From: an uncultured Candidatus Saccharibacteria bacterium
GTDB lineage: Bacteria; Patescibacteriota; Minisyncoccia; Phycocordibacterales; Phycocordibacteraceae
Direction: 5' to 3'
NCBI GenBank assembly: GCA_964652615.1
Contig: CAZZAT010000001.1
Coordinates: 284,337 to 348,336 of the forward strand
DNA length: 64,000 bases
Positions 1 through 64,000 of this stretch are shown here, piece after piece. The notes under the pieces are model-generated. The model ran no database searches, was not told the DNA's origin, and was given only the letters and a program-made list of their open reading frames with translations. Made by a program: the position numbers and the translations under genes. Each line of letters begins with the position of its first letter. Position 1 is the first letter of the stretch.

Positions 1-734
1 GCTTTCTTCACTTTTGAGGCGAGCTTCTTTGATACGAAAATGTAATCGATACGCCATCCTACATTTCTTTCCCGTGCGCTCCCAAAATGGCTCCACCATG
101 TATAGAAACCGTTGCCTTTCTTGAAGAGCCTAAAGGTATCAACAAATCCTGCACCTATGACCGCTTGTATGCCTTCGCGCTCTTCTTTGGTATAGCCGTG
201 CTCGCCCTCATTTGCTTTAGGGTTTGCTAGGTCATCTGGAGTATGCGCGACATTCAGGTCTCCACAGAAGACTACTGGCTTTTCTTCCTCAAGCTGCTTC
301 ATGTACTCAAGAAATGCCGGGTCCCATTTGCTGTGGCGAAGTGAAAGGCGGGAAAGATCCGGCTTTGCGTTTGGGGTATATACAGAAACAACATGAAAAT
401 CACCCATATCAGCGGCAATAACGCGACCTTCTTTGTTTGGGTCTCCATAGCCATCCGTATCAAGGCCGTAACGATGAGCAATATCCTCTGGGAGGCCATA
501 GCGCACATCAAGCGGGGAAGTCTTCGTGAAAATAGCTACCCCACTGTACCCCTTCTTTTCGGCAGAGCACCAGTATTCCTCGTATTCCAGCAAATCAAGC
601 TCCGCCTGTCCTTCTTGTGCCTTTGTTTCCTGAAGGCAAAGAATATCTGGCTTTTCTTTGTTCAGAAAGGGAAGGAGAAGTCCTTTCCGGTGGACAGCAC
701 GTATGCCGTTTACGTTCCATGAAACTACTTTCAT
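1..734 (-). CDS. xth: Exodeoxyribonuclease III (AP endonuclease), C-terminus runs off window start
   Basis: Minus-strand translation from ATG at 734 reads MKVVSWNVNGIRAV...CLQETK...DYIF, a typical Xth/ExoIII; no stop codon before position 1. Confidence 0.85.
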   Translation of the reverse strand, partial: MKVVSWNVNGIRAVHRKGLLLPFLNKEKPDILCLQETKAQEGQAELDLLEYEEYWCSAEKKGYSGVAIFTKTSPLDVRYGLPEDIAHRYGLDTDGYGDPNKEGRVIAADMGDFHVVSVYTPNAKPDLSRLSLRHSKWDPAFLEYMKQLEEEKPVVFCGDLNVAHTPDDLANPKANEGEHGYTKEEREGIQAVIGAGFVDTFRLFKKGNGFYTWWSHFGSARERNVGWRIDYIFVSKKLASKVKK

Positions 735-796
735 GAACGCACTATAGCAAACGGAAAAAGCGGCACCGACCTTGTAAGGATCGATACCGCTTTGGT

Positions 797-1444
797 TTAT
801 TTTCCGGCTGCTGTTCGGTACCTCTTTCGCAGAGTGTCCCTTCCAGCGGCAATCGTCCTTTCTCTTTTTATACGCGTCTGCTCTCCAGCAAACACGCGAA
901 GCCTGCTTGGCTTCAATCGTTGCGCTTGGTCTTCAAGCGCTTTGTCTCCTGAAACAGGAGCATAGGCTGGCGTCAGGTTTTCCGTGAGGAGAACCGCGGC
1001 CAGAAGGACATCGGGTTTCACCCGATACCCCATGCCTACAAGAGCCTCCAACACCTCTCTCGCCTTTGCCCCATCAGGGGCAATAGTCGCCACTTGGCGA
1101 AACACGTGAGTTTCGAACATCCGGTGCTGGATTATGGAGAAGTGCCAAGACGGACGGTTTTTAAGCGCCCGCGCGATTTTGTTTGCGTCCTCGATCTGCC
1201 CTTCGTGCACCGCGTGAAGATAGGCGTTCACCACGGGGGCGAACTTAATCTCGCGGAACGAGTAGGGAAACCATTTCATGTAGTGAAGTGCTACCTTCAC
1301 CATCTTCGAGGGCGACTTATTCTTTTCTGGAGCGTGTGGGTGGATGCGCATAATGCATGCGCAGCGCCAACCAACCCAACGGGTCCACGCAAGACGCCAG
1401 ATTTTTCGCATCTCTAACTCCTTCTTGAGTACTGCCCGCCACAT
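797..1444 (-). CDS. Hypothetical protein, W/R-rich N-terminus
   Basis: 215-aa ORF with no recognisable motifs; lies between xth and a tyrosine recombinase. Confidence 0.4.
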   Translation of the reverse strand: MWRAVLKKELEMRKIWRLAWTRWVGWRCACIMRIHPHAPEKNKSPSKMVKVALHYMKWFPYSFREIKFAPVVNAYLHAVHEGQIEDANKIARALKNRPSWHFSIIQHRMFETHVFRQVATIAPDGAKAREVLEALVGMGYRVKPDVLLAAVLLTENLTPAYAPVSGDKALEDQAQRLKPSRLRVFAGEQTRIKRERTIAAGRDTLRKRYRTAAGK

Positions 1445-1686
1445 TGCTGCGGCGGAGCCGGTATGAAAATTTCAATGAGCATCTTTTTCTTCCTCGTCTT
1501 TTTACACGAACGTACCGCTGAACTGGTCGGCCCGTGGAGAGTTTCGAGAAATACTTCGGATCCTGTGAAAGGGCTGTTTTATCTGCTCTGATGCGGGGAA
1601 GGCTGAACTCTTCACCGTAGCTACCATCACTTCAAAAACAAACCTTTAGATGCGCACTGTACCACAAGCCATTTCCTTGTAAAGAC

Positions 1687-2595
1687 CTAGGCAGGGCGCT
1701 TCGAATGGAACTTTTTATGCACTTCCCGCAGATGCGCATCGGTAACGTGCGTATAAATCTGGGTGGTATTTATCGAAGCATGTCCGAGAAGGGCTTGTAC
1801 GCTTCGAATGTCAGCGCCGTTTCCTAAAAGGTCGGTTGCAAAGCTATGGCGAAGGATATGAGGCGTCACTTTCTTTGTAATGCCCGCCTTTGCGGCGTAC
1901 TTCTTCATGATGTTTTGGACGGAGCGAGCGGTAAGGCGCCGTGCCACTTTCTTCGAAGCCTTTTCGTCTGCAAGTACATTCACAAAAAGCGCCTCTTCCA
2001 TATCTTTGCGGCCTTTAAGGTATGCGCGTACCGCCTCTTTGGCAGAAGGGGAGAGGAAGACAACACGCACCTTATCCCCCTTACCACGCACTGAAAATTC
2101 ATCGCGTGAAAGATCGAGGTCGCAGTTCAGGGAGCAAAGCTCGGAAACGCGAAGGCCCGTAGAAAACAAAAGCTCAAGAATGGCGCGGTCTCGAAGCGCT
2201 CTTTGAGAAGTTCCTTTCGTAGAACCGATGAGTCGTTCAAGCTCTGTAGCTGAAATGAGGTCGAGGGAGCGCTCGGGAAGCTTTGCAAGCTCTATGCGCT
2301 CTGGAGAAATACAGGGTATTTCGCGCTTACGCAGAAACTTCAAAAAAGCTCGAAGTGCGATGAGGTAGTAATTCTGGGTGCGGCGCTTCATGGCGCCTTC
2401 AGTTCCTTTCTGACGATTCAGCCAGAGTCTGAATTCGCGTATCTTCTCTTCGGTTATGTCGCTCGTGTCTTTTATTTTTGCCCATTCAAAGAAACGGGAA
2501 AGGTAGTGGTCGTAGTTTTCGACCGTCTTTACGGCACGCCCGCGCTCGATTTCTATGTATTCGAGGAACTGACGTTTCATTGAAGAGGCATCCAT
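1687..2595 (-). CDS. xerC: Tyrosine site-specific recombinase, XerC/XerD family
   Basis: N-terminal SAM-like domain; C-terminal catalytic region ...HILRHSFATDLL...GHASINTTQIYTHV (R..HxxR..Y). Confidence 0.85.
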   Translation of the reverse strand: MDASSMKRQFLEYIEIERGRAVKTVENYDHYLSRFFEWAKIKDTSDITEEKIREFRLWLNRQKGTEGAMKRRTQNYYLIALRAFLKFLRKREIPCISPERIELAKLPERSLDLISATELERLIGSTKGTSQRALRDRAILELLFSTGLRVSELCSLNCDLDLSRDEFSVRGKGDKVRVVFLSPSAKEAVRAYLKGRKDMEEALFVNVLADEKASKKVARRLTARSVQNIMKKYAAKAGITKKVTPHILRHSFATDLLGNGADIRSVQALLGHASINTTQIYTHVTDAHLREVHKKFHSKRPA

Positions 2596-2713
2596 ACTGA
2601 AAGTATAGCCGATGAACTTCGCACAATATGCAATGATGCTACCGCCCGCCGAGGACGGCTCGCACCAGAAAACACTTGCGCTTTTTTACAAGCTGTGGTA
2701 GAGTACGGGGACC

Positions 2714-2980
2714 ATGCTAACAAAGCGCGTAAAGACGGCCCTCGTCAAAGATTCGGGCCGCCACGACAAAGACACTGGATCCCCCGAGGTTCAGGTCGCT
2801 TTGCTTACCCGCCGCATTGATGAATTGACCAAGCATTTGAAGAAGAATGCGAAGGATAACCACTCTCGCCGCGGCCTTCTTCAGATTGTGGCCGATCGCC
2901 GCTCACATCTTCGTTATCTTGAGAAGAATGATAAGCGCCGCTATAACGCGGTTGTGAAAAAGCTCGGATTGAAGAAGTAA
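2714..2980 (+). CDS. rpsO: 30S ribosomal protein S15
   Basis: 88 aa; ...GSPEVQVALLTRRIDELTKHLKKNAKDNHSRRGLL..., characteristic of S15. Confidence 0.9.
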   Translation: MLTKRVKTALVKDSGRHDKDTGSPEVQVALLTRRIDELTKHLKKNAKDNHSRRGLLQIVADRRSHLRYLEKNDKRRYNAVVKKLGLKK

Positions 2981-3071
2981 TCCCGCCAGAAGGCGGGTGC
3001 TTCGTTTGAAGGTGGTAGCATGGGAGAGAGCGACCTTCGCTTTTTAATAAGATTTTTACTATTTCATTTAT

Positions 3072-3584
3072 ATGCCTGTCATTAAACATACCGCCCAGCG
3101 CGTAGGGATTTTTATCGATACCCAGAATCTCTATCACAGCGCAAAGCACCTTTATAAATCCCGCGTTAACTTCGCAAACGTGCTCGCAGAAGCACTCGGG
3201 AACCGCACACTCGTGCGCGCTATCGCCTACGTCATCAAGACGGATAGCGGGGAAGAGAGCGCCTTCTTTGAAGCGCTTACAAAAATCGGCATCGAAACAA
3301 AGGTGAAAGACCTTCAGGTCTTCTCGGACGGCGCTAAGAAAGCCGACTGGGACGTAGGGCTTGCCATTGACGCCGTAAAGCTCGCGCCAAAGCTCGACAC
3401 CATCATCCTTGCAACAGGGGACGGAGACTTTGTGCCTTTGATTGAATACCTTGATATGAACGAAGGCTGCCAAGTCGAAGTAATTTCGTTTGGTAAATCC
3501 TCTTCATCGAAACTGAAAGAAGCCGCACACGCGTTTACCGACATGTGCGATAACCCAAAGCGTTTTCTTATAGGAGGAAGATAG
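3072..3584 (+). CDS. NYN-domain (LabA/DUF88-like) protein
   Basis: GIFIDTQNLYHS...VGLAIDAV...LATGDGDFVPL acidic motifs typical of the NYN nuclease fold. Confidence 0.7.
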   Translation: MPVIKHTAQRVGIFIDTQNLYHSAKHLYKSRVNFANVLAEALGNRTLVRAIAYVIKTDSGEESAFFEALTKIGIETKVKDLQVFSDGAKKADWDVGLAIDAVKLAPKLDTIILATGDGDFVPLIEYLDMNEGCQVEVISFGKSSSSKLKEAAHAFTDMCDNPKRFLIGGR

Positions 3585-3622
3585 ATTCTCTCGCAATACT
3601 ATTGCTATAATCGGCAGTAGCT

Positions 3623-4948
3623 ATGGCCGATACACCGGTAGTATCAGAACAAAAAGACGAAACGAACGTTTCGCACATGCGCACCTATGCAAGCGATGTT
3701 GCAAAGCTTACGGGCAAGCCGCTTCCAAGGAACGTGAAGAACGTGCCGGCTCCAGCGCCTCCTCCAAAAGAACCTGAACCTGCAAAAATAATCCCAAAAG
3801 CTCCGACAACAAACGAGTCGAGAGAAGAAGTGTTGAAGCGCCTCAAAGAGAAGAGTGTTGTACGGGGGGCGCCAAAGCCAGAGACACCTGCGTATGAACC
3901 GTATCCCAAGGCACCAACAACTTCAGAATCTCGGGAAGAGGTGTTGAAACGCCTAAAGAAGAAGGCGGGTGTTTCTCCTGCACCTCCCCCAGAAGCACCT
4001 CAGCCGCCCCCACCGCCGCTTCCCACCGTGAAAAAAGATGTTGCACTAAAAGCCCCTGAACGTGTACATACCTATAAGTCTGACTTTTCAGAGCACGCAA
4101 CCGAAAAGGGAGCGACGCGCATTAGCATGCTTGCCGCACAAGCTGACGCCGCGAACGCACCCGTCGTTCTTGCCGAAAAGAAACAGACAAATCATTTTGC
4201 CTTTGTTGTAGGCGCTGTCCTTGTGCTTGCTGGGCTTGGCGCAGTGTATGCTGCCTATCGTTTTGCGACTGGCTCGCCGCCCATTCCTGTAGAAACAGCT
4301 GTCCCTTCGCTTATTTTTGCAGATGAACGCCTGCGTATTGAGGGATCAGTAGAGACACTGCGCTCCTCGCTTGCTGCTCCAAGCGTCCTCTCTCTTGAGG
4401 CGGGTGAAGCAGCTGTCGTGTATATCTCCTATGCATCGTCGACGAAGGCGGGCATCATTGAAATAGTCGCAACTGGCGCAGAACTTATCGAAGCGCTTCG
4501 CCTTCCTGCTCCCGCAGTTCTCTTGCGTTCGATACAACCACAGAGCACTGTTGGTGTCCTAAACGAGGGCGGGGAAATGCGGCCGTTCTTTATCTTCAGC
4601 GTCGACTCCTATGAACGCTCGTTTGCCGGCATGCTCGAATGGGAAGCAACGCTTGAGCGCGATCTTTCTCTGTTTTATCCACCACACCCTGAACCTCCGC
4701 TAGAAGAGGTGGACATGAGCATCTCAACCACAACCGCATCCTCGACGCCATCTCCTGCGCCTATGCCGTTCCGGCTTTCGTTTGTTGATGCGGTGATTGG
4801 AAATCGTGACGTGCGTATCTTAAAAGACCAAGAAGAACGTACCGTATTTCTCTATGGATACCGCGATAAGGAAACGCTCGTTATCGCAAGAAATGAGGCA
4901 AGCTTTATTGAACTCCTTGAGCGCCTCTCCTCTGCAGGGAGGAGATAG
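3623..4948 (+). CDS. Proline-rich single-pass membrane protein with a tandem 20-aa repeat
   Basis: Repeat KAPTT(N/S)ESREEVLKRLK(E/K)K occurs twice; PPPxP tracts; one TM helix FAFVVGAVLVLAGLGAVYAAY. Confidence 0.5.
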   Translation: MADTPVVSEQKDETNVSHMRTYASDVAKLTGKPLPRNVKNVPAPAPPPKEPEPAKIIPKAPTTNESREEVLKRLKEKSVVRGAPKPETPAYEPYPKAPTTSESREEVLKRLKKKAGVSPAPPPEAPQPPPPPLPTVKKDVALKAPERVHTYKSDFSEHATEKGATRISMLAAQADAANAPVVLAEKKQTNHFAFVVGAVLVLAGLGAVYAAYRFATGSPPIPVETAVPSLIFADERLRIEGSVETLRSSLAAPSVLSLEAGEAAVVYISYASSTKAGIIEIVATGAELIEALRLPAPAVLLRSIQPQSTVGVLNEGGEMRPFFIFSVDSYERSFAGMLEWEATLERDLSLFYPPHPEPPLEEVDMSISTTTASSTPSPAPMPFRLSFVDAVIGNRDVRILKDQEERTVFLYGYRDKETLVIARNEASFIELLERLSSAGRR

Positions 4949-4970
4949 GGTACGTGATACACTCTTACGC

Positions 4971-5324
4971 ATGATTGACACTACGGTATACAAAACAAGG
5001 CTTGAGGAAGAGAAAGCAAAGCTTGAAGGAGAACTTTCAAGTGTTGGTAGGCGCAACCCTTCAAACCCAGATGATTGGGAAGCAGTGCCGCAAGGCACAG
5101 GACAAGAACCTGACCCCAATGATGCTGCAGATCTCATCGAGGACTTTGAAGCAAACACTGCTATCTTGAAAGAGCTCGAGACTCGATACAATGAAGTGCT
5201 TGCGGCACTTACCCGCATTGAAAACGGTACATATGGTGTGTGCGGCGTATCGGGAGAAGCGATTGAGGAAGATCGCTTAAACGCAGACCCTGCAGCACGT
5301 ACCTGCAAAGCGCATATTAGCTAA
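4971..5324 (+). CDS. DksA/TraR-family protein with a degenerate C4 zinc finger
   Basis: Coiled-coil N-terminus; C-terminus ENGTYGVCGVSGEAIEEDRLNADPAARTCKAH resembles the DksA finger region with only two Cys. Start set at the internal ATG 4971 because the upstream ORF extends to 4948. Confidence 0.55.
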   Translation: MIDTTVYKTRLEEEKAKLEGELSSVGRRNPSNPDDWEAVPQGTGQEPDPNDAADLIEDFEANTAILKELETRYNEVLAALTRIENGTYGVCGVSGEAIEEDRLNADPAARTCKAHIS

Positions 5325-5335
5325 CCTCTATCCCT

Positions 5336-5968
5336 ATGTTTCCCATTTCTGTTAAAGAATCACTTTTGTTTGGTTGGAATACGTTTAAGTCCCGTCCGTG
5401 GTTTTTTGTTGGAGTCATCCTTCTCTTGTTTGTTATACAGATGTTGGTGAGCGCTCTGCAGAACGCCCTTCCTGGCTTTCTTGGGTTTGTTATTTCTCTT
5501 GTTGCTTCGACACTGCTGTACTCTGGGATACTGCATTTGTTCCTTAAGGCGCACGACGACGTTGCTTCTGCCCGCTACCACGATTTGTGGTACCCGAAAC
5601 CGTTCTTAAACTACTTTGGCGTCTCCCTCCTTCTTATGGTCATTGTCGGTATTGGCTTCCTGCTACTTATCATTCCTGGCATCATCCTTGGCCTTATGTT
5701 CTTTGCTGCTGGCTATCTCGTTATCGACCGCGGCCTGAACCCTATCGAAGCTCTGAAGGAAAGCGCCCGCATTACAAAAGGAAGCCGTGTAAAGCTTCTC
5801 CTACTCTTCCTTGCGATGGCAGCGCTCAGTATTCTTGCAATGTTGCCGCTCTTCCTTGGATTCCTTGTTGTCGGCCCTATCGTCGCACTCGCAGGCGTAC
5901 ACGCGTATCGCACCTTGGCGCATCATGCAGGTGAATTGGTACAGGTTGAAGCTGAAGTGAAAGCATAG
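5336..5968 (+). CDS. Integral membrane protein (about 6 TM), unknown function
   Basis: Multiple hydrophobic helices; no catalytic motif recognised. Confidence 0.5.
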   Translation: MFPISVKESLLFGWNTFKSRPWFFVGVILLLFVIQMLVSALQNALPGFLGFVISLVASTLLYSGILHLFLKAHDDVASARYHDLWYPKPFLNYFGVSLLLMVIVGIGFLLLIIPGIILGLMFFAAGYLVIDRGLNPIEALKESARITKGSRVKLLLLFLAMAALSILAMLPLFLGFLVVGPIVALAGVHAYRTLAHHAGELVQVEAEVKA

Positions 5969-5971
5969 AAA

Positions 5972-6020
5972 GACAACGAAACCGCCCCTCTGCTTTTGCA
6001 GAGGGGCGTTGTCTTTTTGT
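5972..6020. terminator. Bidirectional rho-independent terminator
   Basis: gcccctctgc-tttt-gcagaggggc 10-bp stem inside an outer gacaacg/cgttgtc helix, followed by TTTTTGT; sits between convergent genes. Confidence 0.65.
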
Positions 6021-6021
6021 G

Positions 6022-6240
6022 CTAGCGAGCGTACACCAGAGGCTCTTCTTTGAGACGTCTGATGGGTAGCCCATTGACCATGTCAGAACGAACATCCGTG
6101 CGCGCTGAACGCATCGCGGCCTGAAAGCCGGCATCTACCAACTTCACATCGACCTCATAACCTTGTCCGCGCCAGTAGTCTTCAATGCGTTCCTTGAGAT
6201 CACTTGCGCCTTTTTTTGTACAAAAATCGGATGCAGACAT
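6022..6240 (-). CDS. Hypothetical small protein
   Basis: Start chosen at the ATG preceded by GGAGG plus 5 nt (reverse complement of 6241-6250); no recognisable domain. Confidence 0.35.
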   Translation of the reverse strand: MSASDFCTKKGASDLKERIEDYWRGQGYEVDVKLVDAGFQAAMRSARTDVRSDMVNGLPIRRLKEEPLVYAR

Positions 6241-6312
6241 ACCATCCTCCTTTCGTGCAGAACCGTTGCTGCACACGCGTACCATACGCCCGTTTACCAG
6301 AGAGTCAAGAAC

Positions 6313-7428
6313 TTAGTTTGCGAGCGGATTCTTTGCACCGCGTACTTCAAAGTGGAGGTGGTATCCGGTAGAGCGACCAGTGTTTCCAACGCCACCAAGC
6401 TTCTCGCCCTTTGAGAGAGACTCGCCTACAGAAACTGAAACTGAAGAAAGGTGCGCGTAGAGGGTCTGCGTACCATTATCGTGCGTGAGTACGACATAGT
6501 TTCCGTAACCACCATTCTCTCTTCCGTCACCTTTCGCTACGATGACTGTACCCGCAGCCGCAGCAAACACGGGCGTACCTTCTGCAATACCAGCAAGGTC
6601 AACACCATTCCAACCGTGAATACCTTGGGAGCGATACGAGCCAGGTACTGGATTACCGAAGTAGCCTGAAAGTTCTGGGGTCACCTTAGTCGTAGCTGGT
6701 GAGCCTGACGAAGCGATTTTTGCAGCAGGCTTCTTTGCAGGAATAAGGTTGCCGCCTGGAATGATGAGTTCTGTACCTGCGGCAAGCGACTCGCTTTCGC
6801 TAATACCGTTGAAGAGTGCTATTTCTTCAACATCAGCATCAAACAGCTTCGCAACATCAGAGAGAGTACCGCCGCTTTTAATGGTATAGCGTACGCCAGA
6901 AACAGGAAGGATGAGGAGCTCATCTCCTGGCTGAATAGTCTTTGCGTCCTTCACATCGTTTGCCCAGAGAATGGTGTTTACTGAGACTTCGAACATGTCT
7001 GCAATTTCTGAAAGGGAATCGCCCTCGCGCACCGTATAGAGGGTAATCTCACCGCCACCCCCGCCGCCCACCGAAGCTGAAGAAAGAGCGCCAACAGGAC
7101 CGCCAGAGGGAATGAGGGCAGAGCCGCCCGTTGTTGCGATAGCAAGCGTACCTTTAGAAGGGTTTGGGTCTGGGTGAGTTGCGGGGTCAAGATACTCAAC
7201 AGAAGCATCGTGAAGAGACGGAATCTCATCAGCGGCTCGTGTCGTTAAGAATGGCCATGAAAAAGCCTCAATGCGTATAGGAAAAGCCGCAAAGACGATT
7301 GCGACTGCGAAGCCTGCGATACCAACCGCGGCTATAGTTTTGTATGCATTTCCGCTTCGCTTAGGGGCGCCAGCTCGGAAAGGATGTTTTGAGGGCAAAA
7401 TAGGGGGTTCAGGGTGTTTCAAATCCAT
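6313..7428 (-). CDS. M23-family metallopeptidase with two LysM domains
   Basis: N-terminal TM; two LysM repeats (YTVREGDSLSEIA..., YTIKSGGTLSDVA...); C-terminal M23 motifs HxxxD...GNTGRSTGYHLHFEV. Confidence 0.85.
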   Translation of the reverse strand: MDLKHPEPPILPSKHPFRAGAPKRSGNAYKTIAAVGIAGFAVAIVFAAFPIRIEAFSWPFLTTRAADEIPSLHDASVEYLDPATHPDPNPSKGTLAIATTGGSALIPSGGPVGALSSASVGGGGGGEITLYTVREGDSLSEIADMFEVSVNTILWANDVKDAKTIQPGDELLILPVSGVRYTIKSGGTLSDVAKLFDADVEEIALFNGISESESLAAGTELIIPGGNLIPAKKPAAKIASSGSPATTKVTPELSGYFGNPVPGSYRSQGIHGWNGVDLAGIAEGTPVFAAAAGTVIVAKGDGRENGGYGNYVVLTHDNGTQTLYAHLSSVSVSVGESLSKGEKLGGVGNTGRSTGYHLHFEVRGAKNPLAN

Positions 7429-7613
7429 ACTTCCTAGTACAAAAATGGCTTACATAAGCCATTTCTTGAGTTCATCCGTATCAGCCGATTAGGGGAGTAT
7501 AGCGTTTTCGCTGAAACGGTCAATGAGGACACTATGAACGTGGGGATAGTCTAAAATAGGCTGTACATAAGCCATTTTATGAACTATCACCCTATCCAAG
7601 CTATAGTTAACCG

Positions 7614-10600
7614 ATGTCGTACCTCGATACCTTAAATACCGCACAAAAAGAGGCAGTCGAGACAACAGAAGGGCCGGTGATGGTGCTTGCTGGAGCTGGG
7701 AGCGGAAAAACAAAAGTCCTCACTACCCGCATCTACCACCTTATACGTTCCCATATTCTTCCGGAACGTATTCTGGCCATAACCTTTACCAATAAGGCTG
7801 CACGCGAGATGCGAGAGCGCCTCGGAAGCTTGCTTCAAACCGAGCTTGCGGTGTGGAAAAGGGAAGGGACGCCCTTTGTGGCAACTTTTCACGGACTGGG
7901 ACGCGAACTCCTTGAAGTGTACGGACGTCCCCTTGGTATCTCGCGCCATTTCACTATTTTTGATCGAGATGATTCTGAACGCGCAATAAAAGGGGCGCTC
8001 AAAGAGCTTGGTATCGATCCAAAAGAAGTAGCGCCTCGCTCTATTTTGGCGCGCATCAGCAAAGCAAAAGGAGAAGGACAGGACCGAGAGTCCTTTTCCG
8101 CAAAGCAAGCAAAAGAAAGTTTCAAGAGCCGCCTCACCGCTGATATTTGGCGCCTCTACGAAGCGGAACTCGCCAAAGAGAAAGCAGTTGATTTTGACGA
8201 CCTTATCGCGCTTCCCGTAAGACTTCTTGAAAACTATCCTGAGGTGCGCGCTGCTATTCAGGAACGCTTTCACTACCTGCATATCGACGAGTATCAAGAC
8301 ACGAGTGCCCTTCAGGGAAGACTCGTGCGCCTTATCGCTGGAGAACGACAAAATGTATTTGTCGTAGGCGATATCGATCAATGTCTTACACGTGGTACAC
8401 GCATTACCATGGCAGACGGATCCAAAAAAAATATCGAACACCTGCGAAAAGGAGATGAGGTTCTCTCAAACTTCGGAAGCGGCACTCTCAAAGCAGCTCG
8501 AGTGCAGCGAATTAAACAGAAGCGCCATACAAAACAACTGATACGCATTACCACACGCGGGAAGAAAACATTGACCAGTACGCCAGAACACATTCATTTT
8601 GCTGGATTTCGCCTTGGTCTCACACCACAACTTTATTTCACATATCTGATGTATAAGCAGGGAGTAGGGTGGCGCCTTGGCGTGTCACAAACATACACAA
8701 AAGGGCAACGCCTCCCTATGATTGGATTTCAGCAACGCTGCAACCATGAACACGGAGATGCTGTGTGGGTGGTTGGGGTATACACAACTCCGCAAGAAGC
8801 GCGCCTCAACGAATACACTCTTTCTCTTGCGTACCGTTTACCTACCCTCCCGTTTGTTGCTCGAAAAGGAACTACTGGAGGTTATGTACATGATCAGAAA
8901 ATAATCGATGGCGTTTTTGCAACATTCGACACAGAATCTGGTGCCCACATGCTTATGCGTGATAAAGGGCTTTCACGTGCATACCCGCATCATCGCGCGC
9001 AAGCAACAAGAAGCGACCGTAAAAACGCCGTGATTACCCTCTGCGGAAATAACCAAGGATCGGCTGCTCTACATCGTATTTCTATTGTCAGCAACGATGT
9101 GCTTACTGGAAAGAATCTTCAGGAGGCTGGGTTCTCTGTGCGACAAGCCAAAGCCGGATCGCAAAGTTGGAGATTTGAAACAGCGCACACCGACTACGGC
9201 GTACTACAGGAACGGTTGCTCCACCTTACGAAACTCATCCCTACGCTCCATGTCGTACAAAACGCTCGCTTAGGAGGACTGAAGAAAAATCCAAAAGATG
9301 GAAACTCTCTCCCATTCCTTCCTGCAGGATCGGTACTTCCCGGCATGGCAGTATTTGATGAAACAACAGGATACGACATCGTTGAAACCGTAGAGCACAT
9401 TACAGAAAAAAACGCTGTTGTATTTGATATTGATATTGAGAAAACACACAACTTCATTGCAAATGGCATCTTCACTCATAACTGCATCTATACTTGGCGA
9501 AGCGCAACTATTGAAAACCTGCTTGAGTTTGAAAACGAATATCAAAACGCCAAAAGTATCGTGCTTGAACACAACTACCGCTCTTCAAAAACTATTGTGG
9601 ATGCGGCTAATCAAGTCATCGAGAAGAACCGTAACCGTAAAGAAAAACGAAGCATAACCTCAAACGATGTCGGGGAACCCATACGCATACACATGGCGGG
9701 AACCGCTGACACTGAAGCGCGCTTTGTAGCAAAAGAAGCAGGGAAGTGTATAGAAGAAGGCACCTCTCCCGAGGATATAGCTGTCTTGTATCGTACAAAT
9801 TTTCAAAGCCGTGCACTCGAAGAAGCGTTTTTGCAGGCAGGCATTAGCTACCGACTTCTTGGCACCCAATTTTATGACCGCAAAGAAGTGAAGGACGTGC
9901 TTTCGTGGGTACGACTCTCACTTGATACCGAGCGCGAAGCTGACCGTATGCGCGCCGTACAGTTTCCTGCTCGCGGTATCGGAAAGGTCACGCTCGGCAA
10001 GCTTGCATCAGGTGCACGCGACGCTCTTAAACCAAGCGAGCGTGCAAAAGTAGAAGCGTTTGAGGAAACGCTTGCAAAACTTGGCGCGGCAGCGGACACA
10101 CTTCCTCCTTCCGAGTTCATTCGCCTTGTCATAGAAGAAAGCGGTATGCGTGCTACGTACGAAAAAGGCGGAGATGATGACGCGGAACGCCTTGAAAACG
10201 CAAAAGAGCTCGCAACGATTGCAAGCAGACACGACGGCACGCCAGGGAAGGAAGGTATCGCGGCATTTCTTGCTGACGCTGCGCTTGCAGGAGACCAAGA
10301 CGAGCTCGACAGGAAAAAGGAAAAGAAGGGAGTAACCCTCCTTACCATTCATGCTGCGAAAGGGCTTGAGTACAAGACGGTATTTATCACAGGGCTTGAA
10401 GAAGGACTCTTCCCGCATGAAGGTATGGGAGACGAGGAGCGTGATGAAGAAGAGGAACGACGGCTCTTCTATGTCGCACTTACGAGAGCCAAGGAGCGCT
10501 TGTATCTTACGCTTGCGCGAGTACGCCGCATATACGGCACCGACTATCTCCAAGAACCTTCTTCTTTTTTGCAGGACATAGATGCGTCCCTTGTCCTCTA

Positions 10601-10640
10601 TGCACACGAGGAAGCGTATGAACCCACTATTTCGCTATAA
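7614..10640 (+). CDS. uvrD: UvrD/PcrA-family DNA helicase containing an intein
   Basis: Walker A AGAGSGKTKV; motifs FTNKAAREM, DEYQDT, FVVGDIDQ|...|CIYTWRSA (motif III split by the insert), LEHNYRSS, TIHAAKGLEY. Confidence 0.9.
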   Translation: MSYLDTLNTAQKEAVETTEGPVMVLAGAGSGKTKVLTTRIYHLIRSHILPERILAITFTNKAAREMRERLGSLLQTELAVWKREGTPFVATFHGLGRELLEVYGRPLGISRHFTIFDRDDSERAIKGALKELGIDPKEVAPRSILARISKAKGEGQDRESFSAKQAKESFKSRLTADIWRLYEAELAKEKAVDFDDLIALPVRLLENYPEVRAAIQERFHYLHIDEYQDTSALQGRLVRLIAGERQNVFVVGDIDQCLTRGTRITMADGSKKNIEHLRKGDEVLSNFGSGTLKAARVQRIKQKRHTKQLIRITTRGKKTLTSTPEHIHFAGFRLGLTPQLYFTYLMYKQGVGWRLGVSQTYTKGQRLPMIGFQQRCNHEHGDAVWVVGVYTTPQEARLNEYTLSLAYRLPTLPFVARKGTTGGYVHDQKIIDGVFATFDTESGAHMLMRDKGLSRAYPHHRAQATRSDRKNAVITLCGNNQGSAALHRISIVSNDVLTGKNLQEAGFSVRQAKAGSQSWRFETAHTDYGVLQERLLHLTKLIPTLHVVQNARLGGLKKNPKDGNSLPFLPAGSVLPGMAVFDETTGYDIVETVEHITEKNAVVFDIDIEKTHNFIANGIFTHNCIYTWRSATIENLLEFENEYQNAKSIVLEHNYRSSKTIVDAANQVIEKNRNRKEKRSITSNDVGEPIRIHMAGTADTEARFVAKEAGKCIEEGTSPEDIAVLYRTNFQSRALEEAFLQAGISYRLLGTQFYDRKEVKDVLSWVRLSLDTEREADRMRAVQFPARGIGKVTLGKLASGARDALKPSERAKVEAFEETLAKLGAAADTLPPSEFIRLVIEESGMRATYEKGGDDDAERLENAKELATIASRHDGTPGKEGIAAFLADAALAGDQDELDRKKEKKGVTLLTIHAAKGLEYKTVFITGLEEGLFPHEGMGDEERDEEEERRLFYVALTRAKERLYLTLARVRRIYGTDYLQEPSSFLQDIDASLVLYAHEEAYEPTISL
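8382..9482 (+). other. Intein (367 aa) inserted in helicase motif III of UvrD
   Basis: Begins with Cys (CLTRGTRITMADG; block A), block B TLTSTPEHIHF, ends VVFDIDIEKTHNFIANGIFTHN followed by extein +1 Cys (CIYTW). The host motif GDxDQ/(S)IY(x)WRGA is reconstituted on excision. No clear LAGLIDADG or HNH motif in the central ~200 aa. Confidence 0.75.
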
Positions 10641-12258
10641 CCGAGAGGAGTACCGCGCCGACTAAAAATACAAACAGTACAGCAAATACGAGTTGTTCTC
10701 TATACGGCTGCAGAACACACGCAAGATACCCGAGAAGCGCGCACAAGGCGGCAAGATGCACAAGATAGGGCACGGCAAAAAAGAGCGGCGTTAAAAGGAA
10801 GGCGAGCGCGACAAGAACGCCCATAGAACGGAACGCTGCCTTTGTTCCAAAGCGTTTTTGTATAACCGTTGCAAGTGTTGCAATACCCTGCGAAGCATCA
10901 CCTTCAAGATCTTTCAGGTCTTTAAAGTTTGCAAAGAGCGTGTAGAAGAGCACGATGCCAAATACTAAAGAGACGGGGAAGATGCCGCTTTCTTTAAAGG
11001 GAATGGTATGGAAGAACCCTGCACACACTGCGGAAAGTGCAGCGAGGCCGATAATAAAGGAAGAAAAGAGGGGAACACGCTTTAACCGAAGCGGAGATGC
11101 AGAGTACGCATAGTATGCGGCCGTGAATGAAAGGAGAAAGAAGAAGGAGTAGTAGCCTGATACCCAACCAGCAAGAAGCATGAGAAGAAATGCACATAGA
11201 GCCGCACTATGCATCTGGCTTCTGGTAAGTGTCCGCACTACCAAAGGACGCTCTTTGTTTGATACCGCATCAATTGCTTCGTCTTCAAGATCGTTTATTA
11301 CGACCGCATAGTAGCAGGCGGCACACCAAGCAACGGCGAGTGTAGTGAGCGTAAGCAGGTCAGCCCACCCGTACGCATACCCGCCGCTCATGAAGTAGCC
11401 AAGCAAAGCGCCGATACCAACAAGCATAAGTGCGTGCAGTACGCGAAGCGGGCGGAAGTTTCGGATATGCGCTCGTAGTGTGGGCGCACTATGGCAATAC
11501 GCAATAACAAGGCCGAGCACGGTTGCTATAAGCGTAAAGCATGCGGCCATAAGCGCATTGAACCCTGTTTCTATAGTGATAAGTGTTGATGCGGGTACGA
11601 GTGTTGCAGGTAGCGTGTTTCTTAGAAGCCCCGAGGAGTAAAAAGCGTCCTGTAGAAAAGCGAAGACACTGCCGCCAGACACATAGGTGCCAGAAAGTGC
11701 GTAGAGGACGCTTGGAAAGGAGCCGAATATAAAGACGGTCACATAGACTGCAGCACCTGCTACAAGAGCGCGCAGTATGTTTTTTGTGCGCAAGAAAATA
11801 TACACGGCAAAAAGCAGTGTTGCGAAAAAGAGCGTAATACGAACCCCAAGCGTGGCTCCTGTGTCAGAGAGAAAATCGAAAAAAGAAAAGAAGATGCGTA
11901 GAAGTTCCGGAGGAGAGACAATAAGATACACCAAGGAAGCGCCTTGGCCTCCCGTGGCAATAACATCGAATGTTGGAGGTATAAGAAGTACAAGAAGGCC
12001 AAAAAGGGCGACAGGAAGAGCTTTTGCGTAGTCGCGCAAAGCGGTTCCGAGAATGCACACAAACGCAAAGAAGAGTGCGAGGAAGTACGCGCTGTAGTGG
12101 ACAAGCGTCCAAGGGTCAACAGGGAAGAGACCGTTGCCACTCGGACTTGAAAAACCCTCAAGCAGTATGCGAAGTGCGACAATAGAAAGGAATGCGCCGA
12201 TAAGGCCTGCTGCAGTCAGACGTGTTGTTTCGAGGGCGTGTAAAAAGCGCTCCACCAT
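10627..12258 (-). CDS. UbiA-family prenyltransferase with a long N-terminal polytopic membrane extension
   Basis: C-terminal half carries UbiA Asp-rich motifs VINDLEDEAID and KDLKDLEGD. Start placed at the internal ATG 12258 to avoid a 300-nt overlap with ksgA. Confidence 0.6.
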   Translation of the reverse strand: MVERFLHALETTRLTAAGLIGAFLSIVALRILLEGFSSPSGNGLFPVDPWTLVHYSAYFLALFFAFVCILGTALRDYAKALPVALFGLLVLLIPPTFDVIATGGQGASLVYLIVSPPELLRIFFSFFDFLSDTGATLGVRITLFFATLLFAVYIFLRTKNILRALVAGAAVYVTVFIFGSFPSVLYALSGTYVSGGSVFAFLQDAFYSSGLLRNTLPATLVPASTLITIETGFNALMAACFTLIATVLGLVIAYCHSAPTLRAHIRNFRPLRVLHALMLVGIGALLGYFMSGGYAYGWADLLTLTTLAVAWCAACYYAVVINDLEDEAIDAVSNKERPLVVRTLTRSQMHSAALCAFLLMLLAGWVSGYYSFFFLLSFTAAYYAYSASPLRLKRVPLFSSFIIGLAALSAVCAGFFHTIPFKESGIFPVSLVFGIVLFYTLFANFKDLKDLEGDASQGIATLATVIQKRFGTKAAFRSMGVLVALAFLLTPLFFAVPYLVHLAALCALLGYLACVLQPYREQLVFAVLFVFLVGAVLLSVIAK

Positions 12259-12292
12259 AACATCTGCAGTATAGCGTGTTAGGATTGCGGCG

Positions 12293-13063
12293 ATGCGCGC
12301 TAAGAAAACACTCGGCCAGCACTTTTTGATGCATGCGCAAACCGCAAACCGTATTGTGCAGGCGGCTCCTCTTGAAGAAGGCGATACTGTCCTTGAAATA
12401 GGGCCCGGAAGAGGCATCCTGACGCGCGCCCTGCTTTCTCGTGCAAAGCGCGTTATTGCAGTTGAGGCTGATGCGGACCTTATTCCTCTGCTTGAAGAAA
12501 CCTTTAAAGAAGAGCAGGGCCTCACTCTCATACACCAAGATATCCGTGCGTTTAACCCTTCAACGATAGAAGGGGAGTATGCCGTAGTCGCCAATATTCC
12601 GTACTACATCACGGGAGAAATCATCCGCAGCTTCCTTTCAGCAAGCCATAAGCCGCGCTCCCTTACGCTTCTCGTACAAAAAGAGGTGGCGGTGCGCATT
12701 GCACGCGCAAAGAAAGAGAGTCTTCTTTCGCTCTCGGTAAAAGCATACGGGACGCCCCACTATACATTTACCGTACCTAAAGGAGCTTTCAAGCCGGCTC
12801 CCTCGGTTGATTCGGCTGTCTTGACCATACGCGACGTACAAAAAGATGCTTTTGCCTCAAAAAAGGAAGAGGAAGACTTCTTCAGCCTCCTCCACGCAGG
12901 ATTTGCACACAAACGAAAGCTCCTTGTGGGGAATCTTTCCGTACTTGCACCAAAAGAACGTGTGCTTGAAGCCTTTACAGAGGCTCATGTTGCAGAAAAA
13001 GCGCGTGCAGAGGATGTTCCACTTTCTTCGTGGCGGGTACTTGCAAAAAACCTAGGAAAATAA
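12293..13063 (+). CDS. rsmA: 16S rRNA (adenine1518/1519-N6)-dimethyltransferase
   Basis: KKTLGQHFL..., SAM-binding VLEIGPGRGILT, NIPYYIT motif. Confidence 0.9.
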   Translation: MRAKKTLGQHFLMHAQTANRIVQAAPLEEGDTVLEIGPGRGILTRALLSRAKRVIAVEADADLIPLLEETFKEEQGLTLIHQDIRAFNPSTIEGEYAVVANIPYYITGEIIRSFLSASHKPRSLTLLVQKEVAVRIARAKKESLLSLSVKAYGTPHYTFTVPKGAFKPAPSVDSAVLTIRDVQKDAFASKKEEEDFFSLLHAGFAHKRKLLVGNLSVLAPKERVLEAFTEAHVAEKARAEDVPLSSWRVLAKNLGK

Positions 13064-13110
13064 TGCACAGATAGCATACGTACTCTTCGCTTCTTGGTGC
13101 TATCATTGCC

Positions 13111-14043
13111 TTGACGAGCATGGCTGTTTCTACCAAAACAACAAGCATTCTCCTTTCCATCGTCATAGCGGCGGGTCTTATGGGAGTCGCCTTCTATTTC
13201 TCGGGAGCACGGCCAAACGTAGCTGATGCTGTTTCAACCGAAGAGCTTCTTCGCGCCTACGCAGAGAAAGACAGTGACAGCGACCTTCTTCCTGACTGGC
13301 AAGAAGCCCTTTATGGTTCAGACCCCCTAAACCCACGCTCGATAGACTCGTCCATGACCGATGGGGAAGCGGTTGCCGCAGGACGAGCTACGGTTTCTCT
13401 GCGTGAGGAAGTTTCACCAGAGCTTCCCGATATTCCAGGAGTTGAGGTGGAAGCAGATACCGTTACTGGTGCTTTTGGCCGCAAGCTCTTTACAGACTAC
13501 TTCGAAGCGCGCGGACAAAATCAACCCACAAGCGACGATATCATTGCGTTTGTAACGTCCGCTGCAGACACGCTCGCTATAGAAAACGACACGAGAGCCC
13601 GTTACAGCTCAAAAGACCTCACTATCGTGCAAGATAACAGCCAAGAAGCTTTGAAGGCATACGCTGCACGAGTAGCGTCTAGTGTCGTACGCCCATCAAT
13701 TGATGCGCCCCAAAACGAACTCTTCTACTTCTACGACTATGTGGCACTCAAAGATGAAGCTGCACTTCCTAAAGTCGCCGCGCTTGGAAAGTCCTACAAA
13801 GAAACTGCCGCTGCATATATGCGCATTCCTGTTCCTGCAATTGCCGCAGCTCCCCATCTCGAACTAGTGAACGCTCTCTATCGCACAGGAGAAGCGACTG
13901 AATACATGGCAGCTGTGAAAACCGATCCGCTTCTTGCGTTTCTCGGTATTGCACAGTACCAAACGGCAAGCGCCGCACTCCATGAAGCGCTCAAAAAATC
14001 CGTTGCTGTGTTTGTGGCAACGTTTCCTGCACAAACACCATGA
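13111..14043 (+). CDS. Membrane-anchored hypothetical protein, first gene of the T4SS-like operon
   Basis: N-terminal TM helix; no known domain; translationally coupled (ATGA overlap) to the next gene. Confidence 0.45.
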   Translation: MTSMAVSTKTTSILLSIVIAAGLMGVAFYFSGARPNVADAVSTEELLRAYAEKDSDSDLLPDWQEALYGSDPLNPRSIDSSMTDGEAVAAGRATVSLREEVSPELPDIPGVEVEADTVTGAFGRKLFTDYFEARGQNQPTSDDIIAFVTSAADTLAIENDTRARYSSKDLTIVQDNSQEALKAYAARVASSVVRPSIDAPQNELFYFYDYVALKDEAALPKVAALGKSYKETAAAYMRIPVPAIAAAPHLELVNALYRTGEATEYMAAVKTDPLLAFLGIAQYQTASAALHEALKKSVAVFVATFPAQTP

Positions 14044-15542
14044 GTACTTTCTCCTTCCGCACCATTCTCTCACTACTCCTTATAGGAGTGCTTTTCACGC
14101 CCGTAGCTCCTGCTAAAGCGCAATGGGTAACTTGGGACCCAGGAAACAACATTGCAAACTTCGGAGACTGGATCACTAATATATTTTCAAGTGTTTCTGA
14201 AGAGTCCACTGCCGTCACCTCTGCCCTTACTGAAGGTTCTACCGGTTCGCTCTTCACCAAGGAATACATTCTTGACCAGATAGCCTTCATTCTTGCAAAA
14301 GAAGCACTGCAGTCTGTTATCGACGAGGTGATTGATTTTTCTGGTTCAGGGTATGACGGAGCTCCGGCATTTGTAACAAACATTCGAAGTCACATGCTCG
14401 CGCTTGGCGACTTGGTTGCCGATGACTTTATAAACCAGTTTTTGTCAGAGGGCATGATTGATTCTCCATTTCGAAATACGATTAGCTCCTCGCTTCGAGG
14501 TGAATACTATCGCTCAACCGGACCTAACGCATACTTTAATGTAAATCGTTACACTCTTGACCAATTTTCGGATGATCCTGAAGCATTCTTGCGCGGTGAT
14601 TTCGGAAGAGGAGGTATTGAGGCTTGGATACAAACGTGGAGGAACCCGCAAAACAATCCGTTTGGCGCGTATGAGCGAGCAAATAGCGAGCTTTCGCGTC
14701 GCATTATTTCTGCGCAAACCGACCGCTCGTCAGAGCTTGATAGAAACAGCGGCTTCCTAAACTACTGTGAAGATCCTCCTGCAGATGCTTCAGAGGGGGA
14801 AGAAACTGCAGAAACAGAGGGAGAGGCAACGAGCCTTCAAGCGCCCGCTACAGGTGGGGGGCCTAAATGCCAAACCAAGACGCTTGGTTCAACACTTAAT
14901 GCTGCCCTTGAGAAGTCTATTGGTGCTCCTATCGATCAGTACGTGGAAGCTGATGAGTTGAATGAAGTGATGACTGCGCTTGTACAGGCACTTGTTACTT
15001 CCGTTTTCGAGGAAGGTATTACCGGTCTTGCAGAAGGAGAGGGGACGAGAAACAGGCCGGTTGGGGGCGCAACGGACATCATCAATACCATGCTTGGCCG
15101 TGCGCGCGATATCCGTGGCAAGATCGTGCAATACCAAGCAGACTGGCAGAAAATTGGTGCAAAAGCGCAAGAGGCTTCACAGCGCTGCCCTACAGATCCT
15201 CTCGTGCAGAGCACAGTATCAAAAGCGGCGGCGGCGGCGGTGAAGGTGGTCGATGCGCTTCCTGCGCTTGATGCAGTTATTCAAAAACTCCTCACACTTC
15301 AGAGTGGGGAAGTACTAAGCGATGAACTTCAGGAAGTGACTACTGAATACAACAGTCTTTCCAGTTCAGGTCGCCTACCTACCCCAGCAGAGCTAAGCGA
15401 AGCGAAGCTCGGTGCAGTCGATACTCCGCCACCTAACCCAGAGGTCGACCTTAGAGGACAAGTCACTGGCTCTTTGTATGACCAGATGGAAAACGCTGTT
15501 ACAACTGGTGTTTGCCCTACACCACCACCAACGACAACGTAG
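14040..15542 (+). CDS. Secreted hypothetical protein (signal peptide), T4SS-like operon
   Basis: Signal peptide LLLIGVLFTPVAPAKAQ; 500 aa; no recognisable catalytic motif. Confidence 0.5.
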   Translation: MSTFSFRTILSLLLIGVLFTPVAPAKAQWVTWDPGNNIANFGDWITNIFSSVSEESTAVTSALTEGSTGSLFTKEYILDQIAFILAKEALQSVIDEVIDFSGSGYDGAPAFVTNIRSHMLALGDLVADDFINQFLSEGMIDSPFRNTISSSLRGEYYRSTGPNAYFNVNRYTLDQFSDDPEAFLRGDFGRGGIEAWIQTWRNPQNNPFGAYERANSELSRRIISAQTDRSSELDRNSGFLNYCEDPPADASEGEETAETEGEATSLQAPATGGGPKCQTKTLGSTLNAALEKSIGAPIDQYVEADELNEVMTALVQALVTSVFEEGITGLAEGEGTRNRPVGGATDIINTMLGRARDIRGKIVQYQADWQKIGAKAQEASQRCPTDPLVQSTVSKAAAAAVKVVDALPALDAVIQKLLTLQSGEVLSDELQEVTTEYNSLSSSGRLPTPAELSEAKLGAVDTPPPNPEVDLRGQVTGSLYDQMENAVTTGVCPTPPPTTT

Positions 15543-15548
15543 CGCTAT

Positions 15549-18011
15549 ATGAAAAGCCTTCGTTTCGCACTATCCATGAGTCCGAAAGCTCTTATAGCGC
15601 ATAGTGTATTTTTCTCTTTGTTTGCATCTCTAGCATTCTTTGGCTTTAGTACACCCGCGTACGCAAGCTGCGGATTTGGAGATCTAGTTTGTGGCATTAT
15701 GAGCGGCGCTGGGAAGCTCTTCGCCACTTTTATCTTCGTGGTGGTACAGATTTTCGGTGTTCTTCTCGGCTGGATAAGTGCATTTTTTAACACTGCAGCC
15801 ATTGTTACCGTCTTCCAGTTTTCAAATTACTTCGGAAACTCCGAAGGACTCTTGCTTGCGTGGGGAATACTGCGCGACCTTGCAAATATCGTGATTCTCT
15901 TCGGCTTTGTCTTCATCGGCATCGGCACTATTTTGAATATTGGAAACTTCAGCGCAAAGAAAGCTCTCCCTTCTCTCCTTATTTTCGCGGTTCTTCTTAA
16001 CTTCAGCCTATTCGCCACCGAAGCAGTCATAGATGCATCAAATGCGATCGGATCATCATTCTTCGCGCAAGCAGGAGGAGTTGATTGCACCCTTAGCGCA
16101 AGCATCACGCAGTGTTCTGGACAGGGTATTGCAGGACATCTTTTGAGTGCTGTAGGTATCTCAAGCATCTTTGATCCTGACTCGTGGGGAGACGGCATTG
16201 GAGAAATAATGAACGCAGACGACGGTATTGCTGCGGCTGTACTCTATCTTGGTATTTTGATCCTCATTATCGTCATGTGTGCCATCATGTTTGCTGGTGC
16301 AATTATTCTCATTACCCGCGCGATTACACTAATGCTCCTCATGGTTACGTCTCCGCTTGGATTTGCGGGCATGGCCATTCCAGGACTCCAGAAACTAGGC
16401 AAGAAATGGTGGGACACGCTTCTTCAGAATGTTATCTTCGCACCTATCTTCGTCCTACTTATCCTTGTAGGACTTAAGGTCGCAGAGGGAATACGTACAG
16501 GACTTGTAGGGAACAGTTTTAGTATCACCGAAAAGCTTTCGGGGTCCGATCCTGTAGGTATAGGTACTGTCTTTGTTATGTTCGCACTTGTTATAGGTCT
16601 CTTTTGGGGAGCGCTTATGTTCGCAAAGCAGTCGGGCATCATTGGTGCAAGTGCAGTTGCAAGCGGTGCGATGAAATGGGCGGGGAATACAGCTGGTTCG
16701 TTCACCACTACACCTATTGGTATGGGTGCAAGAGCTCTGGAGAAGGGGTACGGAGGCGCAGCTCGAGCCGTACGTCGAGCAACACCATCTTTCGCACGCC
16801 CTGTACTTGCCGCACTCGGAGGTAACGCCATAGACAGTGGTATACGAGGCGCACTCGGTTCAGCACAAAAAGTCACTATACCTGGAACTGGTATGGATAC
16901 GTATGAGACGAGCCGTAAGCGCCGAGAAGACAGGTTCAAAGGAATGAACGAAGGAGACTCTCTTGACAAAAAGAAGGAACGTCTGAATAAAGCACTCGAG
17001 AGCGGTAATAAAGACGATATAAAAGCGGCTGTATCAAGTATGAGTGTTTCCCAACTCAAAGAGGGGGGCTACTTAGACGATGACAAAAAATCTAAAACTA
17101 TTGCAACTGCACTCGGAGCTCCAAAATTCAAGGAACTCATGGAGGATACGACTATCTCTAGTGGCATTAAAGATCGCATGAAGAAGGAGCGGTACGACAC
17201 TCTTGAAACAGCGGCTGATGCTGCTGTCCGCGATGCTAGAGCTGGGAATTTCGATACTATCGAGAAGTTCATGAAGGACACTGACGTTATTGATTTGAAA
17301 GAAATGAAGCACCTTAAAGACTCCGGTCGTGGAGCAGAACTTGAACTTATGGCTGGAGCTATGTCATCAACCAAATTCAAACAGTTTAACGAGGATAAAG
17401 AGGTTGATAGCGTTACAAAGAAACGCTTCCGCGATGCTCGCTATGAAGGACCAAGAGGTTTGAAGAAACGAATACGGGACGCTGCTGATACTACTAGGTC
17501 TCCAGCTGAAGTTGCTGCGGCTATTGAAGACGTATCGAAGTGGTCTGCAGAAGAATTCGAAACCTCTGGAGCCCTCTCTGATCCGACCCTAAGGGAGCAG
17601 GTTGCCCGTGTGATCTCTGATGACCAATACAAAGCTCTGCAAGCATCAAGCTCCATTGGTACAAGCACAAAGACAACCCTTGAAGGGTTGCGGGAAGATC
17701 CAACTAAAGACGGATCTCGATTCCATGCTCGGCATATCGATCACACGTTTAATAAAATTATTACGCGTCCGAGTGAGCGCGCCAAACTCCCAGGCAATAT
17801 TCTGGCTTCGTTGCAGGTAAGAAGTCGCTTGAAGCCAGCTGACTTTGTAGCTGTACAAAAAGCAGGTCGACTTGAAGAAGGAGATCGGCAACTTCTGGCC
17901 ACACGAGTTCAGGCGCTTGTTCGTGTTAATGACCCTGTCATGCTTGCACAAATTGGAAGACTTAAGGGTCGTGAACTTGCTCGATTTAAGGATTTCTATA
18001 ATCTTCCATGA
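15549..18011 (+). CDS. TrbL/VirB6-like polytopic membrane protein with a long charged C-terminal domain
   Basis: About 8 TM helices in the first ~400 aa, then a ~400-aa K/E/D-rich soluble domain; positioned next to PrgI/VirB4 genes. Confidence 0.45.
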   Translation: MKSLRFALSMSPKALIAHSVFFSLFASLAFFGFSTPAYASCGFGDLVCGIMSGAGKLFATFIFVVVQIFGVLLGWISAFFNTAAIVTVFQFSNYFGNSEGLLLAWGILRDLANIVILFGFVFIGIGTILNIGNFSAKKALPSLLIFAVLLNFSLFATEAVIDASNAIGSSFFAQAGGVDCTLSASITQCSGQGIAGHLLSAVGISSIFDPDSWGDGIGEIMNADDGIAAAVLYLGILILIIVMCAIMFAGAIILITRAITLMLLMVTSPLGFAGMAIPGLQKLGKKWWDTLLQNVIFAPIFVLLILVGLKVAEGIRTGLVGNSFSITEKLSGSDPVGIGTVFVMFALVIGLFWGALMFAKQSGIIGASAVASGAMKWAGNTAGSFTTTPIGMGARALEKGYGGAARAVRRATPSFARPVLAALGGNAIDSGIRGALGSAQKVTIPGTGMDTYETSRKRREDRFKGMNEGDSLDKKKERLNKALESGNKDDIKAAVSSMSVSQLKEGGYLDDDKKSKTIATALGAPKFKELMEDTTISSGIKDRMKKERYDTLETAADAAVRDARAGNFDTIEKFMKDTDVIDLKEMKHLKDSGRGAELELMAGAMSSTKFKQFNEDKEVDSVTKKRFRDARYEGPRGLKKRIRDAADTTRSPAEVAAAIEDVSKWSAEEFETSGALSDPTLREQVARVISDDQYKALQASSSIGTSTKTTLEGLREDPTKDGSRFHARHIDHTFNKIITRPSERAKLPGNILASLQVRSRLKPADFVAVQKAGRLEEGDRQLLATRVQALVRVNDPVMLAQIGRLKGRELARFKDFYNLP

Positions 18012-18778
18012 TCTTTTCTGAACAGCAAATCGAAGATGCTTTGAATGCAGCCCCTCAAGCGATACGGGACGTGCTTGAGGATGGTACACTTGACACATCT
18101 GTAGCGAAATCCTGCCAAGAACAAGGTCTCCATGTCGACCAAATTGGCGCTGTCGCTTTACACTCGCAAAATATACTCATAGGACTGCTGAAACCTTCAG
18201 AGTTTATATTCGAACTTGAATCAAGTGGAATCCCTAAGCCTGTAGCAAATGCCATTCTTCAAGACTTAAACGAACAGGTATTTAAACCATTGAACGAGAA
18301 AATACGGGCTGAAAAGGAAAGTGGGGAAGAAACACCAGAAGAGCCTGTAGAACCTACCCGCACGCCAGAAAAACCTGCGCCACCTCCACCCCCACGTATC
18401 GAAATAGCCGTACAGGAACCACCTCCTGTTCCTGTTATAGCTCCTCAAGTTCAAGCTCCTGTTGCTACGCCTCCTGCACCCACGCCAACTCCTCCACCTG
18501 TAGCACCAATGCCTCCAGCACCTACACCTCCTCCAACCCCTGCACCAGAGCCGCCTGCACCTCCAGCAACTCCGCAAATGCGCACCATGGCGCATGATGT
18601 CGAAGCGCTCAAAGATGGAAAGATGCCTGAACCACAGCGTCCTGCCCCACCTACACCGCAAACTCCTGCACAAGCACCGGTCACACATGAAGCAGCGCAA
18701 GATATGCCAAGCCATCAAGAAGTAACTGAATCTTTGAAGCAGTACGGTGTTGACCCCTATCGAGAACCCGTAGAATAG
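18008..18778 (+). CDS. Proline-rich protein (PPAPTP repeats), T4SS-like operon
   Basis: Start overlaps the previous stop; central (P-x)n low-complexity region. Confidence 0.4.
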   Translation: MIFSEQQIEDALNAAPQAIRDVLEDGTLDTSVAKSCQEQGLHVDQIGAVALHSQNILIGLLKPSEFIFELESSGIPKPVANAILQDLNEQVFKPLNEKIRAEKESGEETPEEPVEPTRTPEKPAPPPPPRIEIAVQEPPPVPVIAPQVQAPVATPPAPTPTPPPVAPMPPAPTPPPTPAPEPPAPPATPQMRTMAHDVEALKDGKMPEPQRPAPPTPQTPAQAPVTHEAAQDMPSHQEVTESLKQYGVDPYREPVE

Positions 18779-18817
18779 CGGATAGCTCGCTTCAAGAGCT
18801 TGGTATACTAGTTTGTA

Positions 18818-19243
18818 ATGGAGTACCAAGTTCCTCAATTTATCGAGGTTGAAGATAAGATTTTTGGACCGCTTACCTTAAAGCAGTTCATCTATCTTGC
18901 TGGAGGCGCAGGTCTCTGCGTCGTGCTTCTGCTCTACCTTCCATTTTTCTTTGGCGTACTGCTTGCAATACCGGTAGCCGCTCTCTCTCTTGCGCTTGCG
19001 TTCTATAAGATTAACGGGAAGTCGTTCGTTGAAATGATGGAATACGGCTTTAACTATCTTATAGGGAAGCGCCTGTATCTCTGGAAAAAGGTTAAGGAAC
19101 CGGTTGTGCCGGCAGCAACGCCCGCAGAAACACTAGGAGGAGCCCCCGCCATAGCTCCGAAAGAGGGGTTGTCTCGAAGAAAGCTTGAAGACCTTGCGTG
19201 GGCACTTGATGTAAAGACTGACCGCGACCAAACCATTACGTAG
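18818..19243 (+). CDS. PrgI/VirB3-like small membrane protein
   Basis: MEYQVPQFIEVEDKIFGPLTLKQFIYLAGG followed by two TM helices; immediately precedes VirB4. Confidence 0.5.
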   Translation: MEYQVPQFIEVEDKIFGPLTLKQFIYLAGGAGLCVVLLLYLPFFFGVLLAIPVAALSLALAFYKINGKSFVEMMEYGFNYLIGKRLYLWKKVKEPVVPAATPAETLGGAPAIAPKEGLSRRKLEDLAWALDVKTDRDQTIT

Positions 19244-19247
19244 CCCT

Positions 19248-19883
19248 ATGCCCGAAGCAAACCCAACACAAGCATTCGTTCCCGTAAAAGAAGTCCGTAA
19301 TGGCATTATCATCCTGAAAGACGGAGGGTACCGTGGCGTGCTTATGTGCTCCTCATTAAACTTCGCCCTAAAATCAGAAGATGAGCAGCGCGCCATCATT
19401 GGAGGCTTCCAGAACTTCCTTAATACGCTCGATTTCTCGGTTGAGATAGTGGTGCAGTCTCGCCGCATGGATATACGCCCCTATCTTGCGTTCCTTGAAA
19501 CACTAGAGCCGACCCAGAAGACTGACCTTATGAAGATACAGCTGCGCGAGTACATTCAATTCATTAAGAACTTCATTGAAGGCTCCGACATCATGACGAA
19601 GCTCTTCTACGTCATCGTGCCATTTAACGCAGCCCCAGGAACAGAAGTCGCAAGCGCTCTGCCGTTTCTCCAAAAGAAACCAGAGAAAGCCACTGCAGGA
19701 CTCTCTGGCTCTTTTGAAGAGCATCGTATTCAGCTTGAGCAGCGCATGGGACTCGTGTCTTCCAGCCTTATGTCAACAGGATTACGGGCGGTACCGCTTG
19801 GAACCGAGGAGGTGATAGAGCTTTTGTACCGCTCGTTCAATTCGGGGGATATAGGAGGTCCGATACAACTTACTGAAAAATAA
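19248..19883 (+). CDS. VirB4-like protein, N-terminal domain fragment (split gene)
   Basis: Ends 1 nt before the VirB4 ATPase ORF, in a different frame; the two ORFs together make about 819 aa, the length of a normal VirB4; junction lies at an A5 homopolymer. Confidence 0.5.
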   Translation: MPEANPTQAFVPVKEVRNGIIILKDGGYRGVLMCSSLNFALKSEDEQRAIIGGFQNFLNTLDFSVEIVVQSRRMDIRPYLAFLETLEPTQKTDLMKIQLREYIQFIKNFIEGSDIMTKLFYVIVPFNAAPGTEVASALPFLQKKPEKATAGLSGSFEEHRIQLEQRMGLVSSSLMSTGLRAVPLGTEEVIELLYRSFNSGDIGGPIQLTEK

Positions 19884-19884
19884 T

Positions 19885-21711
19885 ATGGCTCTTCTTGATT
19901 TTCTAAACAAAAAGCATAAGGATGCACAAGCTTCTACGGTCGTTGCGCCGGTGCTTCCGCAGGATATCTATGCGGAAGGAGCGCTCTCTCTTGCGGACAC
20001 CATCGCTCCCGCAGCTTTGAAGGTAAGCGCTAAAGAAATCACGCTTGGCGAGAAGATGTCGCGTACCTTCTATACCATCTCCTACCCGCGCTACCTTACT
20101 GACAGCTGGTTTACGCCGGTTGTAAATATGCCGCAGGTTTTTGATGCATCTATTTTCATTCATCCAGTAGATACAGCACAGGCGCTCCGAGGCTTCCAAC
20201 GAAAGGTAGCCGAGGTACAAAGCCAGATTTCGGAGCGTGCAGAGAAGGGGCTTGTGCGTGATCCGATGCTTGATACTGCCTACCAAGACCTTGAGGCGCT
20301 ACGCGATAACCTCCAACAGGCACAGGAGCGGCTCTTTGATGTAGGCCTCTACCTCACCATATACGGCGACTCGAAGGAGCATCTCGATAAGATTGAAGCG
20401 GAGGTGCGCGGCATACTCGACTCAAGGCTTATCTACACGAAACCTGCTCTCTTTCAGCAGGAACAGGGTTTTCGTTCAACGCTTCCGCTTGCAAACGATG
20501 AACTTGCCGTACATTCGAAGTTAAACTCTTCTCCTCTTTCATCAATCTTCCCATTCGTTTCCTTCGACCTTACAAGTGACAAGGGTATTCTCTTTGGTGT
20601 TAACCGCCACAACGCCTCTCTCATTCTCTTCGACAGGTTTTCACTTGAAAACTACAATTCAGTCGTGTTTGCAAAGTCTGGTTCCGGTAAGTCCTATGCG
20701 GTGAAGCTTGAGATTCTCCGCTCGCTTATGTTTGGAACGGACGTGATTGTTATCGACCCTGAACGCGAGTATGAGTACTTAGCAGAAGCTACCGGCGGAC
20801 GCCTCTTCAACATCTCGCTCTCTTCAGAACACCACATCAATCCGTTTGACCTTCCGCCGGTCAAAGAAGACGAGACGCCTTCTGACATTCTTCGCTCAAA
20901 CATCATTAATCTCGTAGGTCTCTTCCGCATCATGCTTGGCGGCCTTACTCCTGAAGAAGACGCCATTGTCGACAGGGCGATAACCGAGACCTATGCTTTG
21001 AAGGACATAACGGGGGATAGAGACTTTAGCGGTATCGAAGCGCCTCTCTTGTCTGACTTTGAGAACGTACTTTCGGGCATGGCAGGGTCCGAGTCTCTCG
21101 TCGCGCGGCTTTCAAAATACACCCGCGGTACGTGGGCAGGCTTTATGAACCAACCGACAAACGTCGACATCGGGAAGCAATTCATCGTCTTCTCGGTGCG
21201 CGATATGGAAGACGAGTTGAAACCGGTTGCTATGTACATCGTCACGCACTACATATGGAATGCGGTGCGGCGCGATTTGAAAAAGCGCATTCTTGTTATC
21301 GACGAGGCGTGGTGGATGATGAAGTCGGAAGATACTGCTTCCTTCCTCTACAGCCTCGCCAAGCGCGGCCGCAAATACTACCTTGGCGTCTCAACCATAA
21401 CGCAAGACGTTGAAGACTTCCTGAAGAGTCCGTACGGAAAACCTATTCTCACAAACTCCTCAATACAGCTTCTCTTGAAGCAATCGCCCACAACTATCGA
21501 CCTCTTGAAGGACATCTTCAATCTTACTGAAGAAGAGAAGTTCCTTCTTTTGGAGTCTGGGGTGGGAGAGGGCTTGTTCTTTGCGGGCTTGAAGCACGTT
21601 GCCATAAAGATAGTGGCTTCCTATACCGAAGACCAGATTATTACGTCAGATCCATCCCAGCTCCTTGCTATTAAGCGGGAAAAACAACGCCTTGAAATGG
21701 CGAAGGAATAG
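19885..21711 (+). CDS. VirB4/TrbE-family type IV secretion ATPase (C-terminal part)
   Basis: Walker A VVFAKSGSGKSY, Walker B ILVIDEAWWMM, VIDPEREY, TQDVEDF. Confidence 0.8.
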   Translation: MALLDFLNKKHKDAQASTVVAPVLPQDIYAEGALSLADTIAPAALKVSAKEITLGEKMSRTFYTISYPRYLTDSWFTPVVNMPQVFDASIFIHPVDTAQALRGFQRKVAEVQSQISERAEKGLVRDPMLDTAYQDLEALRDNLQQAQERLFDVGLYLTIYGDSKEHLDKIEAEVRGILDSRLIYTKPALFQQEQGFRSTLPLANDELAVHSKLNSSPLSSIFPFVSFDLTSDKGILFGVNRHNASLILFDRFSLENYNSVVFAKSGSGKSYAVKLEILRSLMFGTDVIVIDPEREYEYLAEATGGRLFNISLSSEHHINPFDLPPVKEDETPSDILRSNIINLVGLFRIMLGGLTPEEDAIVDRAITETYALKDITGDRDFSGIEAPLLSDFENVLSGMAGSESLVARLSKYTRGTWAGFMNQPTNVDIGKQFIVFSVRDMEDELKPVAMYIVTHYIWNAVRRDLKKRILVIDEAWWMMKSEDTASFLYSLAKRGRKYYLGVSTITQDVEDFLKSPYGKPILTNSSIQLLLKQSPTTIDLLKDIFNLTEEEKFLLLESGVGEGLFFAGLKHVAIKIVASYTEDQIITSDPSQLLAIKREKQRLEMAKE

Positions 21712-21714
21712 GCA

Positions 21715-22341
21715 ATGGCACAGCTTCCAAGCGTACAGCAGGTCGTAAGTGTTTCTCGAGCAGTACAGAAATCTGACCTCGGAAGAGTTTTGGATGAAGA
21801 GGGTAAACGCATAAAAAACCAAGGAGCTGCAGCACTTATTACCGTGGCTCTCTTGGCTGACTTAGTCCAGTCGCTACAGCTTATTCCTGGCCTTGGTTTC
21901 CTCTTTATTGCGCCCGCCATAGCCGCAGTCGTCTTCGGGTATGTCTTTATTATCATCGCCCTTAAGTTTTTCTTTGACGGCATAGAGCTTATTGGCGGCC
22001 AGTACACCATGATGAAGGGTGGGGCGCTTATCGTGTCCGCTCTTGTTGAGTTCGTCCCGTTTATTAGCGCCTTTCCTGCTATAACTCCTGGCGTTGTGGC
22101 CATCATAATTGCAACGCGCCTTGAGGATATTGGTAAGGAACGTCTCATACCTACCACTAAAGAGGTGGTAGGCAGAGCCTTTCAAAGCAAGCGTGGACGT
22201 CAAAGAACTGATGAGTTGTATCGGGCTAGATTCCAACGTTCAGTAAACGAGGTTGCAGACGACTTTTACGAAAAACTGCAAGAGGAGGAAGAGCGGCAGG
22301 CTCTCAAAGAGGAGCAGAAACGCAAGGTGCGTGCCTTTTAG
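21715..22341 (+). CDS. Membrane protein, unknown function, T4SS-like operon
   Basis: Three or four TM helices then a charged coiled-coil tail. Confidence 0.4.
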   Translation: MAQLPSVQQVVSVSRAVQKSDLGRVLDEEGKRIKNQGAAALITVALLADLVQSLQLIPGLGFLFIAPAIAAVVFGYVFIIIALKFFFDGIELIGGQYTMMKGGALIVSALVEFVPFISAFPAITPGVVAIIIATRLEDIGKERLIPTTKEVVGRAFQSKRGRQRTDELYRARFQRSVNEVADDFYEKLQEEEERQALKEEQKRKVRAF

Positions 22342-23351
22342 TGCCCACAGCGCATCTTCGCCACACACTAAGACGCGCTATACTTCTTGTGATGCTTCGC
22401 GCTCTTCTACTTCTCGTCTTTATTGCTATACCTGTGTCTGTATCGGCACAGTTCTCTCCTGATGCAAAACCACTTCGGATTAGTATCTCCCCTGAATATC
22501 CGCGTCCCTATGACCAAGTGACGGTCTCGCTTGAGAGCAACCTTATTAACCTCTCTGCAGCAGATCTCGTTATATCCGTAAATGGAGCAGTTATTGAAGA
22601 GGGATCAAAGACAGCTACCTTTAAGGCGGGAGGTCCTGGAACGAGATCGGTCATCCGTGCATCTGCAACAACTCCTGCAAGCACCGAATCAGCTGAAAAG
22701 ACGATAGTTCCTGCTGAAATAGCGCTTGTTATTGAACCATCGGGAACTTCGCATCCTTTCTATGACGGCGGTCTTTTAGTGCCAAGCGAAGGCCGCCTTC
22801 GCATCATTGCGCTTGGCGATCTTCGAAGCACGCCGGGAACACGCCTTTCTGAAGCTGATGTGAGCTATACCTGGAAAGTGGGGGATAGGAACCTATCCGA
22901 GGAGTCCGGTTTTGGAAAGAACGTCCTTACCGCAATAGCTCCCACTCGCTATCGCGATACCCAAGTGACCGTAACTGCAACAAGTCGCGACAGAACCGTT
23001 GTTGCACGTTCATCAATATCTGTGTCTCCCGTGGACCCGATAGTACGTTTCTATAGCGATGACCCGCTTTCTGGAACAAACTTTGCTGCTGCCATTACCG
23101 ATGCCTTTTCGTTTAGCGGCAGTGAGGCTGGCTTCCGCATTGTTCCGTTCTATTTCAAGGAGACCCCTTCGTTCTCCTGGAGACTAAACGGAACAGAAAG
23201 TGGTACCCAAGACACCATCACAGTGCGTTCAAGCGGAGGTTCTGGGTCAGCAGTACTTTCTGCTGATGCTATGCTTGGAACCATACGAGCAAGCGAATCA
23301 TTTAACCTTCGCTTTGAAACAGCGCGCCAAGGCGGCTTCTTCGGATTCTAA
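22341..23351 (+). CDS. Secreted hypothetical protein, T4SS-like operon
   Basis: GTG start overlapping the upstream stop; signal peptide ...IAIPVSVSAQ; beta-rich composition. Confidence 0.45.
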   Translation: MPTAHLRHTLRRAILLVMLRALLLLVFIAIPVSVSAQFSPDAKPLRISISPEYPRPYDQVTVSLESNLINLSAADLVISVNGAVIEEGSKTATFKAGGPGTRSVIRASATTPASTESAEKTIVPAEIALVIEPSGTSHPFYDGGLLVPSEGRLRIIALGDLRSTPGTRLSEADVSYTWKVGDRNLSEESGFGKNVLTAIAPTRYRDTQVTVTATSRDRTVVARSSISVSPVDPIVRFYSDDPLSGTNFAAAITDAFSFSGSEAGFRIVPFYFKETPSFSWRLNGTESGTQDTITVRSSGGSGSAVLSADAMLGTIRASESFNLRFETARQGGFFGF

Positions 23352-23353
23352 CC

Positions 23354-24388
23354 ATGAATTTCCTCACCAAAACCCTTCTTGCAGCCGGCGCTCTTGCGCT
23401 TCTTAGCTCTCCCACGCTTCTATTTGCACAAGAAACGGTCGTCTTTACTCCTCTAACCGGCCTTCCAGGACTGACTGATGTAAGCAGCGCGGACGCAATA
23501 GGAGACTTCCTAAACGTCATTTATCGACTCTGTGTAGGTATCGCTGCAACGCTTGCGGTACTGAAGATAATTCAGGCAGGTGTTATGTACATGCGAAGCG
23601 ACAGTATTACCGGACATAAGGAAGCGCGCGACATTATAAAAACATCTTTGCTTGGATTGGTGCTTGTTCTTTCTCCAGCTATTGTCTTCGGCCTCATTGA
23701 TCCTCGTATTTTGAGTCTCTCCCTAAACACAACACCGCTTCAGCTTTCGGAACTTGCGCCACAAAATCCTTCTGGTGGGTTAAACGCTGCCCAAAGGCAA
23801 GTCATAGTTAATGAGGTTGTCGCTGCTGCGCAGGCTTGTGGTGTGCAGGCAACCGAGCAACAGGGGAGATGTTTTCTTGACAGTATGCCTGATACGGAAC
23901 GAACACGCGCTTGTATCCCTGGCATCACCGATGCACAGTTTCAGTGTATGGGAGAAGGAATAATTGAGGCAGGAGAGAGAATGCAAGCTGAAGAAAATCG
24001 CTGCCAAGCAGTAGCACCTATCACTGAAGGTAAAATGGTCTCTGAACAGTATCAAAACTGCTGCGCGCTTGCTGGTTTTCAAGCGGTTCGCTATGGATTC
24101 CGCAACGTAAACTATATGTGCACTAACTCTCCTCCAGAACAAGAAACTTCTCCGATAAATGCCGCCGAAGGAACTTACAATTTTGTGCTCTATGCGCTTT
24201 CTTCAGATGAAACATGTGTTCAACTTGTGCACGGTTCATACCCAGATCAAAGTACATGCACCGCACGGCTTGCCGAAGAACAAAATAGTCGACCTCAATA
24301 CACACCACTCTATTCTTGTGTTATTCCGCCGCTAAATACTTCTTTGTTTAATAAGCCTGTGTGTTCGAACATAACTACTGCAAACTAA
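23354..24388 (+). CDS. VirB2/TrbC-like pilin domain fused to a Cys-rich C-terminal domain
   Basis: Signal peptide, then two hydrophobic helices (...IYRLCVGIAATLAVLKIIQAGV..., ...SLLGLVLVLSPAIVFGLI) typical of T4SS pilins, then ~200 aa with 12 Cys. Confidence 0.45.
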   Translation: MNFLTKTLLAAGALALLSSPTLLFAQETVVFTPLTGLPGLTDVSSADAIGDFLNVIYRLCVGIAATLAVLKIIQAGVMYMRSDSITGHKEARDIIKTSLLGLVLVLSPAIVFGLIDPRILSLSLNTTPLQLSELAPQNPSGGLNAAQRQVIVNEVVAAAQACGVQATEQQGRCFLDSMPDTERTRACIPGITDAQFQCMGEGIIEAGERMQAEENRCQAVAPITEGKMVSEQYQNCCALAGFQAVRYGFRNVNYMCTNSPPEQETSPINAAEGTYNFVLYALSSDETCVQLVHGSYPDQSTCTARLAEEQNSRPQYTPLYSCVIPPLNTSLFNKPVCSNITTAN

Positions 24389-24389
24389 T

Positions 24390-25631
24390 ATGCGGCGCGT
24401 CTTCCTTATCATCCTCGCAATCATAGTTCTGATAGGTCTTGCGCTTGGCATCTATATGCTTTTCTTCTCTGCAAAAGCCCCTGACTTTACTGCAAACCCT
24501 GGATCTTTTGGTACGGGAGGAGAGTATGTTCCAGGAGAGTTCGGAGAGCCCGGAGAAGGAGAAGTGGGAGAAACTGAAACTGAAGCAGGAGAGGAAGTCG
24601 CGCCACGACTTGTAAAGATAACAGACGGTCCAGTTGCGTTTGGTTCAGTTGCTTTCACTACTGAAGAAGTAGTTGAAGGAGAAACAGTTGGCTCAACCAC
24701 TGCAAGTTCTACAGTGGTGTATGACACGGAAGTGCGCTATGTGGAGCGGTTAAGTGGAAACGTGTACGGCTACAAAGCACACGAGCGTACATTAACGAGA
24801 ATCTCAAACCGCACGCTTCCTGGCGTCTATGAAGCATCATGGCTTTCTGATGGTTCCACTGTATATGCGCGCTTCCTTACAGAAAGTGGTGCTGGAGATG
24901 AAGTGCTTGAAACCTATGCGCTTCCCGTACAGGAAGGGGAGGGTGGCTATTTCCTTGAGCCAAACATAGCGGAAGTTGCTGTGCGCGGAACAACGACAGT
25001 AGCAACACTTCTTCCAAGCTCAAGTGGCTCTCTTGCAAGCGCGTCTTCTGCAGATGGCGCAACGGTACGTACACTCTTTACTTCTTCTCTTTCAGCACTC
25101 CAGCTTCTTGCTTCGAATGTAGGGTACGCAGCGTACACAAACGCTTCAGCGCAGTCAGGAGGGTACGGGTTTTTGATAAGTGAGACCGGTGTATTTGAGC
25201 GTTTGGTTGGCCCGCTACGCGGCCTTACGCTTCTCCCAAGTCCTTCGGGTTCCTATGTGTTTTATACCTACCTTTCTGGAAGCACACTTCGTTCCGAACT
25301 TCTTGAAACCACATCTCGCGTCTCTACAACCATTCCTCTTGGCGCCCTTTCAGAAAAATGTGTCTGGGCTCCTGATGAATCAAGCATCTATTGTGCTGTG
25401 CCACGTTCGGTTTCAGGCACGCTTCCTGATGACTGGTACCAAGGTGTTGTTTCTTTCTCGGACCGCATATGGAAAGTCGATCTTGGCGCACGAGTGGCTG
25501 TTCTTGTTGTAGATCCACTAAACGCAGGGGGAGTGGCTATTGATGCCGTGAATCTTGCGATAGATCCGCGTGAAGATACGCTTGTATTTACAAACAAGAA
25601 GGATGATTCTCTTTGGGCGTACGACCTTTAG
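24390..25631 (+). CDS. Membrane-anchored hypothetical protein, Gly/Glu-rich linker plus probable beta-propeller-like domain
   Basis: N-terminal TM; GEFGEPGEGEVGE linker; last gene of the operon, convergent with yidC. Confidence 0.45.
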   Translation: MRRVFLIILAIIVLIGLALGIYMLFFSAKAPDFTANPGSFGTGGEYVPGEFGEPGEGEVGETETEAGEEVAPRLVKITDGPVAFGSVAFTTEEVVEGETVGSTTASSTVVYDTEVRYVERLSGNVYGYKAHERTLTRISNRTLPGVYEASWLSDGSTVYARFLTESGAGDEVLETYALPVQEGEGGYFLEPNIAEVAVRGTTTVATLLPSSSGSLASASSADGATVRTLFTSSLSALQLLASNVGYAAYTNASAQSGGYGFLISETGVFERLVGPLRGLTLLPSPSGSYVFYTYLSGSTLRSELLETTSRVSTTIPLGALSEKCVWAPDESSIYCAVPRSVSGTLPDDWYQGVVSFSDRIWKVDLGARVAVLVVDPLNAGGVAIDAVNLAIDPREDTLVFTNKKDDSLWAYDL

Positions 25632-26359
25632 GTCGAAGCTACGGTAGGGGTTTTGTGAAGGAAGCGTACAAGAAACTCTTGACCTACCATAAAGAGGCTT
25701 GAGGCAGAGAAGTAGAGGGCAATAGCTCCTGACGTAAGAGCAAAAGCGCCAATAAGAAGGGGGAGGATAAAGCGAGCTTGAAGCGCCATCGCGCGACCAA
25801 ACTCTTCCATAGTCGTTGCGGTGCCATTTGTATTCTTTGGCGGAACCGGAATGACGTACCACGCCTGTATGAACTGGGTTATGCCCGCAACAAGCGCAAG
25901 GACAATACTCATGCCTGCAACAGAGAAGACGCCGAGAAAGAGTGGGTTTACTGCCTCAGGGAGTGGAATAAATGAGTAGAGGAGGGAAGGATCAAGCGCT
26001 GTTGTTACCGCCCCTTGGCAGACGAAATAGAGGCCAAAAACAATAGGAATCTGCACAAAGAGCATAAGAATGCTTGCAAATGGTTTTACGCCTCGCTCTT
26101 TATAGAGAGCAAACATTTCACGAGCCTGTTTTTCCTTATCATCCTTGTATTTTTCGCGAAGCGCTTTCAGCTCCGGCTCTATGACTTTCATAGCCTTTTG
26201 CGTCTTTGCAGCCTCAAGAGAGAGGGGGAGGAGAACAAACTTCACTGCGAGCGTTACCCCTATCACTGCAAGTCCAAGGTCTCCACCTGGAATGATGTCT
26301 ATAAAGAAGACGAGGAGGTTATGAATGGGGAGATAGACGAGTGTGTGAAAAAGTTCCAT
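25628..26359 (-). CDS. yidC: Membrane protein insertase YidC (short form)
   Basis: 243-aa polytopic protein downstream of rnpA in the canonical rpmH-rnpA-yidC order; conserved ...KALREKYKDDKEKQAREM... Confidence 0.85.
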   Translation of the reverse strand: MELFHTLVYLPIHNLLVFFIDIIPGGDLGLAVIGVTLAVKFVLLPLSLEAAKTQKAMKVIEPELKALREKYKDDKEKQAREMFALYKERGVKPFASILMLFVQIPIVFGLYFVCQGAVTTALDPSLLYSFIPLPEAVNPLFLGVFSVAGMSIVLALVAGITQFIQAWYVIPVPPKNTNGTATTMEEFGRAMALQARFILPLLIGAFALTSGAIALYFSASSLFMVGQEFLVRFLHKTPTVAST

Positions 26360-26371
26360 AGCGACACTTGA

Positions 26372-26677
26372 TTATACTCGAGCGAGAAGGGTTTCCAACT
26401 CCTTCTTGAGCTCGCTAAAGGGGAGGGAAGGGGCGCCACTTCGTGCGTAGGCGATAATCGCCTTCGTGTGTGGTCCGCGCTTTAACACCTCAAGCATACG
26501 GCGCTTCATAAGATGGCGGTCTACAGAACGCTTTGCGACTTTCTTTGATACCACTGCAGAAAAGCCTGTTCCTTGGCTATAGGAAAGGGAGAAATGCTCG
26601 CTTATAAGGCGTTTTTTGGCTTGTAGGACCTTTGGAAACGCTTCCCTTGTAAGACGGAGCTTTTTGGGAAGGGTCAT
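26372..26677 (-). CDS. rnpA: Ribonuclease P protein component
   Basis: Basic 101-aa protein; position between rpmH and yidC. Confidence 0.8.
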   Translation of the reverse strand: MTLPKKLRLTREAFPKVLQAKKRLISEHFSLSYSQGTGFSAVVSKKVAKRSVDRHLMKRRMLEVLKRGPHTKAIIAYARSGAPSLPFSELKKELETLLARV

Positions 26678-26689
26678 TGACTACACTCT

Positions 26690-26842
26690 TTAGCGGCGAG
26701 GCTTTGAAACCGTGAGGGTCTTGCGGCCTTTGCGGCGGCGGCGAAGGAGTACGTTCTTGCCGGTAGGGCTCTTGGTGCGGGAAAGGAAGCCGTGCGTCTT
26801 GGCGCGCTTTCTCTTTTTTGGCTGATAGGTTCGCTTTGGCAT
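26690..26842 (-). CDS. rpmH: 50S ribosomal protein L34
   Basis: [46 protein letters not shown] from the internal ATG at 26842. Confidence 0.8.
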
Positions 26843-26852
26843 AGAAATGTGT

Positions 26853-26870
26853 TGTGGACTCTTATCCACA
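26853..26870. promoter_or_regulatory. Inverted pair of DnaA boxes (TGTGGAC / TTATCCACA) in the rpmH-dnaA intergenic region
   Basis: TGTGGACTCTTATCCACA; perfect consensus box TTATCCACA at 26862-26870, about 70 bp upstream of the dnaA start. Confidence 0.6.
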
Positions 26871-26940
26871 GGATAATAACAGGTTCTCCACCGCCACGCA
26901 ATGATTCGCAAAAGACCGTACTCGCGTATACTACAGGCTC

Positions 26941-28287
26941 ATGAACCGCTCTGATCCACACGAGCTTTGGGAGCACCTTCTTTCGCAGGTAGAACTTTCT
27001 ATTTCAAGCGCAAACTTCAATACCTGGTTTCGCGAGAGTCACATTGTAAAAATAGAGGAGGGAATCGTATATATAGGCGTTCCAAGCCAGTTTTTTAGAG
27101 ATTGGTACCAGAAAAAATTCCATCAACTTCTCCTTAAGATACTGCGTGCTGTTTCATATGAGTACCGGAATATCGAGTACGTCATCGTTAAAGATGCAAG
27201 AAAGCCTCGTACCGAAAAGAAAAGGGAGCAAAACAACCAAGAACTACCGCTCGATGAGTTTTACATTAATAAGAGCGACAATCTAAACCCTCGCTATACG
27301 TTCGAAACGTTTGTTATTGGTTCCTTTAACGATCTTGCGGTAAAAGCCGCTGAAGCTGCCATCAGGCGGCCTGGTATTACCTATAACCCGCTCTTTATTT
27401 ATGGAGAAACTGGCCGTGGTAAGACGCACCTTATTCAAGCTATAGGCAATCAGTACAAGAAACTCTACCCCGCACGCAAAGTCTATTACTTAACGTCTGA
27501 AAAGTTTGCTGTTGAATACACCGATGCGATGCAGCAGGGAACAGGGAATCGCTTTAAGGAAAAGTACCGTCAGTACGATCTCCTTATCATTGATGATGTG
27601 CAGTTCTTCTCAAAGAAAGATAAGACGCAAGAAGAACTCTTCCACCTCTTCAATGCGCTTCATGACAATAACCGTCAGATTATTTTCTCAAGCGACAGAC
27701 CACCACAAGCTATTCCTGATATAGCAGACAGGCTGCGCGGTCGGTTCCTTTCAGGTATGACAGTTGATATTTCTGAACCTGACGTTGAGTCGCGTGTAGC
27801 TATTGTTCGTAAAAAAGCAGCGCTTCATGGAGTGCTTCTTGGAGATGAGGTGGTTGAATATATCGCAACGAACGTTTCAGGTTCTATTAGAGAGCTTGAG
27901 GGGGTTATTAATAGTCTTGTCTGCCATGCGCAGGTAAAAGGCTCTGCTCCTGATATTGCTGAAGTGCGGCAGTCGCTTCGCTCATTCTCCAGACCTACAA
28001 AGACTGTTTCTGTAAAGAATGTAGTGTCTAAAGTTGCCGAGTTTTACGGTATCGATGAAGAGAGTATTTATGAAAAGACACGAAGAAGGGAGGTGGTACG
28101 ACCGCGCCAAGTCATTATGTATCTTCTTCGAGAAGACTTTTCTGTGTCCTATCCAACTATCGGTACCAAGCTCGGCGGACGCGATCACACTACCGTCATT
28201 CACTCGTGTGAGAAGGTGAAGCGGGAAGTGGTTGATGATGCAGAACTTGCAAAAGAAATACAGGATATTCGCGGGCTGTTAGTATAA
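26941..28287 (+). CDS. dnaA: Chromosomal replication initiator protein DnaA
   Basis: AAA+ motifs GETGRGKTHL, LLIIDDVQF; C-terminal DNA-binding helix ...YPTIGTKLGGRDHTTV. Confidence 0.95.
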   Translation: MNRSDPHELWEHLLSQVELSISSANFNTWFRESHIVKIEEGIVYIGVPSQFFRDWYQKKFHQLLLKILRAVSYEYRNIEYVIVKDARKPRTEKKREQNNQELPLDEFYINKSDNLNPRYTFETFVIGSFNDLAVKAAEAAIRRPGITYNPLFIYGETGRGKTHLIQAIGNQYKKLYPARKVYYLTSEKFAVEYTDAMQQGTGNRFKEKYRQYDLLIIDDVQFFSKKDKTQEELFHLFNALHDNNRQIIFSSDRPPQAIPDIADRLRGRFLSGMTVDISEPDVESRVAIVRKKAALHGVLLGDEVVEYIATNVSGSIRELEGVINSLVCHAQVKGSAPDIAEVRQSLRSFSRPTKTVSVKNVVSKVAEFYGIDEESIYEKTRRREVVRPRQVIMYLLREDFSVSYPTIGTKLGGRDHTTVIHSCEKVKREVVDDAELAKEIQDIRGLLV

Positions 28288-28499
28288 CTGTGGAAAACAT
28301 ATGAAAAACTTCCGTAGAGCGCTGGGGATACTAAAGAAGGAAGTGGTTATAACTCTGCGTTCTGTATTTTCTATCAACACAAGTGTTTTTACTTCGACTA
28401 TCTTTTCCCCACGTTATTACGCATACACCCTTCAAGAAAGTGAGTATCTAGGAGGTAAAACAAAGTTATCCACGTATTAACAGCATTAATAGTATTCAT
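28288..28499. promoter_or_regulatory. Candidate oriC: AT-rich dnaA-dnaN spacer with DnaA boxes
   Basis: TGTGGAAAA (28289-28297), TTATAACCAC-like, TTATCCACG (28467-28475), AT-rich stretch 28360-28500. Confidence 0.55.
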
Positions 28500-29597
28500 A
28501 TGATTATTTCAATAGATAAAAAAATACTAGGAGATGCAGTAAATACTGTTTCTAAGTTTTCTGAACGAAAAGTACTTTCTCTTCCTGCGCTTTCAGGAGT
28601 GGCACTTGAAGCAGGTGAAACTATTACGCTTCGGGCCACAAACCTTGAGACGGGGATAGAGCTACATATTGATGGTTCAGTGCGTTCAAAAGGCGGCGTG
28701 GCGCTCCCTGCGTCTATTTTCCGCGATATAACCGCATCCCTTTCAGGAAACGGATCGATAACACTTGAAACGTCTGGAGATACCCTTGCGCTCTCTACAG
28801 ATAAAGGGAAAAGCACGATTAAGACGCTTTCGTATGAGGATATGCCCACCCTCTCGGCTCCAGAAGAAGGAAAGACAACCTTCACCCTTTCAGGAGCAAC
28901 CCTACGCTCTCTTATACAGTCAGTAGCATCCTACGCGTCTCCTTCGACAGTACGTCCTGAACTTGCAAGTATCTTCCTATCAGCTGAAGGAGGTATGATA
29001 AAAGCGGTTGCAACTGATTCCTTCAGGCTTGCGGAGAAGAAAGTATCCGTGAATACAAAACTCTCTCCATTCTCCATGCTTATACCTGCAAAGAATGCAC
29101 TCGATATCATGCAGGTTATTCCAGATTCAGATATTGAAGTGAAAGCAGATGAACATCAATGCGTCTTCATATGGAACTCTGGGCGAGCTGTTACCAGACT
29201 TGTCTCTATGCAGTACCCAGATTACGCGCAGATTATTCCCAAAGCATTTTCTGCGGAAGCGACCGTCCTTAAAAAAGACTTTGAGACAGCTCTCAAAAGA
29301 GCCTCTGTATTTTCAGACTCTTTCCAGAAAGTGAAGCTTGGTCTTGATGCGAAAGGGAAGAAGGTAGCGTTTTCTGCCCGCAATACGGATATTGGAGAGT
29401 CGTCTGAAGATATAAGCGCATCAGCTTCTGGAGAGTCGCTTGAGCTTTCATTTAATCACCGCTATCTTGCAGCCCCCCTTCAAGGAATGACCAGTGAAAG
29501 TATTAGTCTTTCAGCTGCTGGTATAGGGCGTCCATTGGTAGTACGAGGACAAGGAGATCAGTCGTTTTTGTATCTGGTGATGCCAATGAATCAGTAG
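28500..29597 (+). CDS. dnaN: DNA polymerase III beta sliding clamp
   Basis: 365 aa immediately downstream of dnaA; three-domain clamp-like pattern. Confidence 0.9.
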   Translation: MIISIDKKILGDAVNTVSKFSERKVLSLPALSGVALEAGETITLRATNLETGIELHIDGSVRSKGGVALPASIFRDITASLSGNGSITLETSGDTLALSTDKGKSTIKTLSYEDMPTLSAPEEGKTTFTLSGATLRSLIQSVASYASPSTVRPELASIFLSAEGGMIKAVATDSFRLAEKKVSVNTKLSPFSMLIPAKNALDIMQVIPDSDIEVKADEHQCVFIWNSGRAVTRLVSMQYPDYAQIIPKAFSAEATVLKKDFETALKRASVFSDSFQKVKLGLDAKGKKVAFSARNTDIGESSEDISASASGESLELSFNHRYLAAPLQGMTSESISLSAAGIGRPLVVRGQGDQSFLYLVMPMNQ

Positions 29598-29602
29598 TTT
29601 TT

Positions 29603-31813
29603 TTAAAATACAAAATCAGGCGGCATTATCTCATATAGAATTTCTTGCTCCTCCTCATCACGGTTTCTTCGGTCGTTATCTTCATCAGTATCACTAAAAT
29701 CTGCAGAAAGAGAGTATTCCCAGTACGGGGTTTGTGCATCTCCTCGCGAAGTACCTCCCCCAAGCGGATTATCCTTGTTTACCCACCATAAAATGTCGTG
29801 TATGGAGCGTCCGTCGGTATAAATGCCGCGTAGCGCTGGCGGAGCGTTTTCAGGGATAGGACGGCGCTCCGAGAAATATTCTTGAGGAAGCTTCGCAAGC
29901 GCTACTTCCATAAATTCGTGCCACATAGGGGCGACGATGTAGCCTGCCACCTCTTTCACCATAGGAGAATTGTCATTGTTGCCAGCCCACACACCAACCG
30001 CAATGTTGGGAGTATATCCAACCGTCCACGCGTCTCGATAGTCGTTTGTCGTACCGGTCTTTGCGGCTACGTCATAGCCGGGGAAGTGGAACGGGTTTTG
30101 GGGAGGATATTCAGGGAACCGCGCTTCGTTGTTTGAAAGCATGTACGACATATCGCGTGCAACTCCCGCATCAATAACTTGTTCAGGAGCAGCTTCAAAT
30201 TCCTCAAGCGTCTTTCCGGTATCGTCCACTACTTTCAAAATGCCTGTAGGAGGATTGCGTACTCCTTCTGCGGCAAACACCGAGTAGGCACTTACCATAT
30301 CAAGGAGGCGTACTTCTGCAGCTCCGAGCGCAAGTGAGAGACCATACTCTTTAGCGTCTCCAAGGGTAGTGATGCCCATGCGCGTTGCGGTATCAATGAC
30401 CGTATCAATGCCTGCCATGTACATAATCTTCACTGCAGGGATGTTTATGGACTGTGCAAGGGCTGTGATGAAGGTCATGGGGCCACGGAACTTATCATCA
30501 TAGTTTCCAGGGGCGTAGCAGGGGTATTCACGCTCAAAGATGCCAGAAGGGTCGCAGGCGGTAGAGAACTGGGTGGGGAGGTCGAAGATGATGGTTTCAG
30601 GGGTGAAACCTTTTGCAAGCGCAGAAGCGTAGGTGAATGGCTTAAAAGAAGAGCCTGGCTGGCGTTCAGCGAGTGCAATATTGAAGTTGCCGTCTATTGC
30701 TTCATCGAAATAGTCGCGCGAACCAACCATAGAAAGGATCTGGCCCGTCTTTGGATCGATAGCAACGAGTGCCGCGTTCTCTGCGTTGAATTTCGTCTCA
30801 TTTTCAAGGGCGTAACGATTTACAACCGATTCAGCTTCACGTTGCAGGTCTACATCAAGGGTGGTTGTGACGGTGAGTCCTTGAGTTATTGCGGTAGGGC
30901 CATATTTATCTTCAAGATATTCTTCAATAAAGAAGACAAAATGAGGAGCAATGATTGAGTTCTCTCTATGTGGTGAGAACGCCACTTCTTCAGCAACCGC
31001 CTCTTCATATTCACTTTGCGTTATATACCCAAGCTTCAGCATGCGCTCAAGCACTATTTGCACGCGCGCATCAAGCGCTTCGCGGTTATTGCCGTACGGA
31101 GAGTAGTAGGTAGGAGCTTGGGGAAGTGCCGCAAGATACGCCGCTTCTTTTACCGATACCTCGGTGGCAGATTTTCCAAAGAATGCACGAGTTGCTGCTT
31201 CAATACCGTACAGAGTGCCTCCGTACGGGGTGTTGTTGAAATAGAGAGCAAGTATCTCTTCCTTGGTGTATCTCTGTTCGAGCTTAATAGCGAGCACCCA
31301 TTCATGTATCTTGCGTACGATAGTGCGATCGTTCGTAAGGAGAGTATTTTTAACAACTTGCTGGGTCAGTGTGGAACCTCCTTGGGTATAGCCATCGCGA
31401 AGGCCGGTCCATATAAGGATGTCAGCGCCCACCGCACGAATAATTGCAGGGATACTGATGCCGTTATGGTAGTAGAATGCCGAGTCTTCAATAGCAATCG
31501 TTGCCTCTTGAATGTTTTCGGAAATCTCTGAAAGAGGGACAATACTTCTCGTCACATCAGGATTAAGGTCGTGAAGCACTGTCTGTCCGGTACGATCTAA
31601 GATACGAGTGGACTCACTAATTTTTCTGGTTGAAAGCGTGTTTACGTCAGGCACTGGTTCAAGTGCAATCCAAAGGAGACCGATACCAAAACCGACCAAA
31701 ACAATACCAACCATAACAAAGCCCGCCTTTAAGAAGGCTGGCGGCTCATGCAGGAGCTTTTTGAGAGAGGAGAAAAGGGTCTTCTTTCGCACCATATGGA
31801 AGCATCGTAGCAT
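29603..31813 (-). CDS. Bifunctional class A penicillin-binding protein (glycosyltransferase/transpeptidase), PBP1A
   Basis: GT51 motifs EDSAFYYHNGIS, GGSTLTQQ; transpeptidase SxxK (SSFKPF), KTG(T). Confidence 0.9.
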   Translation of the reverse strand: MLRCFHMVRKKTLFSSLKKLLHEPPAFLKAGFVMVGIVLVGFGIGLLWIALEPVPDVNTLSTRKISESTRILDRTGQTVLHDLNPDVTRSIVPLSEISENIQEATIAIEDSAFYYHNGISIPAIIRAVGADILIWTGLRDGYTQGGSTLTQQVVKNTLLTNDRTIVRKIHEWVLAIKLEQRYTKEEILALYFNNTPYGGTLYGIEAATRAFFGKSATEVSVKEAAYLAALPQAPTYYSPYGNNREALDARVQIVLERMLKLGYITQSEYEEAVAEEVAFSPHRENSIIAPHFVFFIEEYLEDKYGPTAITQGLTVTTTLDVDLQREAESVVNRYALENETKFNAENAALVAIDPKTGQILSMVGSRDYFDEAIDGNFNIALAERQPGSSFKPFTYASALAKGFTPETIIFDLPTQFSTACDPSGIFEREYPCYAPGNYDDKFRGPMTFITALAQSINIPAVKIMYMAGIDTVIDTATRMGITTLGDAKEYGLSLALGAAEVRLLDMVSAYSVFAAEGVRNPPTGILKVVDDTGKTLEEFEAAPEQVIDAGVARDMSYMLSNNEARFPEYPPQNPFHFPGYDVAAKTGTTNDYRDAWTVGYTPNIAVGVWAGNNDNSPMVKEVAGYIVAPMWHEFMEVALAKLPQEYFSERRPIPENAPPALRGIYTDGRSIHDILWWVNKDNPLGGGTSRGDAQTPYWEYSLSADFSDTDEDNDRRNRDEEEQEILYEIMPPDFVF

Positions 31814-31878
31814 AACCCATGTATAGAAATAGAGAAACGGCGGCCAGTATTGGCCGCCGTGCTCGCGAAGAATACAAC

Positions 31879-32046
31879 CTACGCTTCTTCTTCGTCTTCG
31901 GTAGTGTCGCTTCCGCCGACTTCACTGAAACCGTTTTCAAGCAGATCTTCTTCGTCGGTGTCATCTACCATACCATCATCATCTCCAAGAAGGGAGCCGG
32001 TGGCCTCTTCTTCTAACTCATCGTCTCGTTCGAACTCGTCGCTCAT
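31879..32046 (-). CDS. Possible 55-aa highly acidic protein (MSDEFERDDELEEE...TEDEEEA)
   Basis: ORF below the 60-aa track cut-off, found by manual translation; no obvious RBS. Confidence 0.2.
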   Translation of the reverse strand: MSDEFERDDELEEEATGSLLGDDDGMVDDTDEEDLLENGFSEVGGSDTTEDEEEA

Positions 32047-32125
32047 GAACAGTAAGTTATTTTATATGCCGCTTGCGCGGGACACCCTATATGTAGCAAA
32101 CAGTGTTTTGCTTCGCAAGAGCGCT

Positions 32126-32605
32126 CTAGGAGGTCTGGGGATAGCGAAGGGAAAGCGCGGCAATGCCGATGCCAATCGCATCGAGTTCATCGTCCAAACG
32201 CTTCTTATGAGGTAGAGCTATAAGCAACGGAATCATGCGAGCCATGGCCTTTTTATCAGCGCGTCCGTCTCCCGTAACCGCAAGTTTTATGGTTCCTGGG
32301 GGGAGTTCGCGCACTTCAAGAGTCTGTGTTCCCGCTACAGCCAGAATTGCGCCCCGTGCTTCAGCAACACCAAGCGCTGTTTTTTTGTTAGTACTGAAAA
32401 AGAGCGTTTCAAGCGCAAGAATGTCTGGAGCGTAGGTGGTAATCGCTTTGGATACCGCCAAAGAAACCGCAGCAAGGCGTTCTTCCTTGTCTCCTTTTGG
32501 CGGCTGTATGCAGTCGCTCCACACAAGCACAGGCTTTGAAGGAGAGCCTTCAAGCACCGCAACACCCATGCGGTCAAAGCCAGGATCAATCGCCAGTATT
32601 CTCAT
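32126..32605 (-). CDS. ruvC: Holliday junction resolvase RuvC
   Basis: MRILAIDPGFDRMGVAVL... with catalytic Asp/Glu; start at the internal ATG 32605. Confidence 0.8.
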   Translation of the reverse strand: MRILAIDPGFDRMGVAVLEGSPSKPVLVWSDCIQPPKGDKEERLAAVSLAVSKAITTYAPDILALETLFFSTNKKTALGVAEARGAILAVAGTQTLEVRELPPGTIKLAVTGDGRADKKAMARMIPLLIALPHKKRLDDELDAIGIGIAALSLRYPQTS

Positions 32606-33143
32606 AGCCGTCAGCGTTTGTGAATACTTCCTGCGTATCGTCATAGTCATCAAGAAGGGTAAGTATTTCACGAAGCTTCTCCTCGTCTTCTCCTACAATC
32701 TGCATCTTCGGATCATTGGGTTCGTACCTCCCTTCAGGAGACTTAGTAAATGCCCACGAGGCACTTCCTGGTGTACCAAGCTCGTATCCATTTTTAGAGA
32801 GCAGATGTTTTATTTCCTGCGTCGTCCTATTCCTGCTATCAGTCACTGCAACGACGATAACAGCGCTTGCGCCAGGGCCGAAGAATTCATACGCAACTTG
32901 TTCAAGTGCTCCAGAGTCTTTGGAAGTACCTTTCGCTACTGCTCGCTCGATACTATCTTTAGGCATATTTGCTGCCTTGGCGCGCGTAATTGCTGCTGCA
33001 AGGGAAGGGGAAGAGGTGTCTCCGGCAACCTTCTTACTTTCAAGAGCTATTTCACGAGCAAATTTAGTAAAGGCTCGACTCTTTGCTGCATCAGTTACCG
33101 CTTTTGCGCGCTTTATTTGGGCCCACTTACTGTGTCCTGCCAT
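32586..33143 (-). CDS. YebC/PmpR-family protein (short, 185 aa)
   Basis: MAGHSKWAQIKRAK... signature N-terminus; conserved yebC-ruvC adjacency. Confidence 0.75.
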   Translation of the reverse strand: MAGHSKWAQIKRAKAVTDAAKSRAFTKFAREIALESKKVAGDTSSPSLAAAITRAKAANMPKDSIERAVAKGTSKDSGALEQVAYEFFGPGASAVIVVAVTDSRNRTTQEIKHLLSKNGYELGTPGSASWAFTKSPEGRYEPNDPKMQIVGEDEEKLREILTLLDDYDDTQEVFTNADGYENTGD

Positions 33144-33245
33144 GAGAGGAACTATAGCAAAAGGTTCGAATCCTAGGATGCCAACTAACTTTTGTGTGCA
33201 AAGAGAAAAGCCTACGCCCTTGCGGGTTTCGGCTCTCTGGAACTG

Positions 33246-33461
33246 TTATTTGTGCTTGAGCTTCGCTTTCACCTCTTCCTTGAAGCGCTCACGGTCTTCC
33301 GCCGGTACGGCGGCAACGTCCGCAGCGAAATCAAGATAGGTGAAGAGGTTGCCTCGCACCATAGATTCAACTTGGCTGTTGCCAACCAGGCTGGCTCGAT
33401 AGAGGTCGAGCGTATGGTCAACGAAGCTCGCGGCAGCTCGCACTTGATCTTCCGTATACAT
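33246..33461 (-). CDS. Hypothetical small cytoplasmic protein (cassette-array gene A)
   Basis: 71 aa; GGAG RBS 8 nt upstream; consensus promoter TTGACA-17-TAATAT upstream. Confidence 0.45.
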   Translation of the reverse strand: MYTEDQVRAAASFVDHTLDLYRASLVGNSQVESMVRGNLFTYLDFAADVAAVPAEDRERFKEEVKAKLKHK

Positions 33462-33487
33462 GACACGTCTCCTGCAGTCCTGGATTA

Positions 33488-33516
33488 ATATTAAGACACG
33501 GTAAACGCTATGTCAA
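33488..33516 (-). promoter_or_regulatory. Sigma-70-like promoter (TTGACA, 17-nt spacer, TAATAT) for gene A
   Basis: Read on the minus strand: TTGACAtagcgtttaccgtgtctTAATAT, directly downstream of repeat copy 1. Confidence 0.55.
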
Positions 33517-33522
33517 TAGCGC

Positions 33523-33551
33523 GGTTCCAACATCGTCCCAGGATGCCAGCA
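33523..33551 (+). repeat. 29-bp conserved element, copy 1 (GGTTCCAACATCGTCCCAGGATGCCAGCA)
   Basis: Manual alignment of the seven copies; followed by hairpin cgacccgc...gcgggtcg. Confidence 0.7.
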
Positions 33552-33607
33552 ACAAAACGACCCGCCGTTCCCTTGCGGTACTTAGCGGGTCGCTCATGCG
33601 TGTTGTC

Positions 33608-33967
33608 TTAGTTCATGGCGTAGTATGCCTTGGTCGCTTCGAAGTACTCATCGGACCAGCGCGGATCGAGGATGAAGACTCCTGTGATCCGCTGCGTGGT
33701 CCGCGTCGCCACGAGCTGTGCCAGGAATCGAGACTCCTGGTCCGTGTTGTCGATGCGGCGGATTTGTCCGTCGGTCGTCGTATAGATGACGCCACCGCAC
33801 TCGTCGATCCGAACCGAGCAACGCATAGCCCATTGCTCGACTTCGTACTCCGTTGCGATGACCGGCCTGAGCCCGTTATCCTGGGCAGCAGGCCGCGTCG
33901 GGTCCGATCCGCATGATGCGAGCGCGAGAAGCGCAGACACCAGAACAAGACTTTTCACATGCAGCAT
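33608..33967 (-). CDS. Putative lipoprotein (cassette-array gene B)
   Basis: Signal peptide with lipobox LALASC; AGGGAG RBS; start at the internal ATG 33967. Confidence 0.5.
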   Translation of the reverse strand: MLHVKSLVLVSALLALASCGSDPTRPAAQDNGLRPVIATEYEVEQWAMRCSVRIDECGGVIYTTTDGQIRRIDNTDQESRFLAQLVATRTTQRITGVFILDPRWSDEYFEATKAYYAMN

Positions 33968-34080
33968 GTGTATCTCCCTTTGCTGATGGGTGGTTGCCCA
34001 CGTGAACGGGTTTCCTAATAAATTATACACAAATATAGATATATGTCAATAACCTAGGTACACAGGCTCTTTTTCTAAAA

Positions 34081-34109
34081 AGTTCCAACAGCGTCCCAGA
34101 CAGCCAGCA
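34081..34109 (+). repeat. 29-bp conserved element, copy 2 (AGTTCCAACAGCGTCCCAGACAGCCAGCA)
   Basis: Followed by hairpin aaaccgcccgac...gtcgggcgggttt plus TTTATT. Confidence 0.7.
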
Positions 34110-34164
34110 TAAAAGAAACCGCCCGACCCAAGGAGCCGAGAGGTTCCTTTTGAGTCGGGCGGGT

Positions 34165-34398
34165 TTATTGCAATTGTGCTTGAACGCGGTCGCAGGGCAC
34201 TTCGACGACAACGTATGAGGCGTTGGCGTGAGCTGTGCCAGGAGCCGTCGTGACGCCGAAGCAGAGTCCGTTGCGAGTATCCTGAACGTAATTCAGGCTA
34301 TCGACAATAGCTTGTGCTCGGGTGTCGCTCGGGCTGCTGGGTTGGCCGCAGCTAGCGACCAAAACGGCCAAGCAGGCTGCAAAAACGAGCTTACGCAT
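34165..34398 (-). CDS. Putative small lipoprotein (cassette-array gene C)
   Basis: 77 aa; lipobox LVASC; GGGAG RBS. Confidence 0.5.
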   Translation of the reverse strand: MRKLVFAACLAVLVASCGQPSSPSDTRAQAIVDSLNYVQDTRNGLCFGVTTAPGTAHANASYVVVEVPCDRVQAQLQ

Positions 34399-34462
34399 GT
34401 CTTTCTCCCAAGGTTCAACTCAAAGTATATGCTACATAGTAACGCTACTTTGTCAATAGCAT

Positions 34463-34491
34463 GGTTCCAACAGCGTCCCAGACAGCCAGCA
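34463..34491 (+). repeat. 29-bp conserved element, copy 3 (GGTTCCAACAGCGTCCCAGACAGCCAGCA)
   Basis: Preceded by tgtcaatagc (reverse complement gives a TTGACA -35 for gene C); followed by hairpin taatctc...gaggatta. Confidence 0.7.
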
Positions 34492-34794
34492 TGGCTTAAA
34501 ACCTAATCTCCACAGACATGAGGATTAGTACTATCGAACTACTTGCATATTTTTAATACCTCGCTATTCTTATCTTTGGAAAGTCTGAAACTCTCTGCTG
34601 GTGACGAACTGGTCTATCAAGCCGCCAGAACGACAGAGAGGAAATGGGAATTGCAGCCCTAACCTATAGCTAAGGTGCCAAATGGGAACCGCGAGGTTCC
34701 AACCGACGCTTAGGGGAGTGCCCCACAACCGTGATCAGCGAGTTAGGGGAGCGCACACGATCCGATAGGATTTTCCGCTCTTTCAACCAATAGC

Positions 34795-34823
34795 CACCCC
34801 ATGCGCGGGGTGGCTAACTTTTT
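34795..34823 (+). terminator. Hairpin plus T5 tract ending a ~290-bp non-coding stretch
   Basis: gccacc-atgcgcgg-ggtggc followed by taacTTTTT. Confidence 0.4.
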
Positions 34824-34830
34824 GCATAAA

Positions 34831-34859
34831 AGTTCTAACTTCGTCCCATTCCCTCAGCA
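34831..34859 (+). repeat. 29-bp element, degenerate copy 4 (AGTTCTAACTTCGTCCCATTCCCTCAGCA)
   Basis: About 20 of 29 positions match the consensus; lies just upstream of the DUF1653 gene. Confidence 0.45.
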
Positions 34860-34879
34860 ATTTGTTAGAATTATTTACA

Positions 34880-35160
34880 TGGAATATAAGAAACTTGATA
34901 CGTCCGTAATCCGCAATCGTATCTATGAGCATTACCGAGGCAATCGCTATGTCGTCGTTGATATTGCAAAGAATGCTGATCTCGACGGAGATGAGTTTCT
35001 GGTCATCTATCGCGCGCTTTATGATCACGGGCAGTTGTACTCAACAGCGCTAGAGCGGTTCACAGGACTCAATAGTGAAGGCACTCCTCGTTTCCGCCTG
35101 GTCGACATCGAAGAGGGGAACCGAAACCCTAATCACGTCTATCCAACGATTACGATGTAG
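34880..35160 (+). CDS. DUF1653-like small protein (cassette-array gene D)
   Basis: IYEHYRGNRYVVVDIAKNADLDGDEFLVIYRALYD...PRFRLV resembles the DUF1653 pattern (hYKG..Y.V...A.HSET.E.LVVY..LY). Confidence 0.55.
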
Positions 35161-35170
35161 TTTGGACAAA

Positions 35171-35199
35171 AGTTCCATAATCGTCCCAGACGGCCAGCA
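35171..35199 (+). repeat. 29-bp conserved element, copy 5 (AGTTCCATAATCGTCCCAGACGGCCAGCA)
   Basis: Followed by hairpin atgcccgg-aatgt-ccgggcat, which also serves as the terminator of minus-strand gene E. Confidence 0.65.
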
Positions 35200-35238
35200 T
35201 CGGCAAAAGAAAATGCCCGGAATGTCCGGGCATTAGTC

Positions 35239-35463
35239 TTAGTCTGTGGCACTCCTGAGTTCAAGGAACCTCTTGGCTTGAGAATACCCACAATCGTAGT
35301 GCTCGTTGCCTTTAAGTTCAAAGTTAGGCTCACGACCATTGTCAGCGTCCTCAGCTCCCATTTGTCGTAGGCGTGCTGGGCTCACTTCAACACCTCTCAT
35401 GTGGTCAAAGACGCCAGTGCAGTTTGTGGGCCTGTCCCACCGACCGGTCTCATGGTTGTACAT
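35239..35463 (-). CDS. Hypothetical small protein (cassette-array gene E)
   Basis: 74 aa; GAGGAG RBS. Confidence 0.45.
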   Translation of the reverse strand: MYNHETGRWDRPTNCTGVFDHMRGVEVSPARLRQMGAEDADNGREPNFELKGNEHYDCGYSQAKRFLELRSATD

Positions 35464-35503
35464 GATGTATCTCCTCTGAAATCAAGAGTACCAGACCTAG
35501 ACT

Positions 35504-35530
35504 GGTTCCAATAGCGTCCCAGACAGCCAG
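35504..35530 (+). repeat. 29-bp conserved element, copy 6 (GGTTCCAATAGCGTCCCAGACAGCCAG, 3' end truncated)
   Basis: Ends 18 bp before the NUDIX gene start; no hairpin follows. Confidence 0.65.
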
Positions 35531-35548
35531 AAACGGTATACTGTTCGC

Positions 35549-36046
35549 ATGAGTGAATATCCAGATAAGCTTGTTTCTTGCAGGACTCTCGATGGAGAGC
35601 TTAAGCAGGTGCGCGTTGGAGACCTTACATTCAGGCCTTCGATATACGGCGTGGCGATAAAAGATAACAAAGTTCTCCTTGTCCCATGTAAGGACGGATA
35701 TGATTTTCCTGGAGGTGGGATCCATGAAGGCGAACCAATGCTTGAATCTCTCGTTCGAGAAGTAAAAGAAGAAAGTGGTATTGAAGTAGAGGTGGGAGAT
35801 ATTCTCTACGCAAAAGACGATTTCTTTATTCATCCACGAAGCCAAAAGGCCTTTCACACCACACTAATGTATTACACGGTAACCCCAGTAGGAGGAGAAC
35901 TTTCCAGCGCGGGACTTACTGAGTTCGAGAAGACTCTTGCTAAAGACCGCCTTCCGGAATGGGTAGACATATCAAAGATTGATAATCTCAAGTTCTACAA
36001 TCCTATAGACAGTCCAGCTCTAGTTCGCAAGGCCTCAAGACACTAA
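35549..36046 (+). CDS. NUDIX hydrolase (cassette-array gene F)
   Basis: Nudix box GGGIHEGEPMLESLVREVKEESGIEV (Gx5Ex7REUxEExGU). Confidence 0.75.
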   Translation: MSEYPDKLVSCRTLDGELKQVRVGDLTFRPSIYGVAIKDNKVLLVPCKDGYDFPGGGIHEGEPMLESLVREVKEESGIEVEVGDILYAKDDFFIHPRSQKAFHTTLMYYTVTPVGGELSSAGLTEFEKTLAKDRLPEWVDISKIDNLKFYNPIDSPALVRKASRH

Positions 36047-36054
36047 GCGAGGGC

Positions 36055-36083
36055 GGTTCCAACTACGTCCCAGACAGCCAGCA
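36055..36083 (+). repeat. 29-bp conserved element, copy 7 (GGTTCCAACTACGTCCCAGACAGCCAGCA)
   Basis: Followed by bidirectional terminator aggcgaggac-taaaa-gtcctcgcct TTCGTTT. Confidence 0.7.
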
Positions 36084-36090
36084 ACATAAA

Positions 36091-36122
36091 AGGCGAGGAC
36101 TAAAAGTCCTCGCCTTTCGTTT
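36091..36122. terminator. Bidirectional rho-independent terminator
   Basis: 10-bp GC-rich stem with T tracts on both strands; between convergent genes F and G. Confidence 0.6.
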
Positions 36123-36360
36123 AACGACGGGTACCGATGAATTCATCAGACAGACGCTTCAGACGCTTACGCGCCCGACGACGACTCCACTTCTTGAACG
36201 TCGAAAGCTTAACATTCAAGGCTTGGCAGCAATGACACCCGTAGGTGTGCTTGCCGTGGCGTGCGCCGCCAGGGTTAGTATCCATCTTCTGCATCTGCCG
36301 AAACACATCAGCCATGAGACTCTCCTTAGGTGAGGTTAGGCTCTCATACTGACTCTCCAT
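36121..36360 (-). CDS. Hypothetical small basic protein (cassette-array gene G)
   Basis: 79 aa; C-terminus very basic (KKWSRRRARKRLKR); CHCC cluster. Confidence 0.35.
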   Translation of the reverse strand: MESQYESLTSPKESLMADVFRQMQKMDTNPGGARHGKHTYGCHCCQALNVKLSTFKKWSRRRARKRLKRLSDEFIGTRR

Positions 36361-36658
36361 GGTTATTTCTGGACAGACCCTACCACATATGTTGGAAATA
36401 CTTCAACAGCACTTTAGGTGTGGTACAGTCGAGCATATGGGTGGATATATTTTCTTAATGGTTCTCATAATGCTCGGCATCGTCGGGCTTCTCGGTCTTG
36501 TCTTTTTGCTTACCAAACCAAAGAAAGGAACGGGAGATCAAACGAAACACACAGTACGCATCTTTTTGTGGCTACCCCTCATTGCCGCAGGACTCTGTCT
36601 CTTGGTGATTATTGGTATAGCTGTGTACACGGTCATGACGGGACCGTACAGTCTCTAA
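36359..36658 (+). CDS. Small two-TM membrane protein (start uncertain, possibly 36437)
   Basis: Two hydrophobic helices (IFLMVLIMLGIVGLLGLVFLL; LWLPLIAAGLCLLVIIGIAVY). Confidence 0.35.
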   Translation: MVISGQTLPHMLEILQQHFRCGTVEHMGGYIFLMVLIMLGIVGLLGLVFLLTKPKKGTGDQTKHTVRIFLWLPLIAAGLCLLVIIGIAVYTVMTGPYSL

Positions 36659-36660
36659 AA

Positions 36661-37662
36661 CTACTGGGCCAAGTATCCACGCCCCTTTTGCGTGAGCAGG
36701 CGTCCGCGAGGTCCTCTCTCGATAAACCCAAGACGAAGGAGATATGGTTCATACACGTTTTCAAGCGTATCTGGGTCTTCATGTAGGGAAGAGGCGAGTG
36801 CGCGGATACCGGCAGGTCCTCCGCGAAATCCTTCCAGAAGCGTTTCAAGATAGCGGCGGTCGTCTTTAGTGAGTCCGAGCGCATCAATGCCAAACAAGTC
36901 GCACGCCTCATCACACACGTCTATCGTAATAGGCACATCGTGCACTTGTGCGTAGTCGCGCACTCTCTTCAAGAGAGCATTTGCAACGCGCGGCGTTGCA
37001 CGGCTGCGCGATGCGAGTGTTCGAACCACATCCTTTTCGATTTCAAGACCAAGAAGTCCTGCAGAGCGTGCAATGATGCTGTGCACATCATCATCGCTAT
37101 AGAAGTCGAGCTGGTAGACGCCACCGCCAAAGCGAGAGCGAAGCGGTCCTGAAATCTGCGCAACGCGCGTCGTAGCGCCTACGAGTGTGAAGCGAGGGAG
37201 TGCAAGCTCTACCGTGCGTGCTGAAGGACCTTTGCCAAGTACGATATCAAGCGATCCATTTTCAAGAGCGGGATACAGCAACTCTTCTATTTTCGTACCA
37301 AGCCGATGTATTTCGTCTATAAACAGCACCGACCCCTCTTCAAGATTAGTGAGTATTGCGGCAAGGTCTGCGGCGCGCTCGATAGCGACTCCTGACGTGC
37401 TTTTAAGCGGTGCGCCAAGCGTCTTTGCTACAAGATGTGCGAGCGTTGTCTTACCCACTCCCGGAGGTCCATAGAAAAGGAAGTGTTCTGGCATGCTGCT
37501 TCGCTTTTTTGCTGCATCAAGCGCGATACGCACATTCGCTTTTACATGTCCTTGGCCCACATACTCATCCCAGAGCGAGGGGCGTAGCGCCGAGTCGAGT
37601 CCCTGATCGCCTTTAAGGGAAGGAGTGTCGTTTTTCGCAGAAGCCTTAGGAGGGGTTGACAT
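36661..37662 (-). CDS. ruvB: Holliday junction branch-migration helicase RuvB
   Basis: LDEYVGQ..., Walker A GPPGVGKTTLA, Walker B LFIDEIHRL, sensor TTR; start at the internal ATG 37662 (the longer 406-aa ORF adds a non-conserved N-terminus). Confidence 0.9.
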   Translation of the reverse strand: MSTPPKASAKNDTPSLKGDQGLDSALRPSLWDEYVGQGHVKANVRIALDAAKKRSSMPEHFLFYGPPGVGKTTLAHLVAKTLGAPLKSTSGVAIERAADLAAILTNLEEGSVLFIDEIHRLGTKIEELLYPALENGSLDIVLGKGPSARTVELALPRFTLVGATTRVAQISGPLRSRFGGGVYQLDFYSDDDVHSIIARSAGLLGLEIEKDVVRTLASRSRATPRVANALLKRVRDYAQVHDVPITIDVCDEACDLFGIDALGLTKDDRRYLETLLEGFRGGPAGIRALASSLHEDPDTLENVYEPYLLRLGFIERGPRGRLLTQKGRGYLAQ

Positions 37663-37953
37663 AAAAAGAGGGTATGCTACTCTACCAGTATACCGCAGGG
37701 GACGAGCTTCGTCTCCGGCAGTTAGGAAGGGGGAGGCCCTGCCGACGCGCTTTTTCAAAGAAGGGCGTTTTATTTTGTCCCATACATCGCGTATAGAACC
37801 CTCTAGGCAAGGCTTGACGGCTAAGGGCGACTCCCCAAGGACTTTTTGGTTCCATTCTCCGGAATGGAGCGCTGGAAACATCCTCAGGCGTGTTGTTCGG
37901 CCTGGAGGGTTCTGTACGGGAAAGAAAACACCGCGCTGTATGCGCGGTGTTTT

Positions 37954-39624
37954 CTAATTAGGAAGGTCTACCGTTCTTCGCACTTCCTCAAGAGTCGTGA
38001 CGCCAGCGAGCGCTTTAACGACAGCATCTTGTGTCATGGTGAGATACCCTTGGCGCACCACGTGCTTTGCAATATCTCCTTCAGACGGGTTATCGCGAAG
38101 GAAGGTACCAAGTTCTTCATCCATAAAGATAGCTTCGTGTACGCCGGTACGTCCTTTGTATCCGGTTGTACCGTCTTCACCTGGAACGGCGTCATACAAC
38201 GTATCAAAAGAAGCGGGGCGTAGCGTTTCATCTCCAAGGTTTTCAAACACTTTCTCCATAACGCGCTTTTCTTCGTCGGTAGCAGGACGCGCTTTCTTTG
38301 TGGTCTGATCGAGTGTGCGAAGGAGGCGCTGCGCCATGGCAACCGTAATAGCAGATGCGAATGACTTTGGATCAACACCAAGATCTACAAGGCGGGGGAA
38401 GGTACCAGCCGCGTTATTTGTGTGAAGCGTTGAGAAGACAAAGTGTCCCGTGAGCGCAGCCTGTATTGCTGTCTCTGCCACCTCTTTGTCGCGGATTTCT
38501 CCTACGAGAATAATGTCAGGGTCTTGGCGGAGTACCGAGCGAAGACCAGAAGCAAAGGTGTAGTTCTTTCCGTCAGTTTGTGTTTGGACGATACCCTCGA
38601 GGTGGTATTCGACGGGATCTTCAATCGTCACAATCTTTGTCTGTGGCGTATGGAGTTCGCGAAGGAAGGTATACAGCGTCGTTGTTTTACCAGAACCGGT
38701 AGGGCCGGTGGTAAGGAGCATGCCGTTTGGACGCTGTATTTCGCGGCGCAATTGCGCAAGGAGTTTCCCGTGTACGCCCATGTCCTCAAAGGAGCGGTTC
38801 AGGGTGTTCGGGTCGAGAATACGCAGCACGATAGCTTCTCCATAGTTTCCAGGAATAACCGAAGCGCGCACCTCTATTTCTTTCCCGCGAACCGCAATAG
38901 TGAAGCGTCCGTCTTGCGCTTGGTTTTCAATGTTCAGCTTCAAACCAGAAAGGAGCTTCACGCGGGAATTCAATTGTTTATACGTACGCGGGTCAAAGTC
39001 GTACGCATCTTGGAGAAGGCCGTCGAGGCGAAGGCGAAGGCGTACTGCTTTCTCTTCCGGCTCGATGTGAATGTCAGACGCTTTCATGGAAAGGGCAGCG
39101 GCAATGATGTCCTCAAAGACACGAGAAACTTGCGCCGCTTTCCCGCCGCCCAAGAGTTCATCGAGGTGTGCGTGTAGGGCGCTAAGGCTTGCAAAGGATT
39201 CTGAAAGCTTGTCGAAGTCTTGTGCAGAAATATCAAACACGCCAGCAGTGGTTACGTGCGCATATGAAAGGTCTTCGTAGCGGGCAAGTGCTTTTTCAAG
39301 GCTTCGTCCTGAAACCATGAACTTCTCAAGAAGAAAATCACGTCCTTCAAGATCGGCGTATACATTGGCAAGCTCTGGATTTTGAGGACTGCGCACGGCA
39401 ACAGAAAGTTTCTTGCCCGCACGATCAAAAGCAACAATTTCGGCCTTGCGCGCCGTCTCTTCGCTAATCAAGCGAAGCGCATCGACGTTTACCGGCACGA
39501 CCGAAAGGTCGGTATACGTTAAGCCGTACTTATCTGAAAGGATGCGAGCAAGATCCTCTTCCTCCTTTTCACGAAGTTCTGCAAGCTTCTTATCCTCTGC
39601 GTCAGTATCGAATTTCTGGGGCAT
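37954..39624 (-). CDS. pilB: Type IV pilus assembly ATPase PilB (GspE family)
   Basis: Walker A LLTTGPTGSGKTTTLY; Asp/His boxes; Walker B ILVGEIRD; 556 aa. Confidence 0.85.
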   Translation of the reverse strand: MPQKFDTDAEDKKLAELREKEEEDLARILSDKYGLTYTDLSVVPVNVDALRLISEETARKAEIVAFDRAGKKLSVAVRSPQNPELANVYADLEGRDFLLEKFMVSGRSLEKALARYEDLSYAHVTTAGVFDISAQDFDKLSESFASLSALHAHLDELLGGGKAAQVSRVFEDIIAAALSMKASDIHIEPEEKAVRLRLRLDGLLQDAYDFDPRTYKQLNSRVKLLSGLKLNIENQAQDGRFTIAVRGKEIEVRASVIPGNYGEAIVLRILDPNTLNRSFEDMGVHGKLLAQLRREIQRPNGMLLTTGPTGSGKTTTLYTFLRELHTPQTKIVTIEDPVEYHLEGIVQTQTDGKNYTFASGLRSVLRQDPDIILVGEIRDKEVAETAIQAALTGHFVFSTLHTNNAAGTFPRLVDLGVDPKSFASAITVAMAQRLLRTLDQTTKKARPATDEEKRVMEKVFENLGDETLRPASFDTLYDAVPGEDGTTGYKGRTGVHEAIFMDEELGTFLRDNPSEGDIAKHVVRQGYLTMTQDAVVKALAGVTTLEEVRRTVDLPN

Positions 39625-39679
39625 TTCAAGGGCAATGATACCACCTAGGGGAGGGCGTATATACAGCCTTTTCGGGGTA

Positions 39680-39708
39680 TTGACAGTATCTTTCTATTGT
39701 GATATATT
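39680..39708 (+). promoter_or_regulatory. Sigma-70-like promoter TTGACA-17-TATATT
   Basis: Read in the pilB/39744 intergenic region; drives the high-GC secreted-protein gene. Confidence 0.5.
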
Positions 39709-39743
39709 TAACTTACCTTTGACCGCCAACCCAGGAGGGAAGA

Positions 39744-40178
39744 ATGCGGATGAACATTGGGAGTTTCGGTATTGTGGCAGCGGCAGCCCTGCTTGGCATG
39801 CTCTCGTTCGCTCCGGCGGCCGAGGCGCAAGAACGGCGTCAGTTCCAGTATGGTGCTGAGCGTTGCTACGGCTCTCACGAGCGCTGCTCGGAGCGTCAAC
39901 GCAGTCGCGAAAGCGGCGGGACTCGCCTCACCGGCGACCAAGCGGTGGAGATTGAACATCTCCGGACGGAACAAGCGCGGCTTCATGCGCAAGCTGCTCG
40001 TGATAACGCTCGCGCCCGTGTCGCTACCACCATTCTCGGTGGTGTGGCGCAAGTCGCAATCGCGCGCGAGCGCAACCGCAACGCGCGGCGGTATCAACAA
40101 CCGCCGTCGTACTACCAGCCGCCGCCGCGTCGTCAGCCGCCGCGCCACCGCTGCAACCACGGTTGCCGTTACCACTAA
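39744..40178 (+). CDS. Secreted Arg/Gln/Tyr/Pro-rich small protein
   Basis: Signal peptide ...LSFAPAAEA; region is about 60% GC against about 50% genome-wide; C-terminus QQPPSYYQPPPRRQPPRHRCNHGCRYH. Confidence 0.45.
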   Translation: MRMNIGSFGIVAAAALLGMLSFAPAAEAQERRQFQYGAERCYGSHERCSERQRSRESGGTRLTGDQAVEIEHLRTEQARLHAQAARDNARARVATTILGGVAQVAIARERNRNARRYQQPPSYYQPPPRRQPPRHRCNHGCRYH

Positions 40179-40287
40179 AACCGAAACGAAGAGAGGGCTC
40201 CAGCTTACGCTGGGGCCCTTTTTATATCTTGCCAAAAACCATATTTCATTGCAGGATGCGTTTAGAACCTGAATGGAAGGAGACGAC

Positions 40288-40596
40288 ATGCTTAGGTTCC
40301 TTGTAGCGTTCATAGCGCTTATGTTCACTGGCCTTTTCGCTTCTCCTGCAGAAGCGCACGGACGAGACTGGCAACATCGCTATTGTGGCGAGCGGCACGT
40401 TTCGCGTGACCGCGGATGCGGCGACTGCGGCTACCATCGTCGCTATCGTAGGCCACCACCCCCAGCGTGGCACGGCGAATACCGCCGTTCCGTGCGCGAG
40501 TACGGCTACCACTATACTCGCAGTGGTTATACGGTATGGAGGCGGCACTACTACGGGTGCGAGCGTCATCACGTACGCCGCTACCGGCGGTGGTAG
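40288..40596 (+). CDS. Secreted His/Arg/Tyr/Cys-rich small protein
   Basis: Signal peptide MLRFLVAFIALMFTGLFASPAEA; mature ~80 aa with 6 Cys, many RRY/HRR repeats. Confidence 0.4.
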   Translation: MLRFLVAFIALMFTGLFASPAEAHGRDWQHRYCGERHVSRDRGCGDCGYHRRYRRPPPPAWHGEYRRSVREYGYHYTRSGYTVWRRHYYGCERHHVRRYRRW

Positions 40597-40659
40597 AAAG
40601 ACAGAAGGGCTTCTGCGTACAGCAGGAGCCCTTTTCTCATACATTGGTACAATCAGTGT

Positions 40660-41094
40660 ATGGAGAGGCGCATTCACACTATCGAAGACTTAGACGCAGA
40701 AGCTAGGGCGTTTGCTGCCTCTCTCTCACCGAAAGACTCTGGCGCCACACTCGTTTTTCTTTCTGGAGAACTTGGAGCAGGGAAGACAGCTTTTACCAAA
40801 GCTGCTGCAGCTGCGCTTGGTGTTGCAGAACACGTTACAAGCCCTACGTTCGTACTCGAGAAGATATACGCGCTTGAAGAGCAGCGTTTCCTTCGGCTCA
40901 TACACATAGATGCATATCGCTTGCAGGATGCGAGCGAGCTTGCGGCACTTGGTTTTGATGAGGCGATGGCGGATAGAGATACGCTTATCTTTCTTGAATG
41001 GCCCGAGCGCGTTTCCGATATGGCGCACACGGCAACGGTTTCCATAACGCTTGTCGCGCACGATGATGGTTCGCGCACCCTTACCTATGATTAA
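40660..41094 (+). CDS. tsaE: tRNA threonylcarbamoyladenosine biosynthesis protein TsaE
   Basis: VFLSGELGAGKTAFTK, SPTFVL, HIDAYRL motifs. Confidence 0.8.
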   Translation: MERRIHTIEDLDAEARAFAASLSPKDSGATLVFLSGELGAGKTAFTKAAAAALGVAEHVTSPTFVLEKIYALEEQRFLRLIHIDAYRLQDASELAALGFDEAMADRDTLIFLEWPERVSDMAHTATVSITLVAHDDGSRTLTYD

Positions 41095-43474
41095 AGGAAA
41101 GTTTGGACGAAAGAGACTCATACTTCTTGATGCGCATGCGATTATTCATCGCGCATACCACGCACTACCCGACTTCACGTCGCCTTCTGGAGAACCTTCT
41201 GGTGCGCTCTACGGACTCTCGTCCATGTTGCTTCGTATCATTGCAGATCTTGAACCTGATTATCTTGTTGCTTGCTACGACCTTCCAGGACCTACCGTGC
41301 GTCATGAGGCGTATAAGGAATACAAAGTAACGCGCGCAAAGACAGATGATGCCCTCTCGCTCCAACTCGATTCTTCGCGCCGCATCTTCGAAGCATTTTG
41401 CATACCTATCTACGAGCGCGCCGGCTTTGAAGCAGATGACATTCTTGGCACCATCGTAGAAAAACTGAAAGACGATGAGAGCATCGAAATCGTCATTGCT
41501 TCAGGCGATATGGACACGCTGCAGCTCATAACAGAGGGAGTGAAGGTATATACCCTTAAGAAAGGGTTGAATGACACTATCTTGTATGACGCAAAGGCGG
41601 TTGAGGCGCGCTTTGGGTTTCCTCCGTCACACATTGCAGACTACAAAGGACTGCGCGGCGATCCTTCCGACAACATTAAGGGCGTGCCTGGCATAGGGGA
41701 GAAGACAGCGACTGACCTTATTACATCGTTTGGGTCCATAGAAGATATCTATAAAACGCTCAAGAAGGATGAACAAAAGCTACTTGCTAAGGGTATCAAG
41801 CCGCGTATCGTTGAACTCCTAAAGACGCACGAAGAAGACGCGCTCTTTTCAAAGTCGCTTGCAACCATTCGCCGCGATGCCCCTATATCCTTCCGTCTCC
41901 CCGAAGCATCATGGAAAGAGCATCCAGACCTTGGAAATGTACGTATCCTTTTCGAAGAGCTTGGGTTTCGTTCGCTTCGCCCACGTCTTGATGCGCTTTT
42001 AGGCGCAGCACCGGAAGCAGAAGAAGAGGAAGAGGGTGAAGCAGAGGCAGCTCCTAAAGAAGAAATACCAAAAGCACGTTTTCGTGAGGCGCAGGCGATG
42101 CTCTGGCTCTTGCATTCAGAGTTCACGAATCCAGGTCTTGAAGACATACTTGCGTACGCAGGAGCGCGCGACTTTGATGAGGCATACCAAGCGCTCGAGA
42201 AAAAACTTACCGAAGCAGGGCGCGTCAACGACGTATGGGAGAACATCGAGAAGCCTCTCGTTCCCGTTATTGTGAAAATGGAAGAGCGGGGCGTGAAGAT
42301 AGATCGCGATGCCCTTACAAAACTCCAGAAGAAATATCAAAAAGAAGTACAGGACGCAGAAAAGCGTATCTTTGAGGCAGCAGGGAAGGAATTCAACGTC
42401 TCTTCCCCAAAGCAGCTCGCTGAGATCCTCTTTGATGATCTTGGCCTTGTCGCCAAGGGGCAGAAAAAGACGGCAACTGGACAGCGCTCCACGCGTGAGA
42501 GCGAACTGGAAAAGATACGCGACTTAAACCCTATCGTGGAAGATGTGCTCGAGTATCGAGAAATACAGAAACTGCTTGGCACCTACATCGAAGCGATTCC
42601 ACCACTCCTTGATGACCGAAACCGCCTCCACGCAACATTCATACAGACGGGAGCTGCAACTGGCCGCATGGCAAGCGCGGACCCGAACCTTCAAAATATC
42701 CCGATACGTACTGAACGGGGACGCGCTATACGCGATGCGTTTATCGCTGAAGAAGGTTTCTTACTTGTCGCACTCGACTACTCGCAGATAGAGCTACGTA
42801 TTGCAGTACTCCTTTCAAAGGATGAGAAATTCCAGGAAATATTTGCCGCAGGACGCGACGTGCATACCGAAGTCGCTGCCCGTGTGTTTAAGGTTCCTCC
42901 GGAGAAGGTAGACGCCGAACAACGCAGGCGCGCAAAAGCCATAAACTTCGGCATCCTCTATGGCATGGGAGTGAACTCACTACGTCAAGCGCTTGGTACA
43001 ACTTCCGCCGAAGCGCATCAATTCTATGATGACTACTTCACTACGTTCTCGACGCTTGCGGCATACCTTGAATCAACAAAAGGATTTGCGAGAAAGCATG
43101 GATACACCGAGACCTTGTTTGGGCGCCGCAGGCAGTTTCCTGAAATGAAGTCGCCTCTACCTTACGTGCGCGCACAAGCAGAGCGCACTGCGATTAACGC
43201 GCCCATCCAAGGAACACAGGCCGATATCATCAAGCTCGCCATGGTGCGTATCGATGCAATGCTTAAAGAAGAGAAGGCCCAACAAGATGCACACCTTCTC
43301 CTGCAAATTCACGATGAACTTGTATATGAGGTGCGTGCCGAGCGCGTACAGGAACTTGCGCCAAAGATTGAACATATCATGGAGACTGTCCTTACCGACG
43401 AAGAGCGCGCGGGCGTTCCTATCATCGCAGAAGCGCGAGTGGGAAAGCACTGGGGAGAGATGGAAAAACTCTAG
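41087..43474 (+). CDS. polA: DNA polymerase I (5'-3' exonuclease plus polymerase; vestigial 3'-5' exonuclease region)
   Basis: N-terminal FEN domain (LLDAHAIIHRAYHA..., GVPGIGEKTA); pol motifs DYSQIELR, RRRAKAINFGILYG, LLQIHDELVYE; only ~80 aa between nuclease and pol domains. Confidence 0.9.
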   Translation: MIKGKFGRKRLILLDAHAIIHRAYHALPDFTSPSGEPSGALYGLSSMLLRIIADLEPDYLVACYDLPGPTVRHEAYKEYKVTRAKTDDALSLQLDSSRRIFEAFCIPIYERAGFEADDILGTIVEKLKDDESIEIVIASGDMDTLQLITEGVKVYTLKKGLNDTILYDAKAVEARFGFPPSHIADYKGLRGDPSDNIKGVPGIGEKTATDLITSFGSIEDIYKTLKKDEQKLLAKGIKPRIVELLKTHEEDALFSKSLATIRRDAPISFRLPEASWKEHPDLGNVRILFEELGFRSLRPRLDALLGAAPEAEEEEEGEAEAAPKEEIPKARFREAQAMLWLLHSEFTNPGLEDILAYAGARDFDEAYQALEKKLTEAGRVNDVWENIEKPLVPVIVKMEERGVKIDRDALTKLQKKYQKEVQDAEKRIFEAAGKEFNVSSPKQLAEILFDDLGLVAKGQKKTATGQRSTRESELEKIRDLNPIVEDVLEYREIQKLLGTYIEAIPPLLDDRNRLHATFIQTGAATGRMASADPNLQNIPIRTERGRAIRDAFIAEEGFLLVALDYSQIELRIAVLLSKDEKFQEIFAAGRDVHTEVAARVFKVPPEKVDAEQRRRAKAINFGILYGMGVNSLRQALGTTSAEAHQFYDDYFTTFSTLAAYLESTKGFARKHGYTETLFGRRRQFPEMKSPLPYVRAQAERTAINAPIQGTQADIIKLAMVRIDAMLKEEKAQQDAHLLLQIHDELVYEVRAERVQELAPKIEHIMETVLTDEERAGVPIIAEARVGKHWGEMEKL

Positions 43475-43506
43475 AAACGAGGTATAGTGCGAAGCGGAGG
43501 TGTCTC

Positions 43507-43722
43507 ATGACCATTCGTTTTGAGGAAGTGGACGGGGTTTTATGGGCAAAAGGAGCCCGCGTCCATCCAAACGACAGTCCAGGGGAAGGGTCGTGGCCCT
43601 ATCTTCGTTTAGAAGAAGTGGCGAGACTGCGTGCGAAAGACCGCTTTCGGTGGTTTCTTGCAAGTTTCTTCCTAATCCTTGCTCTTTTTGGGGGAGGCGT
43701 CACCTTCGCCTTTCTTGGATAA
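43507..43722 (+). CDS. Hypothetical small protein with C-terminal TM
   Basis: 71-aa ORF between polA and the holA-like gene. Confidence 0.25.
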   Translation: MTIRFEEVDGVLWAKGARVHPNDSPGEGSWPYLRLEEVARLRAKDRFRWFLASFFLILALFGGGVTFAFLG

Positions 43723-43770
43723 CCAATGGCCGGAACGCACACGCGTTCCGGCTTTTGTTATCATGCCCGT

Positions 43771-44424
43771 ATGCTCTACCTCTTTACCGGTTCTGATGCA
43801 GACAAGGTTCGCACTAAGGCGTTCCAGTGGGTTGCGGCTGCGCGCTCTAAAGCGCCGGACGCAGCATATATACGTCTTGGCGCTTCGGACATAACCCCCG
43901 AAACACTTGCAGAAGCAGCTGGTTCTCAAGGCCTCTTTTTTTCAAAAACACTCGTACTTCTTGATGATCCGTTTTCAGAGAAGGTCGCAGGCGAAACGGT
44001 GCTTGAGCATCTTTCAATGCTTTCTGAAAGTGCGAATGCAATTGCCATCCTTGCTCCTAAGCTGTTAGCTGCACGGCAAAAAAAGCTCGAAGCGAAAGCA
44101 GAGAAAGTATTTTCTTTTGATGTAAAAACAAAGGCGAATGCGCGCGGATTTAATGGAGCTTTGGTGAATGCGCTTGCTGCGCGAGATGGTGAAGCGCTCT
44201 GGAAGGAAATCACGCTTGCGCTTCGTCAGGGCGATGCTCCTGAAATGATTCATGGACTGCTTCACTGGAAAGCGCGCGACCTTATGCAAAAGGGCGGCGG
44301 GAAATGGGGCGAAGAAGGCGCACGCACGCTTTCACTTGAACTTATTGAACTTATATCCGATTCGCGAAGCGGGGATCTGCCGCTTTCCCAAAACCTCGAA
44401 CGGTTTGCGCTTTCTCTTGCCTGA
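43771..44424 (+). CDS. holA: DNA polymerase III delta subunit-like protein (short)
   Basis: MLYLFTGSD...SQGLFFSKTLVLLDDP... resembles HolA domain I; start at the internal ATG 43771. Confidence 0.45.
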   Translation: MLYLFTGSDADKVRTKAFQWVAAARSKAPDAAYIRLGASDITPETLAEAAGSQGLFFSKTLVLLDDPFSEKVAGETVLEHLSMLSESANAIAILAPKLLAARQKKLEAKAEKVFSFDVKTKANARGFNGALVNALAARDGEALWKEITLALRQGDAPEMIHGLLHWKARDLMQKGGGKWGEEGARTLSLELIELISDSRSGDLPLSQNLERFALSLA

Positions 44425-44430
44425 CTCGTG

Positions 44431-44503
44431 TCCGCCCGCCAGGGCTCGAACCTGGGACCGTCTCCTTAAAAGGGAGCTGCTCTACCAACTGAGCTACGGG
44501 CGG
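44431..44503 (-). tRNA. tRNA-Lys (anticodon UUU)
   Basis: Manual cloverleaf fold: acceptor CCGCCCG/CGGGCGG, D-arm GCTCAGTTGGTAGAGC, anticodon loop CTTTTAA, T-arm CCAGGTTCGAGCCCTGG. Confidence 0.8.
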
Positions 44504-44538
44504 ATGCTCTACAACGTAGCACTTTGTGCGTGTTGTTT

Positions 44539-45468
44539 CTAGTACGAAAATTCACTCACTACCTTTCCTTCAGCATCAAGAAGGAGAACGGTCTCTCCGC
44601 TCTTCTGCCAGAGCTCGCTTCCTTGCCCCAAGAATAAGCGCCAAGTACGCCCTTCAAAATCACTATCATTTTCGTGCGCATCAACACAGCCGTTGTAATT
44701 CAGGTAGTCTTGGGCAAATGCTTCACAGGAAGCGGACGCACTTCCTGACGCTTCGCTTGCACAGTAGGGGATAGTGCGAAGATAGGCGAGACATCGCTCA
44801 TCCTCGTCGTCATAAAAGCGTTCGTATTCCTGGTACGCCGTAGGACAAGCTTGGGTAAGCGGGGGTCGAAAGTCCTGTCGCTCTTCAAAGTAGCCGGTAC
44901 ATTTATTTTCCTTAAAGGAAATGCCAATAGGAGAGCGACCCGAGACGATGATGGCAGTATCGCCTGCTTCAAAGGTGATGGGAGAGAGTACGTTTACTCT
45001 TCCTGATTGAGGCAGCTCTGCTGCTTGCGGAAACGGTACGCCTCGGCCTGTCTTTTTACTCACCAGCTTCCATCCTGCAGTTGGGACAGAACCGTAGGCA
45101 TTTAGGGTGAGGTACTCCTTATCCTCATCTGTTTCTTTTGCACCATACGGGTCAGGAACAAGCGATACGAGCGATGCGTTTCCTGAAGCTCCTGGCGCAT
45201 AAGTTCCGCCGGTGCCGCCTGAAGATATGTTTGCGCCAAAACCCCCAATACTTATGCCGGTAGAAAACCCAGCATAGCCGCTTGGGTCTCCGTACGCTTC
45301 TGCTGTCTGGCCTGGGCCTGAAATAGGACGCAGATACGGGCCTGCAAATGAGATGGGACGATTAGGGCCGCCGCCAGCAACCCAGATAACAAAGAAAAGA
45401 AGGAAGATACCGACAAAGAGAAAGAGATCGCCGCCAACGCCTCCGCCACCTTCAGATTTTTCCGCCAT
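44539..45468 (-). CDS. Membrane-anchored Gly-rich hypothetical protein with Cys-containing C-terminal domain
   Basis: N-terminal TM FLFVGIFLLFFVIWVAGGG; Gly-rich linker. Confidence 0.45.
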   Translation of the reverse strand: MAEKSEGGGGVGGDLFLFVGIFLLFFVIWVAGGGPNRPISFAGPYLRPISGPGQTAEAYGDPSGYAGFSTGISIGGFGANISSGGTGGTYAPGASGNASLVSLVPDPYGAKETDEDKEYLTLNAYGSVPTAGWKLVSKKTGRGVPFPQAAELPQSGRVNVLSPITFEAGDTAIIVSGRSPIGISFKENKCTGYFEERQDFRPPLTQACPTAYQEYERFYDDEDERCLAYLRTIPYCASEASGSASASCEAFAQDYLNYNGCVDAHENDSDFEGRTWRLFLGQGSELWQKSGETVLLLDAEGKVVSEFSY

Positions 45469-45475
45469 GTACTTT

Positions 45476-46732
45476 CTATGATACCAACTGCTTGAGCTCT
45501 TCTCGTACTACCTGTGCATCACTCCATGGTTCTTTTGTACCGTTTGCACGCATGATGAATGGATCGGTGCCTTTTCCGGTTATAAGAACAGACGAGTCGG
45601 GAGAGGCGGCGCGAAGTGCAGCGCGTATCGCTTCACGCCTATCCATGATGATAGTTGGCTTTCGTTTCATGCCGCGTGCCATTGCTTCAACAATGTCGTG
45701 CGGGTCCTCATCATAGGGATCTTCATCGGTTAGAAATACCTGTTCGCATTCTCTGTCTGCAATGTGTCCCATCTCTGGACGCTTCCAGGTGTCACGCCCG
45801 CCCCCCGTATTTCCAAGCACGCAAATCTTCTTTCCAGGATATGCGCCATAGAGCGCTTCGAGCGAATCAGGGGTATGCGCGTAATCGACAACCACCGTAA
45901 ACGGCTGACCCTCTTCGATGCGCTCTGTTCTTCCGGGGATGCGTTCAAGTGAAGCGAGCGCCGAAGCAATCTTCTCTAAAGGAACGCCCACAAACTCTGC
46001 AGCGTGTATAACTGCAAGTGCGTTCATGACCGAGAAGCTTCCAGGAAGATGGAGTGAGAACGAGACGCCTTTGTAGGTAAAAGACACGTGCCCTTTGGTG
46101 AGTACAAGGTTCTCGGCTTCTTGATAGGAGAAAGGATGCTTTTCTTCAAGAGGAAGTGCGAGATATGGGGCGCTTGCTGCATCATCGCTATTTGCAATGA
46201 TGGCGCGTGGACGCTTTCTCGAGTGGAGAAGCGATGTACCGATGCGGAACTTTGCGGCTGCGTACTTTTCATAAGAGCCATGCGATTCAATATGCTCTTT
46301 CTGAAGGTTCGTGAAGATGAGCGCATTCAGATCAAGAAATAGGTGTCGGTAGAGCTTCGTGCTTTCCGAAGTAATTTCAACAACCGCATGCGTACAGCCA
46401 GAACGCACCGCTTTCTGCAGGAAGCGCTGTATGAAGCCTCGTCCTGGGAGGGTCATCTTATAGAGGTTCGGTTCGCTCTTTTCGTTAATAGCAAAGCGTA
46501 TGGTGGAAGCGGCGCACACGGCATAGCCTGACTTGTGCAATACGCTGTAGAGCATATCTGAAACAGAAGACTTTCCCTTTGTGCCCGTAACGCCTATCAC
46601 TACAAGCTTACGCGATGGAAAGCCTGCGAGCACCGCCGAGAAGACAGCGAGAGCGTAGTGGTAGGGAAGCGTGAGCGCGTGATACACCGAGCGCGGAAGG
46701 AGCTTCTGGAGGAGAGAGCGGAGAGTACGCAT
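45476..46732 (-). CDS. murE: UDP-N-acetylmuramoyl-tripeptide ligase MurE (Mur ligase family)
   Basis: P-loop GVTGTKGKSS; DYAHTPDSLEAL signature. Confidence 0.8.
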   Translation of the reverse strand: MRTLRSLLQKLLPRSVYHALTLPYHYALAVFSAVLAGFPSRKLVVIGVTGTKGKSSVSDMLYSVLHKSGYAVCAASTIRFAINEKSEPNLYKMTLPGRGFIQRFLQKAVRSGCTHAVVEITSESTKLYRHLFLDLNALIFTNLQKEHIESHGSYEKYAAAKFRIGTSLLHSRKRPRAIIANSDDAASAPYLALPLEEKHPFSYQEAENLVLTKGHVSFTYKGVSFSLHLPGSFSVMNALAVIHAAEFVGVPLEKIASALASLERIPGRTERIEEGQPFTVVVDYAHTPDSLEALYGAYPGKKICVLGNTGGGRDTWKRPEMGHIADRECEQVFLTDEDPYDEDPHDIVEAMARGMKRKPTIIMDRREAIRAALRAASPDSSVLITGKGTDPFIMRANGTKEPWSDAQVVREELKQLVS

Positions 46733-46738
46733 ACCAAA

Positions 46739-47299
46739 TTAAGCTTTCGCGGAGAGCGCCGCTTTCAGACGCGCATCCTTGCCTTCAACAGAGGAAGGAA
46801 TGGATGAGAGTGCGCTTCGCGCTTCGCGTTCTGTGTATCCAAGGGCGACGAGCGTATCGAAGACTTCCGCATCCTCTCCTTGTGTTCTTGTACCGCTACT
46901 ACCAAGCTTCTCTGAAATTTCGACAACAAGCTTCTCGGCTGCTTTCTTTCCAAGACCCACTACGCGAGTGAGATAGGAAACATCGCGTGCGCCAATTGCT
47001 TTTTCAAGTGCTTCGCGCGGAGCTCGCTTCAAGAGTGAGAGCGCAGTTTTAGGGCCAACGCCCGAAACAGAAAGAGAGAGTTCAAAAAAGCGCAGATCGG
47101 CAGGGTCTATAAATCCGTACAACTCCATACCGTCTTGCTTAACGGCAAGATGCGTTTGAAGGGAAATAGAGTCGCCAACAGCAAAAGCATCAGGAGAGGG
47201 CACAAAGACGAGTACGCCAAACCCTGCCACATCGACAACTACCCCCATGGGCTCTACCGAAAGGACGGTCCCCGCTATCGCTCGAATCATTCTCCCCAT
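46739..47299 (-). CDS. ruvA: Holliday junction DNA helicase RuvA
   Basis: MIRAIAGTV...; HhH motifs LSVSGVGPKTAL, VVGLGKKAAEKL; C-terminal domain III. Confidence 0.85.
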   Translation of the reverse strand: MGRMIRAIAGTVLSVEPMGVVVDVAGFGVLVFVPSPDAFAVGDSISLQTHLAVKQDGMELYGFIDPADLRFFELSLSVSGVGPKTALSLLKRAPREALEKAIGARDVSYLTRVVGLGKKAAEKLVVEISEKLGSSGTRTQGEDAEVFDTLVALGYTEREARSALSSIPSSVEGKDARLKAALSAKA

Positions 47300-47339
47300 T
47301 CTTGCATATCCGAGGGAAATGCCGTAGTGTTGCACTCAC

Positions 47340-47582
47340 ATGGCAATCACGACATCAGCAAAGAAGGCCCACCGCGCATCGCTTCGCAAGCGCGTTTTTA
47401 ACGTACGCCGCAAGCGTGCACTACATAGCGCAGTCAAGGATGCACGAAGCTCCATGAGCACCGAGTCGCTCGCAAAGGCATACCAGGCAATTGATAAGGC
47501 GGCAAAGCGCGGCGTTATCAAAAAGAACACTGCAGCGAGAAAGAAGTCGAGACTCGCGAAAGCAATTGCGAAGAAAGCGTAA
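47340..47582 (+). CDS. rpsT: 30S ribosomal protein S20
   Basis: MAITTSAKKAHRASLRKRVFN... Confidence 0.9.
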   Translation: MAITTSAKKAHRASLRKRVFNVRRKRALHSAVKDARSSMSTESLAKAYQAIDKAAKRGVIKKNTAARKKSRLAKAIAKKA

Positions 47583-47589
47583 CGATAGA

Positions 47590-47615
47590 AACCCCGCGAG
47601 AGCGGGGTTTCTTCG
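47590..47615 (+). terminator. Rho-independent terminator after rpsT
   Basis: ccccgc-gaga-gcgggg TTTCTT. Confidence 0.6.
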
Positions 47616-47623
47616 TATCAGGG

Positions 47624-47696
47624 TGCTTCCAGCAGGAATCGAACCTGCATTTTCTCCTTCGGAGGGAGATGTCCTATCCATTGAACGACAGAAGCG
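47624..47696 (-). tRNA. tRNA-Arg (anticodon CCG)
   Basis: Acceptor GCTTCTG/TGGAAGC, D-arm GTTCAATGGATAGGAC, anticodon stem-loop TCTCC-CTCCGAA-GGAGA, T-arm GCAGGTTCGATTCCTGC. Confidence 0.75.
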
Positions 47697-47760
47697 TTCA
47701 TCGCGTTATAGCATGCGGCGCCTTGCCAGTGTGCCTAAGGAACGCTACAGTCTGCGTACT

Positions 47761-47832
47761 GCTCTCGTCGTTCAATGGATAGGACGCTAGCTTGCGGAGC
47801 TGGTAATGTAGGTTCGATTCCTGCCGAGAGCA
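47761..47832 (+). tRNA. tRNA-Arg (anticodon GCG as read; may be ACG-like)
   Basis: Acceptor GCTCTCG/CGAGAGC, identical D-arm GTTCAATGGATAGGAC, anticodon loop TTGCGGA, T-arm GTAGGTTCGATTCCTGC. Confidence 0.7.
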
Positions 47833-47838
47833 CACGAT

Positions 47839-47869
47839 ACACAAAGCGCCCCAGAGGGGCGCTTTGTGT
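47839..47869. other. Long perfect hairpin (13-bp stem) between the tRNA-Arg gene and the convergent CDS
   Basis: acacaaagcgcccc-agag-ggggcgctttgtgt; no clear U-tract on either strand. Confidence 0.4.
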
Positions 47870-48342
47870 TAGAGACGAAAGAGTTCAACGACCCTATCAA
47901 TAGGAGATTCGTGATGGTTGCCTTCTTCAAGGTGGAGCGCAAGGTACTCGTATATTTCAACCGGATCATGCCCGATGATAGGTATGAGAAGGTGGGGAGT
48001 AAGGAAATGCTTTGTCTTTATGGAAAGAGATGGGGGGAGGGCTTCATCTGCGTACTCAAGAACAGAGAAGTGCAGCATGTTCTCAAATGGGTAGAAGTCA
48101 TTATCAACAGCAACGCCGTCTTCTAGAATCATGAAGCGGTGCGTGTGGGGCGCTTTTGCAGCAGCAGCAGCAATTGATACAGCGGCTGCAAAAATGACGA
48201 GTGCGAGGATAACATTCCCAAAGAGTATGGAAGAGATGCCAGCAGCGGTAGCAAAAATGCCGAGCGCCCAGTACCAGTCTGCGCTTTTTTCTTCGAAACG
48301 GTATTCACTGCCTTCCCACTCGTAAAGAGCTTTTCGAGCCAT
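47869..48342 (-). CDS. Hypothetical membrane protein
   Basis: Start moved to the internal ATG 48342 because the longer ORF overlaps tRNA-Ser; two TM helices. Confidence 0.4.
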   Translation of the reverse strand: MARKALYEWEGSEYRFEEKSADWYWALGIFATAAGISSILFGNVILALVIFAAAVSIAAAAAKAPHTHRFMILEDGVAVDNDFYPFENMLHFSVLEYADEALPPSLSIKTKHFLTPHLLIPIIGHDPVEIYEYLALHLEEGNHHESPIDRVVELFRL

Positions 48343-48368
48343 GCGGATATGATAGCACCACTTCTTAG

Positions 48369-48453
48369 CGGAGGAGGTGAGATTCGAACTCACGGTACCT
48401 TGCGGCACTCCTGTTTTCAAGACAGGTGCGATAGACCACTCTGCCACTCCTCC
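48369..48453 (-). tRNA. tRNA-Ser (anticodon UGA)
   Basis: Acceptor GGAGGAG/CTCCTCC, D-arm GGCAGAGTGGTCTATCGC, anticodon stem-loop CCTGT-CTTGAAA-ACAGG, long variable arm, T-arm GTGAGTTCGAATCTCAC. Confidence 0.8.
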
Positions 48454-48767
48454 TAGTTCTTCTTTGGCGCGTACGCCATGAGTTCACGCTTTACGTCTTT
48501 CAAGAAAGGAAAGACTGCTTCGCGTGAGCCATCTGCAGCTTTCTGAAACCACTTCAAATAGATGATTTCAAGAATGCCCGCTGTGTTTATAACAAGGAGT
48601 GCGACAAACCACCAGCGCTGCCCGTGACGGCTTGCATGCCAGAGTGCAATTGCTTTCCACGCGAACGTCCAGACGATAAGGGCGACAAAGAGTGTAGGAA
48701 ATATAATGCCAAGCCCCGCACCATGAAGCAGGGGACCGATAAGGGAATCGCCAGTAGCGTGCCACAT
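48453..48767 (-). CDS. Small membrane protein (start uncertain: 48767 or 48821)
   Basis: Two TM helices GLGIIFPTLFVALIVW and WWFVALLVINTAGILEIIYL; the longer ORF would overlap the ruvX start. Confidence 0.35.
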   Translation of the reverse strand: MWHATGDSLIGPLLHGAGLGIIFPTLFVALIVWTFAWKAIALWHASRHGQRWWFVALLVINTAGILEIIYLKWFQKAADGSREAVFPFLKDVKRELMAYAPKKN

Positions 48768-48812
48768 GCAGGACACGATACCACAAGCTTCTTTTGTTGG
48801 TAGTATGGGCGT

Positions 48813-49196
48813 ATGCGGCATCTCGGCATCGATTTTGGTACCAGAAAAGTAGGCCTTGCGCTCTCTGATGAAGCGGGAACGATGGGGTTTCCGCACGAGG
48901 TGTTGCCAAATAGCGAACGCCTTCTTGAAGAGGTGCGCACCCTCATACAAAACAAAGATGTAGGGTGTGTTGTTATCGGAGATTCGCGAAACGCGAAAGG
49001 AGAAGAAAACCCTATCGCAAAAGAGGCGCGTGCGTTTGGAGATGCGCTCTCTGCACAAGGCATTCGCGTTGTCTACGAAATGGAAGCGTTTTCAACGCAG
49101 GAAGCGCGTCGTGATGTGGAAGGAAACCGCACAAATACAGGAGCAGTGGACGCTTCTGCAGCTGCGCTTATACTAACGGCTTACCTTTCAAAATAA
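48813..49196 (+). CDS. ruvX: Putative pre-16S rRNA nuclease / Holliday junction resolvase-like YqgF (RuvX)
   Basis: MRHLGIDFGTRKVGLALSDE...VVIGDSRNAKGEENP... Confidence 0.8.
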   Translation: MRHLGIDFGTRKVGLALSDEAGTMGFPHEVLPNSERLLEEVRTLIQNKDVGCVVIGDSRNAKGEENPIAKEARAFGDALSAQGIRVVYEMEAFSTQEARRDVEGNRTNTGAVDASAAALILTAYLSK

Positions 49197-49198
49197 CT

Positions 49199-49525
49199 AT
49201 GGCAACTCTCGAAGACTTGGGAAAGATTGAGGTGCGAGTGGGCACCGTGCTTTCTGCCGAGCGCGTTCCAGAGACAGACAAACTCCTGCGCCTTATGGTT
49301 GACCTTGGAGAACCGGAGCCGCGCCAGATAGTGTCCGGTATTGCAGCGTATGTTGAAGATCCGCAAACGCTTGTCGGGCGCCAGCTTTCATTTGTTGCAA
49401 ATCTTGAACCGCGCACCATTAAAGGGCTTGAATCAAACGGCATGCTCTTTGCAACAGGACAGGGAGAGACGTTTGCATTTCTTGTTCCTGATAGAACAGT
49501 GCCTCCTGGAACAGGCGCGCACTAA
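49199..49525 (+). CDS. tRNA-binding domain protein (EMAP/Trbp111/CsaA-like)
   Basis: LGKIEVRVGTVLSAERVPETDKLLRLMVDLGEP...QIVSGIAAYV resembles an OB-fold tRNA-binding domain. Confidence 0.7.
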   Translation: MATLEDLGKIEVRVGTVLSAERVPETDKLLRLMVDLGEPEPRQIVSGIAAYVEDPQTLVGRQLSFVANLEPRTIKGLESNGMLFATGQGETFAFLVPDRTVPPGTGAH

Positions 49526-49557
49526 TTTGAAAGAGCGCGTGCGCTATACTACAGAGC

Positions 49558-50640
49558 ATGAACGCTCTTTCGAGGTTTCTGCGCGTTGAATTTGCACCGC
49601 CCTCCTATCTTTCTCTCCCTACCGCAGGCATTGATATTTCAACGAGCGGGATAAAGATAGCGTGCATTAAGGAACACATGCACGGTCTTGAACTCGCTTC
49701 ATTTGCTGAAGAGGCGCTTCCGTCGGGCGCCGTGGTTGGAGGAGAAATACGTGATCCGCATGCGGTTATCGAAGGAGTGCGCAAACTTGCGCACGAGCAC
49801 AACATACGTCTTGCAAATGTGGCGCTGCCTGAAGCGCGCGGCTATCTCTTTGAAGCTGAAGTTCCCGCAGGCACCAAGAACGAGCAGCGGGTTGCGGTTG
49901 AGCGCAAGCTCGATGAGTATGTGCCGCTTCCTTCAGGTGAAGTTATTTTTGATATTGCTCCTGTGGGGAAGTCAGATGCAGGTATGCGTGTGGTTGGTAC
50001 CGGCTATGCGCGCCGTGTCCTTGAAGAGACGCTTGCAGTTATGGACGATGCACACGTTCAGGTGCGCGCCGTTGAAAGCGAAACCTTTGCGCTTCCAAGA
50101 GCACTCTTACCGCACGACAATAAGGAAACCGCACTTATTATCGATATTGGGAAAACCACGACAAAGCTTCTCGTTGTTACAAACCGTCTCCCGCGGTATG
50201 TGACGACCCTTGATATTGGCGGACACGCACTCACACTTGCTGTCGTGAAGCATTTTGGCGTGTCAGAAGAAGAAGCAAAGCAGGTAAAAGCAGAGAAGGG
50301 CATAGCGCCAGGAGCAGGAAATGAAGAGTATCTTGCTTCCATGCTTTCAACAGTTTCAGTTATCCGTGATGAAATAGGGAAGCGTCTCGACTACTGGCAA
50401 TCAAGATCTGGACAGGTCGATGCGGTGACACGGGCTGTGTTGGTTGGAGGAAACGCAACGGTGCTTGGCCTTCCTGAATATCTTGAGGCAGCACTTAAGG
50501 TGCCGGTGGCGCTTGGCGATGTGTTTGCGAACTTCGCATCAAGAAATGTCTGGCTCCCGCCCCTTGAGTATCAGGAGTCGCTTGCTTACGGCACAGCGAT
50601 AGGTCTGGCGCTCCGCGAGCAAGCAGCAGTATCTCTATGA
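49558..50640 (+). CDS. pilM: Type IV pilus assembly protein PilM (actin-like ATPase)
   Basis: ...GIDISTSGIKIACIK...DIGKTTTKLLVV...LVGGNATVLGLPEYL; precedes pilN/pilO. Confidence 0.8.
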   Translation: MNALSRFLRVEFAPPSYLSLPTAGIDISTSGIKIACIKEHMHGLELASFAEEALPSGAVVGGEIRDPHAVIEGVRKLAHEHNIRLANVALPEARGYLFEAEVPAGTKNEQRVAVERKLDEYVPLPSGEVIFDIAPVGKSDAGMRVVGTGYARRVLEETLAVMDDAHVQVRAVESETFALPRALLPHDNKETALIIDIGKTTTKLLVVTNRLPRYVTTLDIGGHALTLAVVKHFGVSEEEAKQVKAEKGIAPGAGNEEYLASMLSTVSVIRDEIGKRLDYWQSRSGQVDAVTRAVLVGGNATVLGLPEYLEAALKVPVALGDVFANFASRNVWLPPLEYQESLAYGTAIGLALREQAAVSL

Positions 50641-51188
50641 GTCTCACCAACCTTCTTTCTTTTGAGCGGCGCAAAGAACTTACCCACGAGTATCTTCTTC
50701 GGCTCGGTGCCGTGTGTTGTATGCTCGGCGCACTTCTCGTGCTTATTCATGGAGCGCTTCTTCTGCCAACCTACCTCTATCTTTCCGAAGAGGTGAAAAC
50801 GCAGCGTGCGCACCTTGAAGGTATTGCTTCTTCACTTCAAACATCTGAAGGTAAGCAACTTAGTGAGCGCCTTACGACGCTATCAAAAAATGCAGAAGCG
50901 CTTGTTGCGCTTGCGTCAGGTCCTTCTGCTTCAGAAGCGGTGCGCAGCGTGCTTGCTGTTTCGCATACGGGAGTGCGGCTTGGAGAAATTGCCCTTACCT
51001 TGCCTGAAACGGGAGAAGGGCAGATGCGCATTTCAGGCATAGCCTCAACACGCGAATCGCTTCGTTCATACCATAACGCTCTCAAAGAGCTTCCTTCCGT
51101 TTCAAAAGCAGAGCTGCCACTTTCGGTGTACGCCGAAGAGAGCGATCTTCTCTTTTCCATAACCCTTACGGGCTCCTTCGCGCCATGA
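50637..51188 (+). CDS. pilN: Type IV pilus assembly protein PilN
   Basis: Single N-terminal TM then periplasmic coiled coil; overlapping start with pilM. Confidence 0.6.
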   Translation: MSLTNLLSFERRKELTHEYLLRLGAVCCMLGALLVLIHGALLLPTYLYLSEEVKTQRAHLEGIASSLQTSEGKQLSERLTTLSKNAEALVALASGPSASEAVRSVLAVSHTGVRLGEIALTLPETGEGQMRISGIASTRESLRSYHNALKELPSVSKAELPLSVYAEESDLLFSITLTGSFAP

Positions 51189-51694
51189 AAACACCCGCTC
51201 TTACCCATCTCATCGTAGCCGCACTAGTATTTCTTGTGTTGGTGGGTGCGTATGTCTATGCGTTTTTTGAAACGCAACGCCTTGAGCGCGACGTACTGAC
51301 GCTTTCAGCGGATATTGCTGCAAAAACGAACGAGCATCAGGAGGCAGGATCGGTACGTACTGCGCTTGCTGAAGTTGAAGCACAAGAAGCAAAGCTTGAA
51401 AGCCATCTTGTGCCTGCTTCAGACATTGTGCCGTTTCTTGAGAGCGTGGAAGCTCTCGGGAGCGAGTTTGGCGCACGCGTTTCGGTACTTTCGGTAAGTG
51501 ATCCTGCAGAAGATGGGAAGATAGCATTGTCGCTTTCAGTTGAAGGCTCTTTTGATGCGGTGATGCGCACCGTTGGCGTTCTTGAAAACAGCACGCGTGC
51601 AAGCGTGATACGTTCGCTTACTCTTGATGCGGCAGATGACGGCATGTGGAGTGCTGCCGTCTCCGCGTTTTCACTTGCCCCACTTTCACCATGA
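51185..51694 (+). CDS. pilO: Type IV pilus assembly protein PilO-like
   Basis: N-terminal TM plus coiled coil; operon position. Confidence 0.55.
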   Translation: MKTPALTHLIVAALVFLVLVGAYVYAFFETQRLERDVLTLSADIAAKTNEHQEAGSVRTALAEVEAQEAKLESHLVPASDIVPFLESVEALGSEFGARVSVLSVSDPAEDGKIALSLSVEGSFDAVMRTVGVLENSTRASVIRSLTLDAADDGMWSAAVSAFSLAPLSP

Positions 51695-52002
51695 CGCTTC
51701 CTCCGTATCTACAGAAATATATAAAGCTGCTGCGGCGCGAGTCTAAAGGCGATGCGCTTAATCCGCACCGCGACTGGCATAGTGCGGTTGTGTTGTTTCT
51801 CGTCTTCTTTGTTGCAAGCGTTATATGGAATGTGTGGCTTTTCTCTGAAGCTCTTTCAGGGAAGGAAGGCCTTATCACCTCTACCCCTGAAGAAGCAGCG
51901 GACACAAGCTTCTTGGAGCAGGCAGACCTTCTGTTTGAAGAGCGAGAAAGCGAAGCAGGACGGTATCGTAGCGAGTATCGATTCGTTGACCCATCGCGCT
52001 AG
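51691..52002 (+). CDS. Small membrane protein (PilP-position hypothetical)
   Basis: Start at the ATG overlapping the pilO stop; one TM helix. Confidence 0.35.
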   Translation: MTLPPYLQKYIKLLRRESKGDALNPHRDWHSAVVLFLVFFVASVIWNVWLFSEALSGKEGLITSTPEEAADTSFLEQADLLFEERESEAGRYRSEYRFVDPSR

Positions 52003-52020
52003 TGCCTATACGCTTAGAGA

Positions 52021-52092
52021 GCCCCCATAGCTCAATGGATAGAGCAGCGGACTTCTAAGCCGTTGATGTTGGTTCGATTCCAGCTGGGGGCA
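52021..52092 (+). tRNA. tRNA-Arg (anticodon UCU)
   Basis: Acceptor GCCCCCA/TGGGGGC, D-arm GCTCAATGGATAGAGC, anticodon loop CTTCTAA, T-arm GTTGGTTCGATTCCAGC. Confidence 0.8.
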
Positions 52093-52165
52093 CAGACTAG
52101 TGCTAATTCAAGAGACTAAGATGGGTTATTGGAAACCAATACCTTCACGAAGGTATACTTGAGAT

Positions 52166-52888
52166 ATGAAAGATAGCAACGCAGAAAAACCAAAACCTAA
52201 ACCAGAGGCCGATTATTCATTTGATCCAATTTCTGCGTCTGCTAATCAATGGAGGACATATTTACTCAACGTAAAGAACTTTGAAAAAGATTTTACTCGA
52301 GGTGAATATCCGTTCGAGACACCAGCAAGCACTATTCTTAACAAGGTTCGCGAAGCTGGGACCCCTCGGTCTGCTATTGAGACTGCCGTTCAAGTAGTTC
52401 TAGACAACTGGGAAGAGATTGTCGGACAGGAGGTGGCCTTATTCTCAAGAGAGATTGATCCGGTCGAATTTGTCGCATCTCTTGCAGATGAAGCATCAAT
52501 TGGTGTGGTCCAAAGACTCTGGACTGACGTACCAAGAGACTCGGAACTGACGCAAAAAGGATTACGTCAGGCCCTCAAAGGACTTGGCGTAAATGTGCCT
52601 GTAGATCAAAAAGGCTTAGAAAAGCTATATACCGAACAGTTCGATACATATAGTTTTACCGCACTAGAGGTAATGCTTAAACGTGGCGAAGTAAATCGTG
52701 CGGCCGCGCTATTTGAAGAACATGTAGGCCAGTATCCAAAAGGGAACGACCCAGTAATGCTTGATTGTTTAGTATCGTTAGGTCTTCCAGCAGAATCTGC
52801 TAAGAAGTGGCTTGATCAGAGCGCTAATACGGGAACAGGATACGAACCTTGGTATAACCAAGCGTTAGAACGATGGGGCTATAAGTAA
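52166..52888 (+). CDS. Hypothetical protein (low-GC islet)
   Basis: 240 aa; A/T-rich codon usage distinct from neighbouring genes. Confidence 0.45.
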   Translation: MKDSNAEKPKPKPEADYSFDPISASANQWRTYLLNVKNFEKDFTRGEYPFETPASTILNKVREAGTPRSAIETAVQVVLDNWEEIVGQEVALFSREIDPVEFVASLADEASIGVVQRLWTDVPRDSELTQKGLRQALKGLGVNVPVDQKGLEKLYTEQFDTYSFTALEVMLKRGEVNRAAALFEEHVGQYPKGNDPVMLDCLVSLGLPAESAKKWLDQSANTGTGYEPWYNQALERWGYK

Positions 52889-52943
52889 GAATAATAACTA
52901 GACCAAGACGCCTCATTCCAATCTCTGAATCCGTCAAAAATCT

Positions 52944-54257
52944 TTGAATTATCTAACTCTACCTAGTCCGAGACTGGGGTGGGCACTTGAAATCACGGGC
53001 GAGTGTTATAGTCAGGACATGCCTCTAGAACGGACTCCTAAGCAGCAAAAAAAGGAATTCCCCCCAAAGCTCTCAAAGAAAGATACACAAGAATTAGTTC
53101 TCGCGCTTATGCGTAGAGGAGAGGGTAAGAATAAGATGAACTTAATGCAGCGTGCAGAAGAAGCATATAAGGAAGCTCGCGCAGATGTTCGTGCCGCGTC
53201 AAAACTTTCAAGAGAGCAGAAGAAAATGCTTGTTGCTCGGGCTGAATATCTAAACAAAGTGCTTAAGACCCTTGAAGAGCTCGCAGAGGGGAAGGTGCCA
53301 AGAACAATGAAAGCTCTCGATTATCTGGGTGAGGGCATCTTTGGCAGTGCGCACCGGAGGTCAGAGCGCTTTTATGACGGACCGATTGTTACAAAAGAAG
53401 GAATCGAAAAAATGATGTCCGTTCTCGAACGGGCAATTTATGGCGCTACGTTTATTGATGCACGTAAAAATCAGCACGCTATTTTTCACGAAGAAGTTGG
53501 TGAGGACGTAGAAACAGAAGAAACAGAAGAAACAGGAGAAGCAGAGAAGGTGGAAGAGCATGCTCCTGAAGAGCCCATAATCGAACCAGCTGCACCTCTT
53601 GAAGGGGAAGAGGAGCCTATTGCAGACGAAGAGGTTGAAGAAGAGCAAATTTCTGAAGAAGACGAAGAATTAGACGAGGAAGCTCTTTTAGAGAGGAAGG
53701 CTCGTCTTATGGAAATAGGAGAAGAATCTGAGGAGATCGCTAATATTCTTAGTAATCCGGACACAACCCTTTCACCTGAACAGGCGAAAGAATTAGTTGA
53801 TGATGTATGTGAAAGATATCTTGCTGAATATGAAGATTATCCAGAACGTGCCGAGGCGGAACAAAAAATAAGAATGTACAAAGAAATTGTGTCTGCAAAA
53901 TATAGAGAAGCACTAGAGGCACGTGCAATACGGTACGGGGAAGCACTCGAAGCGCGTATGATGCGGTATGGCAATGCTACTGGATTTGATGAGATCCAAA
54001 AGGAAGATAAAAAGAGGGGCGCCAGGAAAATAAGCTTTTGGGGAGCGGCACTTGCAGCGCTTGCGGCAGCAGGAGCATACATGGGTATGAAGCAATCTGA
54101 AGGTACAGTTATAGAAGATGCGGTTAAGGGAGAGAAGTTCACAGTTAGCGCAACCCTTGATGAAGTCCTTCCTCCCGAGGGTGAGGCATATATTCCTGAT
54201 GAACTATCAAAACCAGATGAGGGCCGTCCTGGCTTTGAGCCGCCGAACGCCCCTTAG
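52944..54257 (+). CDS. Hypothetical protein with extended acidic (E-rich) region and C-terminal TM (low-GC islet)
   Basis: EEVGEDVETEETEETGEAEK...EEVEEEQISEEDEELDEE; one TM near the C-terminus (ISFWGAALAALAAAGAYMG). Confidence 0.45.
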   Translation: MNYLTLPSPRLGWALEITGECYSQDMPLERTPKQQKKEFPPKLSKKDTQELVLALMRRGEGKNKMNLMQRAEEAYKEARADVRAASKLSREQKKMLVARAEYLNKVLKTLEELAEGKVPRTMKALDYLGEGIFGSAHRRSERFYDGPIVTKEGIEKMMSVLERAIYGATFIDARKNQHAIFHEEVGEDVETEETEETGEAEKVEEHAPEEPIIEPAAPLEGEEEPIADEEVEEEQISEEDEELDEEALLERKARLMEIGEESEEIANILSNPDTTLSPEQAKELVDDVCERYLAEYEDYPERAEAEQKIRMYKEIVSAKYREALEARAIRYGEALEARMMRYGNATGFDEIQKEDKKRGARKISFWGAALAALAAAGAYMGMKQSEGTVIEDAVKGEKFTVSATLDEVLPPEGEAYIPDELSKPDEGRPGFEPPNAP

Positions 54258-54265
54258 AACTTTAG

Positions 54266-54338
54266 TGCGCGGTGAGGGACTTGAACCCCCGACCTTCTCG
54301 GTGTAAACGAGTTGCTCTACCAACTGAGCTAACCGCGC
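54266..54338 (-). tRNA. tRNA-Val (anticodon UAC)
   Basis: Acceptor GCGCGGT/ACCGCGC, D-arm GCTCAGTTGGTAGAGC, anticodon loop TTTACAC, T-arm GGGGGTTCAAGTCCCTC. Confidence 0.75.
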
Positions 54339-54378
54339 GTAGAGAAACCATACCCGAGAAGTCGTATAATGTGAAGGT

Positions 54379-54651
54379 ATGGAAAGACTCGAGGCAGTGG
54401 TCTCGGGAAGAGTGCAGCTCGTGCTGTACCGCGACTTTGCGTGCCGGAACGCACGGGCACTTTCACTTGTGGGGGAAGTTGAGAATATGCCTGACGGCAC
54501 CGTGCGTGTGGCAGCCGAGGGCGAACGCGCCGCACTTGAAGCCTATGTATTAAAACTATGGAAAGGGTCGCTACTTTCAAAGGTAGAGATGGTGAAGACA
54601 AACTACACGCCTGCAACTGGAGAGTTCAAGGCATTTCGCATCATCTACTAA
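54379..54651 (+). CDS. acyP: Acylphosphatase
   Basis: 90 aa; VSGRVQLVLYR...GEVENMPDGTVRVAAEG fits the acylphosphatase fold. Confidence 0.8.
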   Translation: MERLEAVVSGRVQLVLYRDFACRNARALSLVGEVENMPDGTVRVAAEGERAALEAYVLKLWKGSLLSKVEMVKTNYTPATGEFKAFRIIY

Positions 54652-54668
54652 TGCGCTAGGGTGTAGCT

Positions 54669-55394
54669 ATGGAGCTGTCTATCATCTACGAAGACGCGAA
54701 TATTGTTGCGGTCGACAAACCCGCAGGCGTCATGACGCATCCCGATGGAAGAAATACTGAAGAGACGGCAAGTGATTGGTTTGCAAGCAACTACCCAGAC
54801 GCAAGCGAGGTGGGGGAGACGCAGCGCTTGCAGGATGGAACAGAATTGAGACGCCCCGGAGTCGTGCATCGGCTTGATAGAGATACGTCGGGGGTTTTGG
54901 TTTTTGCAAAAACAGCCGAGGCGCATGCCTTTTTGAAAGACGCGTTTCAGAATCGTCTCGTGAAAAAGACATACACCGCATTTGTGTACGGCGTTCCGAA
55001 AGAAAAGAAAGGCACGATAGAGTTTTCAATAGGACGCTCTCGCAAAGACTTCAGACTCCGTTCCGCGCAGCCTAAAGCAAAGGGAACGCTACGAGAGGCG
55101 ATTACGCGCTATGAAGTGAAAGGAGAGGACGCGCTTGGTAAGCATGCACTCTTGCAGGTATATCCAGAAACAGGACGCACCCACCAGATACGCGTGCATC
55201 TAAAAGCACTCCATCACCCCATCGTAGGCGATTCGCTCTATGCACCTAACCGTTCCGTTGATCTCGGGTTTCAAAGACTGGGCCTTCACGCATCCTTGCT
55301 TGAGCTTCCGCTTCAAAATGGCGAGACCCTGAAGCTCGAATCACCCCTCCCCGAGGATTTAGCCAAGGCTGCAGCGCTGTTTGCCGCCTTCTAA
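54669..55394 (+). CDS. RluA-family pseudouridine synthase
   Basis: VHRLDRDTSGVLVFAKT catalytic Asp motif; THQIRVH. Confidence 0.85.
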   Translation: MELSIIYEDANIVAVDKPAGVMTHPDGRNTEETASDWFASNYPDASEVGETQRLQDGTELRRPGVVHRLDRDTSGVLVFAKTAEAHAFLKDAFQNRLVKKTYTAFVYGVPKEKKGTIEFSIGRSRKDFRLRSAQPKAKGTLREAITRYEVKGEDALGKHALLQVYPETGRTHQIRVHLKALHHPIVGDSLYAPNRSVDLGFQRLGLHASLLELPLQNGETLKLESPLPEDLAKAAALFAAF

Positions 55395-55418
55395 GAGGCG
55401 TGCTACAGTAGCGCAACT

Positions 55419-55973
55419 ATGGCAGGCATCATTACTCCGGTGAAGACGGACGAACGCACCAAGCTCGGGATACGCCCTGGCGACACGGTGCGTGTCCACC
55501 AGAAGATTACCGAGCAAAAGAAGGGTAGAGCAGCAAACAAGAAGGAAACCACTACCCAGAATATGCGTACCCAGGTTTTCGAAGGACTTGTTCTTGCGGT
55601 AAAGCACGGCAATGAGGCAGGCGCTTCCTTTACGGTCCGCGCCACCATGTCCGGCATTGGCGTTGAGCGTGTGTTTCCACTCTTTGCCCCTTTCATTGAG
55701 AAGATTGAAATCGTGAAGCGTTCTAAGGTTCGCCGCGCAAAGCTCTACTTCATTCGTGAGAAAGTAGCGCGCGAAGTGAAGCGCCAGCTCCGCAATATGC
55801 GCATGATGAACATTTCTACCGAAGACTTTGCACAGAAAGCTGATGAGGTTGTCCTTGATGAGAAGCCTGCAGAGGAAGTGGTTGCAGCAGCAGAAGCAGA
55901 GGCTGTTGTTGAGGAAGGAGCACCTGAAGAAGTAGCTTTGGAGGAGAAAGAGGAAGAGAAGGTAGCTGCGTAG
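55419..55973 (+). CDS. rplS: 50S ribosomal protein L19 with acidic C-terminal extension
   Basis: ...GDTVRVHQKI...RTQVFEGLVLAVK... core, then a ~70-aa E/A-rich tail. Confidence 0.9.
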   Translation: MAGIITPVKTDERTKLGIRPGDTVRVHQKITEQKKGRAANKKETTTQNMRTQVFEGLVLAVKHGNEAGASFTVRATMSGIGVERVFPLFAPFIEKIEIVKRSKVRRAKLYFIREKVAREVKRQLRNMRMMNISTEDFAQKADEVVLDEKPAEEVVAAAEAEAVVEEGAPEEVALEEKEEEKVAA

Positions 55974-56031
55974 CGTAGAGTAGTTTTCATAGAAGTTGTG
56001 TATCTCCCGTGGATAAATCGGGTTTTTCAGG

Positions 56032-56739
56032 ATGTGGCTTCCGTACCATTTGGGTATGGGAAAGATAGTGCAAAAGCCTAGTAGAGGGGACGTAGAGTGG
56101 TCACCTGATTTTTCCTATGCAATTGGTCTGTTAGCTAGTGATGGATGCGTTTCATCCGATGGACGCCATCTCACACTTGTTTCAAAGGATAGAGAACAGC
56201 TTGAAAATCTCGTCAGATGCTTGCGTTTACACGCGGCAATAAAATCAGACAGGATTCAATGGAGTGATGCGCGTCTGCATAAATTCCTCTGCTCCATCGG
56301 GATATCTCCTCGAAAATCATTAACACTCGGCGCGATAGACATACCTCCCAAATACTTCTTCAACTTTCTTCGCGGTTTATTTGATGGAGATGGAAGCTTT
56401 TACAGCTATTTCGATAAACGATGGCGCTCAAGCTTTATGTTCTATCTCAGTTTTACCTCCGCTAGTCCTGCACACATAGAATGGATACGGACTACGCTTG
56501 AATATAGATTGTGCGTTAAGGGTCATATCTCTAGAGTACCTCCCAGGCATGGAAAGAAAGGATGCGAAACTTTACGATATGCGAAAAGGGAAGCGGTGAA
56601 AATAATGCGTTGTATGTATGCTGGCCAAGGACCCTCATTGTCGCGGAAGCGCTTGAAAATAGAAGAAGCACTGCGTATAGTGGGCGAGTCCCTTAGAGAT
56701 AATGCCCAGGTGTTGAAATTGGTAGACATCATACCTTGA
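56032..56739 (+). CDS. LAGLIDADG-family homing endonuclease (two-motif, free-standing)
   Basis: Motif 1 AIGLLASDGCVS, motif 2 LRGLFDGDGSF; 3' end overlaps tRNA-Leu by 36 nt. Confidence 0.75.
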   Translation: MWLPYHLGMGKIVQKPSRGDVEWSPDFSYAIGLLASDGCVSSDGRHLTLVSKDREQLENLVRCLRLHAAIKSDRIQWSDARLHKFLCSIGISPRKSLTLGAIDIPPKYFFNFLRGLFDGDGSFYSYFDKRWRSSFMFYLSFTSASPAHIEWIRTTLEYRLCVKGHISRVPPRHGKKGCETLRYAKREAVKIMRCMYAGQGPSLSRKRLKIEEALRIVGESLRDNAQVLKLVDIIP

Positions 56740-56788
56740 GGTGGTATGGCCGAAAGGCGTGGAGGTTCGAGTCCTCTCCTGGGCACCA
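56704..56788 (+). tRNA. tRNA-Leu (anticodon GAG)
   Basis: Acceptor GCCCAGG/CCTGGGC, D-loop AAATTGGTAGA, anticodon stem-loop ATACC-TTGAGGT-GGTAT, long variable arm, T-arm GGAGGTTCGAGTCCTCT, CCA encoded. Confidence 0.8.
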
Positions 56789-56794
56789 GAAAAA

Positions 56795-56822
56795 GAAGCG
56801 GCGCATGCGCCGCTTCTTTCAT
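56795..56822 (+). terminator. Hairpin terminator after tRNA-Leu
   Basis: gaagcggcgc-at-gcgccgcttc TTTC. Confidence 0.5.
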
Positions 56823-56865
56823 CCCCACACTGTCCTATCGTTATACACAGGTTGTCCCCGAAGTT

Positions 56866-57078
56866 ATGCAGGCGTATATTTTTTACATGAAGCAGCGTCT
56901 CCTTAAATCAGTCATGGCGTCACTTGAGTGGCGCCTCATCGCTTTTGCGATAACCGAAGTATTTTTCATAGCAACAACAGGACATGTCTGGCAGGCGACT
57001 ATGCTCGCGCTCTCGCTCCAAGCAATTCTTTTTATAGGACATTTTGCATGGTTCTTTGCGCGCGAAACAAAGGCGTAG
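56866..57078 (+). CDS. Small two-TM membrane protein (start uncertain)
   Basis: Longer ORF from 56746 overlaps tRNA-Leu; the hydrophobic part starts near 56866. Confidence 0.3.
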   Translation: MQAYIFYMKQRLLKSVMASLEWRLIAFAITEVFFIATTGHVWQATMLALSLQAILFIGHFAWFFARETKA

Positions 57079-57138
57079 TTGCTAGGGTGCAACACAAATT
57101 CGTGTTATAAGAGCGACACGAAGCTTCTGCTTCAAAAT

Positions 57139-57212
57139 GGCGGCTTTAGCTCAGCTGGTAGAGCTCCTGGTTGTGGTCCAGGCGGTCATGGGTTCGAGTC
57201 CCATAAGTCGCC
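57139..57212 (+). tRNA. tRNA-His (anticodon GUG) with encoded G-1
   Basis: G-1 plus GCGGCTT acceptor pairing with AAGTCGC-C73; anticodon stem-loop CCTGG-TTGTGGT-CCAGG; T-arm ATGGGTTCGAGTCCCAT. Confidence 0.8.
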
Positions 57213-57287
57213 CATTCTTTGAATCTTTTAAAAATCCGCGTATCATGCCGCGGTGGGCGAGAGTGCCCAGCATAAGGAGTACTGCAC

Positions 57288-57845
57288 GTGAAGTATTTCA
57301 TCGGGTTTGAAGTACCTGTCGCAGAGCGAGAACAGCTCTGGGGGGTACAGACGAAAGCTGCGCAAAAGCTTTCGTTTGAAATCTCACAAGGTTCGGCGCC
57401 GCTGCATCTCACGCTCGTTCCGCCTTTCTTGGTGGCAAACCGGAAAGAGGATGAAGAGCTTCAACGAGGCCTAAGTGTTGCAATACACAGGCTGCGGGCG
57501 CAAACGATCACCCTTGTAGGGATTGGTTCCTTCGAAGAACATACGGTTTTTGCCGGTGTTAGCGAAGAACAGCGCAAGGCGATTGCTGCATTTCGTCGAG
57601 ACCTGCATTTCTATCTTGATAGAAAAGATTCATACGAGAAAAGCTTTGTGCCACATGTAAGTCTCGCTCGGCATTTCGAACCGCGTCATTTTGTTGCGGT
57701 CGAACGGGCGCTTCGTGCGGCAGCAGGCGAACTGCGAGTTCTGCCACTTTCTTTTGAAGCCGGTTCATTCACGTTGTTTCGGAACGAAGGGAAGGAGTGG
57801 GAGCGTACCACAACCTACGGGCTTCGCGAACAGCGGGCAGCGTAG
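57288..57845 (+). CDS. thpR: 2H phosphoesterase (RNA 2',3'-cyclic phosphodiesterase ThpR/LigT family)
   Basis: Two HxT/SxL motifs: PLHLTLVPPF and PHVSLARHF. Confidence 0.7.
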   Translation: MKYFIGFEVPVAEREQLWGVQTKAAQKLSFEISQGSAPLHLTLVPPFLVANRKEDEELQRGLSVAIHRLRAQTITLVGIGSFEEHTVFAGVSEEQRKAIAAFRRDLHFYLDRKDSYEKSFVPHVSLARHFEPRHFVAVERALRAAAGELRVLPLSFEAGSFTLFRNEGKEWERTTTYGLREQRAA

Positions 57846-57852
57846 CTATCAG

Positions 57853-57880
57853 CAGGAGGGTCCTCGACCCTCCTGTTTTT
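57853..57880 (+). terminator. Rho-independent terminator after thpR
   Basis: caggagggtc-ctc-gaccctcctg TTTTT. Confidence 0.7.
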
Positions 57881-57896
57881 GCTATACTGCCCGCAT

Positions 57897-58280
57897 ATGA
57901 CTACCTTCGTACAAGAATTCAAAACATTTGCACTTCGCGGCAACGCGCTCGACCTTGCGGTAGGTGTTGTTATTGGAGCGGCCTTTAATAGCATTGTTAA
58001 TTCGCTTGTCGCCGATATCCTCACGCCACCGCTTGGCATGCTCATGGGCGGCGTCGATTTCAGCTCGCTCTCCTTCGTGCTTTCAGGAGATGCGGCAATT
58101 AATTACGGCCTCTTTATCGAGGCAACCGTCAGTTTCATTATCACGGCATTCGCGCTCTTCCTTCTGATTAAATTCATCAATACGTTCCTTCGAAAAGCAG
58201 AGACTGAACCAAAGGCTCCTGCGCCAAAATCTGCAGAGCTTCAGGTACTCGAAGATATTCGCGATTCGCTTAAGAAATAA
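57897..58280 (+). CDS. mscL: Large-conductance mechanosensitive channel MscL
   Basis: FKTFALRGNALDLAVGVVIGAAFNSIVNSLVADILTPPLG, the hallmark MscL TM1. Confidence 0.9.
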   Translation: MTTFVQEFKTFALRGNALDLAVGVVIGAAFNSIVNSLVADILTPPLGMLMGGVDFSSLSFVLSGDAAINYGLFIEATVSFIITAFALFLLIKFINTFLRKAETEPKAPAPKSAELQVLEDIRDSLKK

Positions 58281-58282
58281 GC

Positions 58283-58942
58283 ATGAAGACGCTCGCATTC
58301 GGCATCATTCTTATCGTCTTGGTTGGATTTGCAGGCTTCTTCTATCGAAATATCGCAGAGCGTTCGGGAGCTCCCGACATGATTGCCTGTACTGCTGATG
58401 CGAAACTCTGCCCAGACGGTTCTGCGGTAGGGCGCACAGGTCCTGCCTGCGAGTTTGTTCCATGCGCATTTCCTAACGTTGAAATTGAGGCTAAAGGACT
58501 AGCGTTTGCTGTGCCTGCAGGATATGTAGTTGAACAAACCGCAGACGCATCACTTCTTAGTAGATTTACAAAACCATCCCTGTCCGAATCAGTGCGCCAT
58601 ACGATTACCGTTCAAAGCTATCCGCTCGGAGAAGGGGAGAGCGCAGATGATGTTATTCTTGCGCATACCCGCTACCAACCCGCAGACATGCAAGCGGAGG
58701 ACTTCTCTCGCTTTGAGACAACGCTCATAAACGGAAAGGAATTTCGTTCAACCGTTATTGAACGCTTCGAAGCACTCGTACAATCAAGCTACTATCTCGT
58801 TCGTACAGAAGACGTGCTTGTCTTCACTATTACCGAGCACGACGTTTCCGATTGGATGAATCCAGATCTTCAGGTTGAGACACTACCCGAGCACAAAGCG
58901 CTGCTTGAACTTCTTGGCACGCTTCAGGTAGCAGGCGAGTAG
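58283..58942 (+). CDS. Membrane-anchored hypothetical protein with Cys-rich stretch
   Basis: N-terminal TM; CTADAKLCPDGSAVGRTGPACEFVPC. Confidence 0.45.
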   Translation: MKTLAFGIILIVLVGFAGFFYRNIAERSGAPDMIACTADAKLCPDGSAVGRTGPACEFVPCAFPNVEIEAKGLAFAVPAGYVVEQTADASLLSRFTKPSLSESVRHTITVQSYPLGEGESADDVILAHTRYQPADMQAEDFSRFETTLINGKEFRSTVIERFEALVQSSYYLVRTEDVLVFTITEHDVSDWMNPDLQVETLPEHKALLELLGTLQVAGE

Positions 58943-58978
58943 AAGAAATGCTAGGCTCTCGCAAGAAGGAGAGACTTC

Positions 58979-59464
58979 ATGCAAATAGCAACACTAGGAA
59001 TTATCCTTGAGGGAAACACGACGTTTCTTGCTGAAAAGAAGAAGGGGGAGATAGGAACAGGTGTCCTGTCGAGTCCTGGCGGCAAGCTTGATCCGGGAGA
59101 AACTCTGGTTTCGTGCCTTATTCGGGAAACGAAAGAGGAATGGAACATAGAGCTTCACGAGAAAGGAATTGAGTTCGCAGCTGTTCTCGACTGTTTTGCG
59201 GGTGGCGTCCTCGATTTTCGAGTGTTCGTCTATCGTGTGCGTGGCTTTGACGGCATCCTTTCAGAAACAAAAGACGCAAAGATGCCTGAAGCGTTTCCGA
59301 TAGACGAACTACCATTCAACAGAATGTTTGAGGCAGACCGGCACTGGTTTACCAAAGCTCTTTCCGGACCAGCATTCTACGCAAGGCTCTATTACCGAGA
59401 ACGCGCGCAGCACTTCGAACGTATCGAATTTCCTTCGTTTGAAGAAGCGCTGCTTACGCTCTAG
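58979..59464 (+). CDS. NUDIX hydrolase (MutT-like)
   Basis: Nudix box GGKLDPGETLVSCLIRETKEEWNIEL. Confidence 0.7.
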   Translation: MQIATLGIILEGNTTFLAEKKKGEIGTGVLSSPGGKLDPGETLVSCLIRETKEEWNIELHEKGIEFAAVLDCFAGGVLDFRVFVYRVRGFDGILSETKDAKMPEAFPIDELPFNRMFEADRHWFTKALSGPAFYARLYYRERAQHFERIEFPSFEEALLTL

Positions 59465-59504
59465 GCACGAAAGGGACGGCTACAGCCGTCCCTTTTTGTA
59501 GTAT

Positions 59505-60314
59505 TCAATGCGCGTGCTCGTGCGCTTCGTGCTCGTGTTCTGCTTCGTGGCTATGACCTTCGCTATAGAGAAGGCCAGCCATAGCTGCTATGCCAAGCAC
59601 AATGACTAAGAACTGCAGGAAAGAACGCTTCTTTCCAGAGGTTTTGTGCAGTTCCGGCACAAGGTCTGCAAGCGCGATATAGATGAAGTTTCCTGCCGCG
59701 AAAGCCGCTATGAGGGGGATGAAGAGTTCATTGGTCTCACCAAGCCAGAAAGCGAGCGCGACACCGAGAAATGCAGTAACGGCAGAAAGAAAGTTAAAGA
59801 AGAGTGCCTTTATACGCGAGAACCCAGCATGAACAAGGAGGCCGAAGTCGCCAATTTCCTGTGGAATTTCATGAAGCGCAATGGCAATCGTCGTTGCGAT
59901 ACCTACTTCAGGTGAGACCATGAACGCCGCGCCTATCGCAAGACCGTCAATAAGATTATGAATACCGTCTGATACAAGAACAAGCTTACCTACAGGATGT
60001 ATCGTTGCGTGGTCAGGAGAGAACTCCTCATCGCCGTGACTGTGGTGCCAATTAAAGCATTTCTCAAGAAGAAAGAAGCTCAAGATACCGGCAACGATAA
60101 GGAGCGAGACAAGAAGCGGGTTTCCTGCTTCTGCAAATGCTTCAGGAATAAGATGGATGAAAGCATCGCCAAGGAGTGCGCCAGCGGCAAGAGAAATAAG
60201 GAGGAAGAGCATTCTTCGAACCAGGTGCTCTTTGAAGGAAAGGGCGGCAAGCCCGATAAGAGAAATAAGAGAGATAGCGCCTACGGCGAGAATGCTTTGA
60301 ATGAGTGCGGTCAT
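59505..60314 (-). CDS. zupT: ZIP-family divalent metal transporter (ZupT-like) with His-rich C-terminus
   Basis: HEIPQEIGDF and HNLIDGLAIG signature helices; C-terminal HSHEAEHEHEAHEHAH. Confidence 0.8.
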   Translation of the reverse strand: MTALIQSILAVGAISLISLIGLAALSFKEHLVRRMLFLLISLAAGALLGDAFIHLIPEAFAEAGNPLLVSLLIVAGILSFFLLEKCFNWHHSHGDEEFSPDHATIHPVGKLVLVSDGIHNLIDGLAIGAAFMVSPEVGIATTIAIALHEIPQEIGDFGLLVHAGFSRIKALFFNFLSAVTAFLGVALAFWLGETNELFIPLIAAFAAGNFIYIALADLVPELHKTSGKKRSFLQFLVIVLGIAAMAGLLYSEGHSHEAEHEHEAHEHAH

Positions 60315-60397
60315 GCGGGCAGAATAGCATGTCTGTCATAAAGAGGGCTGATGAACGTCGTGATACAGTGAAGCCATTATTACAACGAATTACTACC

Positions 60398-61201
60398 ATG
60401 AACGAATCCTTTGGAGAGGTTTTTCTTAAGGCATCTCGCCCCGTACGCCTTGCGGCAACGGCGGCGCTTTCGATGCTTGCGCTCTTACTACTTGCACTTG
60501 CTATTACCGCGTGGACGAATGTCGGGAAATCAGAGAATCCCTACATGAACACCATTACGGTTGAAGGCACGGGAAAGGGTACGTCTATTCCAAACCTTGC
60601 AGTGGTGAGTTTCTCCGTAACAGAAGAGGGAACTACGGTTGCTGATGCACAGACTAAGGCTACCGGAAAGACTGACGCAGCACTTGCAGCAGTTGAGGGA
60701 CTTGGTATTGAAGAGAAGGATGTGAAGACGATTTCGTACAACGTCTATCCTCGCTACGAAAACACCCCCGTTTGCTACACCGGCTACTGCCCGCCAGTAC
60801 GCAATCCGTCAATTATCGGCTACGAAGTATCTCAAACGGTTGAGGTAAAAGTTCGCGACACCGCAAAGGCAGGAGATGTTTTGCAGGCGCTTGGCACCCT
60901 AAACGTTCAGAACATTTCTGGTCCGTCTTTCCAGGTGGATGAAGAAGATGCAATACGAAACGTAGCGCGCGAAGAAGCTATTACCGAAGCAAAGGCGAAA
61001 GCAAAAGCGCTTGCAGACCAACTTGGCGTTCGTCTTGGAAAAGTAGTTTCGTTCTACGAGAACCCAGGCTACCCAATGTACGGCTATGGCGGCGCCTATG
61101 ACATGAAGGCAGAAGTTGCTATGTCAGCACCTGCGCCAACGCTTCCAACAGGAGAGCAAGAAACGGTAGTGACTGTCTCTATTACCTACGAGATTAAGTA
61201 A
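60398..61201 (+). CDS. SIMPL/DUF541-domain periplasmic protein
   Basis: TM anchor, then ...ITVEGTGKGTSIPNLAVVSFSV... and ...SGPSFQVDEEDAIRNVAREEAITEAKAKAKALA... typical of SIMPL; start at the internal ATG 60398. Confidence 0.55.
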   Translation: MNESFGEVFLKASRPVRLAATAALSMLALLLLALAITAWTNVGKSENPYMNTITVEGTGKGTSIPNLAVVSFSVTEEGTTVADAQTKATGKTDAALAAVEGLGIEEKDVKTISYNVYPRYENTPVCYTGYCPPVRNPSIIGYEVSQTVEVKVRDTAKAGDVLQALGTLNVQNISGPSFQVDEEDAIRNVAREEAITEAKAKAKALADQLGVRLGKVVSFYENPGYPMYGYGGAYDMKAEVAMSAPAPTLPTGEQETVVTVSITYEIK

Positions 61202-61222
61202 GAAAGGAGCAAAAGGATGCAT

Positions 61223-61247
61223 AAAACGGCCTAGATGGGCCGTTTTA
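61223..61247 (+). terminator. Rho-independent terminator after the SIMPL gene
   Basis: aaaacggcc-tagatg-ggccgtttt. Confidence 0.6.
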
Positions 61248-61252
61248 TGCTA

Positions 61253-61281
61253 TTGACATATATGCTGTAGTGTGATATTCT
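61253..61281 (+). promoter_or_regulatory. Sigma-70-like promoter TTGACA-17-TATTCT (TGTGA upstream of -10)
   Basis: gctATTGACAtatatgctgtagtgtgaTATTCT, upstream of the 61349 gene. Confidence 0.45.
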
Positions 61282-61348
61282 GGTTCCAGAATGGTGGTTG
61301 GTCTGGCTCCACCTTCAGCTTGTATTGTTAGCCAGCCAAGGAGACGAC

Positions 61349-61768
61349 ACTATGTCTGATTCCAACGCTCTCGTTCGCGCAATGAACACGCTTGCGAAGC
61401 CGGCGAAGTATCGTGACGATTCGGAAGAATACGGCTCGACTTCTGCTGGGCGCACGAAAGCGCGCCATGTGCTGCTTGACCTCTACGTGTCAGGCGGCCT
61501 GCCGGAAGACAAGATTGCGTATGTGAGGGGCGCGCTCAAACACGCTCTTCTTCATAATGATCTTGCTCCCTCACTCAAAAAACGCATCGAAGGCACCGTC
61601 TTCGATTTCGAAGCAGAACTCGAGGCGCAAGCCAAGACGAAGCGTGAAGAAGGCGTCCAAAAGCGCGCCAAACGCGAGAGAAATCTCGCCGCGCGCCGCG
61701 AACGTGATCGCAACGATCGTCTCGCACGCCAAGGCGTTTCGGGCGGCAAAAAAAAGAACCGCGCGTAA
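61349..61768 (+). CDS. Hypothetical protein with basic C-terminus
   Basis: Start at the internal ATG (MSDSNALVRAMNTL...); C-terminal KR-rich coiled coil. Confidence 0.4.
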   Translation, partial: TMSDSNALVRAMNTLAKPAKYRDDSEEYGSTSAGRTKARHVLLDLYVSGGLPEDKIAYVRGALKHALLHNDLAPSLKKRIEGTVFDFEAELEAQAKTKREEGVQKRAKRERNLAARRERDRNDRLARQGVSGGKKKNRA

Positions 61769-61815
61769 GCGCACTGGGCACCGTAGGTTGTAAAACCCGC
61801 GGTGCCCAGACTCTA

Positions 61816-61843
61816 TTGACTAGGGGAAAGGCCTTGGTATAAT
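61816..61843 (+). promoter_or_regulatory. Sigma-70-like promoter TTGACT-16-TATAAT upstream of secE
   Basis: ctaTTGACTaggggaaaggccttggTATAAT. Confidence 0.55.
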
Positions 61844-61887
61844 GGCCGGCAAGAGCGCCCCGAGGGGCGTTTTAAAATACAACAACG

Positions 61888-62073
61888 ATGAAGAACTTCT
61901 TGAGCTATCTGAAGAATGTGCGCGGGGAACTTGCGCATGTTGTCTGGCCAAAACCAAAGCAGGCGGTAATACACACACTACTTATTCTCGCTATTTCAGC
62001 GGTTGTTGCCGTCTTTATCGGCATCTTGGACTATCTCTTCACGTCCCTTATCGGCATGATTATCGCTCGCTAA
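61888..62073 (+). CDS. secE: Preprotein translocase subunit SecE
   Basis: 61 aa; ...VRGELAHVVWPKPKQAVIHTLLILAISAVVAVFIGILD...; precedes nusG. Confidence 0.8.
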   Translation: MKNFLSYLKNVRGELAHVVWPKPKQAVIHTLLILAISAVVAVFIGILDYLFTSLIGMIIAR

Positions 62074-62074
62074 T

Positions 62075-62644
62075 ATGGATACGCGCACCGCACCACAGTT
62101 TGATGAGAGCGATGCTTCAAACGAGCCGCGCTGGTATACCATCCATACCTACGCAGGCTACGAAAACGCTGTTGAGAGAAACCTCAAGCAGCGCATCGAG
62201 TCTCTTGGTATGCAGCACAAGATCTTTGAAGTTATTGTGCCAACTGAAAAGAAGGTTCGCGTGAAAGCAGGGAAGCGTGTTGTCGAGGAAGAGAAAATCT
62301 ATCCTGGCTACATTCTCGTGAAAATGATTGTTGATGAGGACTCATGGTTTGTTGTTCGAAACACTCCTCGCGTTACCGGCTTTGTGGGTTCTGGCGTCAC
62401 GCCCGTCCCTATGGAAGAGAGCGAGGTTGCAAGCCTCATGAAGCGTATGGGTCAGGAAGCTCCGAAGCACCGTATCGACCTTGTAAAGGATGATCCGGTC
62501 GTCATCAATGACGGGCCATTCAAGGATCTTGAAGGCAAGGTGGGGGAGATAGACGAGGAACGAGGCAAGGTGAAAATCATGGTTTCGATGTTCGGCCGTG
62601 AGACTCCGGTAGAACTCGATTTCTTGCAGATTAGGAAGCTCTAA
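62075..62644 (+). CDS. nusG: Transcription termination/antitermination factor NusG
   Basis: WYTIHTYAGYENAV...IYPGYILVKM...KVGEIDEERGKVKIMVSMFGRETPVELDF (NGN plus KOW). Confidence 0.9.
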   Translation: MDTRTAPQFDESDASNEPRWYTIHTYAGYENAVERNLKQRIESLGMQHKIFEVIVPTEKKVRVKAGKRVVEEEKIYPGYILVKMIVDEDSWFVVRNTPRVTGFVGSGVTPVPMEESEVASLMKRMGQEAPKHRIDLVKDDPVVINDGPFKDLEGKVGEIDEERGKVKIMVSMFGRETPVELDFLQIRKL

Positions 62645-62664
62645 GATAGATTCACAAGACGCAT

Positions 62665-63084
62665 ATGCCAAAAGTAGTAAAAAAGATTAAGCTCCAAATC
62701 CCTGCAGGGAAGGCAACACCAGCCCCTCCTGTAGGTACCGTACTCGGTCCTGCCGGCGTTAATATCGGCGACTTCGTCAACAAGTTTAACGAAGCTACTC
62801 GCGACAAGATGGGGGACATCATTCCAGTTGATCTCTCCGTGTATGAGGACCGCACGTTCTCATTCGTCTTGAAGACCCCGCCTGCCTCTCGTCTCATTTT
62901 GAAGATTCTCGGCATTGAGAAGGGTGCGCAGAAGCCAGGGCCAAAGAAGGTTGCAAGCCTCACCAAGGCACAGGTGCGCGCTATTAGCGAACAGAAGGCA
63001 CCAGACCTGAATGCCGCTTCTCCTGAAGCTGCAGACCGCATCATCGAAGGTACTGCACGTTCGATGGGTATTGATGTGAAATAA
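62665..63084 (+). CDS. rplK: 50S ribosomal protein L11
   Basis: [34 protein letters not shown]... Confidence 0.95.
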
Positions 63085-63100
63085 GGAGAGAAACAGAAGA

Positions 63101-63136
63101 AAGGCCGGAGCAAGAATGCTCCGGCCTTTCTTCTTA
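63101..63136. terminator. Bidirectional rho-independent terminator
   Basis: aggccggagc-aagaat-gctccggcct TTCTTCTT; between the rplK end and the convergent ATPase gene. Confidence 0.65.
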
Positions 63137-63685
63137 TAGTCCAAGCGCTTCTTTTACGATGCGAACGCGCTCTTCTCGTGGTCCTGTGACGGTGAGAATG
63201 GGGTAGGAAACCTGTGTCCTCAAAGAAAGCAGCTTATCAATAAAGAGCCGATTCACTGCGTCGATAAATGAACGATCTATATCACGAAGTTCATCGTCAA
63301 CGAGCGCAACGCCCGTAACAGTCGGAATGAAAACCAGCACATCAAATTGCTTCACATTCTCAAGAACGCGTGCCTCGGTCTCTTTCAGAAAAGATTCACT
63401 AATCTTTCCTTTGTCGTACTGGTACTTCGTATATACCCAGTTATCAATGAGACAACGGTCAAAGACTGCCTTCTCTGCAGGAAACTGCAAAGGTTGATTC
63501 TCAAGAAACTCAAGAATGGCACGCTGGGACTCCTCGCCAGTGTCTTGATTGATAAGAAGACCTTTTTCGTGGACGACATCTCGATAGGTATCGGTAGGTG
63601 TTGCGTACGAGGGGAATGCTGCAAGAAAGTCTTCGATAAAAGTCGACTTTCCTGTGTTTTGAGGGCCGATAACCGCAATGCGCAT
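63134..63685 (-). CDS. P-loop NTPase (AAA_28/NadR-like ATPase domain)
   Basis: Walker A VIGPQNTGKSTF; Walker B-like VLVFIP. Confidence 0.55.
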   Translation of the reverse strand: MRIAVIGPQNTGKSTFIEDFLAAFPSYATPTDTYRDVVHEKGLLINQDTGEESQRAILEFLENQPLQFPAEKAVFDRCLIDNWVYTKYQYDKGKISESFLKETEARVLENVKQFDVLVFIPTVTGVALVDDELRDIDRSFIDAVNRLFIDKLLSLRTQVSYPILTVTGPREERVRIVKEALGL

Positions 63686-63776
63686 TCCTCCGATTGTAGC
63701 GCATTTGCACCTCTTCCCCTGAAGCCGTACAGTGCGTTTCGGAGCAATAGTTCATAACAGAAAAGGAGGCGTCTAA

Positions 63777-64000
63777 TGCCAAATGGTGTTTTGCCCATAC
63801 AGAAGCTTCAAGAGCTTCTGCACCCGAAATTCATCGACGGGGTGGATGAGAAATACCTCAACCCCGCCTCTATCGATCTTCCTTTGTCGGAAGAAGCATA
63901 TCGGGTGGAAACCATCTTCCTACCGCTCCCAGGCGAAATTGTGCGTGATGCGCTTACGCTTGTGGGCGCTACGCCCCATAAGCTTACCGACCAGCTTGAG
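63777..64000 (+). CDS. dcd: dCTP deaminase-like protein, N-terminal part (runs off window end)
   Basis: GGAGG RBS; ...KYLNPASIDLPLSEEAY... resembles the Dcd/dUTPase-fold N-terminus; truncated at the window end. Confidence 0.5.

Follow-up and report, generated by a model that had tools for sequence, protein, structure and literature searches.

Organization of the locus

Positions 13111–25631 of the window, i.e. of the whole 64-kb stretch of DNA analysed, are occupied by 11 co-directional ORFs (g1–g11), all of them on the plus strand (Table 1). A preliminary description of this DNA had counted twelve genes, a total that is reached only if rsmA, located 47 nt upstream of g1, is included; the common strand and every junction that it listed agree with the ORF coordinates. 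From g1 to g11, the gaps between neighbouring ORFs are −4, +6, −4, +39, +4, +1, +3, −1, +2 and +1 nt. Nine of the ten junctions are within −4 to +6 nt, the exception being g4/g5 (+39 nt). Every ORF is intact, the stops TGA, TAA and TAG are all in use, and the standard genetic code applies. The cluster is flanked by rsmA on one side and by yidC-dnaA-dnaN on the other. The same window also holds type IV pilus genes, a PilB-like ATPase and PilM.

Table 1. ORFs of the cluster, with coordinates in the window.
ORF	Position	Strand	Length (aa)	Product
g1	13111–14043	+	310	N-terminal membrane anchor (residues 12–30) and extracytoplasmic part
g2	14040–15542	+	500	Secreted, mostly alpha-helical, 4 Cys
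g3	15549–18011	+	820	Extended VirB6/TrbL-like polytopic membrane protein
g4	18008–18778	+	256	Proline-rich, without signal peptide or transmembrane segment
g5	18818–19243	+	141	PrgI/VirB3 family, two transmembrane segments
g6	19248–19883	+	211	TrsD-like: VirB4 N-terminal domain as own ORF
g7	19885–21711	+	608	VirB4 ATPase (C-terminal ATPase part), monoderm MPF_FATA/CD1110 type
g8	21715–22341	+	208	Small polytopic membrane protein (3–4 hydrophobic segments), charged C-terminal tail
g9	22341–23351	+	336	Secreted, three tandem Ig/fibronectin-III-like beta-sandwich domains, no Cys
g10	23354–24388	+	344	VirB2-type T4SS pilin with C-terminal ectodomain
g11	24390–25631	+	413	N-terminal anchor, acidic Gly/Glu-rich linker, ~330-aa extracytoplasmic domain

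Two start codons deserve comment. Translation of g1 may begin at ATG 13120 instead of TTG 13111. For g9, the start is more probably ATG 22392, because the database product has 319 aa and orthologous proteins have N-termini that agree with this start; the gap between g8 and g9 then becomes +50 nt, in place of an overlap.

Predicted translocon core and pilin

The ATPase encoded by g7 carries Walker A (AKSGSGKS) and Walker B (ILVIDEAWW) motifs, both of them intact, and scores 369 bits against the NCBIfam model for CD1110 VirB4 (NF045971, cut-off 325) and 86 bits against Pfam P-loop_TraG. A PDB search identified a VirB4 structure as its best solved relative (4AG5, 5e-46), with TrwK at 1e-8. It has more than 8000 homologues, the best 120 of which share 84–100% identity; those among the 120 with a named source are all from Paceibacterota, Parcubacteria or Patescibacteria. 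The closest plasmid VirB4s, from Bacillota and Actinomycetota, have at most 35% identity. NCBIfam matches of g6 are CD1110 VirB4 (positions 4–167), Mbov_0397 VirB4 (positions 102–233) and TrsD/TraD (NF041427). The two proteins align colinearly with PrgJ, g6 with residues 32–205 and g7 with residues 215–772, and this split of VirB4 is kept in 78–79 of 80 species. The membrane partner of VirB4 is g5, which scores 39 bits against PF12666 (cut-off 27, E = 1.2e-9) and was found in 76 of 80 loci with an identity of 43–62%.

The g3 protein of the window itself has no Pfam match; among its 41 positional orthologues, however, eight hit TrbL (PF04610, best 1.9e-7) and one hits TrbL_4 (9e-7). Its membrane domain of ~380 aa has eight hydrophobic segments, counted as a signal-like segment and about seven transmembrane segments. 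The tail behind this domain, 441 aa long and presumably cytoplasmic, is devoid of Cys and 33% charged (18% K+R, 15% D+E). The gene is located directly 5′ of PrgI–VirB4, the slot of PrgH in pCF10 and of SEML1_0011/0013 in Southlakia.

The core of the pilin g10 consists of a signal peptide, an FTPL..LPGL motif and two hydrophobic helices (residues ~46–115). The ectodomain (226 aa, 12 Cys) is hypervariable and cannot be aligned between species; with such a C-terminal domain, g10 may polymerise unlike VirB2. Of its orthologues, 36 of 43 match PF18895 (3e-11) and 17 of 43 TrbC/VirB2 (PF04956, 8e-7), while the window protein alone stays under the Pfam cut-off (E = 2e-3) and reaches 1e-3 with the NCBIfam Mbov_0395 pilin-like model. 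The gene is present in 60 of the 63 loci with sufficient downstream DNA.

The PrgI/VirB3-like, VirB4, TrbL/VirB6-like and VirB2/TrbC-like parts named in the preliminary description could thus be upheld, whereas the 211-aa TrsD-like and the 256-aa proline-rich ORFs had been missed. From these sequence relationships, the membrane translocon is predicted to comprise the extended VirB6 (g3), PrgI/VirB3 (g5) and the split VirB4 (TrsD-like g6 together with g7).

Accessory and envelope proteins

Six of the 11 operon proteins are without an assigned family; the preliminary description spoke of 'four' such proteins, yet gave five lengths. Five of the products (g1, g2, g8, g9 and g11) are lineage-specific envelope proteins. 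The extracytoplasmic repeat of g1, which has one hydrophobic segment, is of the bacterial thrombospondin type 3 (Ca-binding-like): DSDLLPDWQEALYGSDPLNP. TSP3_bac (PF18884) was detected in 23 of 37 g1 orthologues (best 2.8e-10), the window copy reaching only 0.039, and the sole match of the g1 profile in the PDB is the Bap repeat region (2e-3). Among the 61 loci with sufficient upstream DNA, 46 contain g1.

The g2 protein has a signal-like N-terminus and the conserved motifs WINSGF.GSPAF, GDFS.GGW.AWF, NNPYGAY and TPGSVI. Its family, with 4882 representatives at E ≤ 1e-3, is large, fast-evolving and lineage-specific. The only Pfam match is a sub-threshold one to DUF4141 (residues 12–60, 4e-5; 2 of 29 orthologues), and comparison of the profile with the PDB gave only coiled-coil noise. 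A few g2 orthologues have additional C-terminal discoidin or Ig-like modules. Structure prediction, proposed in the preliminary description for both g2 and g9, yielded a poor, all-helical AlphaFold model for g2 (pLDDT 46) and, for g9, an all-beta model (pLDDT 72.5) with an Ig-like tandem. Foldseek retrieved generic FnIII/Ig tandem matches from the PDB at about 1e-7, and the g9 profile reached Hoc at 0.02. All 63 loci with sufficient downstream DNA contain g9, whose product probably spans the wall or belongs to the cell surface.

The same 63 of 63 loci contain g11, whose hydrophobic segment spans residues 4–22. A Pfam search gave no significant match. The g11 profile matched TolB in the PDB (7mx5, 3e-4; 11 more TolB sequences at 0.1–0.4), so that the extracytoplasmic domain is probably, though with low confidence, a TolB-like beta-propeller. 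The g8 protein, which belongs to no Pfam family, is a variable accessory component: an ORF with 2–4 transmembrane segments occupies the slot between VirB4 and g9 in 50 of 73 loci, and in most loci without one g9 follows VirB4 directly or nearly directly.

A conserved helical domain of ~105 aa forms the N-terminus of g4, followed by a variable linker (38% Pro) and the sequence DPYRE(P), which the alignment revealed as the invariant extreme C-terminus. This motif is restricted to the ORF in the g4 position (53 loci), and the family HMM likewise has that ORF as its sole match; Pfam and PDB searches gave no match. The g4 protein probably acts in the cytoplasm, as an adaptor or tether.

Conservation and genomic position

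The synteny comparison suggested in the preliminary description revealed the same gene order in 80 species-level genomes (Paceibacteria), with the core order of Southlakia. Since the order is identical across 80 species, the arrangement is not due to chance. The position between rsmA and yidC-dnaA-dnaN is fixed in all of them. VirB4 is under strong constraint, its cross-species identity being 76% compared with 55% for DnaA. We found neither repeats flanking the operon nor a shift in composition; together with the fixed position this indicates that the T4SS locus is not a mobile element.

In none of the ORFs in the 64-kb window did we find a relaxase, a coupling protein (T4CP), VirB11 or VirB8/9/10, in agreement with the absence of relaxase, VirD4, VirB11 and VirB9/10 described before. 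As VirD4-like genes are distant from virB4 in most Patescibacteria genomes (PMC12102498), the absence of a coupling protein holds for the window only.

Identity and proposed function

The locus is very probably a chromosomal, vertically inherited, non-conjugative Patescibacteria T4SS, here in a Paceibacteria genome. This identity is based on PrgI and VirB4 passing their cut-offs, on the colinearity of the split VirB4 with PrgJ, on the support for VirB6 and pilin from orthologues, and on a VirB6–VirB3–VirB4 order as in pCF10 and Southlakia. The Patescibacteria VirB4 clade has been reported to fall inside the MPF_FATA conjugation machinery of monoderms. The system was already published in 2023–2025, so that our interpretation is supported, not new. 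The same T4SS was described for the Patescibacteria clade as relaxase-free and, in Paceibacteria, near dnaA/ksgA (Quinonero-Coronel et al. 2025, PMC12102498). Its Saccharibacteria counterpart is essential to growth as an epibiont (Wang et al. 2023, PMC10633639), in contrast to the non-essential comEC (PMC10633639; PMC12857230). A non-conjugative device for host interaction, uptake or secretion, as proposed in the preliminary description, is also the published view (PMC12102498, PMC10633639, PMC12857230). We add the three Ig-like domains of g9, the hypervariable Cys-rich ectodomain of the pilin and the invariant DPYRE end of g4. This T4SS cluster near the replication origin is carried by nearly all ultrasmall Patescibacteria and is biologically important.

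The best explanation overall, which we consider likely, is a Patescibacteria T4SS; as to its function, we tentatively favour a conduit for uptake or exchange that forms a pilus. VirB4, docked on PrgI/VirB6, would pull the pilin out of the membrane and polymerise a pilus or conduit; Sec-exported proteins would constitute or decorate the part of it that crosses the wall, and the variable Cys-rich ectodomain of the pilin may touch the host cell. The operon would be co-transcribed and translationally coupled and lie beside oriC. T4SSs that have neither relaxase nor coupling protein nor VirB11 import DNA, with archaeal Ced and H. pylori ComB as precedents. By this analogy the T4SS could take up or exchange macromolecules of the host, primarily DNA and nucleotides, a tentative assignment to which we give somewhat less than an even chance. 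The NCBIfam CedB model gave 42 bits (cut-off 700) and the CedD model 18 bits (cut-off 600); the analogy is therefore one of composition, not of homology.

Working in the opposite direction, the same machine might instead export effector proteins into or onto the host, with the VirB6 tail and g4 replacing the coupling protein as substrate receptor or adaptor, which we regard as possible but rather unlikely. T4SS substrates typically carry C-terminal signals, and the invariant DPYRE of g4 as well as the 441-aa charged tail of g3 would suit such a role. Effector T4SSs without T4CP are known (Ptl, Brucella VirB), and for Southlakia, Wang et al. suggested a T4SS that 'may instead export proteins' (PMC10633639). 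However, the operon holds no visible effector-like genes, and DPYRE is confined to one protein per locus and hence is not a general secretion signal. The known T4CP-less exporters have VirB11 and load Sec-exported substrates in the periplasm, neither of which applies here. Improbable, in our judgement, is a purely adhesive pilus, in which VirB4, VirB3 and VirB6 assemble g10 filaments for host attachment without any transport. VirB2, VirB3, VirB4 and VirB6 are indeed the T4SS subset required for pilus biogenesis, and a hypervariable, Cys-rich ectodomain is expected of a host-recognition surface, but motor conservation above that of DnaA is hard to square with a pure adhesin. Moreover, the type IV pilus genes of the window encode the kind of organelle for which adhesion has been demonstrated in Saccharibacteria.

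The membership of VirB4 in the family of monoderm conjugative elements and the VirD4-like genes elsewhere in most Patescibacteria genomes (PMC12102498) would be in keeping with a conjugative system or an integrated conjugative element that has its relaxase and coupling protein encoded beyond the window. This reading is close to refuted by the lack of relaxase, T4CP, operon-adjacent integrase and flanking repeats in the window, and by the same chromosomal site beside dnaA in 80 species. Only 109 relaxases were detected across 3035 genomes, T4CP is non-essential in Southlakia, and 99.3% of patescibacterial VirB4s are closest to a homologue of the same class, so that inter-class transfer is rare (PMC12102498). 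An operon of a HerA/FtsK-type ATPase with unrelated membrane proteins, named in the preliminary description as the alternative to VirB4, is refuted. Pfam DUF87 (HerA central domain) does match g7 (residues 261–325, 34 bits), but only in the P-loop region, whereas g7 as a whole lies above the CD1110 VirB4 cut-off. Its solved matches are VirB4s only, with neither HerA nor FtsK among the PDB matches; PrgI, TrsD, VirB6 and the VirB2-type pilin all adjoin it.

Comparison with known systems

Bordetella Ptl and Brucella VirB likewise function without VirD4 but, unlike the locus described here, are diderm MPF_T systems with VirB11, VirB7–10 and periplasm-loaded substrates. The DNA-uptake systems derived from T4SSs, archaeal Ced/Ted and ComB, are minimal in composition: besides a VirB4-like ATPase they comprise a VirB6-like membrane protein and small VirB2-like proteins, and relaxase, coupling protein and VirB11 are all missing; H. 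pylori ComB has VirB7–10 for the outer membrane. Our locus shares this minimal composition, but without specific homology.

With the monoderm MPF_FATA systems (pCF10 Prg/Pcf; pGO1/pSK41 Trs) it has in common a VirB4 of the CD1110 family (27% identity to PrgJ over 571 aa), the order VirB6–VirB3–VirB4, corresponding to PrgH–PrgI–PrgJ in pCF10, TrsD as a separate ORF, as in pGO1, and the lack of VirB7/9/10. In contrast to these conjugative systems, it is chromosomal and vertically inherited, has a VirB2-type pilin, and is without relaxase, T4CP, PrgK-type hydrolase, VirB8-like PrgL/PrgD and LPXTG adhesins. None of the accessory-gene profiles matched a pCF10 protein.

The closest system is the Patescibacteria-clade T4SS (PMC12102498), including Southlakia epibionticum SEML1_0005-0019 (PMC10633639). 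Both combine an MPF_FATA VirB4 and a neighbouring TrsD-like ORF with PrgI/VirB3, a VirB6 of the extended form and a VirB2-type pilin, and both are chromosomal, beside dnaA/dnaN/ksgA, with no relaxase or T4CP nearby; the order VirB6–PrgI–TrsD–VirB4 is that of Southlakia. The operon described here differs in having neither a lysozyme-like VirB1 analogue nor an NTF2/VirB8-like gene. The lineage-specific g1, g2, g4, g8, g9 and g11 are absent from the discussion in PMC12102498 and PMC10633639. Finally, a single pilin gene, whose product bears a large and variable ectodomain, stands here in place of the six short pilins arrayed in Saccharibacteria.

Delimitation of the operon

[quoted passage not shown] The twelve genes claimed in the preliminary description are reached only if rsmA, located 47 nt upstream, is included. 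All junction coordinates listed there proved right when the junctions were recomputed, with successive gaps of -4, +6, -4, +39, +4, +1, +3, -1, +2 and +1 nt from g1 to g11. That these genes form a co-transcribed, translationally coupled operon, as had been proposed, we can only infer from this tight spacing, because a consensus scan for promoter- and terminator-like sites gave no signal: the cluster had no excess of such sites and indeed fewer than shuffled sequence. The start of g9 is more likely ATG 22392, in agreement with the database product (319 aa) and the orthologues, and g1 may start at ATG 13120. An alternative genetic code (UGA=Gly) was rejected, as TGA, TAA and TAG all serve as ORF stops.

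Coordinates and sizes of the operon genes and of other features of the window
Feature	Position	Strand	Size (aa)	Remark
XerC/D-like tyrosine recombinase	1687-2595	-		10 kb upstream of the operon
LysM + M23 peptidase	6313-7428	-		6 kb upstream of the operon
UvrD/PcrA-type helicase gene	7614-10640		1008	Hint and Intein_splicing domains at about residues 255-623
UbiA-family ORF, as listed	10627-12594	-		overlaps rsmA by about 300 nt
T4SS operon, g1-g11	13111-25631	+
g1		+	310	membrane-anchored
g2		+	500	secreted, helical
g3		+	820	VirB6/TrbL-like
g4	18008-18778	+	256	cytoplasmic
g5		+	141	PrgI/VirB3
g6		+	211	TrsD-like
g7	19885-21711	+	608	VirB4; compared across loci L001-L080
g8		+	208	small, polytopic
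g9		+	336	predicted Ig-like fold
g10	23354-24388	+	344	VirB2-type pilin
g11		+	413	membrane anchor, acidic linker
Replication protein compared with VirB4	26941-28287			a few kb from VirB4
Replication protein compared with VirB4	28500-29597			a few kb from VirB4
Type IV pilus genes	37954-39624	-
Type IV pilus genes	49558-51694	+
Eight tRNA genes	44430-57213			dispersed among housekeeping genes

Core components of the secretion system

Sequence comparison identifies g7 as a VirB4 ATPase of the MPF_FATA (CD1110) type. It reached 369 bits against NCBIfam NF045971, the CD1110 VirB4-like family (cut-off 325), it matched the solved VirB4 of Thermoanaerobacter (PDB 4AG5, 5e-46) and TrwK of R388 (1e-8), and its Walker A and Walker B motifs are both intact. 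A HerA/FtsK-type ATPase, which the preliminary description had named as the alternative to its VirB4 assignment, was ruled out: the Pfam DUF87 match is confined to 65 residues of the P-loop, and no HerA or FtsK chains were found among the PDB matches. More than 8000 homologues of g7 were detected, the top 120 of them with 84-100% identity; those among these that are named by source are labelled Patescibacteria. Plasmid VirB4s share at best 35% identity with g7. With identity taken as proxy for a tree, g7 would be expected to fall in the monophyletic Patescibacteria VirB4 clade.

The preceding gene, g6, which had been left unassigned, is by its alignments a separately encoded, TrsD-like VirB4 N-terminal domain. 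It matches positions 4-167 of the NCBIfam CD1110 model, and PrgJ aligns with g6 over residues 32-205 and with g7 over residues 215-772. The split between g6 and g7 is kept in 78-79 of 80 related species and is therefore no frameshift error.

The PrgI/VirB3-like protein g5 scores above the cut-off of Pfam PF12666 (39 versus 27 bits). For g10, the VirB2/TrbC-like pilin assignment is carried by the orthologues: PF18895, a T4SS pilin model, was found in 36 of 43 (3e-11) and TrbC/VirB2 (PF04956) in 17 of 43, while the copy in the window remains below the PF18895 cut-off (18.6 versus 26.6 bits, E=2e-3). The pilin core of g10 is conserved; its C-terminal ectodomain of 226 aa, containing 12 Cys, is unalignable between species and is a candidate host-specificity determinant. 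In g3, eight hydrophobic segments are followed by a tail of 441 aa, 33% of them charged. The protein itself has no Pfam or NCBIfam family match, and a TrbL/VirB6 match occurs in 8 of its 41 positional orthologues (best 1.9e-7). Its topology and position fit a VirB6/TrbL-like polytopic protein.

Accessory proteins

Profiles of g1, g2, g3, g4 and g9 searched against PDB gave coiled-coil, repeat or Ig noise alone, and Pfam scans of the orthologue sets of g2, g4, g8 and g11 revealed no consistent family. HMMs of the accessory genes showed no resemblance to the pCF10 Prg/Pcf proteins (below 8 bits everywhere).

Structure prediction had been suggested for the 500-aa and 336-aa proteins and was informative for one of them. 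The AlphaFold model of g9 (pLDDT 72.5, moderate confidence; generic structural neighbours) predicts, with moderate confidence, three tandem Ig/FnIII-like sandwiches, but that of g2, built from a 7-sequence alignment, was unusable (pLDDT 46). The g2 family is very large (4882 representatives). A sub-threshold DUF4141 match lies over its signal-peptide region and is present in 2 of 29 orthologues; a VirB5/TrbJ-like reading of g2, considered because of N-terminal motifs, is not backed by any search result.

The g1 protein has a bacterial TSP3 repeat in 23 of 37 orthologues. In g11, the anchor and linker are followed by a domain with a weak profile match to TolB propellers (PDB, 3e-4), which tentatively suggests a TolB-like propeller. 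The g4 protein has no membrane segment; its N-terminal domain is conserved and is joined by a proline-rich linker to an invariant DPYRE(P) at the C-terminal end. In more than 50 loci/species this motif occurs in no ORF other than the one separating the VirB6-like gene from PrgI, and it may be a docking peptide. About two-thirds of the loci contain g8.

Genomic setting and conservation

The cluster is preceded by the intein-containing UvrD gene, the UbiA-family gene and rsmA. Directly downstream are yidC (convergent), rnpA (encoding the RNase P protein), dnaA and dnaN; a gene for a class A PBP is also on this side. The cluster therefore adjoins the replication origin. The listed UbiA-family ORF probably has its true start well downstream of TTG, since its Pfam domain spans only residues 396-635.

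A scan for relatives with one genome per species yielded 561, and gene order was compared in the best 80 of these, labelled Paceibacterota, Kaiserbacteria, Nomurabacteria, Taylorbacteria and similar. The synteny comparison suggested earlier showed an operon order shared among these best 80 of 561: rsmA-g1-g2-g3-g4-PrgI-TrsD-VirB4-(g8)-g9-g10-g11-yidC-dnaA-dnaN. According to HMM searches, the envelope module g9-g10-g11 is universal (63/63, 60/63 and 63/63 loci with enough downstream DNA), whereas the g1-g4 module is less so, g1, g2 and g3 each being present in 46-48 of 61 loci.

One Paceibacteria clade of 13 loci (L015, L016, L020, L021, L024, L028-L033, L035 and L036; upstream of position 9000) has other genes than g1-g4 ahead of PrgI. 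Four of these loci were inspected (L015, L029, L031 and L036), and in them an ORF of 210-320 aa with 5-7 transmembrane segments is located close upstream of PrgI and is possibly a short VirB6.

Median pairwise identity over 1485 locus pairs is 75.9% for VirB4, 54.8% for DnaA, 42.1% for YidC and 38.1% for DnaN; the envelope proteins of the cluster are near 30%. VirB4 identity exceeds that of DnaA in 97% of these pairs, indicating slower evolution of VirB4. Neither flanking repeats nor a compositional step was found around the cluster. Together with the conserved order and the VirB4 identity, this speaks for a chromosomal system that is inherited vertically and under strong constraint; an origin as a mobile element was rejected on the grounds of absent flanking repeats, flat composition and fixed synteny.

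Components absent from the window and other genes

The Pfam scan covered every ORF of at least 80 aa, in a non-overlapping set spanning the 64 kb, and NCBIfam the cluster ORFs except g11. As claimed from the first reading for relaxase, VirD4, VirB11 and VirB9/10, the 64-kb window has no Pfam match, nor the cluster an NCBIfam match, to a relaxase, a VirD4/TcpA-type coupling protein, VirB11 or VirB8/9/10. The P-loop ORFs longer than 400 aa in the window are only UvrD, VirB4, DnaA, RuvB and a PilB-type pilus ATPase. Within the operon, no Pfam, NCBIfam or PDB-profile match to a VirB1-type wall hydrolase or a VirB8-like protein was obtained, and none of the accessory proteins is similar to PrgK, PrgL or PrgD. 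The LysM-M23 peptidase encoded upstream is a possible wall-hydrolase partner of the T4SS; proteins of this type near virB4 in Paceibacteria were counted as VirB1-like in a 2025 survey (PMC12102498).

A second envelope machine, the type IV pilus, which is also essential in Saccharibacteria, is represented in the window by genes for a PilB-type ATPase with an MshEN domain and for PilM, the latter with two small ORFs behind it. A LAGLIDADG_3 homing-endonuclease domain was matched by one small ORF that is not part of the operon. The XerC/D-like recombinase is probably a housekeeping dimer resolvase and not the integrase of an element, because the operon position is fixed across species.

Possible function

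Patescibacteria account for much of bacterial diversity; all cultivated members live on other cells. The T4SS is among the few machines kept by nearly all of them and is essential in Saccharibacteria. The cluster contains membrane translocon genes, a pilin and genes for Sec-type envelope proteins. In the mechanism that we propose, VirB4 would act on PrgI/VirB6 and build a g10 filament or a channel that crosses the wall. The proteins g1, g2, g9 and g11 would serve as structural elements or make contact with the host, and g4 and the tail of g3 would be partners on the cytoplasmic side.

We lean, tentatively, towards a conduit for uptake or exchange, because the known T4SSs without relaxase, coupling protein and VirB11 are DNA importers (Ced, ComB), and because these organisms are not known to synthesise nucleotides, while in Southlakia epibionticum (Saccharibacteria) comEC is dispensable but the T4SS is not. 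Protein export by the T4SS appears possible but rather doubtful, and a role in adhesion only is unlikely. Conjugation, despite the MPF_FATA type of the VirB4, is highly improbable. Family tests, the absences in the 64 kb and the published system all support the T4SS-like, non-conjugative interpretation of the preliminary description. The uptake reading can be extended, more speculatively and with considerable doubt, to a pilus-forming importer in Paceibacteria, in which the hypervariable, putatively disulfide-rich ectodomain of the single pilin g10 would set host specificity, the DPYRE of g4 would dock on VirB4 or the VirB6 tail, and the machine would supply host DNA, nucleotides or other macromolecules. 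Such a supply, if true, would account for a VirB4 ATPase evolving more slowly than DnaA.

Relation to known systems

In a recent survey, VirB4 was present in 2417 of 3035 Patescibacteria genomes, mostly in a clade nested in MPF_FATA; its gene neighbours were TrsD, PrgI/VirB3, VirB6 and VirB2-like pilins, relaxases were almost absent, coupling-protein homologues were located far from virB4, and the Paceibacteria locus was close to dnaA, dnaN, ksgA and rnpA (Quinonero-Coronel et al., 2025, PMC12102498). In Southlakia, Tn-seq showed that epibiotic growth requires the T4SS cluster SEML1_0006-0019, which has no recognisable relaxase or coupling protein and, in a structure-based table, shows the order VirB6-PrgI-(TrsD-like)-VirB4, the same as in the window (Wang et al., 2023, PMC10633639). 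The high degree of conservation in our comparison agrees with this growth requirement, which has been shown only for Southlakia. A 2025 review regards the Patescibacteria systems as the first T4SS found to be essential and considers that they may serve as pilus or uptake conduits (PMC12857230).

The window gives no new system, but it offers a clean and complete example from Paceibacteria in which each of the 11 genes is delimited. Modest additions are this delimitation, the predicted Ig-like fold of g9, the hypervariable decorated pilin, the DPYRE-tailed g4, the contrast between the g9-g10-g11 and g1-g4 modules and the apparently slower evolution of VirB4 relative to DnaA. The decorated pilin, the DPYRE-tailed g4 and the universally conserved envelope module are handles for experiments and structure modelling.

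The system differs from conjugative MPF_FATA T4SSs in that the 64-kb window lacks a relaxase and a type IV coupling protein and the operon lacks a VirB1-type hydrolase and VirB8-like proteins. It also differs from the archaeal Ced importer: no CedB- or CedD-type ATPase was found in the cluster, the NCBIfam scores being far below the cut-offs (NF041017, 41.7 versus 700 bits; NF053655, 18 versus 600). With the Patescibacteria-clade T4SS it shares the chromosomal location without relaxase or coupling protein near virB4, the CD1110-type VirB4, the adjoining TrsD-like ORF and PrgI/VirB3, the nearby VirB2-like pilin, and dnaA, dnaN and rsmA alongside. This system has already been described, and the same protein sequences are present in public databases.

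Follow-up and report, generated by a model that had tools for sequence, protein, structure and literature searches.

The mature pilins of classical conjugative systems are small proteins of about 7–12 kDa without any extra domain, and pilins of the TrbC/VirB2 superfamily polymerise with phospholipid into a 5-start helical pilus. VirB2 and TrbC are cyclised head to tail, with a TraF-type peptidase acting in the P-type case, and C-terminal processing is established for the P-type pilins, RP4 TrbC being trimmed at its C terminus. The known tip proteins (VirB5/TraC type) form a family distinct from the pilins. In flagellin (domains D2/D3) and in type IV pilins (disulfide-bonded variable region), a conserved polymerising core is combined with a hypervariable surface domain. 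To our knowledge, no pilus has been shown for any type IV secretion system (T4SS) of Patescibacteria.

VirB2-like pilins encoded near virB4 were reported in 1135 assemblies of Patescibacteria (Quinonero-Coronel et al. 2025, PMC12102498). As described there, these pilins are small and are often encoded in arrays of 2–11 divergent paralogues, especially in Saccharimonadia and Microgenomatia, and the loci specify an MPF-FATA-like T4SS with VirB4, PrgI/VirB3 and VirB6, carry no relaxase and often lie near dnaA. The same paper relates that the tandem arrays of VirB2 paralogues in Bartonella and Anaplasma are thought to diversify the pilus surface. Related T4SS genes, including the pilin arrays, were essential for epibiotic growth in the one Saccharibacterium tested (PMC10633639), and the T4SS of Patescibacteria is described as the only monoderm T4SS suspected of pilus formation (PMC12857230).

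The window examined here, that is, the whole 64-kb stretch of DNA that was analysed, contains a locus of this kind. Its pilin-like protein belongs to the same profile family (PF18895) as the VirB2-like pilins described in PMC12102498 and PMC10633639; the T4SS is of the same type and site as in the published loci, and the operon arrangement given for Paceibacteria in PMC12102498 is the same as that of the window. Because VirB2-like pilins have already been published, a locus of this kind with a pilin-like gene in it is known biology, as are the T4SS and its origin-proximal site. What seems to be new is a fused, hypervariable and modular Cys-rich ectodomain, which is the rule in a large clade of Paceibacteria. 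Whereas the published pilins are small and often arrayed, this clade has one gene per locus, and the variability resides in the fused ectodomain of 100–290 aa. No mention of such a fused extension was found in the available portions of PMC12102498, PMC10633639 and a 2025 T4SS review, and a full-text literature search on Patescibacteria, T4SS and cysteine-rich returned nothing relevant.

The region is a chromosomal type IV secretion operon near the replication origin, in which a relaxase was not found. Eleven genes run in the same direction, and the pilin-like gene is the tenth of them; the last three are only 1–2 bases apart (table 1). Their order is g310, g500, VirB6-like, g256 (coding for a 256-aa proline-rich protein, between the VirB6-like and PrgI genes), PrgI, VirB4N, VirB4, g208, g336, pilin and g413; these are followed by yidC on the minus strand and then by dnaA and dnaN. 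The pilin gene begins 1.6 kb past virB4, and 2.6 kb separate its end from dnaA further downstream. When one genome per species was scanned, 80 related loci emerged, and gene order was almost invariant in the 80 Paceibacteria-type species genomes. Orthologues of the 820-aa protein matched the TrbL/VirB6 family (PF04610) in 9 of 30 cases, with a best E-value of 2.2e-6. The genes next to the pilin gene recur as well: the 336-aa upstream partner was found in 79 and the 413-aa downstream partner in 78 of 81 loci. The upstream partner had no family match, and its profile gave no significant match to PDB sequences; the profile of the downstream partner likewise retrieved nothing significant from PDB sequences, a TolB-like match (E 0.09) being no more than a weak indication. 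Among the window ORFs scanned, neither a relaxase nor a coupling-protein domain was detected. The VirB3-, VirB4- and VirB6-like genes of the operon bear out the T4SS setting which an earlier note on this DNA had assumed.

Table 1. Positions of the operon genes and of the features of the pilin-like protein, counted from the first base of the window; residue numbers refer to the pilin-like protein.
Feature	Residues	Position	Strand	Remarks
Two conserved operon genes, 310 aa and 500 aa		13111..15542	+	No assigned role
Polytopic VirB6/TrbL-like protein, 820 aa		15549..18011	+	Hydrophobic segments
PrgI/VirB3-like protein		18818..19243	+	
N-terminal part of VirB4 (TrsD-like)		19248..19883	+	Separate ORF
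VirB4-type ATPase, C-terminal part		19885..21711	+	CD1110 family, E 4e-110
Conserved membrane protein, 208 aa		21715..22341	+	
Upstream partner, 336 aa		22341..23351	+	Signal/anchor and beta-rich region; abuts pilin gene
Gene for pilin core and Cys-rich ectodomain		23354..24388	+	ATG start, 344 aa plus stop
Signal peptide	1–25	23354..23428	+	Hydropathy; probable cleavage after A25 (LLFA|QE)
Mature N-terminal motif F-x-P-L-T-x-L-P-G	31–39	23444..23470	+	Conserved
Pilin hairpin helix 1	49–80	23498..23593	+	Hydrophobic; hydropathy, AlphaFold2, within PF18895 match 46–115
Short polar/basic loop, RSDSITGHKEARDIIK	81–96	23594..23641	+	From sequence; predicted cytoplasmic side
Hydrophobic helix 2	97–115	23642..23698	+	Contains invariant G101-L-x-L-V-L-S-P motif
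Boundary motif D-P-R-I-L-x-L	116–122	23699..23719	+	Invariant; outer end of helix 2
Flexible linker	123–142	23720..23779	+	Low confidence, pLDDT <50 at residues 120–138
Module A	143–200	23780..23953	+	Helical; two C-x10-C repeats (C162/C173, C187/C198)
Module B	214–258	23993..24127	+	C217, C236-C237, C256; C...CC...C pattern
Module C	268–344	24155..24385	+	Four strands and one helix; C288, C302, C322, C337 invariant
Downstream partner, 413 aa		24390..25631	+	N-terminal anchor, acidic linker, beta-rich domain

Hydropathy analysis of the window protein revealed three hydrophobic stretches (residues 7–26, ~52–79 and ~93–122), and the full-length AlphaFold2 model contains helices at residues 49–81 and 85–115. 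The signal peptide is probably cut after A25; an A or G at position −1 and a V, A or L at position −3 of the putative cleavage site are retained in orthologues. In the motif that follows, F31, P33, L34 and P38 are invariant or almost so among orthologues. An additional Cys (C60), the thirteenth of the protein, lies inside helix 1. The loop between the helices carries three basic residues (R81, K89 and R92), with the consensus DSVTEKKEAR/K in orthologues; according to the positive-inside rule and the position of the equivalent loop in the VirB2 T-pilus, it would lie on the cytoplasmic side. Hydropathy and the model agree on the pilin layout of a signal peptide, two hydrophobic helices and a short basic loop, and together with the T4SS gene cluster these features are shared with Agrobacterium VirB2, RP4 TrbC and F TraA. 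In size, however, the protein departs from TrbC/VirB2 pilins, for which ~70–120 mature residues and no extra globular domain are expected: the predicted mature form has about 319 residues, some 200 of which make up an ectodomain that is modelled as folded with high confidence. Head-to-tail cyclisation is implausible for a protein with a 220-aa tail. Two further differences from classical pilins are that the host is a monoderm and that a TraF-like maturase was not found: the search for a signal peptidase or such a maturase, proposed in the earlier note, retrieved neither these nor any other protease from the operon or the window ORFs scanned. An identical protein is also encoded on public contigs.

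To which family the hydrophobic core belongs was examined with profile searches. The window protein itself matched the Pfam family T4SS_pilin (PF18895) with an E-value of 0.002 and 18.6 bits, below the cut-off of 26.6, although the match spans profile positions 2–71 of 71 (residues 46–115). Its match to TrbC/VirB2 (PF04956) was weaker (E 0.26, 12 bits, below the cut-off of 27.9), and the NCBIfam Mbov_0395 pilin-like family (NF045849) was matched with an E-value of 0.001. When 77 orthologues were scanned one by one (E ≤ 0.01 for both Pfam profiles), PF18895 was matched by 69 of them (best 2.8e-12) and PF04956 by 38 (best 3.6e-7), and the Mbov_0395 family, known from Mycoplasma integrative elements (ICEs), by 22 (best 2.3e-6). 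Several database homologues also carry a precomputed PF18895 match and the NCBI name "pilin". On these profile matches, the N-terminal core can be assigned, at the level of the family, to the VirB2/TrbC pilin superfamily, in agreement with the view that the first ~120 residues are VirB2/TrbC-like. The opposite possibility named in the earlier note, a generic transmembrane anchor unrelated to pilins, was rejected in view of the same family-level Pfam matches. Structure searches gave little for the core, which is expected for a two-helix hairpin: a Foldseek search of the full model against the PDB retrieved no solved pilin, neither VirB2 nor TraA, and the core profile searched against PDB sequences found VirB2 (8exh) only at E 1.6, as noise among GPCRs and designed coiled coils.

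The extension behind the core is rich in Cys, as the earlier note had described. Its 220 residues contain 12 Cys (positions 162, 173, 187, 198, 217, 236, 237, 256, 288, 302, 322 and 337), and all seven Cys motifs quoted in that note are present in the protein. Cys makes up 5.5% of the extension versus 1.3% across all long ORFs of the window, and 12 or more Cys in 220 residues have a binomial probability of 3.5e-5. For comparison, we used 76 full orthologues, all from genomes of different species. The sequence behind their core has a median length of 171 aa (range 31–293) and contains 5.6% Cys, and it reaches 100 aa or more in 69 of them. The proposal that such a domain on a T4SS pilin subunit is not standard therefore holds for the classical VirB2/TrbC proteins but not for this clade, in which the extended form is the norm; this recurrence in 69 of 76 species also rules out a chance ORF or an artefact of fusion or assembly. 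The number of Cys in the extension is even in 74 of the 76 orthologues (P = 4e-20 if odd and even numbers are taken as equally likely), and 10 is the commonest number. Such even counts would be expected if all Cys were paired in extracellular disulfides; six disulfides are predicted for the ectodomain of the window protein. No Dsb-type or other disulfide-forming enzyme was detected among the window ORFs scanned.

Conservation of the extension lies mainly in its Cys. Columns with Cys are 80–100% conserved within modules, and the remaining columns average 30–44%; all 12 Cys are kept in the four closest relatives of the same architecture, so the Cys spacing, which had been proposed as a check, is conserved in orthologues. 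The median identity to the window proteins is 0.83 for VirB4, 0.80 for DnaA and 0.48 for the pilin core. For the extension it is 0.23, compared with 0.21 in a shuffled control. The sequence of the extension is hypervariable, with identity at the random level. No Pfam or NCBIfam family recurrently covers it: DUF4329 was matched in 1 of 77 orthologues, and the rest were single weak matches.

Within the extension, three modules with four Cys each can be distinguished (table 1), which are gained, lost and reordered between lineages. With N as the pilin core, the architectures N-A-B-C, N-B-C, N-A-C, N-C and A-A-N were seen, and 82 of 113 family members bear other Cys-rich sequence that is unrecognised by the three module profiles. 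In some relatives, such as P0030 with 16 Cys, Cys-rich segments follow the signal peptide and precede the core, as would be expected if the two ends of the hairpin both face outward. Short relatives of 90–179 aa that consist of the core only are common, and one of them, of 135 aa, is encoded by yidC and dnaA in the place of the long form, flanked by genes of the 336-aa and 413-aa types. The extension is thus an accessory to a self-sufficient core. When the extension alone was searched against 1.84 billion representatives, 8 proteins were found, all of 276–375 aa, and in all of them the match falls C-terminal to about residue 117, past the pilin core. Searching the module C profile against a collection of 5.8 billion proteins gave 0 matches, even to the family's own members, a query too short and variable to be informative on distribution.

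The border between core and extension raises the possibility of a pro-protein, which would be cut near D-P-R-I-L-x-L or in the linker to yield a small pilin and a soluble, secreted Cys-rich factor. Such a cut would fit the invariant motif and the disordered linker behind it, which meet exactly at this boundary, and also the fact that the short forms stop soon after the motif; the C-terminal processing of P-type pilins offers an analogy. However, D-P-R-I-L-x-L is also present, and equally conserved, in short forms which have no extension and nothing to release, so that it more probably belongs to the core. The operon has no gene for a TraF-like peptidase or another protease, and in some relatives the Cys-rich modules precede the core, from where a single C-terminal cut would not release them. 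We consider processing of this kind improbable.

Structure prediction and a Foldseek search, which the earlier note had suggested for the extension, gave a confident ectodomain model and no known fold. The mean pLDDT is 74.8 for the full-length AlphaFold2 model, in which residues 120–138 form a disordered linker. Modelled alone, the ectodomain (residues 140–344) reached a pLDDT of 91.3 and a pTM of 0.63, and module A had pLDDT values of 92–97 in this model. Foldseek found no match under E 0.4 in the PDB with the full-length model and no match under E 0.15 among viral models, and no PDB sequence was matched when the whole protein served as a single-sequence query. As modelled, the extension is without a known fold or family among the PDB, viral models, Pfam and NCBIfam. 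Neither a lectin-like fold nor an adhesin family nor a binding partner was detected for the ectodomain, and there was no match in sequence or fold to T4SS tip or adhesin proteins (VirB5/TraC type, or PrgB type of monoderm systems). A sortase-anchored surface protein was also considered and rejected, as the sequence has no visible LPXTG-type motif.

The number of pilin genes bears on the position of the protein in a putative filament. Searches with two different profiles detected no second pilin-like ORF in the 64-kb window, and 79 of 81 related loci likewise have a single pilin gene. As the sole pilin of its locus, the protein would be the main subunit rather than a minor one at the tip; the tip adhesin envisaged in the earlier note is therefore not favoured. 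In such an arrangement, a separate short pilin would make the shaft and the window protein would cap it. The variable, Cys-rich ectodomain does look adhesin-like, closely related short pilins do occur in other genomes, and pilin genes elsewhere in this genome are possible, as the window covers 64 kb of it. On the other hand, where a short form occurs it takes the slot of the long one instead of standing beside it, and the window protein has no Pfam match to tip proteins of the VirB5/TraC type. We give this arrangement little credence.

At somewhat better than even confidence, we propose that the protein is the single VirB2-like subunit of a chromosomal T4SS, with no relaxase detected, in Paceibacteria-type Patescibacteria, and that its conserved core displays a lineage-specific surface module. 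In this proposal, the Sec signal peptide would be removed after A25, and the two helices would be inserted as a hairpin with the basic loop in the cytoplasm and both ends facing outward, as in VirB2. The C-terminal 220 residues would fold extracellularly into three small modules with two disulfides each. The conserved core would then serve the function shared by all these pilins: together with the VirB6/VirB3/VirB4 machine, it would be assembled into a pilus or into a short conduit across the wall. An ectodomain would project from every subunit, forming a lineage-specific surface. The most likely role of the ectodomain would be host-cell recognition or adhesion.

The geometry of the T-pilus is informative in this respect. 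In that filament, which has an outer diameter of 79.6 Å and a 5-start helix with a rise of 13.9 Å, the C-terminal Gly121 is the outermost measured residue and Arg91 of the loop is the innermost, pointing into the lumen (10.1101/2022.04.28.489814). By analogy, a C-terminal extension would project outward. A domain of ~23 kDa on each subunit would, by our estimate, form a densely packed shell at least ~37 Å thick, giving a filament of at least 15 nm. Such packing of decorated subunits is possible but would be feasible only if ordered, and it has no precedent in the VirB2-type family.

Another explanation is a membrane subunit that does not polymerise. The hairpin would be a permanent anchor in the inner complex of the T4SS beside VirB6/VirB3, no pilus would be made, and the ectodomain would span the thin wall or S-layer as a module for surface recognition or gating. 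Monoderm T4SSs are generally without pili (PMC12102498, PMC12857230), and a bulky domain on each subunit would be awkward for helical packing, judging from the T-pilus. The core also resembles the pilin-like membrane protein of Mycoplasma ICEs: Mbov_0395 and MMCAP2_0565 are likewise two-helix pilin-like proteins associated with a T4SS in a bacterium without an outer membrane, although the scores of the window protein and its orthologues against NF045849 are far below its 40-bit cut-off and this 80-position model does not include an ectodomain. However, the core matches the profiles of bona fide pilus-forming TrbC/VirB2 proteins, and the common core-only short forms fit a polymerising unit. We regard a permanent anchor as rather unlikely, yet as a serious rival that agrees with the same data as the pilin subunit proposed above.

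A bolder version of the pilin subunit reading can also be formulated, in which Paceibacteria build a filament or conduit of the VirB2 family, each subunit bears a receptor-binding domain that is locked by disulfides and can be swapped, and host range is encoded in the ectodomain. This would be the first decorated T4SS pilus, and we put it forward as a tentative idea that is rather doubtful at present. Other surface structures follow a comparable design logic. Like flagellin and the type IV pilins, the window family combines a conserved core (48% identity) with an outer part whose identity is at the random level, and its variable domains are also gained, lost and swapped; the likeness is one of analogy only and does not imply homology. 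The arrays of Bartonella and Anaplasma, as presented in PMC12102498, resemble the window family in that an exposed pilin surface is diversified in a host-associated bacterium. They differ in that variation arises by duplication of small pilins, whereas here a modular ectodomain is fused to a single-copy gene.

If the bolder version is correct, the host range of these episymbionts would be set by a single pilin gene near the origin, in its modular ectodomain at the C terminus or sometimes the N terminus. Such a gene would be an alternative, in function, to the arrays of several pilin genes described for Saccharibacteria, or for Saccharimonadia and Microgenomatia. The sole pilin gene of its locus in a large Paceibacteria clade, with a conserved core and a hypervariable, modular surface domain, it is a candidate determinant of host specificity. 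The ectodomain may serve as an antigen with which the structure could be labelled and imaged, and the module type as a marker to correlate with host taxa in metagenomes. The VirB2 fold would also be seen to tolerate large terminal fusions in nature, which bears on pilin packing and on its use in surface display.

The pilin gene and the two genes that immediately flank it (table) form a trio adjoining yidC and dnaA, and in related loci from other species genomes the trio stays together even if the operon's VirB4 part does not occur within 10 kb (e.g., L004, L006-L008, and L082). No family was assigned to either the 336-aa or the 413-aa flanking protein; a profile comparison with PDB sequences gave a faint TolB-like hint for the latter (E = 0.09).

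Two of the related loci, L023 and L025, represent rare departures from the rule of one pilin per locus and from the usual gene order. L023 contains two extended pilin genes, one on either side of the 413-aa-type gene. In L025 the 336-aa-type gene is followed by the 413-aa-type gene and then by the pilin.

In some relatives (P0017, P0020, P0021, and P0030), cysteine-rich segments follow the signal peptide and precede the pilin core. Those of P0021 include copies of the C-x10-C helical repeat (x represents any amino acid) that forms module A, the helical segment at residues 143-200 of the window pilin. This repeat lies on the C-terminal side of the core in the window pilin and N-terminal to it in P0021.

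VirB4 is encoded in the window by two adjoining ORFs, and this split is conserved: 57 of the related loci have both parts. Compared with DnaA, the ATPase part shows the higher conservation (median identity 83% vs. 80%).

Coordinates of features in the window and, in the last two lines, in related locus L023
Feature	Position	Strand
LysM + Peptidase_M23 protein	6313-7428	-
UvrD/Rep-type helicase with intein, 1008 aa	7614-10640	+
VirB4 N-terminal part, TrsD-like, 211 aa	19248-19883	+
VirB4 ATPase part, 608 aa	19885-21711	+
Pilin-flanking gene, 336 aa	22341-23351	+
Pilin-flanking gene, 413 aa	24390-25631	+
PilB-type ATPase (type IV pilus)	37954-39624	-
PilM (type IV pilus)	49558-50640	+
LAGLIDADG-type homing endonuclease, free-standing	56032-56739	+
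L023 extended pilin	120-995	
L023 extended pilin	2174-3022	

The intein of the UvrD/Rep-type helicase (Hint and intein-splicing matches at residues ~255-623) separates the N- and C-terminal domains of the helicase. The homing endonuclease ORF immediately follows the gene for ribosomal protein L19.

The LysM/Peptidase_M23 gene lies upstream, approximately 6 kb from the T4SS operon; a 2025 survey (PMC12102498) names proteins of this type as possible substitutes for VirB1 in Patescibacteria. The window also carries type IV pilus genes, namely a PilB-type ATPase, which matches T2SSE (E = 9e-103), and PilM, which is followed by small unassigned ORFs. This genome thus encodes a type IV pilus system alongside the T4SS.

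Follow-up and report, generated by a model that had tools for sequence, protein, structure and literature searches.

A conserved, asymmetric element of about 35 bp at the boundaries of single-gene units in Patescibacteria, a candidate recombination site of gene cassettes

The element array in the ruvB-yebC-ruvC operon

The window, a stretch of 64,000 nt from a Patescibacteria (CPR) member with a tiny genome, has a 2.9-kb insertion in its ruvB-yebC-ruvC operon, about 6-7 kb from dnaA-dnaN. The insertion consists of stacked single-gene modules with copies of one element at their boundaries (Table 1). The preliminary description had listed seven same-strand copies of a 29-bp element with sharp boundaries, and all seven were recovered on the + strand by core search and HMM, with 28-mer cores at 33524, 34082, 34464, 34832, 35172, 35505, and 36056. 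A 17-nt degenerate core with at most two mismatches matched these copies and a single chance-like position at 28646 (shuffle expectation of 0.39 for this search). A profile HMM built from 252 element copies of other genomes found the same seven copies and no further match, and by both searches the other ~61 kb of the window holds no element copy. A decayed eighth copy, c0, had been overlooked. It sits 18 nt away from the start codon of yebC, its local alignment to c1 reaches 29 (the maximum in ~2,900 random windows is 28), and the rare AGGATGCCA variant is common to c0 and c1. As c0 is present, the 71-aa gene next to it is also enclosed by a unit. In independent Logan assemblies from the same strain, c2 is a break point.

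Comparison of the copies with their flanks bore out the sharp boundaries and the 29-bp core, but the conserved part is longer at the 5' side, with A at -6 and AAAG at -4 to -1, and the full element, AnAAAG-GTTCCAACATCGTCCCAGACnGCCAGCA-A, is about 35 bp long. It has a G+C content of 59%, is not palindromic, and shows no dyad symmetry, with inverted arms of at most 4 nt in the 252 copies. Folded as ssDNA, these copies have a mean MFE of -1.15 kcal/mol versus -2.07 kcal/mol in shuffles, and so the element has no fold.

One small gene had been described for each inter-repeat unit, which holds except for unit 3, where no ORF was found; this unit is either a decayed cassette or an RNA of no known family. 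In Rfam, only tRNAs reach the gathering score, and the region 33150-36700 has a single chance-level match on a terminator (E=4). The DUF1653-like and NUDIX proteins described earlier were both recognized by Pfam, while the other array proteins had no family match there. The 79-aa and 99-aa genes between c7 and ruvB have no detectable bounding element. The hairpins 3' of c1, c2, c5, and c7 have their T-run on the minus strand and serve as intrinsic terminators for converging genes of that strand; the hairpin 3' of c3 is weak. Thus the variable hairpins that had been thought linked to the element lie outside it and are cassette-specific; terminators are the only inverted repeats in the array region. 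The element itself contains no -35/-10 pair.

Table 1. Features of the element array and its flanks, in window positions
Feature	Position	Strand	Evidence and remarks
ruvC	32126-32644		next after yebC
yebC, left flank, 185 aa	32586-33143	-	
c0, decayed eighth copy (GGTTCGAATCCTAGGATGCCAACTAAC)	33161-33190	+	5-nt deletion; left end of array
71-aa cassette gene, no family match	33246-33461	-	own TTGACA-17-TAATAT promoter (33516-33488) and SD
c1, element copy	33523-33551	+	pattern and degenerate-core searches, HMM
119-aa lipoprotein-like cassette gene	33608-33967	-	signal peptide then Cys; promoter 34049-34022, SD; terminator hairpin 33558-33592
c2, element copy	34081-34109	+	pattern and degenerate-core searches, HMM
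77-aa lipoprotein-like cassette gene	34165-34398	-	promoter 34456-34429, SD; terminator hairpin 34116-34165
c3, element copy	34463-34491	+	pattern and degenerate-core searches, HMM
Unit 3, without ORF	34492-34830	+	promoter-like TTGCAT..TATTCT; strong + strand terminator 34791-34816
c4, degenerate element copy	34831-34859	+	6 mismatches to consensus; HMM E=4.9e-5
DUF1653 cassette gene, 93 aa	34879-35160	+	leaderless; promoter TGtTAGAAT (hexamer 34866-34871), 7 nt, then ATG; Pfam
c5, element copy	35171-35199	+	degenerate-core search, HMM
74-aa cassette gene, no family match	35239-35463	-	SD-led; terminator hairpin 35212-35234
c6, element copy	35504-35532	+	pattern and degenerate-core searches, HMM
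NUDIX hydrolase cassette gene, 165 aa	35549-36046	+	leaderless; TATACT 35537-35542, 6 nt, ATG; Pfam
c7, final element copy	36055-36083	+	pattern and degenerate-core searches, HMM
Bidirectional terminator hairpin	36091-36115	.	3' of c7; from sequence; serves 79-aa gene and NUDIX gene
79-aa small gene	36121-36360	-	ORF
99-aa membrane protein gene	36359-36658	+	ORF
ruvB, right flank, 333 aa	36661-37662	-	

Distribution of the element and content of its units

The element is not private to the ruvB locus. It was found in more than 116 stretches of Patescibacteria MAGs with G+C content of 32-60%, in arrays of 1 to at least 7 copies, with hotspots at dnaX, leuS, ABC-F, and ruvB. The preliminary description had considered a genome-wide repeat unrelated to gene boundaries; the element is widespread, yet it always lies at the boundaries of gene units, in co-oriented arrays. 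None of 122 groups is of mixed orientation, and 215 of 216 adjacent pairs at the 116 loci are co-oriented, while 40% of the genes enclosed lie on the strand opposite to the element. The copies are 300-1700 bp apart, and the units between them are coding and hold about one gene each (median ORF of 132 aa, or 75% of unit length). Co-oriented ORFs upstream stop 0-5 nt 5' of the element and those downstream start 15-25 nt 3' of it; for opposite-strand genes, the gap to the element just fits a terminator or promoter. Isolated intact intergenic copies also exist, as empty sites would predict.

The element is oriented along the local direction of genes or of the leading strand (181:64), and in the window and in loci L066 and L099 it points away from dnaA-dnaN. 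Both observations would fit a polar chromosomal signal (for replication, segregation, or as a transcription roadblock) that lies in variable regions by chance. But the copies recur every 300-1000 bp at few hotspots, the other ~61 kb of the window has none, and such signals do not bound exchangeable one-gene modules, so this explanation is hardly credible.

The constraint on the element is sequence-specific and phylum-wide. Even distant classes such as Woesebacteria and Paceibacteria share about 25 of 28 fixed positions, mismatches at core positions (2-15%) are alike within and between genomes, and the G+C-rich element is intact in genomes of 32-33% GC, where its flanks are AT-rich. Variants at positions 17-21 are uniform within a genome and different between genomes.

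The content of the units is open and variable, with 181 of 192 cassettes unique and 48 Pfam families among 150 cassette proteins. Three cassettes, the DUF1653 unit of the window among them, recur in separate arrays, and their homology ends at the elements. A 109-aa membrane protein cassette is located between xth and xer in L010 and in the dnaX array of L109, with identity of 80-92% inside and 28-40% outside. Homology of the DUF1653 cassettes of the window and L098 spans from the first base 3' of the element to the stop codon, and DUF1653 was found in at least four unrelated neighbourhoods. The neighbours of homologous cassettes differ in all five comparisons, and the orientation of the gene relative to the element is kept in five of six homologous pairs.

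In five genomes, the arrays at the yebC-ruvB locus have 1-8 sites and the same polarity, but their genes differ. The junction is empty in some relatives, with ruvB and yebC 10 nt apart, in agreement with the earlier view of an insertion where ruvB and ruvC are normally close. In other relatives, the nearest among them, the junction holds unrelated variable genes without the element, and the hotspot can therefore change independently of it. An invariant gene set at orthologous loci had been named as the observation that would favour a fixed regulon; instead, unit numbers and genes differ among relatives. This variation and the element-bounded homology support the earlier proposal of a cassette-accretion hotspot with a common recombination or regulatory site.

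Comparison with known systems

Neither an integron integrase nor an attC fold fits the element, nor does any Rfam family, phage or plasmid match, or publication. Integron arrays (sedentary chromosomal integrons, CALINs) resemble the element arrays in having co-oriented repeats between single small, mostly uncharacterised genes, ORFs that end at or within the site, content that differs between relatives, non-random orientation on the chromosome, and an open, highly diverse cassette pool (NUDIX, GNAT, HAD, toxin-like, lipoproteins). The element arrays, too, are co-oriented, with a single ORF in each unit and content that varies, but integron ORFs are mostly promoterless, whereas here two-fifths of the ORFs are reversed and all cassettes have their own promoters. 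Unlike integrons, the element forms several arrays per genome at housekeeping hotspots, and its host phylum is Patescibacteria. CALINs are clusters of attC sites without an integrase, so a missing IntI alone is not decisive. The attC sites are imperfect inverted repeats (R''-L'' / L'-R') that fold to a hairpin and are recognized by structure, with little sequence conservation (PMC2727003), whereas the element is conserved in sequence and unfolded. An attC site was rejected, as the MFE is weaker than in shuffles, inverted arms do not exceed 4 nt, and the sequence is highly conserved. The 5' start of the element, GTTCCAA, has CCA at the RRR positions of the GTTRRRY crossover core. In place of an adjacent IntI with attI and Pc, a lone Xer-type gene was found, whose score of 139.8 is below the integron-integrase cut-off of 265 and which lies beside no array.

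CRISPR repeats are 23-47 bp long, with non-coding spacers of ~26-72 bp and cas genes. This class was rejected by the spacing of 300-1700 bp, the coding units, and the lack of any cas genes seen; REP/BIME sequences, which are palindromic, and MITEs, which have terminal inverted repeats and a target-site duplication, were rejected since the element has neither palindrome nor fold. The earlier exclusion of CRISPR, REP, and canonical attC was correct on the grounds of spacing, coding units, and missing fold. DUS/USS uptake sequences are dense, genome-wide, and in both orientations, and were rejected because the copies are confined to one cluster of the window and uniformly oriented. Minimal mobile elements of Neisseria are different genes at the same conserved housekeeping junction in different lineages of naturally competent bacteria; they need no internal repeat, whereas here a conserved element delimits every unit.

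Promoter-early stem-loop (PeSL) cassettes in hyperplastic regions of T4-type phages (PMC2839356, PMC4122927) are similar in that a short conserved non-coding motif lies between small non-essential, uncharacterised ORFs, in variable regions among core genes, and relatives shuffle modules between them. PeSL combines a sigma-70 promoter with a terminator and acts by homologous recombination, while promoter and terminators here are separate from the element and cassette-specific; the element is conserved phylum-wide and PeSL within one phage group. A PeSL-type regulatory cassette does not fit, as there is no -35/-10 pair and a -10 box lies outside the element in only 40% of copies. Viral collections gave no element matches. 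The dif modules of Acinetobacter plasmids, with pdif (XerC/XerD) sites (PMC6449649, PMC13141974), are also small accessory-gene modules with ~28-bp sites and no module recombinase, a housekeeping Xer-type enzyme being presumed, and an Xer-type gene is present in the window. However, pdif sites have two inverted 11-bp arms with a 6-bp spacer and alternate in orientation on plasmids, whereas the element has no arms, is always direct, and is chromosomal. A Xer/dif-type site (~28 bp, inverted ~11-bp arms, 6-8-bp spacer) does not match an element without dyad symmetry.

Recombination and transcription at the element

With about even confidence, the element is taken to mark the boundaries of mobile single-gene cassettes that form a Patescibacteria-wide family, and the array of the window as eight sites and seven units accreted inside an ancestral ruvB-yebC-ruvC operon, the latter as part of the same joint best explanation. 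In the best reading, the element would delimit cassettes and also serve as their recombination site, in a system that resembles integrons but is distinct from them. A cassette would consist of the DNA immediately 3' of one element, with a gene in either direction and its own expression signals, and of the element at its 3' end. A putative trans-encoded, sequence-specific recombination enzyme would join two elements. Recombination of a free cassette's element with a chromosomal copy would give insertion of fixed polarity, two direct copies would recombine to excise a cassette, and repeated insertion would build co-oriented arrays at few hotspots. Uniform polarity despite 40% reversed genes is expected from recombination at a polar site, while a regulatory site needs none. 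The exchange would be site-specific rather than homologous, and two cassette pairs place the presumed crossover close to the element's 3' edge.

The enzyme is likewise a postulate. A phmmer search of every ORF in the 116 loci (843 kb) and the window, with XerD as query, found a sole orthologous Xer-type tyrosine recombinase, which adjoins no array; in the window its gene is 31 kb from the array. Most sites of tyrosine and serine recombinases have dyad symmetry, and the element has none and no fold. Neither excision products nor circular junctions nor strain-level indels were seen, and same-strain assemblies are identical to the window. Somewhat more tentatively, Patescibacteria may possess their own gene-cassette capture system, integron-like in function and molecularly unrelated, with a polar, sequence-defined site of ~35 bp, at which a putative trans enzyme, or an RNA-guided or strand-specific mechanism, would insert, excise, and exchange cassettes at several hotspots.

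The missing symmetry and the lack of a recombinase linked to the arrays would also fit a homologous-recombination adaptor without dedicated recombinase, comparable to PeSLs or the Neisseria minimal mobile elements. Here, the element would act as a universal homology arm of short length: RecA would swap in DNA acquired from relatives between two co-oriented copies, unequal exchange would delete or duplicate units, and constant exchange, gene conversion, or an additional role would keep the element uniform. The genome-specific variants at positions 17-21 point to concerted evolution, neighbouring copies are slightly more alike, and these bacteria have type IV pilus and competence genes, with pilB and pilM in the window. 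Modular shuffling and mini-circles of PeSL repeats are a precedent (PMC2839356). Against this, exchange alone should not fix ~25 of 28 positions across classes of 32-60% GC, core positions are equally variable within and between genomes, and cassette bodies already have native AT-rich composition. Efficient RecA exchange is also at or below its usual minimum length with 28-35 bp, and the adaptor is rather unlikely.

Target-site duplication by an integrase, in the style of CRISPR adaptation or casposons, would involve staggered cuts at the element ends and the insertion of DNA of gene size, each time duplicating a ~30-bp target. It predicts direct repeats of fixed polarity around inserts of either orientation, and strict co-orientation with random insert orientation, a repeat length within the CRISPR range, and the rare variant of c0 and c1 agree with this. 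Adjacent copies are more similar than non-adjacent ones (5.11 vs 5.36 mismatches, p=0.03), but this effect is very weak. Near the arrays, neither a Cas1-like nor any other integrase was seen, and the orientation kept in five of six homologous pairs fits a cassette carrying its own site; such duplication is very improbable.

With their very small genomes, CPR/Patescibacteria presumably depend on hosts and on DNA uptake, and their gain and loss of accessory genes is poorly understood. With a searchable 35-bp marker that delimits hundreds of single-gene modules at hotspots, the flexible gene pool of the phylum can be catalogued from metagenomes, and two direct element copies are a concrete substrate for finding the enzyme and mechanism. 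An own capture system would mean a shared phylum-wide accessory-gene pool for episymbionts of minimal genome. If the exchange is site-specific, gene-cassette capture arose independently of integrons, with an unusual asymmetric, unstructured site and possible use in genome engineering; even with homologous exchange, a universal adaptor for swapping gene modules, shared by the whole phylum, would be new.

A purely regulatory site, an operator or upstream promoter element of a conserved DNA-binding protein with a regulon of small accessory genes, would make the arrays mere gene clustering. About 40% of the copies end 5-8 nt upstream of the TG-extended -10 box of a leaderless gene, the strong sequence constraint is typical of protein-binding sites, and 74% of large flanking genes are co-oriented with the element. 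Yet in about 60% of the copies, equally conserved, the element faces a converging gene's terminator and would have nothing to regulate, and array polarity is constant where gene orientation varies. Extended -10 promoters of the same type, lacking -35, precede 346 leaderless genes without the element, and because ordinary leaderless genes use them, the element is dispensable for promoter function. Homology breaks at the element and differing content at orthologous loci would also be left unexplained, and a solely regulatory function is improbable. Some transcriptional role, unexplained by the cassette model, is nevertheless hinted at by the -10 box, which lies outside the element at a preferred distance 3' of it, and by the start types. 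Co-oriented cassette genes prefer, though not in all cases, leaderless starts from ordinary extended -10 promoters (63 leaderless vs 29 SD-led), while opposite genes are mainly SD-led (54 vs 8 leaderless).

Element copies and units in the window

The preliminary description had placed seven copies of the element on one strand, at 33523, 34081, 34463, 34831, 35171, 35504 and 36055 (here c1 to c7), and pattern, degenerate-core and HMM searches bore this out, with all seven on the plus strand. A strict 29-mer with up to three mismatches matched four copies, and none in shuffled sequences. A 17-nt degenerate core detected all seven copies and one chance-like match, with an expectation of 0.39 from shuffles, and a profile HMM derived from 252 copies in other genomes recognized exactly these seven and no others in the 64 kb. 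When aligned with their flanks, the copies form a conserved block with sharp edges and no conservation beyond. Re-reading of the left edge added an eighth, decayed copy (c0), which has a 5-nt deletion and lies 18 nt away from the start codon of yebC. Aligned to c1, it scored higher than any of about 2,900 random windows. As c0 adjoins yebC, the array begins at this gene, and the 71-aa gene is also within a unit. The left flanks of c1 and c3 have about 15 further bases in common, and the -35 box that belongs to the minus-strand gene upstream is among them. Logan assemblies of this strain, obtained independently from three runs (L117 to L120), match the window at 100% or 99.97% identity, and each of them breaks at c2 with a 28-nt overlap. 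Such breaks are probably due to further copies of this variant in other parts of the genome or in the community, and they imply that arrays will often be fragmented or missing in MAGs.

To the left of the array lie yebC-ruvC and to its right ruvB; its units are 330–560 bp long. The minus-strand cassette genes (of 71, 119, 77 and 74 aa, those of 119 and 77 aa lipoprotein-like) have Shine-Dalgarno (SD) sequences, and a TTGACA-16/17-TAnnnT promoter precedes three of the four. In their intrinsic terminators, the T-run is on the minus strand. The hairpins after c1, c2, c5 and c7, earlier taken for a variable feature linked to the element, proved to be terminators of these genes. Element and hairpin as one unit was ruled out, since hairpins occur only where a gene converges and are that gene's terminator. 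The two lipoprotein-like genes have a common 24-nt stretch with 83% identity, and their cassettes may be related to each other. On the plus strand, genes with the Pfam domains DUF1653 and NUDIX directly follow c4 and c6, respectively. No SD sequence precedes them, and their -10 boxes, TGtTAGAAT and TATACT, lie 7 and 6 nt before ATG, so that the layout predicted for both is leaderless. Unit 3, between c3 and c4, has no ORF. It holds a promoter-like TTGCAT-17-TATTCT, a strong intrinsic terminator and a partial element-like GGTTCCAACCGACGC, and its folding is moderately stable (z = -2.3). Neither an Rfam match nor a homologue in other loci was found for it, and it would be either a decayed cassette or a novel small RNA. 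The G+C content of the cassettes, 45–55% against a background of 50%, is not decisive. Another NUDIX hydrolase gene, the second of the window, is not part of any array.

Coordinates of features in the window
Feature	Position	Strand	Remark
Xer-type tyrosine recombinase	1687-2595		adjoins xth
Type IV secretion or conjugation-like gene set	18818-21711	+	three genes below
PrgI	18818-19243	+	conjugation-like set
TraC-like	19248-19883	+	conjugation-like set
VirB4/DUF87-like ATPase	19885-21711	+	conjugation-like set
Replication-origin neighbourhood	25628-29597		yidC to dnaN
dnaA	26941-28287	+	
dnaN	28500-29597	+	
yebC start	~33143-33162	-	TGCTATAGT, 7 nt, then ATG
yebC	32586-33143	-	185-aa form
c0	33161-33190	+	decayed copy
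24-nt common stretch, 119-aa and 77-aa genes	33703-33726, 34220-34243		
c2	34084-34111	+	Logan assembly break
Unit 3	34492-34830		
Partial element-like sequence	~34694		in unit 3
Intrinsic terminator	34791-34816	+	in unit 3
Region downstream of rplS	56032-56788		LAGLIDADG_3 gene
tRNA-Leu(GAG)	56704-56788		
Second NUDIX hydrolase	58979-59464		

The element and its arrays in Patescibacteria

When one genome from each species was scanned, more than 116 stretches contained the element pattern. Among the matches listed, nearly all are MAGs of Patescibacteria, Paceibacterota or Parcubacteria, and one complete genome of Woesebacteria is also a carrier. The viral contigs, phage records and plasmids of IMG/VR, INPHARED and PLSDB gave no match, by which a phage or plasmid origin was ruled out. 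The consensus of 252 unique copies is AnAAAG-GTTCCAACATCGTCCCAGACnGCCAGCA-A, with information content near-maximal within the block and flat outside. It is neither palindromic nor folding (ssDNA MFE of -1.15 kcal/mol versus -2.07 for shuffles), so a structured element was rejected. A known RNA was ruled out as well, because Rfam at gathering and permissive thresholds gave only tRNAs and one chance match; so was a tRNA-derived att site or dif-like site, as inspection revealed no similarity or symmetry.

Mismatch at core positions is 2–15%, alike within and between genomes. Positions 17–21, above all the N, are uniform inside one genome and different between genomes. The element, with 59% G+C, is intact in genomes of 32–33% G+C and has AT-rich flanks. 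Judged from these alignments, it is under a sequence-specific constraint common to many species. Clearly diverged versions, e.g. GCTCCAACACCATCCCACAGCCAGG, were found in distant lineages (L125 at ~4290-4330; L130 at 821, 1376, 3340 and 4640; L124; L121). They are still co-oriented and at unit boundaries, so that the element family extends beyond what the search pattern covers.

Adjacent elements are co-oriented in 215 of 216 pairs, mostly 300–1000 bp apart. The HMM assigned 336 copies to 122 groups of one to at least seven copies, none of mixed orientation; lone intact intergenic copies exist. CRISPR-like target duplication as the source of copies is very improbable, and the mismatches of adjacent copies (5.11 vs 5.36, p = 0.03) speak for it weakly. 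There is about one gene per unit (median length 132 aa, coverage of the unit 75%), oriented as the element in 115 cases and oppositely in 77. Upstream co-oriented ORFs stop 0–5 nt before the element, and downstream ones start 15–25 nt after it. Large flanking genes outside arrays are co-oriented with it at 181:64, and in the window it points away from dnaA-dnaN, on the side of rising cumulative GC skew. A polar chromosomal signal, extremely improbable as an explanation, would account for neither the clustering nor the modularity.

About 40% of copies precede a TG-extended -10 box with a leaderless ATG, and an SD-like motif occurs in 6 of 86. Downstream of the other ~60% come an A-rich stretch and a terminator that belongs to a converging gene; conservation is equal in both classes. 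Since about 346 ordinary leaderless genes of the same genomes have the same -35-less extended -10 promoters and no element, the element is not a promoter component. As it has no -35/-10 pair inside, it was excluded as a promoter; sigma-54 and ECF-like promoters were dismissed by eye (wrong spacing, no conserved -10). In these Paceibacteria genomes, leaderless starts with a TG-extended -10 box 6–7 nt before ATG and without a -35 consensus seem to be common. Large housekeeping genes are among those with such starts, and yebC itself looks leaderless.

The start type depends on gene orientation, with an odds ratio of about 15. In 199 units (loci L001-L116 and the window), 63 co-oriented genes are leaderless versus 29 SD-led or SD-like; on the opposite strand, 54 are SD-led versus 8 leaderless, with their own -35/-10 promoters and terminators. 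Examples in the window are 34879 and 35549 (co-oriented) versus 33461, 33967, 34398 and 35463 (opposite). The coupling is not explained by cassette mobility. It would fit a pure operator that only regulates neighbouring genes, as would the ~40% of copies beside promoters. This function is nevertheless quite improbable, since neither the ~60% orphan copies nor the polarity nor the homology breakpoints agree with it.

Probable cassette exchange and the putative recombination site

Singletons make up 181 of 192 cassettes, and 150 cassette proteins fall into 48 Pfam families with no more than three members each. NUDIX is the only family recurring inside arrays (14 members in 11 loci of other genomes). 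The recurrent array flanks are housekeeping genes (dnaX/dus, leuS, ABC-F, a flavoprotein, ruvB/PBP1A/pilB), and arrays are thus confined to a limited set of hotspots. Four other genomes with the synteny of the window, PBP1A-ruvC-yebC-(array)-ruvB-pilB, have one to five copies and different genes, with polarity identical in all four and the window. In a lineage with 74% YebC identity, the ruvB-yebC gap is 10 nt, the empty state. It is filled with 8 kb of other genes and no elements in another lineage, and with one unrelated small gene and no element in the nearest relatives (81–82%). Many contigs with identical YebC (homologues P0102, P0011) represent lineages without elements at this locus. 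YebC of this clade is a short 185-aa form with 1,944 homologues at E ≤ 1e-40, and several relatives have a tight ruvB-yebC-ruvC operon with genes overlapping or 10 nt apart.

In L010, a 109-aa membrane-protein cassette stands alone as a unit between xth and xer; in L109, it is part of a dnaX array. The two copies are 80–92% identical from left element to right element and 28–40% (background) outside. The DUF1653 protein of the window is 86% identical to that of L098, with nucleotide homology from the first base after the element to the stop codon. Its metagenome relatives are in at least four unrelated neighbourhoods, with diverged element flanks in more distant lineages. A 181-aa cassette is common to L095 and L109, where its neighbours differ. 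Neighbours are different in 5/5 homologous pairs, and gene orientation to the element is kept in 5/6.

The cassette accretion proposed in the preliminary description is supported, and the observation behind it was confirmed and extended. Most likely, the element is the site at which mobile single-gene cassettes recombine and which forms their boundary. This is the simplest account of the strict polarity, the boundary position, the open pool, the junctions empty in some lineages and filled in others, and the homology bounded by elements. According to the two best homologous pairs (109-aa and DUF1653), a cassette would carry the element at its own 3' end, and the exchange point would lie near the 3' edge of the element. 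The phylum-wide constraint favours recognition by a conserved factor, from which we infer exchange by site-specific recombination. Against this, the site is without the dyad symmetry usual for such enzymes, and neither an excision product nor a strain-level indel was observed: Logan contigs with identical YebC or NUDIX are the same as the window except for the break at c2. Also, none of the arrays has a linked recombinase. Protein clustering of 1,242 ORFs gave housekeeping flanks only, and phmmer with XerD and Hin gave one Xer-type gene, unlinked to arrays. This sole tyrosine recombinase is of generic type, passing the XerA-type NCBIfam cut-off and staying below those of XerC, XerD and IntI. 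In L010 (3783-5142), a single element-bounded cassette fits precisely into the gap from xth to the 3' end of the xer orthologue; the xth/xer junction of the window has no element. A free-standing LAGLIDADG_3 protein of 235 aa (E = 5e-12) has no relatives near arrays of other loci. The 3' end of its gene overlaps by 36 nt a tRNA-Leu found by ARAGORN and absent from the Rfam gathering-score list.

The missing enzyme and the within-genome homogenisation of positions 17–21 would both be accounted for by a homologous-recombination adaptor similar to PeSL (PMC2839356). This alternative is unlikely, with a minor but real chance of being correct, and the conservation across classes and GC contents fits it poorly. 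In way of working, element arrays are closest to an integron cassette array or CALIN, but they differ from integrons in every molecular feature tested: attC fold (as defined in PMC2727003), GTTRRRY core and IntI. The element is none of CRISPR, REP, MITE, dif/pdif site, PeSL, DUS or Rfam family. The literature searched gave no description of it, and nothing relevant on integrons or cassettes of Patescibacteria or on leaderless genes of CPR. Element arrays were rated as a variant among gene-cassette arrays, previously undescribed in that literature, with a substantial chance of being a categorically new recombination system.

Surroundings of the array

The cassette array is about 6–7 kb from dnaA. 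In the replication-origin neighbourhood, yidC and rnpA are on the minus strand and dnaA and dnaN on the plus strand, and the cumulative GC-skew minimum is at ~22–24 kb of the window. The conjugation-like gene set belongs to a series of plus-strand genes without annotation at ~13–24 kb, and a few kb separate it from the origin region.
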